Source: Chlorokybus atmophyticus
Lineage: Eukaryota; Plantae; Mesostigma and Chlorokybus algae
Assembly (NCBI GenBank): GCA_009103225.1
Contig: RHPI01002836.1
Coordinates: 124,001-188,000, forward strand
Direction of reading: 5' to 3'
Length of the DNA stretch: 64,000 nucleotides
Made by a program: the position numbers and the translations under genes. Of the stretch, positions 1 to 64,000 are shown one piece after another (position 1 is the stretch's first letter; each line of letters begins with the position of its first letter). The notes beneath the pieces were generated by a model. It searched no databases, was not told where the DNA came from, and saw only the letters and a program-made list of their open reading frames with translations.

Positions 1-1587
1 CATAGCACAATGTCATTTTTGAATGTAATGTGGTCATCTTACGGTGTTAAAAGGCCAAGAGAGAGAGAGATGTGTGAGGTGTGTGTGCGTGTGTGTGTAA
101 CACAACAAGGGTGTTGTCAACTGATATGTAACGGAGCCAAAGGGCTCTATATATAATGCATAAAAATAGAAAAAGCCATAAATACCATAATGGTCTTTTA
201 TGGCTTAAACGGTTGGACCCTCGCCGTAAATTAATACATTAAATAGTATCATGCAGTCTCATTTCTATAATATAATATAATAGCGTTGATATTTCATTAG
301 CCCATCCTCGTGTTAGTGGTTGGCCCTGCTTCTTTTGTCTTGCTCCACATTGCACGCACCGCGGTGCGTGCAAGGTACGTACCTTGCCGTTATGCAATAA
401 TGCACAATACATAACAATAATATTATCAACTAACATTTTAAGCCGTTCCCCCGCCTTGGCTTGCTATGCTTCAGGCTTTGTATGGCAAAATGTATGGTGT
501 TACAATGCGGTCTTGTGAGGTGGTGGTGAGCTGATCTTGCATGCACTTCTATATCTCATGTGTAGTGTAACATGTACAAGTTTAACACTTAAACCTTTGC
601 ATGAGCGAAAAAGTACAATCTTGGTGGCGAGTTTGTCGGCAGCAAACTATGGGGTTGCTTTGAAAGCGTGTTATGGCTCTATGATATTTGTCAGCTTTAA
701 TAACATTTGCAGATGCATATCATGAATGATAACAATCAGCACGACTTTTAAAGTCTGTATGCAAATGTTCCTCATCATCCTGAATCACCTTATCTTATCA
801 GCATCTTAACGTACTGATGTCGTCATTTATTAAAGCAGCTTTGATGTATACATGTATATGGAACATAGCTGTATATATGGTATTACAGCCACACAAGTGC
901 ACATGACACGCTAAGTTTAAAGGTACAGTCGTCGTTAAATGTATAATTTGCATCAGCCACACTATGTGATGATTCAGTTGAGTTTGGAAATGTTAGCATT
1001 GTGCCAAATATGAGAACCCCTTAAACTCAGGTCGATCAGATTGAATGAGGCATAGCTATGCCTTATTATTTTACAATCTGATTGAGGCCCATTCACACCA
1101 AAGCTGCGCCAACCATGCTGGCCCAGCAATTGCCTTGGCTGCGGGGCTGCGGTGAAGTCCCGCCAGGGACAACTTCGTGCAAACGCATCATAGGCAGCCG
1201 TTGACAACACTGACGCGCCGACAACTCAACTCGCGACTCGCATGTCAACGTCGACTCTTAACCATCTTTCAACGTCTCGCTGCGACGGACCTCGCGTCAC
1301 CGTCCGATCGGTCATCCAACGACCGGCTTAAAGCCGCGCTGTCATCAAATAAGCCAACGGCTAGCTCTCATATGTCATTCGCCTCAAAACTGGCAAACTG
1401 GTGAGCTTTGCACCCGTGTTTGTGCGTAGCTTTGAGGCGGCGGCAGCGGGTTTGCTGTTGTCTTTGTCGTTGTGAGCATTGTTGGCATCGCCCTGCGAGA
1501 GGTGTGTTAGCGTCTCTGCTTGTTTTCTTGTAGTCACAGCGGCGGCTGAAGCCTTGCAAGGCCAACTGTAAGAGGGGTTTAGGCGCT

Positions 1588-4500
1588 ATGACGACAAAGG
1601 CGTTGAGGGCGCAGTTCGAGAACAAGGAGAACGCTGCTGTTGCGGCGGCGGCGATGGCGCCATGGATCAAACCAACGGTAAGAGTATGCAGGCATGGAGC
1701 ATTCTCATCCACGAAACACGTTGATAGCTGTTGGCTGGTTGAAGAAACAGTCGAAAGGTTGTTAGCCCAATGCAAAGCATACTCCTTCTAAGTGACAAGC
1801 TTGCATGACAGGGAGATTGTTCATTTGCATACTACCTGCCCGACATGTTGTGTGTGTTATGTGCCTCTGTGTGTCTCGCATTCACCATCAAGATTATTGT
1901 CGTCATCAGCGCCAGCTGTCCCTGGCCATACCATCGGAGAATGTCCCACCGAGGGCGCCCGCCTCCCCCAACGTGCTGCGAAACAGCACCAACTCAGAGC
2001 TCGGTCTTGCACGCCTCAAGTCAATGGACGTTAACGGGAACGTTTATGTGAAAGGTACAACATGTTTGCAATATAATCATGGCACACACTGAAGACTAGT
2101 ACTTTAATGCATGACTCTATCTGTCCTCGTTTATCAGATGAAGCCATGGTGCTTAAGCACAAGCTGTCAAGAAGGCGGTCCAAATCTGGGCTCAGCATGA
2201 GCATGGACTTTGAGGGGAACAATGTGGTAAGCACTACTACTCTGTGTGTATCAAAGTGTTCAAGTCTTTTTGCGGTGATCACCAACAAAACCATCTTTGT
2301 GTTCAGGTTGGCGATGACGTAACCTCTGTGCCCGCTGAAGAGCCCGCTGATGCCAACAAGGACAAAGAGTTGGTTGAACTGCGTGAGTCCAAAAAGACTC
2401 TTGAGGTTCAGGTGAGTGCATTCCGAGTGGTGTAGGAATTCATGTTGTCCTGTTTTTTTTTATCAACATATGCGTGTGTGGTGAATGTTAACAGCTAGCT
2501 GAAGCGGTGGTCATTAAAAGCAGCTTGGAGGAAAAGATTAGGGTGAGAAGGCTTGTGTGCGTGGGTGCTTTGGTGTTGTGTTGTTTTTGAGTTATAGTAT
2601 GTGCTTGGCTTGTGCTTGTGTTGTTTGACATTCTGTTGCGGTTCGCAGGAACTGGAGTTTGAGCTTCTGTACCTTCAAGAGGAGAAGAAAAGTGCTGAGT
2701 CAGAGGTACCAGCTACCAACGTGCACACAATGTTGTTGTTGTTACTTGTCGGGGATAATAAAATATATCATTGTTGTGTGCAGAGAGACACACAGGCTGC
2801 ACGCGCAGCTGAGATCCAATCGCGCCACGACATTGAGCGCGGCCTGCGTGAAAAAACTGTTGCACACATGCGTCGGCTTGAGACAGAGCTCACCCTCGCA
2901 AAGAACCACCTGGAGGTATTGTGCATGTAACTGCATGCGTCTCTGGCATGTAACATGACACACACATATGCACAAGCGCACACACAATCACCCTCATTCA
3001 CCCCCGCTCTCGCATGCACACTTGTGTGTGTGCGCGAGTGAACTCAACCAAATGCTCAAATACTGACACATACACCCGCATAAAAACACAGTTACCTTCT
3101 CTGTGTCACGCATAATCAAGCTTTGTGGTTGTTGGCAGGTTCTGTTTACCAAACAAGAGTCCGCATACCCTCTGCTGCCTCTGCTCGACAGCAACGTTGC
3201 CGACGCACAGAAGGCTGGAGCGAAGCTGGTTCTGGCGTTGGTGTCTGCTGAAAATGAAGCACAGGTAAGTGATTGTTGTGCGTTCACAGGTGCATGGGCG
3301 TGACTCCATAGTCGCCGGATGACATGAACAGCAACACTACACCAACAATGACAGCTTGTACACAACATTTGCCACACCTGCGTAACAACACATGGCATGG
3401 CTTGTACAACATCTACAGGTGGCAGAAGCCAAGGAAAAGGCTATCGTGCCTCTGGTGACCACCCTAAAGAAAGGCTCTGAGAAAGCAAAGGAGTGCGCTG
3501 CGTATGCTCTCGGCCAGCTGGCAGCAGAGCGCGACGAGAACAAGGTACACATGATATAACATACCCTCTGCACCGGTTATCTGTTACTTACAGTAAGGTT
3601 GTGTGGCTGCCCAGTCAACAATCAACTCCGCCGGAGCTATCATGGCTCTCATCTCCGTGCTGAAAAGCTCTGGTCCGGCAGCAAAGGCAGCAGCTGGAGC
3701 AGCTCTGCAAACACTGTCACATGGTTGCAACGACAACAAGGTCAGTGTGCTGCTGCTCTTGTTGTTGTTGTTGTTGTTGTTGTTGCAGGTATTGACGATG
3801 ACATGTTTGTGTATGTTCAGACAAGCATTGCTATCAATGGTGGATTGGGCCCGCTTGTCCAGCTGATGGACAGTGGAACTGTCGAGGGCAAGCTGGCTGC
3901 CGTGAGCGTGCTGCGTAACATTGCCACAATGGATAGATGGAGGGTGAGAACAACGTGTTGCTATCACATTTAACACAATGAGACTACCTTTTTGGTTTTT
4001 CTCATATATACCCTCTTTAACCAACACAGGAAGCAATTGTCAAGAAAGGTGCCATCCCTGCGCTCGTGTCAATGCTGCACAGCACGAGTGAAGCCCACAG
4101 GACCGTTGCGTGTGAGTGTGTGACCAACCTGAGCTACATGTGCTTTGAGAACCAAGGGGAGTTTGCCCGCGCCAACGCCATCCAGCCCCTGGTGGGACTC
4201 CTCGCTGTTGGGAGCGACGACACACGCGAGGCTGCATGCCAGGCCCTGCGCAACCTGACCCTCGCACCCGAAAACACAGTAAGTTCATACCCATGCACAT
4301 GTGCACCATGCATGCACGCACTCAACACACGTTCGCGTATGCGCATACACGCATAGTAGATTTTTCCCTATCTAATGTAAGTTGACTAAAGCTTTATGCC
4401 TGTGTTTGCAGGCTTTGATTGCTGCTTTTGGTGGCATTCCCGCAATGGTTGATCTCCTGGAGCATGGCCCCGATTCAACAAAAGCTGTGGCGGCTTCAGC

Positions 4501-4925
4501 GCTGTGCAGCCTCGCGGTGAACAATGACAACAAGGTGCGAAGCACTTCTCTACCTGTGTCCACACATGCATACACGCATGCACAGAAACAGGCACGCATG
4601 TACGTGAATGCATGCATGGCACGCTTCAGGTACGCGCCGAGACATATTGCTCATCGCCAAATGTTGTCATGCACAGGTTTCTATTGCCAACGCGGGTGCG
4701 ATCCCTGCCTTTATCGACCAGGTCGATCACGGTGTGAACAGTGGTCGCAAGGCTGCGGCGCTGGCTTTGCGCAACCTTGCGGGCAATGCCGACATCCGCC
4801 TCGAGCTCATTGGGTCCCGGGCTGTCGAGGCGCTCGCCTCTTTGCGCGAGGAGGGTGATGCTGATGAGGCACGGGCGGCAAAGGGTGCACTTGAGGCTCT
4901 TGGAGTGCACCTTGTGCTGGAGTGA
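1588..4925 (+). CDS. Armadillo (ARM)-repeat protein with N-terminal coiled-coil region, multi-exon
   Basis: GT-AG exons join in frame from MTTKALRAQF (1588). They pass a coiled-coil segment (IERGLREKTVAHMRRLETELTLAKNHLE) into repeated ARM units (AIVPLVTTLKKGSEKAKECAAYALGQLA; AIQPLVGLLAVGSDDTREAACQALRNLT; GIPAMVDLLEHGPDSTKAVAASALCSLA). Stop TGA at 4923-4925. Confidence 0.88.
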
Positions 4926-6047
4926 GGAGAGAGTGTCTGCAGTGTTGGTGTTTTGGTGTGTTGGTATCACACATAACTTACACATTTATTCGTTTCGATT
5001 GGTAAGGTAAGTTTTGACAGGTAGTCTAGTTCCTTAGCTGTGTACAGGTCCTATACTTGGGCCTTCTTGACTATGACTTAATGTGTAAATATAGATCCTA
5101 ATGCCACATTGTTTCCTTATTCAAAACCACATCACTGCGACCAATTTGAGTGTCTGTTTGTATGCAGTGATATTGAAACTGCCGGTGCAGTTGCGGTCCT
5201 GTGTCTTGCTCATAGCATTTTGCATGCCGCTGGCATGCGTGTGAGTATGCTTGTGCAGTGATAGGCAGGGATGACAGTACGTAGCTTGGTGTGACGATGT
5301 TGCATACTAGCGTGTCAAAAATTTTGCATGATCATGTGAGTTGATGCTGATAGGATGTGGCGTTGGTGTCATCCAAGCATATGGGTTGCTACGCTCTGCA
5401 GGTTGTCCTTGCTTGCGAGTCTATCGCCTGCTGCCTGAGAGTGTCTGTAGCAGAGTCCTACTTTATAGCGTCTTAGTCTCTGGTTTGAGTCTTAGGTCAA
5501 ACGAAGCACTTTGGTCATACTGTTTGGTTCGCTGTACCTGCCTGCCTTTTATTTGTGTCATCCTTATTTGTGTCATCCGGTCTGTTTGTGCTGCTTGTGC
5601 TGCCAGCATTTGTAACTACCGTGAATCACAGACTGTGGTCCTTGAGCTTGCCGACACCGGATGCTTGTATGTCAATGATACTTAAGGTTGAGAGGAACAC
5701 ACCTTGAACTTACTCAAGCTCTTAGATGGATTATGTGGTGTGACAACAAAGCCTGCAGCCGGCCTTGCTAGCTGCAGTTATACGTGACTGCATATATATG
5801 TGTGTGCGCGCATATCAGTGTGTGCAGTTGTGCACAAGCATCACGCGCACAATGGTCATCAGCTTACCCAACGTCCGACATCTGTTCAAATACAGCGAGC
5901 ACACAGCCCCAGCGCACAGCCACAAAACAAGCTGGACCAACTACCTCCTCACCACATATACAACATGCAATCAGATCATCCAGCTTCACATCACCACGCC
6001 ATCAAACCGTGTAACATGCCAGTTGTATGTACTGATCTCTCTTCACC

Positions 6048-7879
6048 TCAACTGTCCTCAGCTTCAAAGACCTTTCTCTTGGGCCTTGTGCTGGGCAATG
6101 ACCCCGCGTACCCCTCGAACTGGTAGTCGATGCCGGCTGCGGCGAGCTTCTCCCTCCTCTCATCGTCTTTTTGTATCAACTTGTCCACTTGCTTCGCTGT
6201 CTCCGCCACCGTGCGCTCCTGCATAAGCACGACGCGTCGAACACACACACATACGCAAGCGCATATGCACACATGCAAGCGCACACACCCGTGCTACTCG
6301 CCCTTTTGCAGATTGATTGTGAATTCTACATACGTACGCACGCCTACACGCACATACGTGTGCACGCATGTGCGCGCGTGTTGTAGGATGACTGCTTATG
6401 GTACATTGACACACAACCCACAGGGCTGGCATGCTTACTTTGTTGTGCAGTTCGCGTGCCCACTTTTGCCACGGAAGCCGCGCAAACTTCCGGTTCGCAC
6501 CGACAAACCTACGGCAAACAATACGTGATGAATAACAACAAGTCACGATTTGCAGTGAGTCCATCAAAGTGCACACGAACTGGTGTACAAGAAGGACAGC
6601 CAGATAGCAAAGCAAACTTGCAGCATTCATCAGAGTATGCAGTATGCAGTTACACGCTGCACACGCACACATGTGCACACTGCGTGCACATGTACAAATG
6701 GTGATGTGGTGTGCTGCACACACCAATACATACAAGCCACACACGCACGCACCTAAGACAATGGTGTGTGCCGACACATGCTGTGCATGCTGTACAACCT
6801 CACATGCGCGCGCATGTACACATACACACAAACGACCACGCACGCGCACGCACGCTCGCACACACACCACATGTGTACCACATGCACGCATGCTGAGCAG
6901 CGTGTCGCGCTTACGTGCGTGCATGCAGGCGCTCCGGTGGCACCAGCTTGCACTGCAGCATCTGCCCAAACATGAGGTAGTTGTCCATCGCGCCCGTGGC
7001 GATCGCCGCCACCGCTGGGGAGTCGAACTCCACGAAGGCGTAACCCTTGGACTTGGCCGTCTGTTGATATTGTGCGCATAATCAACAACATTGCGTGAGA
7101 CAACAAACCCAACAGTGTGCACTCACACGACATCGCACGCATGCACGCGCATGCGCGTTGTTAATCCGAACACCCCATACCCACCTTTTTGTTGCGGGAC
7201 AGGCGCAGTCGGGTAACAGTCCCAAACTGTGAGAAGAACCCTGCAGCATTCAAGCGTGTTAACTTCACAGTGGTTTCCAGTCCAACCCCGACGTACTAAC
7301 ACCATCCTCTCACACCTTTCATCTCCTTTTCAAAGAACCCGTGCGGGATGTGCCCAACATAAACCACGCGGGGCTTCTCTTCCCCTCCGTCGTCATTGTT
7401 GTCATCAGCGCTGCCGTCAGCAGCCCTCCTCTTCTTCTTTTTGGAGCTTGTCGTCTGCATTGGCTGTGATGCACCAGCCTGGCAATGCAAATGAAAGGTC
7501 ATGACAATGGCAGCCAGGTTGTGAACAAGAACAGGACTGAGCAGAGACGTAGCAGTAAGGTCATGCACGAATGAGAGCACGACAGTGGTAATGGTGATAG
7601 ACAAAGGCATCGTGCGTGTAAGCCTCGATGCAGCAATTAGGAAAAAAAGAGGCAATGGTGCTCATAATAATGGCGTAAGTTTAACTTTACCTCAAGAGGG
7701 ATGACGTCCTCCGCCTCCTCTGCCTCTTTTTCCACCTCCTCGGCTCTGGGAGCAGTAGAAGGCTGCTCCTCCTCCACCTGCTCCATCTGTGCTTGCTGGT
7801 TGACGTCAACTCCCTCCTCGGCGGCGGCGGCAACGGCGGCGGGCCGCCGCTTCTTCGCGCTACCCTTTCCTGCTGCCAT
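6048..7879 (-). CDS. NIFK: RRM nucleolar ribosome-biogenesis protein, NIFK/Nop15-like
   Basis: Spliced ORF MAAGKGSAKK... with RNP2 VVYVGHIPHGFFEKEMKG/FFSQFGTVTRLRLSRN, RNP1 KSKGYAFVEF and MDNYLMFGQMLQCKLVPPE. C-terminus KLIQKDDERREKLAAAGIDYQF is typical of NIFK/Nop15. Confidence 0.88.
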
Positions 7880-8018
7880 GCCTGAGCGTACTAGCACAAC
7901 CTCACAGCTCTCCCCGCAGACGCTGCCACTCACCCAGACAACTCAATTCGACCCTCTTGCACTCCCCACGCCAAACCGCTTGCCACAATCACACCACCTC
8001 CACCGCCGCCGCCAACCA

Positions 8019-8051
<33 letters not shown>

Positions 8052-8278
8052 TGCCTGCTGCAAGCGTAATCCGTCTCTCAGCTCAAGCTCGTGGCGTGTC
8101 CGGGAGCCGTATCTCTCCCCTCCACAGCGTGACCGGCAGCTACGCTTGTGTGCTTGTTGTCTCCGTTTCTCCCCTTGGCATTCCACTGAACCATGCATGG
8201 CGGCGGCGGCGGCGGAGGAAGAGGAGGAGGAGGAGGAGGACGAGGCTGATCTCTCAAGGAGCAGGCCCATCATCAACC

Positions 8279-10818
8279 ATGGGTGAGTGGGTAGCGGGTA
8301 GAGCTGCTCGGCTGCTGGACGACATGGGCGTGCTGACTCGTGAGGACGGCAACGACGGCGTTTTGCGCAACTTCGCCGCTCAGCTTAGGCATGCGGCGGC
8401 TCTCCTCGAGCTATCCCTGGACCAACACACCAATGCCAGTGCTGATGGTAGCAGTAATCCCATGGACAATGCCGTCAGCGTGAGGGACATCGTCGCCTAC
8501 GCCCACAAAGTCAGCTACTCCTCCTACGCACCGATGGGGTATATGCCGGGACAGCCGATGAGGAGAGGGATGCCGCCGGCGCCGCAGGATGAACATATGA
8601 GAGCGTCGGCGCTGTACAATGCACCGGGTAAGGATGCCATGATCGCGTGGTTGAAGCTCAGCGCACGTTGTTTCACGATGCAATCGACCACAATGATCCA
8701 CAAGGCCTTCGTGCAATGCCCTGAGTTGTAACGCTCCAAGTTGGTGTCAGTGTTCGAGTTTTGCTGTAGCACATGGCGAATCCGTGGTTGTCCTGCAGGA
8801 ACGTGTGAGCATGTGAGTAGGTGTGTGCACGCTTGCTGGCGCGCATGTGCGCGCGTGCATGCATCTCATGCAACCGTCTGTGTGCTCAAGCACTCACATA
8901 TGTGTGCCTGCGTGCCTGCGCTTACGCATGAACATGTTCGTGGGCCGAGGTTTACATGTACGTGCATGTATGCGTTTTGTTTTTGGGGATTGCATACACG
9001 TTCATGTGGACGCTCTTGCTCGTGTATGCACATTGCGGGCGCACGCGCATGCGTATAAGTGCTATATGAGCATGCACGCCAACACATATGCGCATCCCCC
9101 NNNNNNNNNNNNNNNNNNNNNNNNNNNNNNNNNNNNNNNNNNNNNNNNNNNNNNNNNNNNNNNNNNNNNNNNNNNNNNNNNNNNNNNNNNNNNNNNNNNN
9201 NNNNNNNNNNNNNNNNNNNNNNNNNNNNNNNNNNNNNNNNNNNNNNNNNNNNNNNNNNNNNNNNNNNNNNNNNNNNNNNNNNNNNNNNNNNNNNNNNNNN
9301 NNNNNNNNNNNNNNNNNNNNNNNNNNNNNNNNNNNNNNNNNNNNNNNNNNNNNNNNNNNNNNNNNNNNNNNNNNNNNNNNNNNNNNNNNNNNNNNNNNNN
9401 NNNNNNNNNNNNNNNNNNNNNNNNNNNNNNNNNNNNNNNNNNNNNNNNNNNNNNNNNNNNNNNNNNNNNNNNNNNNNNNNNNNNNNNNNNNNNNNNNNNN
9501 NNNNNNNNNNNNNNNNNNNNNNNNNNNNNNNNNNNNNNNNNNNNNNNNNNNNNNNNNNNNNNNNNNNNNNCCCCCCCCCCCCCCGCTCATGCATCCATGC
9601 GTGCGTGTATTTATGCGCTCAAGTGCATGGTCATGCGCATGGGCGTGTGTGTGTTCGCATGCATGGGCCCATACTCGTCACCAAACGTTGTTTGGCACAC
9701 GCAGTCATCGTGACGAGGGCTGAGAAGAAGGCCAAAACCGCCGCCGCTGCCGCCGCTGCTGCAGCTACACTGCCCCCCACACCCGCATTGCCTCCCGTCA
9801 CGCCCGCAGCCCCACCAAGTACAGAACTATGTCAACAACACCGACTCATATCCAACCCATCAACCCATTGTCACCATGTTGTTGTGCGTTTGCAGGTCTG
9901 GAAGGTGCAGAGCGCCAGGGTGCAGGCGCGCCGATGCCGGCCATCATCCCGCCGATGCCCCACGGATGGAAGCCTGGCGATCCCCTCCCAGACTGTGAGT
10001 TGTTGCAGAGTTGGTTGTTCGTTGAGTTGTCCCGCTTGCAGCACACATGCAACTGTGTCAACACTTTTATGTCTGGCTATGCATACACGCACACTTGTGC
10101 AAAAGCAGTAAGTTCCCAGATGCACATGCGTGCATACGCCCATATGCACGTGCCCGCCCGCGCAAACGCGCTTACACGACTTGTGTGTTGGTTACAACGC
10201 AGTTGAGCTGCCGCCTATGCCGGAAGGTTGGAAGCCCGGCGACCCCGTCCCTCTTCCTGCTGTGCCGTTGGTCCCGCCGCCGACACTAGCCCATGTGTTG
10301 GCAGCGCCACCCGCCTCGCAGGACACGGGAGCAGCGCCCGGGCCAGAGTACGATGGTCGTGCTGTTGTTGCGTGTGTGGGTGGGTTGGGTTGTGGGAAGG
10401 GGGGCTGATGTGGTTGCGTGTGGGTGTGGTTCAGGATGATGGCGGGGCCGGTCACGGCGGCGGCGCCAGGAGGGCAGATGGTTGTGCCGTTTGTGCAGGT
10501 GACAGAGGCTGGGTTAGTGATTGCATGTGGAGTACATGTTGGAACTAACGCATGTGCACGCGTATGCATATTGCACGTGCACAAGCACACAACCACATGC
10601 ACGCACAGCAAAACACGCGCATGCGCACGAAGAGATTCGCACACACTCATCATCCGCGTGCGCGCGCGCGCACACACGCACGCATACACATGCGAGAGTG
10701 GCTTGGCCAACCTCTGTCGTTGCAGCTTGATCTCAACCCTGATCTGGAGGAGGAGTACGATGACGCCAGCATGTACAGCGACGAGAGTTACAGCGAGAGC
10801 GAAGACGAGGAGTCGTGA
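8279..10818 (+). CDS. MED4: Mediator complex subunit 4 (plant type); start uncertain, one intron spans an assembly gap
   Basis: Med4 motif VRDIVAYAHKVSYSSYAP...PPAPQDEHMRASALY. Two PPMPxGWKPGDP repeats and an acidic tail VQ/LDLNPDLEEEYDD...EDEES* match plant MED4 architecture. Confidence 0.88.
9101..9570. other. Assembly gap (N run)
   Basis: Run of n flanked by C homopolymers, inside a MED4 intron. Confidence 0.99.
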
Positions 10819-11871
10819 CATCGGTGCTGTAGGTTGTCAGCATGGATCTGTTGTACAGGTTGTAAGGGTTGTAGAGAGGTGGGTGAGCTTGGCCAATGTG
10901 GGTTGGCGCAAGCTGAGTTTTATACAAATTGCCAAGAGTGCGACGCTACTTTGGGACATGTGTTCCAGGGGTGAATGCCACACTGTTGTGCAATCTGTGA
11001 CCCTCTTGTGCGATCATGTTCAAGTATTGATGGCGCGATTTCCGTTTGACACAGGCACTATCAATCAGATCAAATGTAGAGCGTAGGCGGTGTGTATCAT
11101 TGTGCAACAGATTGTACGTGGGTATGTCACTACTATATGGCCTTCTCACATGGGGTTCAACGGCTAAAGGGGGCCAATACACCATTGCACTTACGTACAA
11201 AATAAGCTATGTGCATTGCGCTTGTAATAGACCAACCAGCGGTTGGCTCAGTTGCAGTGCATGCTTTGTGCAGGCTTTCCAATCACAAGCAAGATGCACA
11301 AGTGAGCACACACACACAACACACAGTCTCAATGCACAGTCAACAAAGCCAGGCAGAGCAGCAGCGACTGTATTATAACAGGGCGATGCGAAGCTATGTG
11401 CCGTAGCTAAGTGTGTGCAGTGTTGTGGGCGGGAGGGTGTTGTCGGGCAAGGGCAGAAGGATGTGGAGCAGACCTGTGCGCACAGGTGCCAAGGTCACGC
11501 GCATGTGTACAAGAATGTTAAGGGGTGACGCGCAGATGTAGGTATAACTTCCAGGGGGTTGCATTGTGGCATAGGATACAACCCATGGGGCCAATCATCA
11601 GCACAAGGAAGGAAGCTTGTACTTAAATAGTTGAGGTGTGACCTGTGACACGTTGCGCAAAGCAACATACAACATTTTGTTCTGAGGGCCTCACCCAAAA
11701 AGAAAGAAAGCACGTTACACAGACAGGTCAGTGCCTTCAAAACATGATGCAAACCACCGTGCATTGGCGTTTCATCTGCCTATAGCGTGCACCACCACGT
11801 GTACGTGCTGCTTGGCCATGCGAAGATTGTGTGCAATTTTCCTCCGCCCCCATTTTAAGCTGTTCGTCGTC

Positions 11872-12953
11872 ATGACGATGCATGGCGGCGGCGGCGGTGG
11901 CGGCGGCGAAGGACCAGGCCGAGGAGGAGAGGGAGGAGGGGAGTGGGTTGTGGAGCGTTGGAGCGCCAAGGGGACGGCGGAGGCGGCGAAGGTGCTGGAG
12001 GAGGTGGCGGCGCTGGAGAAGCGCGTGAGTGACCGACCAGTGCACGTTTGTGTGAGGCATGGATTGTGCATGTTGATTCATGTCATGCAAGTAATGTAAT
12101 CAATATGTAATTAATATGTTCAGATGTGTTATCATTACCATCATTTGCGATAGCTTGTCATATCTACAATCATTGCGTAGTAGTGTGACGAATTGTTAAT
12201 GGGATCGTCATAGCATTGCTGATGATATCTCAATCGCTGTAATTATCACAGTAATAGTCGTCAACATTGGTGGATGATTTACGGTTGTTGTTGCATGAGA
12301 CCGCTGCAGTGTTTTGGTGTGTCGACTCATTGCAGACGCACGCTATAAACACAACCGAACACACATGCAGATTTTCCCGAAGCACGAGTCGATGCACACC
12401 CGCCTCGCATCCGAGCTGTCACACCGAAACACAACGCTGCTGTTCGTGCGCTCAAGACGACAAGGAGAACAACAGCAAGGAGAAGTTGTAGGCTATCTTG
12501 TTTACACCACTCAGTCCCTCCTCACCACCATCACAAAGCTAGCAGGTCAGACACGCATGCACACATGCACATATGAACACTGACAACGCACGCACGCACG
12601 CACGCACGCACGCATTCGCACGCGCGCGTGTGCCCAAACGCACACATACATACGAGTGCACGCATGGACGCATACACGCATGTAGAGACACACACGCACA
12701 CACGCACGCACACGCACAATGCACCCCCGTTCCCCTCTCAGTCCGTCCCGACCATCGTCGCCTCGGCATCGCCACCGCCCTCTTCCTCTCGATGAACAAC
12801 AAGCCGACCACCGCCGTCGCGCTGCACGTGGATGTGGAGAGGGGGGAGGCCGTCCGACTGTACCGCGCGTGGGGGTTCGAGGTGGAGGGGAGAAGGATTG
12901 AGGACTATTATGCGAAGGGGAGGGACGCGTATAGGATGGTGTTGGGCGGATGA
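11872..12953 (+). CDS. GNAT N-acetyltransferase, RimI/NAA-like, 3 exons
   Basis: Exons give VAALEKR/IFPKHES...VVGYLVY...ITKLA/VRPDHRRLGIATAL (acetyl-CoA motif A) ...ALHVDVERGEAVRLYRAWGFEVEGRRIEDYYAKGRDAYRM. Confidence 0.88.
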
Positions 12954-13706
12954 GATGAAGGGAGAGGGGAGGGAGATACGGTGAGGGGTTGTTGTGGTTG
13001 TTGTGGTTGGTGGTGGTGGTGTGCGCGTAGGTTGTATCCATACGGGTGTGCCATGGTCGAGTGTGCCTGAATTGCATGCGCGTATGGTTGGGTGCGTGCA
13101 CCTGTTACAACTGTACTGCACGCGCGCGTAACACGTGTCTGTTTGCTGCAGTCCATACACCCCACCGTTGCTATGCCTCTGGCACCCGCAAGGTGATGTT
13201 CACTCACCCCATACACCAAGTTGGACGTCTGCTGCAGCAGCAGGTGAGTCTCTCTCTCAGCTCCCAAACAAGAAGAACTGTAGGCTTGTTGGTGTGTTTT
13301 TCAAGGGCATGGGTGCTCGGCTGTGCTGGTTGCCTCACTTGGCTTTGACATCATCGTTGTTGTGCGGGCCCAGAGGGCACAGGAGACCGCAACGTTGTGC
13401 AACATCGTGCCTTTATTAGTAGAGACATGAAGACATGCACCATGTTAGTAGTAGCAGTAGCTGTAGCGTGTACTTGTAGTACTGGTTGTTGCTCTTATGA
13501 AGGTCGTGGCAGAGTGGTCCGAGCTGATAAGCTGATGGGAATGCATTGCGCGTGCGTGCGTGCGTGTTGGGGCCAAGACTACATTCGTACAACTGTACAT
13601 GGGTACGGTCATTGTGCTCAGTTTGCTTTGAGGCAAAGCTCACAGAGGTGTCTGATACTGCTGCTTACACGTACCCACAGTCACAGAAACGCACATGCAC
13701 ACCCAT

Positions 13707-15135
13707 ATGGCGGCGGTGGTGGTAGTGCGGGCGGCGTCCAAGTCCGTGGTCGGTGTCGTCGACCGCCCCCCGCTGCCTCGTCAGCGCGGCGTCGTTGTGG
13801 AGAAAGCGGGTGGAGCCAGACCCGCCGCAGCCACAAGAGGGTGCCATCTCTGTTGTGACTTGATTTTACTTTACTTCGTGCTTGTACAAGCATGTATGCC
13901 TCGAATGAGGTGGTTCAATACAACCATGCTAGAGCTTGAGACACATGCAGTACTCAGCACACACAGGCTGCACAAAACGAGCACCCTGCTAACGCATTGC
14001 GTGTTGCGTAGTTCAGGAATGTGGAAGAGGTGGTGTTGATCTGGGTGCGACGGCAGTACTCCACAGACATAGCTATGGAAGTCGCAGTCCCGTGTGACGG
14101 CTATATATTGCAGAGATATGCGCAAGTGCGGCAAGAGACGCTAATCAACAACGTTACAATCAAGCGGTCCTTAAGGTATGTATGAGTGGTTGTGTTGCAC
14201 ACCTCACTGCTGCAGCCAGTGTTGAGTCGTCTCTTACCTCGTGTGGTCTCAGGTGTACGATGATGAAGGAAGGAAGATGTTGACAGAAGGGACTGTTGAA
14301 AGTCTCCTTGAGAGAAGTCAGTGTAGATGAAAAACCGCAAGCAGTCTGAAGCTGCATAACATGTGTGCATGGTACAGTACACTATGACTGTGTGTTAAGG
14401 TCTTGGCTGTGAGCACCACCCGCTACTGGTCAGAGGCCCTGAGGAGTTGAGAACACTGGAGCTTATGCATACTTCAGGCGCTGTTCGCAAGTACAGTTCC
14501 CGTTCGCAAAGCCAGTTCGCTGCATGCCTCAATGCGACGGGCTATGTGGGGAATGAAGTGCCAGGCTTGGGAGTCACGCCCGACCTCATCGCTATCGCTA
14601 ACGATGTCAACAAAGTGCACGCGCTTGTGCCAGGAACTACAGAGCAACTTGCTGGTCTGACACGGACAGTCAATTTAGCGTACCGCCACGCATACTTTTC
14701 TATAGCTTGCACGATCTGACGCTTCGCTCCGAGGCTACAGTCATTGGCAAAGATGACATCTTGAATGTCAGGTTTGGGGTGGATGGGCAGGACGTTGCCA
14801 AGTTCCATGGTTTACTGCTGCTGGACATTGCCGAAGAGGTCCATCCGGCACTGGGCAAAGGATTTGTCCTCATGGTTAGCGACGAGGAGCGCAATGAGGG
14901 TTGGTACCTGGAGTTGTTGCGCTTCCTTTTGAGAGTTGAAGACTTGAAGAAGCAGCTGCGGTTACCTCCTTAACGGAGAGTATGGCCAATGATGTCAAGG
15001 CAGGTATGCAGTCTTGCTTAGCATCTTAAATTCATTGTTGCTTGCCAACATGCACACGCGTTATTCAGGATGCTCAGCCGCTCGAAGAAGTGGAGTTTGT
15101 CTTGAATGAAGCTGCGCGACTACAAGCGCGCATCG
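13707..15135 (+). pseudogene. Orphan chimeric gene or pseudogene: duplicated STR12-like first exon spliced to an unrecognised ORF
   Basis: Exon 13707-13840 resembles 17307-17493. It splices in frame to 14017-14175 and 14434 onward. There is a frame change near 14700 and an in-frame TAA at 14971-14973 before further GT-AG exons. No family recognised. Confidence 0.5.
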
Positions 15136-16152
15136 GTAAGTGTGTATACGAGGGCGTTGTTACTGTTACCAGCTGATGATTTGCATCTCATGTCTACAGA
15201 TTGTTACATCGTTAACAGTTTGCAATATGTGCAGTACTGTTCTTTGTTGCTGCGCGTCTGAGCAAGCAATGTATGAGTGTCCAGAGCTGAAATGGGAACT
15301 AGTTGCGGTCACGATTAATGGTAATCTGCGCTTATTGTAAGCATGACAGGTAAGACTACAAATTACTATGGCATGTGCGTTTTAGGCTTTCTTCCTATCT
15401 CCTCTCTTCACTTGGCGCCCGTCTCCCCTCCCCCTCTCGTGCTCTGTCTCTCCTCCCCCACCCCGCCCACACTACCGCTCTCTGTTTGCATTGGGGGGGT
15501 GCAAGAAGATGGCCGCAACTATTGATAGGAGTCCTGGTCATCGTGCATGCGCCGTTGCGGCTCTACCAAACCCTCTCCTCCACTATCCTTTCCCCTTGTC
15601 AAAAGTCCAATCCCCTTTTGCCAGTTAGTTGCGTTTGCCGTCGAGTTGGTCATAAAGACTTGCCGTAATGCATGTTATGTGCCGCTGATTGTACAAAAGT
15701 TATACGGCACTGTGTGTGTGCGCCCATCCATCATACATGCTGGCGCAAGCAATGTTGACATGCGCACTCTGTTGCTGCATTGGTTCACATGCATGCACAC
15801 CATCATCACATACACTAACACCATATCATCTACATCTACTATTGTCACACTATGTGTCTACTCTCCGTGAGCCAAGCTATGCATGCACAGCCCCCAACAA
15901 TGAGCAGTAGCTGCAATAGCTGTTGTATCGGCGATAGTGTGAATAGCCAGGCATGAGCGCTTGCTGTATGATGGCAGAATGTTTAAGAAAGGACTTGTTG
16001 ATGGTAAGAGTGGTGCGTGTGTTTTATGCGTTGTCTTTGTTGTGTACCCTTGTCGTGGGGAAATGTGATGGGGAAATCGTGGGTCATTGTAGTAGACACA
16101 TAGTATCCACGCGAGACTTAGCATTGCCGAGGGCTGCAGCATTGGGATTTTA

Positions 16153-16278
16153 AAGGCTTTGCTGTACAAATTCGAAGGGGTTAGTTACATGCCCTCATGA
16201 ATCAAGCAAGGCTTTGATGTACAGATTCAAAGGGTTGAGGTACATGCTTTCATAAATCAAGCAACTTTTGTTGTAGAA
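16153..16278. repeat. 55-bp minisatellite, 2 diverged copies plus a partial third
   Basis: aaggctttg(c/a)tgtaca(a/g)attc...tacatgc...aatcaagc at 16153-16207 and 16208-16262, with a partial unit after. Confidence 0.75.
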
Positions 16279-17306
16279 CTACGTTATCAACAATAAGCTC
16301 AACGCGTATGACTTTTAACCCTCATACTTTATAACCATCTGTAAATCAACTATCATACCTTATATATATAACAAAGTCAGCCACTCAAGTGAATGCAGAG
16401 TTTCGTGTCTAGCGCGCGAGCGCGAACTGGAGAGAGAGAGCGAGAGCTCCTCTGCCGTCCTATTGAACACGCAAGTGTTCGATTGTCATCATCTACCATG
16501 CCTATTAACACAAACCACGTACACCACGCGCACAAGCTCGTAACACTAGCACCAAATATCCAACACACACGGTACAGGATAAGCACGAGATTAAAAGCAT
16601 GCATTTCAATGCCATGCATGACTAGCAACACCGCACGCACCTCAATGCCGCATGCATGACCACCGGGCTAACTATGTACTACTCTACCTCTACTCCTACC
16701 GCCCCCCTTGTTAGTCATGCATGCATGCATCATTGGTGTCCTCCTCGATGCTCGTATATCCCGTGCACATTGTTTGTGCACCATGCCACCCAAGACAGAG
16801 AGGGAGAGAGCATGCTCGCATGTACTTTTCGTTTTTTGAGATTTAACATGAAGTGTATCAAACAGGCACAAGGCAGAGTTCAAGGAGTACAAAGAGTCCG
16901 TTTTACAGTGTCCCTATGACTAGCATATGCAAAAACAAAACACATGCAAGATTGTTAACGAAGCGAGGACAGAGAATTTCACAAATACGGTAGCAGCAGA
17001 GAAAGTAGAACTTCTACTCTCTCCGGCGGCAGAGGTGCGACAGGGAGTCAGGAGTGACGAGAGAAAAGCAGCTGGGGAAGGTAGGCTGCAAGAGAGCGAG
17101 TAGAGCTGATCCCCAGGAGGATAAGAGAGCCAGTGCTGTTGCCATGTGGCCATCATGCAGGACACACAAGACATGGAATCCTGAATGACTGCTCACAGCG
17201 TTGGGTGTCTGCTGATCGGGTCATACAGCCCACTCTGCAAATGCACACTTACTGGCATACCAGCTTTTGTACACCTACCCACAGTCACACCCACATGCAC
17301 ACCCAC

Positions 17307-17307
17307 A

Positions 17308-17344
<37 letters not shown>

Positions 17345-18872
17345 TGCACGGGCGGCGTCCAAGTCTATAGTCGGAGTCGTCGTCGGCCGCCGCCCTGTCC
17401 CTCGCCAGCGCAACGTTAGCGAAGTTCTGGAGCGAGCCAGACCCGCCGCTGCCGCCGCCGGCCGATTGCGGTATCAGGCTGTGCGGGGCCAAGGTGCGGC
17501 TGTCCTGGCCTGGCCTGGTGCATGCACTGTGGTTGTGTGGTCGTTTGCATGCATCCAGGCATCAATCCATTGGTTTTACAGAGCATGCAATCAACAATGC
17601 TGAAAAAACAACAGCAGCAGCAGCAGCAGCAGCAGCGTTGTGGTCGGCTTTGCTTGGTGCTTGCTTCAGTCAGCAGCCAGTGCGCTTTCGTTTTCAGTCA
17701 TAACAACGTGACTGATGAAACTTCTAGTGATGATGACGATGCTGAGGCTGATCACGATATTACAACTGTCTGTCCTCCTCGCCCTGTGGTTCGAGTCGAG
17801 TGTCCCATGCACTGTTGGGCATGAGATTCAAGCGCAACGCTTGTTGTTGTTGTTGTTGGTCTATATGTAATGTCGTTCGCAACTCCTGTATGTCCAGCCT
17901 CCTCCTCCTCCTCCTCCTCCTCTTCCCCCCGCCACCATCGCGAACTTCGCGTCCAGCACATCCTCGTGGACCCCTCCGACTCGGACCTCCTCGACTCGCT
18001 TCACACCCGCATAGCAGGTAAAGGAATGCCACCAACACAACACGACACAACACAATACAATACAATACAACATCACGGCTGTGGTTGTTGAGTGATGTTT
18101 GTTGTGGTGTGGTGTAGGTGGCGAGGATATGGGGGAGCTTGCCGAAGAGTACTCAAAGTGCCCGTCGAGGAAAAAAGGAGGGGATATCGGGTGGATACAG
18201 TGGAACCAGACGGTGAGTGGGTGCGAGGGGCATGCATCCACGTGTGTGCGTGTGCGTGTGCGTGTGCCCAGATGCACTCGAGCACATGCTTGCATCTGCG
18301 TGTACGTGCGCCAGTGTCTGTATGCACACAGTCTTCACAGATGTGGCTGCATGTGTACCCGTTTGCCCACGTTGACACGTGTATGTGTGAGGTACAGTCG
18401 CTACAACTCCCCATTCACTTTAATAGACTGTTGTGTCGTTCAGATGAAGGAGTTCCAGGACGCGGCGTGGGCCACGCGCGTTGGCCAGCTGTCACGCGTG
18501 ACCTCAAAGCACGGCGTGCACTTACTGCGTGTAAACAACGAGAGGTGAAGGAAGTTCCTCAACACGACATGTTGTCTCGTCACAACAGACAAGCCTGACT
18601 GCTTCATTGTCAACAGGGAGCCTCTTGTCGTGGGCGTGATGCAGGTGGAGGAGCTCGCGTCCGTGCTGGACGACGAAGGCAACGATGGTGGGGACAGGCA
18701 GCTCATTGACGTGCGGGAACCAGACGAAGTGTACGTGTGTGCCGGATGTAGTCAGTATTGACATGTGTGGGCGTGTGTGTGGATGGGGTGGGGGGGTGGG
18801 GGTGGGGAGGCGTGTCTGCGCGTGCGTGCATGTGCATGTACAAGTTCGTGTTTGTGCGTGCGCGTGTTAACG

Positions 18873-18912
<40 letters not shown>

Positions 18913-19352
18913 CAGAGCGATAGCCAGTCTGCCGGGTTTCAGCATCCTCCCGTTAAGCCGATTTTCAGAGTGGGCGCCGCGGATATCGAGTGACCTCGAT
19001 CCCAACAAAGAGACCCTTGTGCTGGTATGAGAAGGGATCCCAAATGCATTAGCATGCTACATGTGTTGCTTCCATAACTCTGGCCTCACATCACGCATGT
19101 TGTGCTTGCCACATACAGTGCCATCACGGCGTGCGATCCCTTCAAGCAGCCAACTTTTTGCTGTCTCAGGTACGTTGCATGCATGCATTACCACACACGT
19201 TTGGGACATTGTCTCTATGTGTCACTCGTTTGCCACTTTGTTCACATCATGTGCATACGCTTGTCATGCAGGGCTTCACCAACGTAAAGAACGTTGAGGG
19301 AGGCATACACGCGTACTCCACGCGAGTGAATTCCTCCGTGCCGGTCTATTAG
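17307..19352 (+). CDS. STR12: PpiC (parvulin) plus rhodanese domain protein with transit-peptide-like first exon
   Basis: Exon 1 (17307-17493, Ala/Arg/Ser-rich) splices in phase 1 to 17898. It is followed by parvulin ELRVQHILV...LAEEYSKCPSRKKGGDIGW...EFQDAAW...SKHGVHLL and rhodanese QLIDVREPDE...LVL/CHHGVRSLQAANFL...GFTNVKNVEGGIHAYS...VPVY*. Confidence 0.9.
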
Positions 19353-19735
19353 GCACGGGGTTAGCCTGCCACTTGTACATAGGTGTAACAGATGATGCTG
19401 GTCAGTCAGACTGATAGACAGCCTGACTGACCAGCATCATCTGTTACACAGAATTCATCGTGTGACGGTGTGGAGCACACAAACAAGTTAGTGTAAGGCA
19501 GTAGCAAGCCAACAACCAGCAGCGGTTGGGCGCTGGCAAGCACGTTATCACTTTGCTTGTATTGCTGTCCTAATAGCACACTCTTCAAGACACAACAACA
19601 CCCACTGGTTGAAGTAGCAGTTCCAGTGTCTCCCACCTCAACCCACTCAACTCAACAACATTCCGACAACAGCATCCCCTCAGCAATGTGCCTTGTAACT
19701 ATCCCACACCCCAACCCAACCATCACCTCCTCTAC

Positions 19736-22700
19736 CTAACCCCCCTCTCCCTCTCCCTCCTCCAGCGGCTCCGTCGGCTCCACCGCCTTATTGAGGCACA
19801 CAATCCTCTTCCCCGCCCTCGGCGGCCGGCACGCGTATTGCGCTGCGTTGACGTGCGCGAGGTGGTCGCCTGCGTGGTGGTGGTGGCCGTCGTGGGACTT
19901 GTTGTCGTGCGAGGAGACGGCGTGGCCGCGGGCCAGGAAGCGAGCGGCGGCGCGGGCAACACCGGGATCTGGGGAAGACAATGTGTGGGTGTGGGTGTGA
20001 GTGTGCACACGTGTGTCCACGCACATGCTCGTGTACGGGTGCACGCGTGCGCGCACATGTGTGTGGTACTTAGGAACAATGATGTTCCATATGCAGCCAT
20101 CTCATCAAGAGTATACCAACAGTAAAGCTGTCGCACCTTGGGGTGGGTGCCAGTTATTGAGTACGGCGAGTGCCGCAAAATGTTTTCTCAATAGTTGCGG
20201 TAGCGTCGGTCCCGTCTCTCCATCCACGAGGACCTTGCATCCCTTCAGCACGTCGTAGCCGTCGCGGCCCTCCAGCAAATACTCCTTTGTGGCAACCCTG
20301 AGTGATGGACAGTCAGTGCATGAGCGTTGATGTTGGGTTGAGATGCAGGATAACCTTACTTGTATGTTCGCGTGAGATCGATGGGTGCATTGTTGACGAG
20401 CACGGAGTCGCGAAGGAGACGGGAACCGGGAGGCTTCGCTGCGTCGAAGGTGAGAGCGATGCCGGACACCTGATCATGACAGGATGTGACAGGTAGCGGA
20501 TGATGTTGGGATGCTTGATTAACTGATGTTGGACGTACTTGGTGTATGCAGCGAGTGATGCAACCACATGTACGCGTGCAAACCCATAGGCGTACACAAC
20601 ACCGATGCACGCACGCTTGCGCACATGCTCGTGCACACGCGTGCGCACACGCGCAGTTTCGTGCTTAAACATGCGCATAGCCATGCACACAAACACATGC
20701 GCGCATACCTGAGGAAAGCGGCCTTCGAGGCGTGGGTATTGGCTGACCCCGTTTTCGAGTGCCTCCAGCAGCTGCTCCCCGCTCATCTCAACCAGCACCA
20801 CGACATCCTAACACACACTCAACACACATCATTGCGTGAAACATCTGTGAGTATGTGTCATGACAATCCTTGACAAACTGTACTAGTATATCGGTATGCG
20901 TTGGGTACGTGACCATGCGGGTGGTGTACCATTGATTAATCAGCCATACACGCGCATGCGCATACGTGACTTTGCGAGTGATCTCATTTTGTACAACTAC
21001 TTTTACAACAACCATCATGACAGCACAGTGTGACGTCATGTTGCGCGCGTGCACACGCACACACACACAGACACTTCCCTACCATCATCGGCAGCAGCGC
21101 CAGCAAATCCCTCCCCGTCACCGCTCCCGGCCCGTGCACCGCGTCGGACCTGAACGTCCCGCTGTTGAACAGCGCGCAGTCCGCTGCGCCGCAGATCCCC
21201 TCGCGGGCGATGTCGCAGACGAGGGAGCCGGCGTTGGTCTCGCGGAGACGGATGGAGGCGAACCTGGGTGGGGGAGGGTGATGTTGGGGTGGGTGCAGGT
21301 GGGGTTCAAGGTGGGGGTTGATTGCAGTAGTATGGGGGGGTTGGGCGTAAAGACGTGTATGGTGGTATGTGTACATGTACGTGTTGATGTTGTGTCGTAT
21401 GCAAGCAGATATATGCTCACGCATACAAGCACACGTGCGTGCACATGCACACACGCATGTTGTACACAGAAGCAGTGTCTTCGAGTACAACAATTCCGCT
21501 GAAGATACCGACATATGCAAGTGCGTCTGTCGACATGTGTATGTGCTTGCCTTGCATCCAACCCAACAGCAACAATGCCCACAGGCTCATCGAGCTGCCT
21601 TCCCATCGCATCCAAAAACCCATCCACAACCTCCTTGATCTGCAAAGAAACACACGCATCACTACCATCACCACCACATCAAACACCCTCCCACCCCTCC
21701 CCCACTCACTTGCGGGTCTTCTGGTACAGCCTTTGTGACTTCCACCCTCTCGTGCGTGACAGAGAAGCGCCCTTTGCTGTGGTTGCCGTTGCCATTGATG
21801 TTGTTGGTGGGTGCGTCGGTGTTGTGGGTGCGTCGCAAGCGTAGGACAGTGAACTCGCGGAAATCGGTGCCGGACTTGACGATCAACGCATTGTTGACCT
21901 GAGACACAGATTGTGATAAAAAGACTGGTTAAGATCTTGTGCATGCGTGTGCATGCACGTGCGCACACGCGTGTGCTTGCGCGTGTACGTGTGTACATGC
22001 TGGTGATGTGCATATGTGTCCGTGCACACGCAGAAATCCACCCACCCACCATACATAACAGCACTCTCACCGTGCGCGTGGAGTAGTGGTGGTCGTGTCC
22101 GCCGAGCACGAGGTCGATGAGGTCGCCTGCCTCGCGCGCCAGCCGCTCGTCGTTGTTGTCGCGCATGTGGGTCAGAGCTATCACCACGTCCGCGCCCTCA
22201 TCTGAACGCAGCGCCTCCGCCAACCTGGCAATGACATGATGATGATGGTGACAGTGATGATGACAGTGATGATGGTGTTGGTGACACTCGCAATGGTGCA
22301 GTTTTGTTGAGAGCAATGTCCTTTGAAAACACAACAGGGAACGTATGTGTGCGAGTACATGTCCGTGTGCGTTCGTGCGAGCGCACAAGCATGCTATGAC
22401 TAGCAGAAAAAACTCCCTTCATTTAACACTTGTGCGGCGTCAATAACCAGCCAAGCGATGCATGATCAGCAGCATGTACACACAGCCTGACTCTCACTTG
22501 CAAGCGTGAGATGCATGTGATCAGTGAAACTCCACTCAACAGCCCAACGCACCGTCTCCCCTCGGTGACAAAGTCCACGTAGGCGAGGTCCTCGGGTTCC
22601 ACTGCCCCGAGGGTGTCGAGCCACTCGCGCTCCACCAGCCCGATCAACCCAACACGCCAACCACGCCACTGCACGTGTGTGTGTGTGTGTGTACTTGTGA

Positions 22701-24274
22701 TGTTGGATACGGTTGTCGTGTGAGTGCGTGTGCTCACCTTCAGCAGGAGTGAGCGTTGCAGTCCCGGAAGAGGCTGCATGGTGCTTGCGTCGAGGATGTT
22801 GGCGCACAGCCAAGGGAACGAGCACTCCGCCATCAGCGTGCTCAACTGCTCCAACCTACCACAGAAACCCACCAACACGTCGATGAGTAAGCGATGCGAG
22901 GACGCGCACAGGCACAGCACGCGCATGCGCGCAATCAATCATGTATGCACACATATGCGCGCCCACAGGCGCGCGCGTGAGCACCTGCGCAAGTGCGCAC
23001 GCGCGAGCGTGCGCATGTGCGTTTGCGCTTATGCGTGTACGCGTGTGTATCCATGTGCCCCCTCCCCCTCACCCGAAATCCAGGTCGTGGTTCCCCAGGC
23101 ACGCCCCGCCCACCCCCGCGGCGTTGAGCACCGGCGGCATCTGCCCTCCCCGCGTCAGGGCCGTCGACAGCAGGGAAGGACCGAACGCGTCGCCGCTGAA
23201 GAGGACCAGAGGGGAGGGGAGGGAGCGGACCGCCGACACGAAACGGGCAGCGCCTGTGGGGTGGGGTGGGGTGGGGTGGGGGAGTGTGTGTGTGCGCATC
23301 AGATGCTTGTGATACACGTGCAGCCTGGGATGGTTACAGGAGGAGCTGGAGGTGCATACGGGTACGGGGGAAACGGGTGAACTCGTGCGACATGTGCGTT
23401 ATTGCGTGAATGATGGATACCAAAAGTGCATCTGTTTGAGACGCACAACCCACTGATGCACAAAGCCTCCAAAGTGTTGCTGAACGTGCGACGCTTATCA
23501 CGTTATGGTGCAATACAAAGGCACCTGCCTCTGCATACTTGTACATGCGATGGATCATGGACAAATACGCTCAAGCTTTTTCTCCCCGTTTTTATTAACT
23601 GCTGGCATGTATAAAAATCCATGAATCTCTATGGATGTCCTTCAAGTGCTGATGCATGCATACCAGAATGTGAATGTTGATGAGATCACAAAGACACACA
23701 GAAATCAATTAGCTATAGATACCCATGTTTTTCAGCAACACAAGTAACCCACACACCGGACAGAGATACATAATTGCTATGTGTACAACGCATGTCGGCC
23801 CCTAACAACCACCGAGAATAAGAACATCTCGTCACTCTCAATACACTACAGGTAAGACTGTGTACATGTGATCGACCTCTCATGTTACCAGAGTAGCTTT
23901 AGACGAGCAGTATGATGTAGTATACAATCTTCCAACTCACCCCCAACAGGCTCCTGCTGCCTCGGCTCCACATTATACACATCATTGAAGTGCACAATCA
24001 CCAGCTCCTCGTCCTTGTCCCCCTCCTGCTCCTCTTCCCTGGGCCGCTGGGCGCCGCCTCCATCCTGCGGGAATCCCATCCCAAGGAATTGACGTGTCGC
24101 GTCGCCCTGATCCTCGCCGCCGCCGATGCTGTGCAGGGAGGGAGACGTCGACGATATGCCTGAGGAGATGCGGGTAACGAACTGCGGAGGACGACGGCGT
24201 GAGCGGGCGAAAACGGCGAGCGGCCGTTGATCGTTTGCCGTTTGTCGTTGAATGCGAGGCAAGCGAGTTGTCAT
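19736..24274 (-). CDS. 5'-nucleotidase/apyrase family (metallophosphoesterase plus 5'-nucleotidase C-terminal domain), multi-exon
   Basis: Motifs IVHFNDVYN, LFSGDAF, CLGNHDLDFG, FPWLCANI, VIALTHM, DLVLGGHDHH, KSGTDFREF, RLRETNAGSLVCD, ALFNSGTFRSD, LENGVSQYPRLEGRFPQVSG, YLLEGRDGYDVL. Start may instead be the internal Met of MGFPQDGG. Confidence 0.9.
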
Positions 24275-24629
24275 TATGACTTTTTGGCATTCGCCTGGTA
24301 TGATGTGATGCGCTCAACATGATAACTTCTCAAGTGTTCATCAATGCCATGGCACTGATCTGTCAGTTATGCGCGTGCGTTTTGTGCGTTGTTCGGGCAC
24401 AATGGTGCGGTTGATCTCGTAGAGTTGGTCATAGATACATGGGTATAGCACCGACATCTTGAGGAGCTCGCTTCTGATTCAGATTGTTTTGTAGCATTGT
24501 TCTTGATGGATTATGAGGTAGCGGAGCTGATTAGTGGAACCAAATATGCTCATGGATTCACGCACGCCATCAGCCACAGCGCTTATATACACGACAATGT
24601 TACACCGCTATCCTTGCTTAATCAATCCA

Positions 24630-27057
24630 TCAATCCGTGAGCTTGAGTACGCCCTTTTCCATGAGCGCCAACGCACACTGATGATTATGACTTTCAGCTC
24701 CAAAGTTCCCAGCCCGCAGCGGCTTCCTCGCATCATTTCCATACTCTAATCTCTCCAAACAATCTTTGAGCAATATCCTCTTATATCCGTTCGCTTGCAG
24801 GTGCGTGGAGATGATAATATCATCCGTGAAAAAACACGCGGGGCTGATATCCTTTGGGTTGCGGAATATGGTTTGGTCATCGAACATACCGCGACGATAA
24901 GCGACGCCAACATAGGCTTCTAACACCTCGGCCTCAACCTTGTCGGGACGCCAATGGACCCAACCGGCAGAGTCGATACCGAGCGAGGAGAAGGCGTACA
25001 CCTGGTTGGGGGGATGAGATGGTGGGTGGGGTGGGGATGGGGGGTTGGGTATTGTGGGGATGGGGGAGTGGGATGTACCTGCTTGGAGTTCCATATGGAG
25101 TAGGCGACGAGCGTGGCGACGAGGTGCTCATGGTAGTAGTAATCATCATCCACCTGCATGTCACACCACGACTGATTCAAGACACACATACGCACGCACA
25201 CAGGTCTCCACAAACAACAAGCACAGGCACACGCGCACACACACACACACGTGCACAACATCCTCCACTCCCTTACCGTGATGATGATGGTCTCCGGATC
25301 CGTCTCCATCTCCAGCGCCGGCAGCAGTTTCGTCGCCGGTCCCCTGTCGTCTTGCGCGCTGTCGAGCAGCACGCGCGCTGGACTCGGCAGAGCCCTCAAC
25401 CATGGGGGGTCCGGGTAAGCCCTTCCCGTTCTCGACGACACCTGATGTTGGTTGGTTGGTTGATCACACATTGTTCACTTGCACAACTGCGCGAATTGTT
25501 GGGTTGTAGTGACGTGGTATGGCGCTCACCCTGGGGAGGAAGATGTAAATCGCATCGGGGAGAAGAGACTGCTGCAGGATGGACATCACAGTGGGACACA
25601 TGTACTCGACCCTGTGCGACACACACAAACAAAACAACATCAACTTCAGCCCACTTGTTAGCAGTGCAGACAACAGGGTCACATGAACTCGACAAAACGG
25701 CACTCGCATGCACACGCGCATGCACGCACGCTCACAACCACTTCGTGACTCCCCCCACCCCCCCCACCCCCCATCCCCCCCACACACACCCCACCTGTCG
25801 GGTGTTGTCGTCATGGACACGACGACCCTCGGCCTCAGGTCCCTCGCGATCGGTATGGGTTTGCGCGCTCCGCAGTGGTCGAGGGCGTCGAGCCCGCGAG
25901 TGGCCAGCTCGCCCGGGGCGTCGTCCTTGCGCGTGCGAGAGGAGGGGAGGCGGCAGGAGGAGACGTAGGAGCGGAGGGCGGAGGGGAGGGAGCCGGAGAC
26001 TGGGGGGGAGAGTGTGAGTGGATGCGTCGTGTGTGAGAGTGTGCGTCCACACACGCGCATGCGTCCACGTACGCACACCTCGCACCGCGGAAGCACACGC
26101 GCGCGAATGGGGGAGCGTCCACACGCATGGACACACGCACACGCACAGGCACAGGCACGTGCGCACACGTCAACCCCGCAATGCATGTGTGGGTACCTTT
26201 CAGTGCCTGACGGTCTGAGAGGTGCGTCTTGAGGGCGTTTGCCAGCGGCGAGGAGGGGTTGTTCTGCTGACCTGATACACTGTTGCCCTCGTCATCAATG
26301 TGGTTGTTGTTGTTGTTGCTCGCAACTGCGGTTTGAAGAACGTCGCGTGCTGCCGCCGCAGCAGCGTCGCTGATGAGCTGCAGAAGGGAAAGCAACATGT
26401 CAGTCACGCATGCACGTACCCACATGTATGTGTGCATGTATCGGTGTCTACAGCACCACCACTGTTGTGCACATAACAGGCGCGCGCGCGCGCACACATC
26501 GAGCGCACTCTTGCGTGCACGCACGCGAACACGCATGCCACACGACCCATGCCCGTGTCAACACTCACACGCACGCCCGCACATACCACATGACGCACGC
26601 ACGCCAACCCACACTCATCNNNNNNNNNNNNNNNNNNNNNNNNNNNNNNNNNNNNNNNNNNNNNNNNNNNNNNNNNNNNNNNNNNNNNNNNNNNNNNNNN
26701 NNNNNNNNNNNNNNNNNNNNNNNNNNNNNNNNNNNNNNNNNNNNNNNNNNNNNNNNNNNNNNNNNNNNNNNNNNNNNNNNNNNNNNNNNNNNNNNNNNNN
26801 NNNNNNNNNNNNNNNNNNNNNNNNNNNNNNNNNNNNNNNNNNNNNNNNNNNNNNNNNNNNNNNNNNNNNNNNNNTCTCCCCACCTTCTTGACCTCCTCCT
26901 TGTCTAGTCTCCCCGCCCCTTCCAGCAACGCCCCCTGCAGCCTCAGCCGCCGCGCCTGCCAGTCCAGAGACGACGACAATGACGCGTCGGTGCCGAGGGA
27001 GGAGAGGGTCCCCGTCGAGGGGGACCACAACAGGATGAAGAGGGCGTACAGGAGGGC
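24630..27057 (-). CDS. GT-A fold glycosyltransferase-like protein with N-terminal membrane anchor; first exon unresolved
   Basis: Hydrophobic ALLYALFILLW exon, then RVVVSMTTTPDR, DDRGPATKLLPAL, IIIT/VDDDYYY (DXD-type), EAYVGVAYRRGMF, CFFTDDIIISTHLQANG. Stop TGA at 24630. Spans a gap. Confidence 0.75.
26620..26874. other. Assembly gap (N run)
   Basis: Run of n inside the glycosyltransferase-like gene. Confidence 0.99.
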
Positions 27058-28075
27058 CTGTATCAGGGGATAGGAATATTGGCGACGCGCACCCACGTGC
27101 GTGTGAGTGCGTGCACGAACACGTGCGTACGTGTGCGAGTGAGCGCGCATGTCTGTTTGGGTATCTGTGCACGCATGCACGTGTGTCGTTGATGTGCTGT
27201 TGTCGTTCTGTGTATGTTTGTGCGTGCGTGCGAGCGCTTGCGTGTGCAGGTACACACACAACCGCATGTGTGCCCGCGCGCGCGTGCTGCATAGTCCGTA
27301 TGGGATGGTGATCAGGGGACTTCAGCTGCTGTTGTTGTGTGGTATGCGCGAGGACGGAAGCGTAAAGAGACGCATAACCGCAAAAGTGACGATGCACTGA
27401 CAAGTCCTAACCAAGCCTATTGAACTGGCTCGCATGCATATGCTGTCACATTGAGACAATGTGCTTCCGCTGTCCATAGACATATCATAAAGAGAGCAAA
27501 CTCCACTTGCTATAATGGATGCATGTCAAAATGTTGCAGGCAGACCACAACGCGATGGTTGGCAATGTTGGTAACAAACTGTGGCAACTTCATACCAGCA
27601 TAAAGGGTACGCTGTAGCTAAGTCGTGTGCTGCTACATTGTCGATAACACAAGGTTGAATGTCACAGCAGCATGACCAGGGTAGCAAAACATTGCTGCAA
27701 CACTTGTGCTGTTGTTACTACAGATAGTTATCCTCACCAGACCGATGCAGATTGCAATAACCAGGCGCGCCCTCCGCCCCCCGCCGCCGCCGCTGCCCAC
27801 GCCTCTGCCACCGCCGCCAAGCATGTCTCTCAGCAACGACCCTCCACCTCCTCCTTCTTCCACTCCTCTCCTCCAGGAGACTAATAGTCGTCCTCCTCCT
27901 CCTCGTTCCCTTCACCCCTGCAACCCTTCACCATTCATCCCCTGCGCCTCTCTTCCTCCTCCGCCGCCACCACCGCCGCCGCCTCGTCGTCGTGTTGGCC
28001 GACGCCAACGGCGGCGACGGCGACGGCGACGGCGACGGTTAGCACAGCGGCGGCGGCGGAGGCAACGGGGAAAGA

Positions 28076-30491
28076 ATGGAGAGGTAAGTGCAACCAACTT
28101 CAAGTTGATGACTGATGTGGAGCAGGACGACAACGACACCATGGGCCTGACGGTTGCGACTTTGGTCCTGGTGGTGGTGGCGATGGTGATGGTGATGGTG
28201 ATGGTGGTGACATTCTCATCATGGCAGATGGAACACGCATCACTCGGTGTCTGTGGAGGTGGAGCTGTTCGACCACGTCCTCCGCCTATCCCAGGTGTGC
28301 GCTTGTGCTCAGATGTGTCCGCATGTGTACAAAAATGCCAAGGACAGAGCGCACATGCATCCGCACCCATCCGCACCCAACACCACATACACAGTATGCA
28401 CCAGCATACCATCATGTGTGCATGTGCTTTGTGTTGCCGCACGTTGCATGCGATCTCAAGCTGTTGATCACTGATAACTTTGGACCAAGCACGCACACGC
28501 TTCATGCATGCCCATTCCAGTCACCCACCGTTGCTTTGCCATATTATACACCAATCCCAGTCCTTGGTGATTGCAGGACCCCAACTCCAACCACTTGGGC
28601 ACGACCGTGTGGGACAGCTCCATCGTCTTGGCCAAGTACCTGGTGGGTGGCGTGTTCAATGTGGTTTGTGTGCGTCTCTGCTGCTGTGTTGACATGTCAG
28701 AGTGTCACGCTGTGATTAGGCCGTATATGAGAAGATAGCCATGTCGACATATGCGCTGCATGCGTTAGTGTTATCAGACGTGCATGCTCACACGCGTGCT
28801 GGGTGATGTGTACGTGCTGTGTGTTGGACGTGTTGGTGGTCTTGACAGTGTTTGTGTTGTGGTATTTGCATTGTCGTAGGAGAAGGCGTGCCGAAGAGGG
28901 GAGTACACGCGGCGCAAAGTGCGCGGCAAGCGCACGCTTGAACTCGGGGCTGGCTGTGGCCTCGCCGGCATTGGTATAAATATCAAAACCTTCTCACGCC
29001 CTCTTTCTCACCAGACTTGTCAACTATGCAGACGCACGCACGCACGCGCACACGCACATGGCCATGCGCATACACGCGCACGCACCGGCTCAAACACAAG
29101 CCAAGAGCACGCTTATGCATGTGCGTGTTCGCGCGCACGCGCGCACGCGAACACGCACATGCACACGCACACACGCTGACACACACACTCGCACACTCAC
29201 ACACGCGCTTGCAGCCTTTGCGCTTCTTGGCGCGGACGTCATTCTGACGGACCAGCGCGAGGTTCTTCCCGTGCTCCGTCGCAACGTCACCAACAACGTG
29301 TCCCCGCAGGCCCTCAAAGCCCAGGGCTCGCCCCTCATCGGTACATGAGACAAGAGACATTGTGTCGGTACATGAGTGCCATATTACTGTAAACCAACAC
29401 AGACATTAGGTGATGTGGGGAGGGTGGATGTGGAGGAGCTTGATTGGGGGAATGCGAGTCATGCGGAGAGGGTGAACCCGCCTTTTGACTACGTCATCGC
29501 CGCCGACGTGGTGAACACGCACAACATGTGTGACCCACGCTCGTGTGTATGTGTGTATACTTGTGTTGATGTTGTGTCGACTCGACTTAACGCTCCTTCT
29601 GCGTGTGCGACTCTCTGCAAACAGGTTTATTCGGAGCACCTCGTCAAGCTGTTCATCGACACGCTGCTGCACGTATCAGACCACAGAACCACTATCATGG
29701 TAACGTGTCATTACGCAAGCACGCAAGCATACACGCACGTTGTGTAGCATATTTGTTTTCTTACTGTTCGGTTGGTCAGATTGCGAACGAGTTGCGGTCT
29801 GAAACGGTGCACGCGCTGTTTCTGTCATCTCTGCAGCCACACTTCAACGTGAAGAAAGTCCTGAAAAGCAAGGTGCGAGCACCTGCATATGTGTGTGATG
29901 ACTTTGTGTGCGCGCGCGCACAGACGTGCAGGCACGTATGTATGTTGGGTTAAGTGAGCGTGCGCGTGCACCTGCCTATGTGTGTGCGCGCGTGCGCGCG
30001 TGCGCATGTGTGTTCACTCCATCATCATCCAAGAAGGTAACGCAACCCACCCACAAACTCACATCTCTCTCCCTCTCTCTCGCACGCAGTTTGACGACGT
30101 GTATCGCCACGCCAGCCTCGACATCTTCATCCTGAAGCGTCTGCGAGCCCCCAAGCAGGAGTCTCCCACACTTCCTTCTCCCGCCTCTTCTCCAGTACTG
30201 TTGCCACCCGCATGCGATGACAACAACATCAATGCAAGAGACACCACACAAGATCCGGCCGAGGATCTTCCCACTGTTGCTTCCATTAAAGAAGAGAGCG
30301 GTGATGTTGTATCGGACACGCGTGAGGGAGAGGGAGTGGAAGAGTGTAAAGAGGACAGAGTCAATGACCGTGAGGGTCCACAACAACAAGACCAGCAGGA
30401 GCAGAGGAAGAAAAGTTGGCATGCGCGGCGCGATGGGGCGCATGCTGCACGGCTGCTGGCGGGCATACGAATAAACGGGGAAGAGACGTGA
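28076..30491 (+). CDS. Protein-lysine methyltransferase, METTL21/Methyltransf_16 family
   Basis: ATGGAGAG/A gives MERWNTHHSVSVEVELFDHVLRLSQ/DPNSNHLGTTVWDSSIVLAKYL. Then GKRTLELGAGCGLAG (SAM motif I), VILTDQREVLP, ELDWG, FDYVIAADV/VY, NELRS. Confidence 0.92.
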
Positions 30492-30977
30492 TGATGGCGC
30501 TTGGGTTGTTGAGGTGTAGAGGTTGTGTTGTATTGCACAACAGTGCATGCAGTTACCTGCAGTGCAAGCGCATGCGGGTGCATGTGTGTGGCACGTCATG
30601 TGGCTTTGCGTCAATGCAATGTGACTGTGTGCGGGTGTTGGGCATTCCACAGCATCACATTACAACACTAGTGTACATATGTGAGAGTGCGGCACAGTGA
30701 GGCAGGTGTGTTGTGTGCAATCGCTCTGTCACGATGCAAGCGAATCACTGCATACCAAAACTGACGCGAACATATCGTTAACATTATGGTACCCGTGCAT
30801 TGTCAGTGCGAAAAAGAGGACGCTCTCGCAAAACAACACCTTTTCGAGCCAAGGCAATCCCATTGCAACATTTGTAACATTGCATACTGATTGTTCTCAC
30901 TGACTTGACTTAGGCTTGTGGTATCATGCTTGTCGTACCGTACCGCAGCTTCCTGCCTTTGCTTAGCGTCGGCGGCG

Positions 30978-32112
30978 ATGTCATCGTCGGCGGCGGCGGC
31001 GGCGGTGGCTCCGCTCTCCAGGCGTCCAGCGGACGCCCTGACCGTGGCGTTTTTCTTGCTGCACGCGCCGCTGGCGATATTGTTTGACGCGCAGGCGGTG
31101 CTGCCGGCCGACTGGTTCCCGCAGGTGGGTGGGGATGCTAGAGCATGCAGTCAACATGCATCGAGTTGTGTGTAGATGACGGTTGCGACACACATGCAAT
31201 GCACGCGTCTCAAGCAGAGCACTTGAGTAACGGCCAGGCCGTGTCCTGTAGCTGCCATGCAACACCTGTTTTGGAAGGTTGGAAAAAAAACTTCTACTCT
31301 AAACCAGGCGCCAAACAGCAGCGTGCGCGTGTGGGTGTGCTGTTGTCACTCCTGTCACTCCTCCCACCATTACAGTCAGTCTAGTTTGTTGTTGGAGTTA
31401 TTCAAGTCAGCGCGTAGTATGAATAACAGAAGCCAACCATAGTGTCCAGTTGACGCCTGGGTTTGTTCACTTTGCCAACGCAAGTCCTCAAGTAGTCATT
31501 CGCGCATGTGTATGCAAGCATTCTCGCGCATGCGTGCACACACACGCATAAACATACACGTAGACACACAGACGCAGGCACGCACGCTCGCACTTGCATG
31601 TGTACTTGCACACGCGTGCGCATGCATGCATCCACGCATGCACACGAATATGCCAGGTGTTCAAGGACGCCACCTCAAACTACATCAAGCATCTGCACGA
31701 CCCCCTTGTCTCCTCCACCCCAATCTGGTTCAAGTAAGCCATGTACTCACCAACATCCTTTGTGGTCAAATTACATATCCACATGCAAACACCACCTCTT
31801 ATGCTTAGATCACTGGTGTGGTGCGAGACGGTCATTCAGTTCCCATTCTTCTTCCTTGCCGCATACGCATTCGCAACAGGCAAACAGTCCATCCGCATAC
31901 CCCTCATAATGTACTGCACACATGTGCTTACCACAATGGTGCCGATCTACGCCGAGCTGTGGGGTGATACGAGCAACACATTTGAGAATAGGCTGATGCT
32001 CGCGGGGATATATGCGCCATGGGCTCTCGTGCCTGCATGGCTGCTGGCAAAGGCGCTCATAAGGGGGGAGAGGTTGTTTGATGTTGTTCATGGAAGGGGA
32101 AAGCGAGATTGA
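30978..32112 (+). CDS. TMEM97: EXPERA-domain membrane protein, TMEM97/sigma-2 receptor-like
   Basis: FFLLHAPLAILFDAQAVLP, YIKHLHDPL, PIWFK/SLVWCETVIQFPFFFLAAYAF, IRIPLIMYCTHVLTTMVPI, IYAPWALVP; 3 exons. Confidence 0.85.
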
Positions 32113-32334
32113 GTGTGGGACGACAAAGGGCATGTGAATACACCAACTCTTATAGATGTATGTTGCTTCAACGTATATGTAATTGAAGTTGATAATATGT
32201 ATCGTACATGTCAGGCAAACTACATTGTACCACCTTTGACGCATTTCTATGAATGATAGGTGCACGATATTAAGCCATTGTCAAACACAAGTTCATACAA
32301 TCGCAAATGTTGTCCCCCCCCCCCCCCCCCCCCC

Positions 32335-32585
32335 NNNNNNNNNNNNNNNNNNNNNNNNNNNNNNNNNNNNNNNNNNNNNNNNNNNNNNNNNNNNNNNNNN
32401 NNNNNNNNNNNNNNNNNNNNNNNNNNNNNNNNNNNNNNNNNNNNNNNNNNNNNNNNNNNNNNNNNNNNNNNNNNNNNNNNNNNNNNNNNNNNNNNNNNNN
32501 NNNNNNNNNNNNNNNNNNNNNNNNNNNNNNNNNNNNNNNNNNNNNNNNNNNNNNNNNNNNNNNNNNNNNNNNNNNNNNNNNNNNN
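32335..32585. other. Assembly gap (N run)
   Basis: Run of n flanked on both sides by C homopolymers. Confidence 0.99.
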
Positions 32586-35031
32586 CCCCCCCCCCCCCCG
32601 CTGTGCGCAATGGTCGATGCACTGACAAAGTGCGCGCGCGCAATTAAATTGATGTACGATGGCTACTTTGTGTGCATTGCCGGGTTCCATAGAAAAGACC
32701 TTTGCAAGGCCTTCACATTGCGGACAGCGAGGAAAGACTTTCTATATAGCGGGTGCTTCATGCACACATTCGGTTGAAATTGGCAATTGCATATGTGTGT
32801 GTATCACATATACTACACAAGTACATTCTCCTTTTCATTACATTAATATTTTATGCGTGAGTAAGGTAAAAAGAAACATGGTGGATGCTCCCATGCACGA
32901 CACATGCATAGCACAAAGCATTTACAACAAAGCATTCATATTATCATAACGTGTTAACGATACGTCACTGAGCAGCTTAAAAAGCAACAATAACAACTAC
33001 CAATGCATGAATTTACCAACATATGTATATCGAAACACAACTTTCAGATTTAACTTTGTCCGTGTATTCTCGACAATGGCTAGATACATATCCTCTTCAT
33101 ATCGTGTATGCATATGTGCGCAATTACTTTATCTTTTGTTTAAACGAAATCAAAGAGCGCGCATACGGTATGTTTATGGCATGTTTACACCATATCATCG
33201 GTAAACATCGCATACGACTTTGTGCGAAATCACAGATAAACTAAAGTAACATATACAATATGGTGTATACCCTATACCATCATTATGGTTTGACGTATAT
33301 AGGAAACCATAGTGAAACACGCTATGCCAAGCGCAAAAACACAACCAAAACACATAGAGCACAACACTTGTATAAAGTATATATAAAGTATATATATAAA
33401 GTTAGTCGGGCCGAGGAGAGTCGACGGTCACACTGTCTCGCACAGGTGCAAGGAAAGACATGCTCACCAAACATGCTACTGCGGCATGCTGTAGCATGGT
33501 AACAAAAGGAAAACATAATTTAGGGTATGGTTATGAGCTACTCAATAGGCATAACCAGCTATTGGTCAGTGGCGCGTGGGTCTTCATGCTGATAGGTCGG
33601 GCGAGGGTCTGGATGTAGGCATGCTCGGTGAAAGTTGGCATGCGGGGACTACAGGCATGACAAGTTTTGCTCATGTTGCAGCATTTTTCGCATACGATAT
33701 ATGACATTTTAAGTGCACTACATTGTATAATTTGCAAATTTATTTCAAGTGCCACGACGTCATGTGATGTGATGAAAAATATTCGGCTAAAACTTTGCAT
33801 CGGCTCCCGCGGATTGCAATGGTTTTGAATATTAACTCATTTTAAAGAAATCAGCCACAAACTACAACACGCAATGATATGCATACTTTATGCGTTTATA
33901 TGTCATGATATGGCTCTATCACGTCAGGTTGGATTAAGTGAGCCAAAGTGTGGCTTGTAAGGCGGCGGATTTATCATGGTTTGAAGCCAAATTTTTTGGC
34001 AACAATTAAAGGAAGCCAGATTGGCTCTTTGGAGCCACCAATCCGAACACTGATGACATGGCTCGAGGTTATCGGTTGAAAACCTTGACAATTAAATGTA
34101 CATTCCGCATTAAAAACGTTGAAGCATGAATTTCTTATGCGCGAAGAGAATAACGCGGTAAGCGGAATGGAAAGTTGAAGGATAAACGTAATGCTGACAA
34201 CGGGTATGAACTGTGGTACTCGACGTGTATCACCGGCTTTGCGAGGCAAGCTTGACGAATCCCATTTAATCCCAAGTAATTCCATGGGTTTGCACTTGGA
34301 CTTCCTGTTAATGGATTAATTAATACCGCTCAAGAAGCTTCTCGGAAATCTACGCTTTTATGCTCACATGTGTCGGGTGCCTACCGAAAGTGCCTCGAAT
34401 CATGACAGCATGGGAGTTTACGAAAATGTATCCTATACATTTTCAACATGCATGTTATACCTTGACATAAGCATACTAGATTATCTCTTAGCATATATAC
34501 ATCATGTCACGTGTATATCAGAATATATCTTGTTTGAATGTATTTATAACAATATCAATAGCTTGCAATGATGTCAAGTTTGGAGCCTTCCGTGGATAGC
34601 TCACCAAAGGTTCGTCAACAAATGAAGTTCGTAGGTTGGAAGATTGGTGTGAGCGCTCTCCGGAACGCATTCCCAACGCTTCCGTAAGGATATAATTGAC
34701 TTCCGTTCCGTCCAGCGAAGGGCACAGGGTGGATTCCCATTGGCAATGCCGCGTGCATTGCCAATGGGATTCCGCTCCGCAGCCCGCGGCGGCGCGGCCC
34801 GCATTGACATTTGTTGAGGAATCCGCGAGCTGCACGAGACTTTCCATCAGCGCAGATTCCGCCGCCAAAACCCAATCACTGCAAAAGAAAAAGAAAGGGT
34901 GTTGCCCACGTGAAACTTTTGCACGCGGCTGGCACGCGGCGACCGCTCTGCGGCTTACGATGTGAGCCTTTGCTGAGATTGAATGAGTTGGTTCTTGTTA
35001 GTGTTGGGCATTAACTACCTTCGGGGGTCGG

Positions 35032-35940
35032 TTAGCGGTTAATAGGTTATAGGTTAATGTTAACGCCAGGTTAATCTCATACGGTCACAGTGTTTAATGA
35101 AAGCAGGCGCAAACGATAGCTCGCGATGAGGTCTGTTCAGCTGCTTTGCAAGTTCATAATATCAAGCAACTTCAAGTTTTGTTCATGTGACCATCTTATG
35201 GCATGATGCATAGGTTGCATGTGTATTTATTAATCATGTTATGTGTATGTAACAGCCACATTTGCTTGAAGTAAAGCTGCATGACCATAAACACATGGTG
35301 TAACAGATATTATATACTATAAACGTATGTGTTTATATCTGATTCAATCATAACAGGTATTTATTGTACATAAGTGACAACAACGCCTGAGCTGCTCCTT
35401 CGCTTTTTATATAGCCATTATGCAACCTCGTTGTAACATAACATATCTCTACACACCGTATGTGTACATTGTGCTTCTGCTACTGCTGCTTCTGCCACCG
35501 CCATAAGTGTTGTTTAGCGCTAGCGGCGTTGAGTAAATGTAATTCTATCTTGGCCCCCACTTAATTGCTTATGTTTTGGTTGCACGTTTATTTTTCTTTT
35601 CAATATGCTTCGGAGCTTACTATACCTCGCAGCTTTTGTGTGTCATATGTATGCATACATGTGTTATAGCTATATGTGTCCAATACATACAAGGGTGTAA
35701 TTATGATTACACTCACATGACTTATAGATTGTATATATACCGACCCCTAGTATACATATAGACACATATGTGTACGTATAATATTGTAATTCATGCACAC
35801 ATGCATACATTTAAGCGCATGTTCACATACACAGGTATTAGATACCTCAGATGCCGTACCTCGTGCCGTATCTCAACGGCGTGTTAGACGTATCTTGTTG
35901 TAACTAGGTGTAACCATACGTAACCTATTAACCCGTTAAC
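35032..35940. mobile_element. Possible MITE or non-autonomous DNA element (weak)
   Basis: ttagcggttaataggtta (35032-35049) is an imperfect inverted repeat of gtaacctattaacccgttaa (35920-35939). They enclose ~0.9 kb of AT-rich non-coding DNA. No TSD identified. Confidence 0.3.
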
Positions 35941-36390
35941 TTTTGCTCTTCTCTGAATAATGCAAAAATCAACCTCACTAACTTGGTTGATGGTAAACTG
36001 GTTATTGGTTAGCGCCCAACACTAATTCTTGTCGCTATGAATCAATGCGTGCGCCAAGCATTCGTACTGCATGGTACCAACGGGAACACAAAGGAGCATG
36101 CCAGATTATTATTGCGGCTATGTGGGATTTCGGGCCTTTCAGGCCCCTATGAAGCGGTCATAGATTTCGGCTAGAAGGCAAGTCTGTGGTATAGGCCATA
36201 CCGTAAAGCTATACCGTGTAGCCCAGTGCTCGTTTGAATCTTGTCACGCGTCCCGAACTTTGCCTGCATAGGCCCGCAACATGACCGGCAGCGGACGGCT
36301 GGGTTAAGGTGGTTCACCGCTCCAAGTGGGTGCACCAAAGATTGTACAATGTCGCCTTTTGACACATACATACATATGTGTATGTATCAA

Positions 36391-36425
<35 letters not shown>

Positions 36426-39400
36426 TGTTGCTGACGGTAGGTATCGGTGTTGGCCCTCTCTGTGGCCGGCTGTGCTGACGTCGGCACAGGCGCACTTATG
36501 CCTAGGCATCACTAGGAACCTGCAACAGAGTGCGGATGAATAATCTAAAAGTGATGACTTGACCTTTCGGAAGGGACTTCCCTGCCTGTCAAGTTCTACT
36601 GTCAAGTTCTGCTGTCGGTAGCAGACTGCCGTTTGGCGTCGGGCTGACCAAACGGCGCCGCGACACTGTCCGGCCGCGGATCTGAGGTCTGGTGCCAGCT
36701 GATGCCTTGTCAGGGCTGGCGAGTCGCGGGCAAGGCTGACTGCGCTAATGTGGCTACGGCGACAAGTACATTTGTACCAGCAGGCGCGCAGGATTAGGGC
36801 TTGCGCAGCAGGTGCGTGCAAAGAAGAACCCTGCCTTGCACTTGTTGTACTTGTCCATGCTCTAAGCTTGGCGGGTACAATCTTGCGGAACTGCTTGCTA
36901 ATCAGTACCCGGCGGACACTCCGCCGGACGACCATCGAGCCGTCCGTAATAGTGACGTGGATGCCCAAAGTGCCGTCGCTGCCGTCCGATAAGGTTACGC
37001 GGTCACAAAAATGCCGCGTGTGATTGCACACATGATACGCTTAAACACAGCACATGTACCAGTGTAGGCGTGGATATCTATAAGCATAACCAACGTCGCA
37101 TTGGAAGTTGTAGCCATAAGAGTGATGCTGATAGCAATCATCGCCATAATGAGTATGCCGTCTTCCACTTCTGTTTTAGGGGCGCGCGCGGCATGCTGCC
37201 GAGATAAGCGAGTCACGGCCAGTGTTGGCTGGAGGGGCGGCGACTTTAAGTAATCAGTGTAATACAACGCGACTTATCTTCCTTAATTAACAAACCGTCG
37301 GGCAAATGGGGTCTGGCACCTGTCCTTCTCGCGCCTGCGGCCTGTCCTCTCTTCCATGATAGTCATCGTCGAGGGCTGGTACCACTACACAAGTACCTCA
37401 GGGCATAATGTCGTCATGCGGCCGTACTAATGTATGGCGCAAGCGCAGCGTTGCAAGCCATGTCTGTACGGATCCCTAATTAGGGCTACATAGCGTCAGT
37501 ACGACCTGTACGTGTGGACGCAGTTATCAACGGGGTTGATTCAAAGCTACTTCGTGTCCAGACGAACTACGGTAAGTGCATACCATCAGGAACGGGCAAG
37601 TGTATGCACTTATCGCATTGACGCACACTCGTTTAGTGCATTGCATAACATATAGCACCCGCTTTATGTGCATTCATCATGCATTCAGGCTTGAAATAAG
37701 TGCACATTCTATGCCCTAAGCGAGCAATTCTCATGACAAAATTGTGGTTACATGTGGGACATATCTAAGTGTGAGCTGTTTGTCACTTGTGGATCGCGCG
37801 TAAACTATCCTGGTAAGTGCATATACACATGAATCAATCAAGCAACATTTATCAATAAATGCATACGCTTTTAGCAACTTTTGCAACCATAGCCTCGCAT
37901 CACTATATGAAAAGTGTCTTTCCTATAGCTTGTATCCCATTAATGGGGTAATTCTTCAAGTGCTTACAAAGTTAGCATTCTTCTAAGCATCTACTTATCA
38001 TAAAATTATAGACATGATTTAAAGCGGCTTAAATGACGTTTTTGTTGTTATTTTTACACCACGATTTTAATAACACGCATGGCCAACAATATTTATATAC
38101 ATTATAATACTATATGATTATGATATTTATTTATACATGCACACAGCTTTATGTTGTTAGCAAATTATTCCCCCGTTGCAAGACTAGCCTTCATGAATAA
38201 GTATGCAATTTCGTTGGTCTTGTAACATATGTCGGGGTTTGTCGATAGCCTCTGAAGCATTTGGTCTTTTCAATTCTGTCATGTCGACGAGGTGATGCTC
38301 TTACACCGAAGTCTCTTTACGGGGGAAGATTGCAGGGGACCCATTCATGCATCACTTGAAGTTCAGTTCTGCTGTAATGCCGCGTCGTAGCATACAGGAG
38401 GACTGAAGAACCCACGATCAAATACCAAGCAGCAGTTGCAAACAGAAAACAGCATGCATGGATCTCAGGTAACGGTCAATACAATTGCTACGGTAATAAT
38501 GTAGCACTTGTCAGTGCCGGCGGTACCGGTCACTGCAGAGCTGGCCATTCAACAATACCAACTTGTAACATGATTGTGACGCCCCCGCAGTTGATAGACC
38601 TTTGGCGTACCGGTGTGGTACCGGTCTGTCGCTGGCTGTTTTATGTTGGAAAAGATTCCCAATTCATGCGGGCGAAAGGTTGTCAGCATTCACAGCGCGC
38701 ATTGCACGCTTCAGCAAAGGTAGGTACAGACTCTGCTAGCGGTACGATGATGGTACCGACCTACCCGCCTACCGGCTAGCCTGCCATGCGCGCAAGTCGC
38801 GCTGGTGCGCGGCAAGCAGGATTCCCCTCCTGCGGTTCAGTCCGGTTCATAACTCCTGGTAAAAAAAGAAATACCTGTCAACACGAAAAAGAAAAAACTG
38901 GTACGTTCAAGCAAGTTGATAATATCCCTATGCCCCATACCACACTGAATAAGTACTTGTGTGGGGAACAGGGCGGATGCAAAGCGCAAAGGGTTGTCTT
39001 GTGTGGCGAGCGGGTTGGAGAGAGAGATATACCTGTCCAGCGGCAGGCGGGTACATTTGCCTGTTAGTGTGAGAGACACTGAGTTGGAGGACTGAGTGTG
39101 TACGTGTGTGGGCTCCCGTGTAGTGAGCGTGTGCTTACCACTCTCAGATACTTTTTGCCCTGTAGTAAGCTGAGTCTGGGACAGCGTAGGGGTGTGTGGG
39201 TTCTTTTAAGGTCAAGCATACAGGGAGGTCATTAGCCCAGTTGAGGGGAGAAAAGGTCAAGTGCCCGGGTGGAAAGAGGAGGGGAAGAGGTATATTCTAG
39301 TGTGTATCTGTATCTGTGCTCGCTGCTGTCTCCGCCGTCTTGGTGATACTCCTCCTCGGCCTAAGTGTGCTTCTACTCCTGCTGGGTGAAGAGGGGAGCG

Positions 39401-39580
39401 CTGCTTGTCCCTCAACAGGAAAGCTATTACTACACCTGCCACATCAACACCACGGACAGTGACAAAGACAGAGACGGAGCCTTGTCCAGTCTTGTCAAGG
39501 AGTGCCAGGCGGCATTGTCGTCGTCGCCGGCGAGGTGTTTGACAGAGCAAGAGTAACAGTTTGAGAGTCCCAGTGTGTGC

Positions 39581-41023
39581 ATGGACGCGACGGGCAAGGG
39601 AGCGGCCTCGTTGATCAAGTTGGAGGGGTCTCCAGTGTTGTTCCCATCAGCAGCGGCGATGTCGTCCTCCTCCTCCGCCCCAGCAGCTGCTGCCGCCGCT
39701 GCCTCATCCTACCCCTACCCTCCTCCCTCTGCCTTGGTGGCGGCCAGGCAGCTCGCCTCAGACGAGTTCGACTACGCCCTTCTCACAAGCGTCTTCCCCA
39801 AGGCCTTCAACAGCAACAATGCCAACAACAATGCATCGATCAGTCCCATGCAGCAAGGGCCAATGCTTCCATCCAAGGAAGAGGTGTCCACACCCCTATC
39901 GGCGCTGGACTCAGGCATGCTGTTCAACGATCCCTTTCCCAACGTTGTGCCACCCAACGGTAAACACGCATTGAGCATTGGGCTGTGTTTGTTGTGTATG
40001 TCTCACCCTTGCATCAGTCCACATTGAGTGCGGGTGTCAAGTCAGGCAGCATGGTGACACACACAATGCATGCACTTTGACGTGAAAGCTTATGCAACAA
40101 TGCTACCTGTCTGTGTGCGCAAGTTTATTAGTATACATGTGTGATGTGCTTATGTATCTGTATCCCTGTTGTTGTTGTTGTGATGTTGATATTATTGTTG
40201 TGTTTGTGCAGATTTGATCAGGGAAGATTGTTGGACTGGTTTCCTCGCCAACATCTCAGACGACAATCCTGACTCAAGTCTGCCCTCCACTCCCGATTCC
40301 ATCATCGATTGCGGGGCGGCTCTGGAGTTCATTTGTCCTCCCAGCCCGCACCACCCATCTTCTGCAGCGAAGCCCACAGTCCCCACTGTGACAACCAACA
40401 ACAATACTCGCAACAACAACAACAAGCACAGCATCACGCATGAGGATGATGACCTCGAGCGCGTCAAACGCCGCCGTCGGTGAGTGACATATACTACGTG
40501 TACATGTAGTGTGTACGCGAGTCTGCGTTCTTGTGTAGGTGTGCATCTCTGTCACGTCGGCTTGTTGTTCTTTGCCCTGCACTATAAGGAAGGGACAGAG
40601 CATGTTGGTTTTGCAGTGCGCTGTCAAGTCAGTTTGTTGTGAATGGGTGGTTGTGTGACAACATGTTGTGTATGTCTGCACGTGACAGCGACAGTTGTCA
40701 ATTGTGGTATGCTTGTCCGTGTTGGAATGCTTGCCACCATGTCATTGACCTGTGGTTTGTCTGTTTGCAGTGAGTCTGCTCAGCGTGCGCGTGCTCGCAA
40801 GACGGCCTACATGCGTTCCCTTGAGCAAGAGAACATGCTCCTCCGCAACGAGAACCGCGGGTTGCGAGAGGCCATCACCAAATACGAGCCTCGACCCGAC
40901 ATCTCACTGCCACCGCCGACCAAACCCGCCGTACGCGCGAGTCCCAAACGCAACCCCAACACGGCGTCATCCTCGGCCGCAGCAACGACAACAACAACAA
41001 CTACCTCTCACCATCACTCGTAA
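39581..41023 (+). CDS. bZIP transcription factor, 3 exons, atypical basic region
   Basis: Basic region ERVKRRR/RESAQRARARKTAYM followed by a leucine heptad (L-EQENML-L-RNENRG-L). The intron 40480-40770 splits the basic region. Confidence 0.88.
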
Positions 41024-41157
41024 CGCGGTCCCAGTGTGCTGCACCCAGACCCACACTCCCCCCCCCCCCCATGTAAGTGTGCCTATGCATGTTTGTGCAT
41101 GCGTATGTGGGCACGCCAATGTTGCCAATGTTTTGTTACTCCCTCTGGCTCTTTGCA

Positions 41158-41196
<39 letters not shown>

Positions 41197-42518
41197 TAAC
41201 GCTGTCATTGTTGTAGCGCTAATGCATGTGTGATGTGACTGACAAGTTGGTTTGTGCAATGCAGATAGACTGCAAAAGGTAGGAGATTAGGCCTCTATTT
41301 ACCTGGCGTGTGCTGCTGCGAGCGTTGCAATATATGTTGGAGCGCGGGGGAGCATCGTCGTATACATACAAAACTGCCAGTATACGCTTATCAAGCATTA
41401 CCATCATTCTCATTTCCAATCCTCGCCTGACGCTCGAGCAGCATTACCCTCATGAAGAACTTCCATGCAAGACCACACGATACCCACCACCAGGCCAGAG
41501 AGAGTGTGAAAGTTGTGTACAGTTGTTGTTGCCGCCGGCTACCCATCCGACGCGCACGTGCTGTGGCGGGGAGGGACATGTGGGTCTGTCGACACGTGTC
41601 TATGGCGGATTTTATTTTTGCTGTTGTTGAAAAGACAGGTTGGGAAGGGGAGAGGGAGGAAAAAAAAATGGTGCTACTTTTTATGTTAATAACACCGCGG
41701 TGAAGTCCGTGTACTAAATGAAATTGTACTCGTGTGCAGCTGTAAGTGAGACTGTAGCATAACTTTGATGCAATTTAGTCGTAGCTGTAGTGGCCGTATG
41801 TGCCTGACTTAAGCAGATACAAATAACAGACACGATTATGTCGAGGGAGAGGGGTGGGGGGATTATAACGGAAAGCTGTCTAAGGTTGCCTGTTATCAGA
41901 TTGTTGTTTGGGGCAGAGCAGCAGATGCAGTCGCTATTGGCTGGCATGTTATACAAAGAAACATTGTTTGCCCTTGTCGCTGTATTGATGGTATGATAGT
42001 GTACACAGTTCGCAATGACGGATATGTACACATCATGTGAAACATGTTGCTTGTGCATCATGCATTGCATAGAACGTTTCACCATGGACTTCTATACCCT
42101 TTGCATGCAACCACAATTGTCACATGTGTAAGTGTAGTGTAAGTACTGCGCTGCAAGCATGGCTATGTAACTACATGTATGTTGCTATCAGCGCCAAGCA
42201 GAATATATACCTACTCAAATGCAACTTGCGGTTGATATCCGACACAAACCACATTGTACAGTTGATCTCCCAGTATTCTGAATTGCGACGTTGAGGTTCA
42301 GAACTGTACTGCCCTGGCAGACGAGTGAAGATGTATTCAGCCTGCATCCAAGTCCAAATGTTGCACAGCGCATAGAGACAACTCCGATTCTCCTGTGTCA
42401 ACGCTGACAACAGCATAATACACTTTGATACAGCTCAATCCCCTGCTATAATATCAGCAGCAGCAACAGCAACTCCACCACTAGTATATCCCTCCCTCAC
42501 CCCCAAACATCCTTCCTC

Positions 42519-44403
42519 TCAACTTGTTGCTTGGGCCTTTTGTGCCAGCTGGTCCGCCCTCCCGCCTTTCATGCGCTCAGCCGCAGCACCGCGCTCCCCT
42601 GATATATCAGGATGAATGAGTACAGGATCCATGATCACAAGCAGCTTGTTGGGGCATTGTATCACCCCAAGTGACAATACATGTGCTGTGTGCAATGCGG
42701 GCATAGAGACAACGTAGTGACAGGATTGGCAGGACGCACCTGTTCTGATGCGAATGACGTCTGCAATAGGCACAACTGCCAAGGAGAATATCAATTGTGA
42801 GTGACACAACTTCAGGACCAACAACAAATACGGCACAAGAAACCATGGCAACAGCTTGCATCATTCTGTGACATATCCGAGTAATCACTTACTGAAGATT
42901 TTGCCGTCACCGATTTCACCCGTGCGTGCCGTCTTTGCAATGACATCAACTACAAAGTCCACCTGTCCACAGGGAAATACACCTTTATGATTCACAACCA
43001 CATGATGCCATGTTCGCAGTTCATGCTTGCATGTTGATGACCTGCGCTGCCATACATAATAAGTATGCATAATATGCATACCTGGTCCTCTGCAACAACC
43101 ACCTCAATACGCACTTTGGACACCAGCTGCGCATCCGAAAACTCAGAACCTGCATATCAAATGTTAATGTCGCTCATAACACATACTATCTGCTTGCATC
43201 CCATTGCAAGAAGATTGCTTGCGTTGCGATATTCGCCATGATGTGTACAGTTTTTGTGCACATTGTAGGCAGATACATTGTGCAAATGAGTTGCTACTGT
43301 TCACATGGTAATTGTGGCGCAATGTTTGTAGTGCTGTATAGCCTTCATGCCATACCCGTGTCCATGAGAACTCTTCTTACATGCACAGTAACTGTCAGCA
43401 ATGCAATACACACACACCACGCTACTACCACAGCCAAAATGTGACCACGGTAACACCTTTATGACACGCACGCAAAGTGGCACATCAGTTCGAGTGTTTA
43501 TTATTGCCATGAGTGATGTTTGACTTCTTACCAGCATATCGCTCGCTGCGACCTATTTGAGAACCAAACCCCCGCACGTCTGTGACGGTGAGGCCGCGGA
43601 TGCCCACATTGATCAAAGCCGACGACACGTCCTGCAACCGCCAAGGCCTGCACAGCACACGTGCATGTGCATGAGTGCAGGTAGGTGCGAGTGCAGGTAT
43701 ACATTTTGTAATGAGCGCGTGCGTGTGTGCGTAGATGCGCGCATGCGACATGCATGCGCGTGGTTGCGCACGCGTGTGTGTGTTGTGCTTCATGACTGTG
43801 AAGACTGCAACATACTGGTTCAAGGCAGGCGTGAGAGCTGCATGCAAGTCTATCCTTGTTGTACATAGCTAAGCTCCTTCACTGAATGGGGCAAACTTGT
43901 GCGATAAAACCAACCTCTCCGAATGACCTCACCTTAATATGGCGTCAATCCTGTAGAACGGAGTTCCTGTCAATCGCAGAGACAATGATTTAACGATTAC
44001 GCATCATGACCGACAATCATAGTCAAGCAACTCACATGCAACAGCATCAGTTGATCCAGTTACGCGCATGTAATGTGCCATTGGCTTTGAGGTTACTACA
44101 CGAACCCGTTTTGTTACTGAAACTGGAAGGCGCAATGTTGTTGTTGTCAGCAACATCGCTGTTGTTGTTGTTGACGCCAGAAGCCTGAGCTCTGGGGGGT
44201 CCCTGTGCAGACAGCCTCTGTCGTCGCCGCCGCCTGCTTCTCAGGGAGGAGGACCTGGGAGGCAGCACCAGCAACGGCGGCGGCCCTGCGCTGCCTGAAA
44301 CGGACGCCTCTCGGCAGGAGTAGAGAGACGCCTGAGGCCTGCAGCTCCTCCTCACCACCGGCACTGAGACCCAGCTCGACAACCCCGTCGCCGCCGCCGC
44401 CAT
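42519..44403 (-). CDS. GLB1: Plastid nitrogen regulatory protein PII (GlnB) with transit peptide and Q-loop
   Basis: FYRIDAILR/PWRLQDVSSAL...GLTVTDVRGFG...ERYAG/SEF...KVRIEVVV...AKTARTGEIGDGKIF...VIRIRTG/ERGAAAERMKGG. The N-terminal exon MAAAATGLSSW... is Ser/Arg/Ala-rich. Confidence 0.96.
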
Positions 44404-44693
44404 CGCGGGCGAGCACACAACCGTTGCTGATCCCAATTGCGCTTTCAAATGCATGACACACAGAGTGTCATGCAATATTTTTACCTCCGGCGGTGGTCCA
44501 CCGCCACCGCCAAACATCATGTGATGCGAACGAAGTTGATAGTCCTGATTAGAGCCAGGTCTAGCATCTACGTCTCCTCTCCGTTTGGGTCAGATCTCAT
44601 CCTTTCAGCAACCGAAGAGGCAGCAATTCCAATGACAGGAGTCTCGTCAGGCGCGCAAACCTGCACATGTAGTACAACAGGTTAGTACAAGTG

Positions 44694-44803
44694 TACTGGT
44701 GTGCAGCGCGGCCCTTGTGCGCCAGTAAAAGTATACTGGTACTGGTCCAAGTAGGGGTCTGCTACTGGTCATACTGGTGCTACAACATGCTTCTGCTACT
44801 GGT
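44694..44803. promoter_or_regulatory. Cluster of six TACTGGT motifs in the divergent PII / ICMT-like intergenic region
   Basis: TACTGGT starts at 44694, 44734, 44740, 44763, 44772 and 44797, with one reverse CCAGTA near 44722. Regulatory function is inferred only. Confidence 0.4.
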
Positions 44804-44836
44804 AGCGTGCATGGGTCAATGTGGGAAAGCGTGCAA

Positions 44837-46719
44837 ATGGTAGTGTGCCAGGTGTCACCACCGCCGCCGCGGGCGGCGGCGGGATGGGCGCAGCAACGCT
44901 ACCAGCGAGACGCTGGCAGCGCCGCTGCTGTTGGCTTGACGGGCCGGCGTTTTTCAGGGAACTTGCCGCCGCCGCTGCTGCTCCGTCGCAGACAACATGA
45001 TGGATGTCCTAGGGCAGGAAGGAGAGGAGGTGGTGGAGGAGTAGGAGTAGGAGGTCGTCCGGGTTACCGCCATGGCCCAGAACTAGTTGAAGCATGCGGT
45101 AACCAGCTTGTGTATGAGAACGTTTGTGTGCGCGAGCACGTATGTCAACCAGCAAAGTGTCCATAGTCGCTTGGCTACTGTTCACTTACACCTGACTATC
45201 GCAAACATGCACACTTTGCAAATACAAATGCCAACACTTACACCCATTGGTGTGCTGAACCAATGCTGGATGCGACAAGATTTGGCTCATCTCATCCGGT
45301 GCATGCATGCACGTGCGTGCATGCGCATTCGCGTACGTGTGCGTGCAGTCATGCTCAATGTGTTTGTGCGGAAGGCACTCACAAGACCAGCGGCAGTCAC
45401 GAGGACTCTGCCATTTCATCTTCTTCTCCTTCGCCTTCTCTTTCTTCTTCTTCTTCTGCCATGGACTCTGCTGAGCAGCAAGCGCAAACTGCAACAGCGC
45501 CTCTACCAACGGCAACACCAACAAACACAACAACTCCGCCTCATGTCAAGGTAATGTGTAATGACGGATCGGCATGCAGAGTGAATACCATCCTGACCAT
45601 CTTGATCACCCTTCTTCACCTCACATGTGCTGGCACGAATATGCATGCGCGTGTATGCAGGTGGGCTTGGCGGTGCTACAAGTTGTCCAGCTGGCTGTGG
45701 TGCTCTTCCTCCTCATCCTCCTGCCTTGGCTCCTATTCAGAGGCCAGCCAGGTAAGCCCTTCACACTCTCCCCACTATCCACTTTGTACGTCATTGTGAA
45801 TGGTGTCTTGCATACATTGGTGGCATGGTCTCAGCACGCACGATGCTGCACTCGCAGCTTTTGTTTGGCTACGCATTGTATGAAGGACACCCACAACATG
45901 TGCTTGCACACACCCACATGCGTGGTACACATGTTGCCGCTCAGGCACTAATGCATGCTTGCACACATGAGCGCACCTGCACGCATGCACAACTACGAAC
46001 GCACACGTACGACCGTATGCATGCACACATGCACGCGCACGCTCGCACGCACAGTGCCACAGCATACTGCACCTTTTATGTGCTTGTCACGTCCAGTACA
46101 CAACATGTGCGCATGCGCATGTGCAGGTGGCGCAGCAGTGACTTCACTACGACCCATTTGCCTCTACATCTCCTACCTCATCTTCTTCACCGCTGGCACA
46201 CTCCTCCGCATCATCCGTCATGGCCAACTAGCCGACAGGAAAACAGACGCTCAACGCAAGTCACCCGGCGGCCGACTCCAACTACTGTCTTTCATCCTCG
46301 CCGTCCCAACTCTGCACTGGAAAGCCATGTGGGACTACTGTTTCATGAACCGTGTGCGTGGGGATGTGACAATCACGGGAGGCGTGTTGGTGTTGTGCGG
46401 GACGTGTGTGAATGCGTGGGCGGCGTGGCATTTGCGTGAAAATTATGACCGCGTGGTGAAGCCGGAGAGTTTAATTACGTCGGGTCCGTATGCCCTCGTG
46501 CGTCACCCGATATATCTGTCTTACATCATGTTGTTTGTTGGGTACGCGACCGTGTTGGGAAGCAACTTAGCTGCGTGCGGGCTCGCGATCGTGTGCGAGT
46601 TGTATTATGCACGGCGCATGCGGCTTGAAGAGGCCATCCTTGAAGAGGCTTTTGGCGAGGCGTATGGCGAGTATAAGAGACAAACACCTGGCCGCTTACT
46701 CCCTATGTCAGGGTTTTAG
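44837..46719 (+). CDS. ICMT/PEMT-family membrane methyltransferase with transit-peptide-like N-terminus
   Basis: Last exon has several hydrophobic segments and LITSGPYALVRHPIYLSYIM...RMRLEEAILEEAFGEAYGEYKRQTPGRLLP (the RHPxY and EE motifs of ICMT/PEMT). Upstream exons at ~45390-45550 and ~45661-45751. Start approximate. Confidence 0.82.
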
Positions 46720-47622
46720 CTGCTTGGTGACTAATATTTGGTTGGTTTACACATTTAGGCTACAGACCTCCTTGTGTGCATTGTGATACACAGTTTGTGC
46801 CTGAGGCAATGTTGCACTCACCTGCCTCAACAGACACGCCTTGCCTGCTATCCGCACCTGTAGTCGTGTTGTTGTAACAAGCACGTGGTGTTTCATTGAT
46901 TGTACGTTTGGCTTATAGTTGCTCTCGTTAATGACCTGGCTGCAGTCAGGTAGGTTGTCGTTCAGGTGCATCATGGGTTCACAAGGCAGTGCGTGTGGTG
47001 CTCGTAATACGCAATGATACTTTCCGCGATGACACCTACCACATTATACACAAGAAAAAGTTTGTGGTGACCCGACAAGTGTCGGGCTTCCTGCCTACTG
47101 AGTGGCGAGGTCAATGAGCGTAGTGTTCGCTTAATTGCATCCGAGCTGGGTCAGGATTGCCATTTGCTGCGTGAAGCCATCATCATCGAGGTACGTGTAC
47201 TTGTTGCAGAGCAGAGCAAGCACAGAGTACAGTGTTGTGCGCAGACAAGTCGGTGCCCTGAGGCAGTATAAGTGCACGGCACTTTGGGTCCCGCATTCCT
47301 GGAGTTGCTGTAGTTATGAGCACCAGCGGTGGCGGCAGGGTCAGGCGTATAGTTCGCTTGCGTTTTTTGGAGCTGCATCGCTTCTGGCTTGCTGGCTGTC
47401 GCAAGCGCATCGCTTGCAGTGTGCAGGCGGTTGCGCTGCTGTAGTGTGGGACAGCTGTCCTGGCTGGCAGCCCCTGCACCCGAAACACACCACGACTAGT
47501 ACCGACACGCGAATGGCAGATTTGTGTGGAGAGAGGGAGGGAGGGAGGGAGGGAGAGACTCCCCACAATCGCAAGCAACCAGGTGATAATACAGCAGCTT
47601 CCAGGTACTCACAGGATGACAA

Positions 47623-47977
47623 GTTGCATTTGGTGTGCAAATACAATTTCCATTAGAAGAGTTTGTTTCCCCCCCCCCCCCTCCCCTTTGTGTATGTTGG
47701 CATTTTAGCACCAATATGTAACTATCACTTCACAACAGCTTACAATAAACGAAAGAGCGTCTGCCCTGAGGCTTGTACAACAATGGGACACACTGCCTAT
47801 ACAAATGTACATAGGTGCAGTCATAGCGTGCGCATCATAGCACTATGTTTGATAGCCGAGCGTCTCCATGATGCGCATGCAAGCAGCATCTTGCGCAAGC
47901 ACTGCTAGTGCGCGTTTGGCTTCAGCTGAATCCCGGACTGCCATCGCTGTGAGAGACTTCATGGGAGCAAGGGATGA
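47623..47977 (-). pseudogene. Remnant paralog of the 3' end of the U-box/ARM gene
   Basis: Aligns by eye with ~57778-58144. Shared stretches include tctgccctgagg, tatacaaatgtacat, atagccgagcgtctccatga and tcttgcgcaagcactgc...agtgcgcgtttggcttcagct. Confidence 0.8.
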
Positions 47978-48434
47978 GAGAAGGCGTTAACCACACCGTA
48001 TCACATAGGCAGGAAAAGGGGGAAAAAGGGGGGGGGGGGGGAAAATAGAGCTTACCCTAACCTTCGAGACGCGGTAGCACGCGGGCATTTGCCCGTGGCT
48101 CGTCTCGAAGGGCGGGGTATGGCATACCACCCCCCACGAGCCGCTGGCAAGCAGTGCGCGTCTCGGTGCGGCAAGTGCCGCCCGCACTGCACTATGCTTT
48201 TTCGCATTGCCAGCGGCACTGCATATAAGCCTGCGGGCCCCTGCAAGTGCCGTAACGCGTGCATCAATTGTGACCGTTGATCGCGTAAGTACTGACCGCA
48301 CAAGAATCGGGGGACGGGGTATAAGTGCCCGTCCGCAGTGATTGCGGGCGCACCGCGGTGCGCGTCCCTCGTCTCGGTGCGCACAGCGCGCGGCAAAAGT
48401 GGCAACTCGAAATGCCTATACCGAGGCGAGGACC

Positions 48435-48507
48435 CGGGTAAATGCATGCAACACGTATGCTTGTATGTACGGGTAAATGCATGCAACACGTATGCTTGTA
48501 TGTACGG
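48435..48507. repeat. Perfect 35-bp tandem duplication
   Basis: cgggtaaatgcatgcaacacgtatgcttgtatgta at 48435-48469 and 48470-48504, followed by cgg. Confidence 0.95.
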
Positions 48508-49823
48508 CGTCACTCACGCCGCGTAACACGCTCAACACCAACTATGAGTGCAGCATGCCATTAACTGCATACTGCATATAGGAACCTTATGCTGCATAAG
48601 GTTATAGCGTTGTGAACTTATAAGCGCACTGAATTTCAGGTTCCGTGTACTTAACGGGTAACACAGTGTATTTTTGCGGTGTAACACCATCATTACGGTA
48701 ATTTATGTTACAGTCGACCATAAGATCAGTTTCCCCTGATTGTGACGACTTTTGCAGCAACAAAGCACTTGAATGTGGTCATGCAAGTGACAATTATGCC
48801 ATTATACAAGAGTTGTGAATATTCGAGGGGGTTATAACATACAAAGCATCACCATTCATTTATGCAGAGCGTGATGAATGTTGCAACGATGCTTGCATGC
48901 AACGATGCAATAATGTATTGTAATAACCCACCAACTCTATGCTGTTTTCTATGATGGCTGTTATGCATGGCAATGTGAAAGGTTATAAGCTCAATTAATG
49001 CATGAATCTTATATTGGAGTGTTTGTCATAATCATAGTTGTGAACCTTGTGAATTTTATGTACATATGCTGCTAAATTTGCAGCTTTTGTGAGGTTGCAG
49101 CGCAATTCCAATGTAACGATTTGTGCAACTAACAGCCCTCTTGACAGCCCCTTTTATAACTTCACTTCATATCAACCAAAAGTTGTTGATGTTGCTAATT
49201 CACATTGGTAACACCAAGTTGCACAGCGCTACTGCATAAGTTACGCAGTGAGAACATAAACGGTAAGTGCACAGCACTTTGTACCTTTATAAGGCACCTA
49301 CCTCGCGGCTGCATAGAGTCGCATTGCAGTGTACATCGCCGCCAAAGCAGCGCTAAACTAGAGTCTGCCAGACGGTCGACGATCACACAAATCATAAACC
49401 TCAACACCTCGTTGCTGTACCACAAATTCCTACTCGGGCATGTTACGGTTATCCTACGGCGGCGGCGGCGGGAAACACCTTGCCCTCTGGGAACTCCTCG
49501 CCCCCTCCCCTCTCCCCGCCTAGACACCTCTTACTTCCCCTCCACGTCCACCCCCTGCCCCTCACCATCGCTGGTGGCAGCGGCGGCGGGATTGTGCCAA
49601 CCGTTGTAGGCGGCAGCAAGTCGCTGGGCACGAGCCTACCTGGCTCGTGCCTGCTGCCCGCTCCTAAGCCCCTCACCATCAAGGTGAACTTGTGCATATT
49701 TCTCTACAATTGTTGTTGTTGTTGTTTAACATTTGTGATCACCTGGTCAACTTCTGCTTGTTGTGCTCACCTTGAGCACTACCACCTCACCCTCCCCACC
49801 CACACCTTCACTATGGCGGGGCG

Positions 49824-49947
49824 GGGTTTGCTTGCGCTGCGTGTGCAGCACTGCGCAGGGTGCTGAGCGCAACCGTCTTGATAACGCGCTGTGAGGCCTG
49901 AGAGTGTACATGTGCTCACCGTATTTGCTACGGCGTGCCCCAAGCCG
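49824..49947. repeat. ~125-bp diverged direct repeat, copy 1 (copy 2 at 54422-54547)
   Basis: gtttgcttgcgctgcgtgtgcagcactgcgcagg...taacgcgctgtgaggcctgagag...acggcgtgccccaagc matches the sequence just right of the Harbinger element. Confidence 0.85.
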
Positions 49948-50010
49948 TCTTCCCCTTCCACAACTTACTCTCTAACCCACCTCCACTCGCACACCTTCAC
50001 ACACCACTAA

Positions 50011-50047
50011 GGGTCGTTTCGCACCGGGAGTTAGCGACGTGGGTTAG
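50011..50047 (+). repeat. Harbinger left TIR
   Basis: gggtcgtttcgcaccgggagttagcgacgtgggttag. Confidence 0.93.
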
Positions 50048-50217
50048 GGCCGCCACGTCCGACTAACTCCAGAAGGGTCAGTAAGTCCGGTTTCGCACCG
50101 AGAGTTTGCGACCGGAGTTACGACAAGCCGGCTAAACTCTCGGGTTAGCCGCCCTGCCATTATAAACCCAGCGAAAATGATAGTTTAAGTAGGTTTAGCT
50201 AAGTGCCCGCCAAAATC

Positions 50218-52473
50218 ATGGCGGGAGCAATTAGGTTTGTAGGGTTTAAGGCCGCAGCCAGGGAAGCACACGGCTGTGGCAGCGGCGGCGGTGGAGGCGG
50301 AGGAGAAGGTGGTGGCGGCGCTGGAGTAGCGCTGGTCACCATTCTCTTGCCTACCGTACAGGTATGAACCATGAACAGAGGCTTTTAGCTGCAGTAGCGG
50401 TAATGCTGGTGATGTTGGTGAGGGCGTCGCTGCACCTGCAGTATGTGCACAGTTGCTTGCCCTAATGCCCTAGTTGCTTGTGGTGCACAAGATGGACGGC
50501 TATGTGCAACCCAACTTGAGCACGCCATTGCAGCCTTCAAGCGAGTACTACAATGGCTTTGTTAGTCAAGGTAAGTAAATACAAGCGATAATGTTGTGCA
50601 TTATGCTTGCATGCGTGCCATGCTGTTTGTGCATTTACTGGGTGTGTGTTCTGCTTGTTAAGCACGTGTGTATGTGAGCAGGGCAGGGCGATAGCCAAGG
50701 TAGTGACTACCAGCAGCAATTCCATCACCAACAATCAACGCAAAGGCAGCAACATGATAAGTGATCTGTTGCTGTTAACGATGTTGTCCAGTTTGCTTGC
50801 ATGCATGTCTGTGCATTCACGTGTGTTCTGCTTGTTCGTTTGCTTGTTCATGTGTGTGTGTGAGCAGGACTTTTTGATAGCCAAGGTACTGACTACCAGC
50901 AGCAATTTCATCAGCAACAACCAACGCAACATCATCAACCAGGTAACTGGTTTGTGGCCATTAACGCCCATGTGCAGATTGCTTGCATGCGTATCATGCT
51001 GTTTTGCATTCACAACAGTTGCGTTCTGCTTGTTAATCATGTGTATGTGCGAGCAGGTCATTGCAATAGCCAAAGCACTGACAACCAGCAACAACCAGCG
51101 CAACATCAGCAACAACATGACCCTCAGCAGCAGCCACCTTGTGTGCAAATGCCTGGCGCACAACCAAGGATGGCTCCACAGCAGCTACCACCAGTTGAAG
51201 TTCCCATACACCTGCGCCCCAAAAAAGCTCTTCGCTGGTCCCCAGAACTCCTGGCAGAAAATAGTAAGTGTAATGGGTGTTGCTTGAAGGTGCAGACCGT
51301 GCAACACTGTCATTAACGAACCATATGCAGTAATTAAAGAGAGGAAGCGTACGCTTGAGGCAGCGAAGGCAGCCAAAAAGGCCGGGATTGGAGGGGGGGG
51401 GGGGGGGGGGGGGGGGNNNNNNNNNNNNNNNNNNNNNNNNNNNNNNNNNNGGGGGGGGGGGGGGGGTTGATGCTAAGCCAACACGATGCAGAGACCCCGA
51501 GTGGAGTGCTGAGGAGACATTATGCTTGATTGATGCATGGAACGCCATGGATGCAAAGACTCTAGAGGGTGACATCTACCTGCAAACCAAGTCGCAGCCT
51601 CAGAAGTGGATGGAGGTGCTCGCCATGTGTAAAGAACAGGACGTATGGGTGCAGACTCTACCACAATGCAAGAACAGGTGTGTGCGTGTGTGTCTGCATG
51701 ATATACATGTTGCTGATGCTAAGACACTCTGCAGCTCATACACACGCGCACACATGCAGCATGTGTGCGGAGGCAAGCAGGACATGCATGCAACTAGATG
51801 CGTGCACACAAGTTTGATGTGACATCTACTTAGCAAACCGCCCACACAGCATTCAGCTCGTCAATCAGCACGCGCACACACAGCTGATCAGCCCTTCGTT
51901 CTAACACAGGTGGAAGGCAATCAAGGCCCAGTTCAACGAGGTTCGTGACTTCATCACTTCCAGCGGCAATAAGGATTATTTCCGAATGACAGCTGAAGAG
52001 AAAAAGGCAGCTAACATGAAGCCCCAATTGTTATTGAATTGTGCCGCATTGTATGACGCCATGTGGAATGGGCAGAAGAATTCCCATGCGGCAGACCCTA
52101 CGCAGTACTCATGGGATTCGTCAAGCCCTATACTAGATGCAGGTGCACATGTTATGCATAATACATTTGTGTATGGGCATTGGCGTTGTGTGTGTTCAAC
52201 ATAGCTGAGTAGGCTGTTGCAGACTCGGATAAAACACCAGCATCGGACAAGTCAAGCGGACGCAAGCGTAAAGGTGCGGATGCGTCAGATGCGGTGGTCA
52301 CAGCATTTAACTACACCGCCATGCTCATGGACCTAGAACGCGATCGCTTGTGGTCGCAGCAAGCTATGTTCAAAGAGGAGATGGAGTTCACGCGTGAACT
52401 CTCTAGGGACAGCAATGCAACATTAGAAAGATCCATTGCACTATTAGCAGCAGTCATGCGCCCATCCACCTAG
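50218..52473 (+). CDS. Harbinger Myb/SANT (trihelix-like) DNA-binding protein with Gln-rich N-terminus
   Basis: EWSAEETLCLIDAW...QKWMEVLAMC...QCKNR/WKAIKAQFNEVRDF...DYFRMTAEEKKAANMKP, then a coiled-coil-like C-terminal exon ending TAG at 52471-52473. Start is 50218 or 50492. The frame across the 51417-51450 gap cannot be verified. Confidence 0.82.
51417..51450. other. Assembly gap (N run) within a poly-G tract
   Basis: Run of n flanked by G homopolymers. Confidence 0.99.
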
Positions 52474-52477
52474 CTTC

Positions 52478-53888
52478 TCATACGTCAAATAGTTGAGATA
52501 GTATGTCTCTAATGTTGTGTGCATCAAAGTCTGCATCTGCTTCTGCTTATGGGTTATCCTCATCCGCATCTGCAATGACGTCCACCTCGGGCATTTCCTC
52601 TTTGCAGTCCAAGAGAAAATTGTGCAAGACTACACATGCCACAACCATTGTGGACACATGTTGTAAGTCATTGGTAATCTCCCTCCCGAGAAGCGTCCAC
52701 CTCTTCTTCAAAACCCCAAATGCATGCTCGACACACATACGCGCAGAGCTATGCTTGAAGTGGAATACACGCTTGTACTCTGGAATGGCCTGGTTGCCTC
52801 TCACACCAGGATATGGCGCGACAATGTGCTCAGAGTTAGGATAGCCCGCATCACCTGCACGCATGTCATGTGAGTGAGGTGCACAATAGCACCACAACTA
52901 GTACCACACGGGTTATCCACACAAGCTTACCCAACAGTTATGGCTTGATAGTGTCTCCCATTGGCAACTCCACTAGTGGTGTTTGCAACAACTCCCCGCG
53001 TTGTACACGTGCATAAAACCCAGAGTTACGCCAGATGCGTGTGTCGTGCACACTACCTGGGAAGCCCACGTTGATGTCCAAGAAACGAGCATCATGGTCC
53101 ACAATGGCCTGCAATTGTACAATTGCGGGTGTCCGCAAGCAACATGTATAGCGCAGGCATATGTTGCACATGCGTAAGCCATTATTGTCACCTGCATAAC
53201 GATGGTATATAATCCCTTGCGGCTCCAGAAATCAGCAGGTCGCACAATCTTGGGCTTGATGATGCGCATGTGTGCAATCTATGGCTCCAGCACAGCCCAT
53301 AAACCCACTCTCACTCTTAAACTTCACCATGACACGCCGTAATATACGGTCCGTAGGCCCGTAAACATGTTGGCTGGCTATCTCTCTTAACTTTGTAACA
53401 AATGCAATAAGTATCTCGTGCACTGTGCTAACGCCCACTCCAAATAACTCTGAAATAGTCACATACTTTGCCCCATAAGCCAGCCTATAGATTGCTATGC
53501 CAACCCGCTTACGCAATGGTATTGCAAGCCTAGCGTTAGTATCTACAGCAGCCACACCACTAACCAACTCACACAATCTGTAAAAGGTGCTACGCTTCCT
53601 GCGGAAGTGTCAAATCCACATCTCAGTAGGCCATACAGCAGTCACAAAGTCAACAAACCAAGCTGTTGACCTTGGGAACACATACCAACCGCTTGTCTGT
53701 AAGCGTCTACTCTGCATGACTAATATCTCTGACATTCTGGTGAATGCATCGTGTCGTTGTGAACGCATGCGCTGACGGCGACGCAAAGCAGCTTTTCTCA
53801 ACACTCTTGCATGAGCAGTCATGCATTGACGGATAAGCAAAACGAGCACTAGTACGATGATCACAGTGAATCCATGAGGTCGCACCAT
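52478..53888 (-). pseudogene. Harbinger DDE transposase (DDE_Tnp_4 type), disabled
   Basis: Motifs FRRKRSTFYRLC, GAIDCTH, SRKGLYTIVMQ/AIVDHDARF, FPGSVHD, LLG/DAGYP, RMCVEHAFGVLKKRW, VACVVLHNF. Lesions are in-frame stops at 53610-53612, 52938-52940 and 52547-52549 and a frameshift right after AIDCTH. Confidence 0.93.
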
Positions 53889-54380
53889 GCCTGCCAGAAA
53901 CAGCACCGGATGATGGGGCAATGCTTGACTATGGGACCCATGTGTGCTGCTATTATGCACAACGCCCACCACACTCAACCCCATCATGTTTATGAACTTC
54001 TCTCAGTGTGGTTGTAGTACCTGCTGGTTTGCGCCGCCTGTATCCACACGCTGCAACACGTTTTTGCTGGTTGGGAGTGAAGTGGTGAGTGTGGTGATGA
54101 CATGCAGGGTAAGAGAGGACGGGTTTATGCCGGTGACGCTGCGCCGCTTGTTGTTGATACAAGTGAGAGTGCGTGTGCCGCCGCCGCAAACAATATGGCC
54201 ACCCTCGCCACCGCCGTTGCCGCCGTGCAGGCCCACCAGAAGTCAGTCCAAGCCCAGCTGGACGACGCGCAGGACGTCTCTTACCGCGAAATTTAACCCA
54301 CACGCCCTTAACTCCGTAGTGCGAAACACGGTTAGCACAACACGGTATTGGTGTCCTAAACTCTAGGTTTAGCAGCTGTG

Positions 54381-54418
54381 CTAACCCCACGCCGCTAACT
54401 CCCGATGCGAAACGACCC
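54381..54418 (-). repeat. Harbinger right TIR
   Basis: Reverse complement reads gggtcgtttcgcatcgggagttagcggcgtggggttag. Confidence 0.93.
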
Positions 54419-54421
54419 TAA

Positions 54422-54547
54422 GGGTTTGTTGCTTGCGATGCGTGTGCAGCACCGCGCAGGAGGCTGAGCGCAGCCGTTTCGTAACGCGCTGTGAGGCCTA
54501 AGAGCGTGCGTATGCTCACTGTAGTTGCAACGGCGTGCCCTAAGCTG
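54422..54547. repeat. ~125-bp diverged direct repeat, copy 2
   Basis: Homologous to 49824-49947; begins immediately after the right TSD. Confidence 0.85.
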
Positions 54548-57500
54548 CCATCCACTCTTCAATCGTACCTTCCGTTCTATAGCTCGCGTGCCCTATTAGC
54601 CCTAGCTGCCCGACCCTGCCCCGCCTTGCCTTGCCTCGCCACCTGAATTGCGCAGTCTCTCTTAGCACAAAGCTTATATGTGTGGTCCGTTGAGCTCGTG
54701 TTTGAAGGTTGGTTGTAGCGGGTTGTGCATAGGAGCAAGCATTTGGTGTCAAGTTTCTTTGGCTCATGTGCGTAGATCATTGTAGCAGTTTGTGAGTTGA
54801 TTGTGCGGATCTCACTGCAGAGCCTTACTGTGCAGCTCTTGGGATTAGTCGTAACTACTTGCATGCACTGACACTAATGAGGTGTAAAGCGCGGTGTTTT
54901 CTTAAAACCCTCTACTGTACAAGAGACCGTATGCTAGATTAGCAGCATGCAGGTGTATAACATACACAATGCCAGCACAACATGCCGCACTCAGCACATG
55001 GTATCTCATGCTTATACTCTACACCAGCAGTTCACCACCAGGCTAGCTACTCCAACCAACACATGATGGATTAGAGATTGATGTACACCAAGCCCCTACG
55101 CCGTTGGTCAGACCCACATGCATGTCTAGCAATCACCTGCGCATGCGCATTTGGTCAGCGGCCAGCATCTTCACAACCGTGGACTTTTCCTCCCCCGTCT
55201 CCATCGCCTCTGCCGCCGCCGTCCGTCTGGTGAGCACCCTGCCGCAACCTCCATCGCTGTGCAATGGAGTTGCGCCTATTGGCGCGCAGCATGCATGCTG
55301 ACGCACTGCATGCATCACTCCCTTGTCTGTGGCGCAGCTTGTGCAGTCGCGGTCGTTGTTATGTCAAATTGTCAATGTGCTTGGATGCAATGCATGCACT
55401 TAACATACATATTTTGCCTGCACTGCATGCTATCGCATGTACTGTCGCACTTAATGTGTTATCGTATTAGCAAAGGGACACGCGCAGGGACACCGCGAAC
55501 GTTTACCCTCAAAGTCCGGGTTGCTACTTCACCCACTTGCGGCCACAGTGTACAGTTGCCCAACGGCAGCTGGCTCACTGTGGTGCTTTGCGTAGGTGAG
55601 GAGCTGCTGCTGTGGTTGCTGCCTTGCCGTGTTTTAAGTGCTGCTGTGGGTCCAGCGCACTACTGCTACCATACTTGATGGTTGCTATTGTCGTACCCAC
55701 GATGACTTGTGCTGATGCATCTACTGCTGCTGCTGTACTTGCTGCTTGCTGCTGTCGCATCAACGCTAACTGGTGCTGCTTGTTGCATTTAGTGCTGTAT
55801 GTCGTACTAACGCTAACTTGTGCTGCGTGTTGCACCTACCGCCGCTACTATACTTGCTGGTTGCTGCTGGCGTATTCAATGATTGCCTTTAAGGCAAGTT
55901 GCCCTAATGCCAACTTGTCTACTGTGCACTGACCACCAATACGATTGCTACGCTTGCTTGCATAGCATTGTGCTTGTGCATTCACAATCACCGCATTGTT
56001 TTCTAAAGCAGTGACTTTGTGGATAAAAGTTGCCGGTTGCAATATGTAAACAAGTGCTCATACAGCAAGCAAACAATCTTCTCAACTGACTAGCTTATTC
56101 ACTCCATTGGCATGTAGATATGCACGATTGCCTCTTGTATCTCTCAATCACACTTGCATTAAACAGTGGCAGCTAAGCAATGGATAATAAAGACAGTTAT
56201 CGAGTTTATTCAGTTGTGGCGAACTTGCACATACACATACTCCAGCATAAAAGAGTAAAAGTCATCGCATCTGACATTCATGACAGTTACATTATTTGTT
56301 CACACACAAAAACCGAAATTAAACGTACAGCTTAATACGTTAAAACCATAATAACAACACTTGACATGCATACAATCCATTAGCTTTATTTGAAGGGATC
56401 ATCCATGCATTTTCACAGAAAACTAGGTGTTAGTGTATGAGCTAGACTGTAGGCAGTATTCGGCGACAATTACGGTATTTATTCAAGTACACTTTATACC
56501 TTTAAGTATTCACGAACAACCACATTGCCTATTGAGTAACAACTTTCACGGCATTTGTCGAGGATATGCAGCTTTTCGCAGCAGGAATCGTACAACCCCA
56601 ACAAGCATTATTTACCACGTATTCACTGACGTTGTTGTTGAATATGCATATGATCCCGCGCTGAATGTTCAGGAATTGGGCGGATAAACGATTACCGGTG
56701 CTATGGGGCCGCGTCAACGCCGCTATCAACATGCTCAACAAGTACTTGAGGGCCGCCAATGGCATACCGGATTCACAGTGCTTTGTTATCCTCTTGCGCA
56801 TCCATGAGCTTTTCATTTGCGAGGTACATCATGTATCGTACATGCCGTTCATCAGTGCGTTCAACTCGCTTTGCAAAATGTGCTGTGAGTCACGTCGTGT
56901 AGCTCACCATGACAGTGACTCAAATGCATGTGGTGTGCTAATATGCAATAGCTTAACATCATTGTGCTGGGACAACGCGTCGTGGCATTGGACGACCCGA
57001 ATGGCGGTGGCAACGGCAATTGCCACGTCAATCTACTGGTAGGGTGCGTAAGAAGCGGGCTCAACCTGTGCAAATAGCCACACATATCTGCTTGTAGGGT
57101 AAGAGTGTAGTCGGCATGTATTGACCTGTGTTAGCTTCCTCTTTAACGCGCGTGTTTATTGCGAATGTTGCTGGCTTTGGGCATCAGAACCTTGCTCTCG
57201 CAATACCTCAACATTGACGACGTACACTTGTGGCAGCGGGAAGAAGACTTCCGCAGCCGCCTGAAACTAATGTAGCCATTGAGCCCTGATACCTGGCCAG
57301 GCACAGTGTGCACCAAATATTTCCAAGTTGTAGAAGCACCAACACACAGACCCTTAAGTGAGAAAGATTACCTGCGTCTCATGCTATGTTAACACTTGCG
57401 TTCTTGCATCTTCTCCCAGCCATCCTTCAAACTTGCGGAGTGCATGATACTCAAAGAGTGACTCACCACCATCAACTCAGTCCGCGCTGCCCCCCGGCAT

Positions 57501-57899
57501 ACTTAGCTGGCATCCTGATCCCGTCCGCTCGGCACAACAATGTTGTGCCACTCTGCAGCCGCTTCAATCCCTGCAAGCCATTGAGCTTTGACTCAGATTC
57601 CACCTGCTAGGAACAATAGACAATCAAGTGGTGCTTGTGTGTGCTTTGTGGAGCACTTACAACATGCACTTGAATGTGATTATGCACACGGCTTACCATG
57701 GGCAACACCAGCCTGGCGCACACATGACACAGCACATAAGCTTAACATGGCGCAAGAAGAGAGAGATGCTTGATAGGTCGCACTCAGCGTGCAGATGCAA
57801 TTACCAACTTAGAGGAGTTTGACTTGTGCGCAACTTGCCCCCTCCTTTGTATACGTTGGCATGTGCAGCACCAACATGTGACTGGCACTTCAGAAGCTC

Positions 57900-60800
57900 A
57901 ACGACAAAAGAGCAGTCTGCCCTGAGGTTTATGTGACAGGGGTAGACACTACATATACAAATGTACATGGGTGCAGTCATAGTGTGCGCCTCAGATAGCA
58001 CTATGCCTTATAGCCGAGCGTCTCCATGACCCGCATGCAAGCAGAATCTTGCGCAAGCACTGCGAGTGCGCGTTTGGCTTCAGCTCAGTCACGGGCCACC
58101 ATCGCGATGAGAGCCTTGATAGCATCTGCAGTGGCAAGGGCTGACCTGGCAACAGCGTCACTTGCAACGTTTGCTAATGCTCCTGTGGCTGCTTCGTGGT
58201 GCTGACCTCGGCCAGTACACAACGATGCTATCAGCAACTTCGGACCGTTGGCCTTCACAATAGCACCAATGCAGTTCCTGTTGGATGCCAACTTTCGAAG
58301 TGTTATCGCTGCCTTTGTCTGGCCCCTTGCGCACCCGTTCTGCACCAATGTACGCCGCAGGGGTTTGATACCATGCCCCAACAATGGCAGAGGTGATGTC
58401 TGTATGGTGTGAGAGCTCCGCTAGGAGGCTAGCAGCAGCCCGTTGCAGACAACCCCTGTGCAGCATGGCAACTGCTGCATTGATGCCGCCTGCTTGTGCG
58501 ATGGCCACTTTGTGCTCTGTCTCAAAATCTAGCTCGCACAAAATGTGAGCCGCAGCAAGTCGCAGTCTGCTTGACCGTGTTCCATCAATGCGATGAGGGA
58601 CTCAATGCCCCCAGCCCGTGATACAGCAGCCCTGCACTGCTCTTCAACCGCCAGAGTGCCAATCACTGATACAGCTGCACGCTGGCAATGCACGTCATCC
58701 CTCAACATGCCCATAAGCGCCTCAACAACACCGCCTGCCGCCATGGACTTGCCAATGCGCGCAAGCTGCGCTACTAGCTGGACCGCAAGCTCCTGACAAT
58801 CAGTGCTAGTGTCTCCCAGTAAGGTTGTTAACGCCTGGGTAACTGCACCGCACTCGTCGCCCACACTGGCAATACTCTCCAACACTGCCATTGTGCCCCC
58901 TGTGCACACTGCATTGTGATCTAGGAACGCAACTAACCGCACAATGTCGTGCACTCTACAACCAAACCCGCACAATATCCTGCTGATGCCAGGGCGCGAA
59001 GCGCTGCTGCCACTGTCACCTGGCATTGTTGCGCATCTTCGGCCAGCAATGCCTTTACCAAGCCCCGCGCTGCCATTGCTGCCATGCGCCTGCAGTCTGT
59101 CATTCCAGTCTCCAACATAAGCATCAAATCTGTCATGCCACCGCTGCTTACAATGGCCGCTCTACTCGCGCGATCATCAGCCAACCATGACAATGCTCCT
59201 GCCGCCTTCTCCTGAGCCTTCAGGTGCCTAAGATCTCGTAGCAACTCAACCAGCAACTTCAGGCAGTCACCCCGTTGAAAGGTAATTTATGCGCGGTTGC
59301 TCTCCACTGCAATGCCCCAGATTGCATCTACAGTGGCAGCCTTGCTTTCAGGTGGGCCATGTCGCAATAGTTCCACACATGCTTCGCACCCACCCTCTCT
59401 GATTACTTTATTAACGAAGGCATCAGATACGGACAGCCTTCCCAGCGCGCTTGCTGCACTTTGTTGGCACTCTACTGGCAGTTCATTGTCGACATCGCCC
59501 ACAAACTCCGTTGCAAGCAGCAGCAACCACACCAGAGGCTTCATGGCGCATGCCTCCATTATTGCAGGTATGTGCTGCTCAGTCAAGGCCAGATTTGCCA
59601 ACGCGTTGCTTGCAGCAATTGTCGCAAGGCACTCATTCGTACGTCTCTGCAGCAAAATGACAAGAAACTTGATACCCCTCGTCGTAACAATCTCATCTCG
59701 ACAAGTAGTCTCGTGCGCTAAGTACTGCAGCACTTGAGCTGCAAGTCTGCAGACCTCCTTGCCACCTGTGGCAGTTGTTGCTAACAGGATTGGGATGCCG
59801 TCCGCTTGCAGAATAGTCTCGTGCGCTAAGTACTGCAGCACTTGAGCTGCAATTCTGCAGACCTCCTTGCCACCTGTGGCAGTTGTTGCTAACAGGATTG
59901 GGATGCCGTCCGCTTGCAGAATAGAGCAGCATGCAATCTCGAAAGACTTCGATGCCTCGTTCTGTGACAACGAATCCACCAAGGTGCTCAGCGATTTCTG
60001 TTGCTCAAGATGGTTGCCCGAGCGCAACATCTGCAGACTGGATGCGTCAGCTTTATGTGCAGACTCATCAATAGCGAGTGGCTCCAAGCTGCTTGCAGCC
60101 CTTGCTGCCAGCACCTTCTCCTGCGCAGCCACCCTTGAAATCAACTGTGCAGCGCGCTCCTCGGCTTGCCTCGCAATCTGCTCTGCAGCCAGCTTTGCTG
60201 CCATTTGTGTAGCCACCGTTGAAGCCAGCTATACAGCGCTTCTCTGCCTGCTTCGCAGCCGTCTCTGCAGCCAGCTTGGCAGCCATCTCTATAGCAAGCT
60301 TGGCAGCATGCTCTTCAGCCTGCACCGCGGTCTCATTTGCAGCCTGTACTGCGGCCTGCTGCACAGCGCACTTCGCAGCGGCCTGCTGGTTGCGCCACTC
60401 TTCTATCGCATTGCGCAGACTATGGTGGTTGGTTGTAATTGTCGTCTGCTCAAGCTTCTGTCCTGGGAAAAAGAATTCTCACCATCATGACCGTTGCACT
60501 GCATGGCATGCAGATTGATCTACAGTACACTTCAAGCAACTGTAGCTTGTTCAGCAGAGGTGCACATGCCATGTGTTAGCACATGTGTGGCATTCTGTGC
60601 ACACGAAGTGCACCGCACATTGTGGTACACTTGCAAGCTCAGCGTGCCATGAGTGTGATCACAGGCTGTGTTCTTCATGCCATGATCAAGAAGACAGGCT
60701 GCATGCTTAATGATGGCATCAAGGCCGCAGAGAGCCAATGACGTGATCATGTCGTTGACTCTTGAGTTGCGTGCACTGGCAGTGCTCAACTCACCAGTGA

Positions 60801-60966
60801 CAGGGCAATTGCGGGTGCGTTTAAACCAAGACACAGCAGTGGACCGCTCCACAGTTTGACCAGACTCAACGATGATAACGGGATCGACCATGAGCTCCAG
60901 CGAAACGGGGCAGGTATGACTGGGCGGCACATTGCCATCATCTTGCTCAGCAGACTGGACATCCAT
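57900..60966 (-). pseudogene. U-box plus ARM-repeat (PUB-like E3 ligase) pseudogene
   Basis: U-box PPSHTCPVSLELMVDPVIIVESGQTVERSTAVSWFKRTRNCPVTG/QKLEQTTITTNHHSLRNAIEEW, an Ala-rich coiled coil, then many ARM units. Lesions are a frameshift near 60240, in-frame TAA at 59287-59289 and further frame changes near 59000, 58540 and 58350. Confidence 0.88.
59706..59924 (-). repeat. 108-bp in-frame tandem duplication inside the U-box/ARM pseudogene
   Basis: ILQADGIPILLATTATGGKEVCR(I/L)AAQVLQYLAHET occurs twice; only one nucleotide difference was seen. Confidence 0.95.
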
Positions 60967-63900
60967 AGTGTGGCATGCTCATAAACTCTCCTGTTTAGTC
61001 GCAACGTGTCATAAGTAAGTTGCCGAACGCCTCGAGTTGCTCAACAACAGCAGCACGTTGGGTGCGGCATTGTGCAACTCGACGTCAAGCCAGACGGTCG
61101 CCTTGCCAACTGAAGCATCAGCATACCAACAGTCTATGCAACTTGACAATCCCGCGACACTCACACAAGCACCCATGTGTAAGAACTCTGACGCTAGACT
61201 GAGGCACAATCACACAACAGGACGCTTGTGCGCATGCTGGCAAAATTGTACACCTGACGTATAAATAGTCATCAGCTCACGGCGGTTGCGTGTACTTGTT
61301 TACACTAGACACCAGCATGTGATGTCGCTGTCTGTCCTAGCTATTCTCAGCAAGCAACAGTGTGGCAACAAGGTTGACGCGATGACATGCCTTGTCCTTG
61401 ACGGAGCTAACGAACAAGAAGTGGTGACCAGCTTTAGTACTGCGCAGCTCATGCCGAAGCTTGGAGAAGCTTCACAAGCTTCTCTAACACCGAAACAAGC
61501 CATGCACAATGACTAGACAGCTTGCTTGCTTGCCTGCTGCTGCGCCATGCCTGCTGCTTCGCCTATCTGCTTTGCGTCCAACGCCATATTGCCTGCCGTC
61601 CGAACCACACACAGCGCACCTCCGCCGCCGCCGCCGCTGGTACACACCATGGCTACTGTGCTCTTTGTCGCTATCCATGCGCACAAGCTTGACGTTCACA
61701 TCAAGGCGGGTCCCATCATGGTCTAGTGTAGCTGGGCTATTTGTGATTGACGTCAAGATCAAGGCAGGCAGTGTGGAAGAGGTAAGCGGTGTTGGGCATG
61801 TCGACGTGGTGCATGTAGGCACTGAGCTGCGCTTGCCACTGCTATTTAATGCTGAGGTGTAAGGTAACGCTGCAGCTGGCTGAAGGCGAGCACCCAGCAG
61901 CACAGCACTCAGTTGGAAGAAGGCAGTGTATTGGCTGCTTGGGGTGAGCTGCGGCATTTTCCGCTATATATGCGTGTGTCCTTGCGTATGCCTGCTTGCG
62001 TGTTGCTGCAGTATGCTTGTTTGTGTACGCAGACACACACGCATGTGCAACGAAGAGTGAGCTTTGCCATTGCTGCTGGCGCTGCGCTGTTGGCCAGCTG
62101 CAAACAGCAACAGCAGTAGTAGCGCACTGCTATGCCATTGCTGCTGGTACCAGTGTTGCTGGCTTTGCCTATGTTGTTGTCGCTGCTGCTGCTCTGCACT
62201 CATCGTCCTGTAGCTGGAGCTGTCAGTATTCCCCTTGTGGGTGGTGCTGCAACAACCGTGTCGGCAACGACCGACGACGAAAAAATCAGCGACAAAAGCA
62301 ACAACAACACCAACAGTACCAACAGTAACAACGTGCAGAGCACCATAGCAAAAGGACAATGGGGCGCATGCAGCTTCTACACGCAAGTGCATTGCGTAGT
62401 GTAGTCCGCAAACTGCAGCACACGGACTTGTTGCATTCCAATATAGCGACACCACTAGAGCGACACTACATTCACACAATCAGTGTAGCTTTGTGGACAC
62501 ATGCATGTGTGGCACAGATGGAGGTTAATGCCCTAATCCTAGAACAGTGTTCCATTTTAGATCGAATATATGTATATGTATCGAATATATGTATGCGCTC
62601 GTGTGTGCACCCGTGAGTAGCCATGCATGCGTGCATACTTGTGTCTATACATGTTCGTGCATGCATTTTGGTGTGGTCTTCGGTCATGAAACCAGCGCCG
62701 ATTGCGGTTTGCCAGGCTTGCGCAACAACGGGGGCAACACTTAAAAGCCGGTATAACTGCCATCTTATATTGTTAGCAAAAGGCTTTTTTACAGATAACT
62801 CGAGCACCATAGAGTATATCTGGGGCACGGCACGGTGAGCAACAATAAAACACCCTTCAAGCATGCACTATAATTCTCATTTCAGAATGTTGTCCAATGC
62901 CTATTACAGTATGTGAGTTATGCACCATACACGGCGGGCAACAAAAATACATTTACTACACATGCAGTATATTTCTCATCCTATCATGATAGCAAATAGC
63001 ATATCAAATAAAGCATCTTATAAAAACTAGCTTGAAGTTATATAGCTTGAAGTTATACAAAGTACATGTACACCATATTGTACTAGCACATAAGAGCATA
63101 ACTTATAATACAACATGCACATATTGACTCAAGCAATAACACTGTGCTCAACAGCGCTACTCTCGTGTATTCCCTTGTATTTGCGCAATTGGCATGCACC
63201 ATTTTCAATTGATAATATACATGTATATTTGATGCAATATCGCTAACTCAAAGAATAAAATGTTAACACGATTTAAGTTTTAAATATGCAACCTCAATGT
63301 GCACATAATGCATGTAATTAAAATGCATATCTTTGACAATTCTTATAGCGTTTAAATAAGTACAATGTTAAAAAAGAAGTCTAAGATAAGCCGTAGTGTT
63401 GTGAAGCAGAGTTAGTAGCGTACCATTTCAATAAAGTTGAATTAACCCAATTATCAATGAGTTTTTGAGCAACTTGTTGTGGTAGTGATAAGCATATACA
63501 ATACCAACTTATGTGAAAAAGCCTTCAAATATGTGCATGTGAAGTTTTCTGCTCTTTGTCACAACTTCATATTTCAGTTAACATGCCCCAATACTATTCG
63601 CATGCTGATGTAGTCTGCAAAGCCATTGTGAGCAACATTGGCATGCCGCACAGCTCAGTGATCACAGGCATGGCAAAATATAACTGCATCGCAAAGCCTT
63701 TGCGATGCACACACGTATACCATGGCAAATTGCCATTGGCGTGCATGGCGCGCATAGTCTCAAGCCGAACGTTTCCACCTGCTTGAGTTGACGTACGTAA
63801 GTTAGGAATCCGTAATTGCACGTCGTTTGTCGCATCTCAAACCGGTACAAAAGTTGTTGTGACTTCCTCCGCATGGCCTCCCACATTGCCGTCGTCGCCA

Positions 63901-64000
63901 GCGCCGTCGCCAGAGGCAGTGGTATAGTCGGCGGCGAGCGTGCTGGGAGGCTGAGAGTGAGCGGAGTGAGAAGGGCAGCAGCGAGGTCAGCGAGGATGTC

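Follow-up and report, generated by a model that had tools for sequence, protein, structure and literature searches.

A short segment of an STR12-like gene of the putative parvulin-rhodanese type, comprising the end of its leader, the start codon and part of the presequence, occurs a second time further upstream in the genome of the alga Chlorokybus atmophyticus, and this additional copy lies on the coding strand in the 5' region of an orphan gene, Chrsp109S01448. The DNA analysed is a stretch of 64,000 nucleotides (contig RHPI01002836.1 of assembly GCA_009103225.1, positions 124,001 to 188,000 of the forward strand), which is called the window below and is numbered from its first letter. Judging from the sequence, the most likely reading, plausible though tentative, is that Chrsp109S01448 uses the upstream copy (copy A), or did so until recently, as its first coding exon, be it the real or an alternative one. 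The more far-reaching proposal that this orphan Chlorokybus gene became organelle-targeted by capturing from its downstream neighbor the start codon together with the presequence, through a local duplication of 170 bp, appears rather unlikely when taken as a whole. It is conceivable that about 170 bp of the STR12-like gene were duplicated locally to a place upstream of it and that copy A came to serve as first coding exon of Chrsp109S01448, whereby a basic Ala/Val/Ser/Arg-rich putative organelle-targeting presequence would have been placed on a protein unrelated to STR12; transcription of this exon would then start from DNA outside the duplicated unit.

Extent and origin of the duplicated segment

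Within the window blastn pairs positions 13666–13832 (copy A) with 17270–17453 (copy B) on the same strand, with 68% identity over 192 columns and E values of 3e-16 to 4e-16 in two runs, one of which used a low-complexity filter. Local alignment of the two copies yields a score of 58 against 10.5 ± 1.7 for shuffled sequences (z = 28.6). A preliminary description, made from the letters alone, had recognized that leader and first exon are homologous to a second copy and had aligned the two peptides, an alignment that the translations reproduce; the limits given there (13630–13840 and 17230–17493) were too wide. Flanks of 400 nt around the copies are without similarity (z = -0.2 upstream and 1.0 downstream in local alignments against shuffles), and a comparison of 17150–20300 with 12900–17150 by blastn at word size 7 and by tblastx detected no similarity outside the common piece, in agreement with the earlier statement that the sequence following copy A has no resemblance to STR12. 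The acquisition of a promoter, which had been suggested at the same time, is not supported by these data, as the shared DNA upstream of the ATG amounts to 41 nt only. Since promoter-scale DNA is not shared, any transcription of copy A would have to come from uncopied DNA.

The duplicated unit of about 170 bp consists of a leader of 41 nt in copy A (13666–13706, plus strand) and of 37 nt in copy B (17270–17306), the ATG and about 42 presequence codons. The leaders are identical in 34 of 37 aligned bases and differ in addition by one 4-nt indel, and the context of the start codon, CACCCA[T/C]ATGGCGGCGG, is kept in both copies. Each copy has at its 5' end the sequence ...TACCCACAG/TCAC, a pyrimidine-rich motif resembling a 3' splice site, and on account of this motif a non-coding leader exon might precede the "first" coding exon in either gene or in both. 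The candidate first coding exon of copy A (exon 1A; 13707–13840, plus strand) comprises the ATG, 44 codons and 2 nt and is homologous to STR12 exon 1 up to position 13832. The homology stops 40 nt before the exon-1 donor of the STR12-like gene (17493/17494). A candidate donor for exon 1A, AGG/GTGCCA in phase 2, is found at 13840/13841, 8 nt beyond the end of the homology, and two further, weaker donors in the vicinity, CGG/GTGGAG at 13809/13810 and GTT/GTGACT at 13854/13855, are in phase 1. The GC content of exon 1A by codon position (0.82/0.60/0.73) is identical in the STR12 copy. By the composition of its translation, the peptide is rich in Ala and Val and contains 8 Arg/Lys versus 2 Asp/Glu in 45 residues, which fits an organelle-targeting presequence.

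The two copies are 3.6 kb apart and co-oriented, with copy A upstream of the STR12-like gene and no assembly gap near either of them. Assembly gaps (runs of N) are present in the window at 9101–9570, 26620–26874, 32335–32585 and 51417–51450; a 97-copy repeat family ("D1") proposed by a repeat finder is an artefact of the gap at 9101–9570. Between 32001 and 36000, a region that partly flanks an assembly gap, the G+C content falls to 0.37–0.42 as compared to about 0.50–0.55 elsewhere.

Copy B constitutes the 5' end of the STR12-like gene, its leader and exon 1 spanning 17270–17493 on the plus strand, with the homology to copy A ending at 17453. Exon 1 itself (17307–17493; 187 nt, phase 1) joins in frame to exon 2 (17898–18017), the start of the parvulin part, as had been claimed before, and the remainder of the gene extends from 17898 to approximately 19350 (plus strand), its later exons containing a Rotamase domain and rhodanese-like motifs. 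The ORF 18099–18545 matches Rotamase in Pfam (PF00639, 8.8e-10; PF13616, 1.5e-7), and the parvulin part matches the PDB parvulins Par10, Pin1 and PrsA. The rhodanese-like motifs IDVREPDE, GMRS...AA..L and GGI.AY were recognized by visual inspection of the ORFs of this gene; Pfam and PDB, searched exon by exon with exons of 30–45 amino acids each, returned no match to a rhodanese domain. STR12 of Arabidopsis, the namesake of the presumed donor gene and a protein with a parvulin domain and a C-terminal rhodanese domain, is a plastid protein.

How did the second copy arise? The duplicated unit is a small local DNA duplication. That it might be a multicopy transposable element present at many unrelated loci had been considered in the preliminary description; this idea was rejected because terminal inverted repeats are absent and because only two copies exist in the window. 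Within the 64-kb window, copies A and B are the sole copies, all remaining blastn matches being (GCG)n runs, and neither terminal nor flanking inverted repeats of note, nor other marks of a transposon, accompany them. A tandem duplicate of the whole gene or a pseudogene of STR12 was likewise rejected, as blastn and tblastx detect no further STR12 exons or introns near copy A and the flanks are unrelated. The STR12-like gene would be the donor, the sole ground for this direction of transfer being that the recipient is an orphan. Other repeats of the window are dispersed direct repeats of 80–90% identity (47759–47962 versus 57915–58120, 10.2 kb apart, and 49828–49956 versus 54429–54556, 4.6 kb apart), which are probably transposon-related, and three tandem units of about 186–189 nt at 50627–51094 that are 67–78% identical.

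The orphan gene and its annotated start

Chrsp109S01448 is an orphan gene. A full HMMER scan of 1.84 billion representatives with the ORF 14707–14970 returned one real match, the 256-residue protein of Chrsp109S01448 (E 1e-36; EukProt EP00898 Chlorokybus atmophyticus, JGI Chlat1), and otherwise two repetitive, evidently unrelated proteins. The annotated exons on the plus strand are 12910–12980, 13152–13243, 14114–14175, 14253–14316, 14400–14679 and 14772–14973, and all introns are GT-AG. The last four exons form the body of the gene (14114–14973, stop codon TAA at 14971–14973), which is single-copy in the window and lies between copies A and B. No homologue was found among 5.8 billion clusters, where a word search matched the protein itself only, no relative in the JGI metagenomes, and no usable match in the ESM Atlas for the last exon or for residues 77–256. 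Moreover, the protein contains no Pfam domain and hence neither a Rotamase nor a rhodanese domain, ten ORFs on both strands between 14021 and 16656 had no Pfam match, and a PDB sequence search with the translations of 14018–14176 and 14707–14970 found none either. An AlphaFold2 model of the protein computed without alignment reached a mean pLDDT of 33 and was useless for a fold search.

Copy A is located inside the annotated intron 2 of this gene (13244–14113), and the public model skips it. The annotated 5' end is not credible because the ATG at 12910 overlaps a coding exon of the upstream gene out of frame and because the first two exons are not coding-like. The upstream gene encodes a GNAT acetyltransferase (ORF 12573–12950 with Pfam GNAT matches, stop codon 12951–12953); a word search with its last coding exon gave no match. 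The doubtful 5' exons (12910–12980 and 13152–13243, together spanning 12910–13243 on the plus strand) begin with an ATG inside this GNAT exon, in another frame. Their GC contents by codon position are 0.54/0.62/0.61 and 0.65/0.67/0.42; reliable exons show a low GC content at the second position, as for example the last exon of Chrsp109S01448 with 0.68/0.27/0.66. The first two annotated exons are probably mis-predicted and the third possibly is, and the first 54–75 residues of the protein are probably not real. Between 12954 and 14017 the list of ORFs shows no better candidate for a start exon. Elsewhere in the window, long ORFs contain a Mediator subunit Med4 domain (8096–8728, plus strand; PF10018, E 3e-6) and armadillo repeats (59290–60216, minus strand; PF00514/ARMC5-like).

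The Chlorokybus gene models were produced with MAKER from ab initio predictions, homology and transcripts, and transcripts support 9,066 of 9,300 coding sequences (PMC7027972). On account of this proportion Chrsp109S01448 is probably expressed; its 5' exons are not validated thereby. At the other end of the gene, a strong donor, CAG/GTATGC, is found at 15003/15004 downstream of the stop codon, and about 100 nt past the stop codon the segment 15069–15135 (plus strand) is exon-like, with a strong acceptor (ttattcag/G), a strong donor (CG/GTAAGT), an open frame and coding-like periodicity. The orphan gene may extend further 3', or spliced 3' UTR exons may exist.

Splice paths, selection and the possible roles of copy A

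In the preliminary description exon 1A was spliced from 13840 to an exon starting at 14017 (14017–14175, plus strand; acceptor ...tagttcag/G, strong donor AAG/GTATGT at 14175/14176). Exon 1A, ending in phase 2, joins this exon in frame, and copy A is situated 177 nt ahead of it. The open frame is bounded by TAG at 14009–14011 and TGA at 14183–14185, and the acceptor at 14016/14017 opens a 57-codon frame starting right there. In this frame positions 14018–14113 have a GC content by codon position of 0.59/0.31/0.66, and their periodicity ranks within the top 1.9% of window positions; among positions scoring that high 72% are open frames versus 38% overall. The coding score used is simply the GC content by codon position; a codon-usage classifier trained on ORFs of the window was dropped, its training ORFs being contaminated by antisense and CA-repeat ORFs. 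The sequence from 14017 onward has the appearance of coding DNA, and a mistake is possible in the annotated acceptor at 14113/14114, the frame of the annotated exon 14114–14175 being different from the one opened at 14017.

The in-frame junction and the coding-like exon thus stand, and the chain that was to follow does not: continued through the donor at 14175/14176 (phase 2) to the annotated exon at 14253, it is terminated at codon 108. Three alternative candidate chains on the plus strand are open from the ATG at 13707 to the annotated stop. One leads over 13840/14017 and 14179/14253 by way of a weaker donor (TAT/GTATGA) and would encode 280 amino acids; a second over 13840/14017 and 14125/14253, using a donor (CAA/GTGCGG) that resembles the exon-1 donor of STR12, would give 262 amino acids; and a third over 13809/14114 and 14175/14253 follows the annotated frame and would yield 236 amino acids. 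These spliced models were checked for frame and stops only. As many as 147 in-frame GT-AG paths with one bridging exon lead away from copy A, and because such combinations are so numerous their in-frame status is weak evidence when taken alone.

At the protein level, the exon 1A peptide in proteins of 63–200 amino acids had no match in the database of 5.8 billion clusters even at E ≤ 1, and alternative versions of the orphan protein (141–448 amino acids) retrieved only Chrsp109S01448 itself from the same database, both being weak negatives. A scan of metagenomes with the leader-ATG motif gave 0 matches.

Has copy A been under selection? Among 41 aligned codons of the two copies 21 are identical, 7 differ by synonymous changes only, including the six synonymous pairs that had been listed before, and 13 differ non-synonymously, which corresponds to a dS of 0.40, a dN of 0.24 and a dN/dS of 0.59. 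Over the three codon positions the differences are distributed 8/9/12 (p = 0.64). Neither the dN/dS value nor this pattern differs from neutrality. The length differences in the coding part (21, 3 and 3 nt) are all multiples of three and the indel in the leader is 4 nt long; two of the coding indels fall within (GCG)n and (GTC)n repeats, where slippage by three occurs whether or not selection acts. The leader is identical at 34 of 37 positions (92%) compared to 94 of 123 (76%) in the coding part (Fisher p = 0.058). The leader diverges less than synonymous sites, a hint that both leaders are constrained. In simulations of neutral decay the ATG and a stop-free frame survived in 23–50% of trials, and in this GC-rich piece another frame on the plus strand and two on the minus strand are likewise open. 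Taken together, the selection tests modestly favor a function and do not prove it. The evidence for the earlier view that both copies stayed coding after the duplication is weak, given the dN/dS value, the even spread over codon positions and the frequent survival under neutrality.

For recruitment of copy A by the orphan gene speak the kept ATG with its context, the three open chains, the donor 8 nt past the homology, the coding-like frame opened at 14017, the absence of a better start exon upstream of it and the lack of credibility of the annotated start. Against it speak the MAKER model that skips copy A, the blank protein searches, the neutral-like tests, the stop at codon 108 and the fact that the orphan gene is unsupported beyond its annotation.

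Copy A could instead be an inert relic, that is, a templated or filler-type duplication in intergenic or 5'-intronic DNA without function, in which ATG and frame persist owing to a high GC content and a divergence that is only moderate. We regard this as a serious, if somewhat doubtful, possibility. It agrees with the annotated model splicing over copy A, with the missing protein matches to the exon 1A peptide or to alternative orphan versions, with selection tests that are indistinguishable from neutrality and with the additional open frames. In addition, copy A lacks the exon-1 donor of STR12 as well as promoter-scale DNA, and in-frame splice paths are easily found. Against a relic speak the leader with 3 mismatches in 37 positions, better kept than synonymous sites at a dS of about 0.4, and the coding indels that are all in frame. 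The strand on which copy A lies, which is that of the gene, its distance of 177 nt to a coding-like exon of compatible phase, and the absence of a credible start of its own in the neighboring Chrsp109S01448 also speak against it.

A different use, which we consider improbable, would be that of an internal or alternative leader exon, with transcription starting at the annotated exons 12910–12980 and 13152–13243 or nearby. The motif ...TACCCACAG/TCAC would in this case be an acceptor, and a cassette exon 13681–13809 or 13681–13840 would provide the start codon in some isoforms only. Both copies have kept the acceptor-like motif at their 5' ends, and 13681–13809 is a symmetric exon of 129 nt that fits in frame between the annotated exons 2 and 3, both of phase 1. 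The annotated introns 12981–13151 and 13244–14113 also have strong GT...AG sites. On the other hand, the upstream exons of the annotation may stem from ab initio prediction alone, and the motif may merely belong to the CA-rich leader.

That copy A is an alternative first exon of STR12 itself, mutually exclusive with exon 1 of copy B and spliced over about 4 kb to 17898, is very improbable: the phase-1 donors at 13809/13810 and 13854/13855 would suit exon 2, but the best donor (13840/13841) is in phase 2 whereas STR12 exon 1 is in phase 1, and the intron would hold another gene on the same strand in a neighborhood where introns measure 76–870 nt.

Comparison with known presequence transfers

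The acquisition of presequences by duplication or exon shuffling from a gene for an organelle protein is well established. In Populus and further Malpighiales, the nuclear gene rpl32 received the presequence of chloroplast Cu-Zn SOD (Ueda 2007 and Cusack & Wolfe 2007, as cited in PMC8018952), a case that is backed by transcripts and GFP data (PMC8018952). Shuffling of a presequence between cytochrome c1 and GapC is another example (Long 1996, as cited in PMC7456531). Presequence acquisition is reviewed more generally in PMC7456531, which also discusses alternative start sites and first exons and whose survey found no alternative-first-exon candidates.

If copy A was recruited by Chrsp109S01448, the gene that gave a targeting peptide and the gene that received it would still be neighbors, at a distance of 3.6 kb and with two breakpoints that can be read, and an orphan protein would be seen gaining an organelle address, caught in the act in a deep-branching streptophyte alga. 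Presequences could then spread by way of very small DNA duplications, and the transfer of a promoter would be unnecessary. Use of copy A would also correct the faulty public model of Chrsp109S01448; if it is not used, copy A is an ordinary gene-fragment relic.

With the SOD–rpl32 and cytochrome c1/GapC cases the Chlorokybus arrangement shares a 5' presequence segment that is common to two genes with unrelated mature parts, as well as a presumed nuclear donor gene and the confinement of the shared piece to the N-terminal exon. It differs from them in that the presumed recipient is an orphan instead of a gene of organellar origin, in that donor and recipient are direct neighbors, and in that the duplicated piece ends inside an exon and therefore requires a new donor site. 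Moreover, the Chlorokybus case is known from genomic sequence, SOD–RPL32 from transcripts and GFP data. Two homologous ATG-bearing exons arranged in tandem on one strand are also found where alternative or duplicated first exons change the targeting of a protein; here, however, the phase of the best copy A donor does not match STR12 exon 2, and the two exons are separated by another gene. Finally, gene-fragment relics resemble copy A in being local and in their size of about 170 bp, in a 3' breakpoint that ignores the exon boundary and in the absence of transposon hallmarks, whereas copy A has kept its ATG, its frame and a well-conserved leader and is followed directly, in the correct orientation, by sequence that looks coding.
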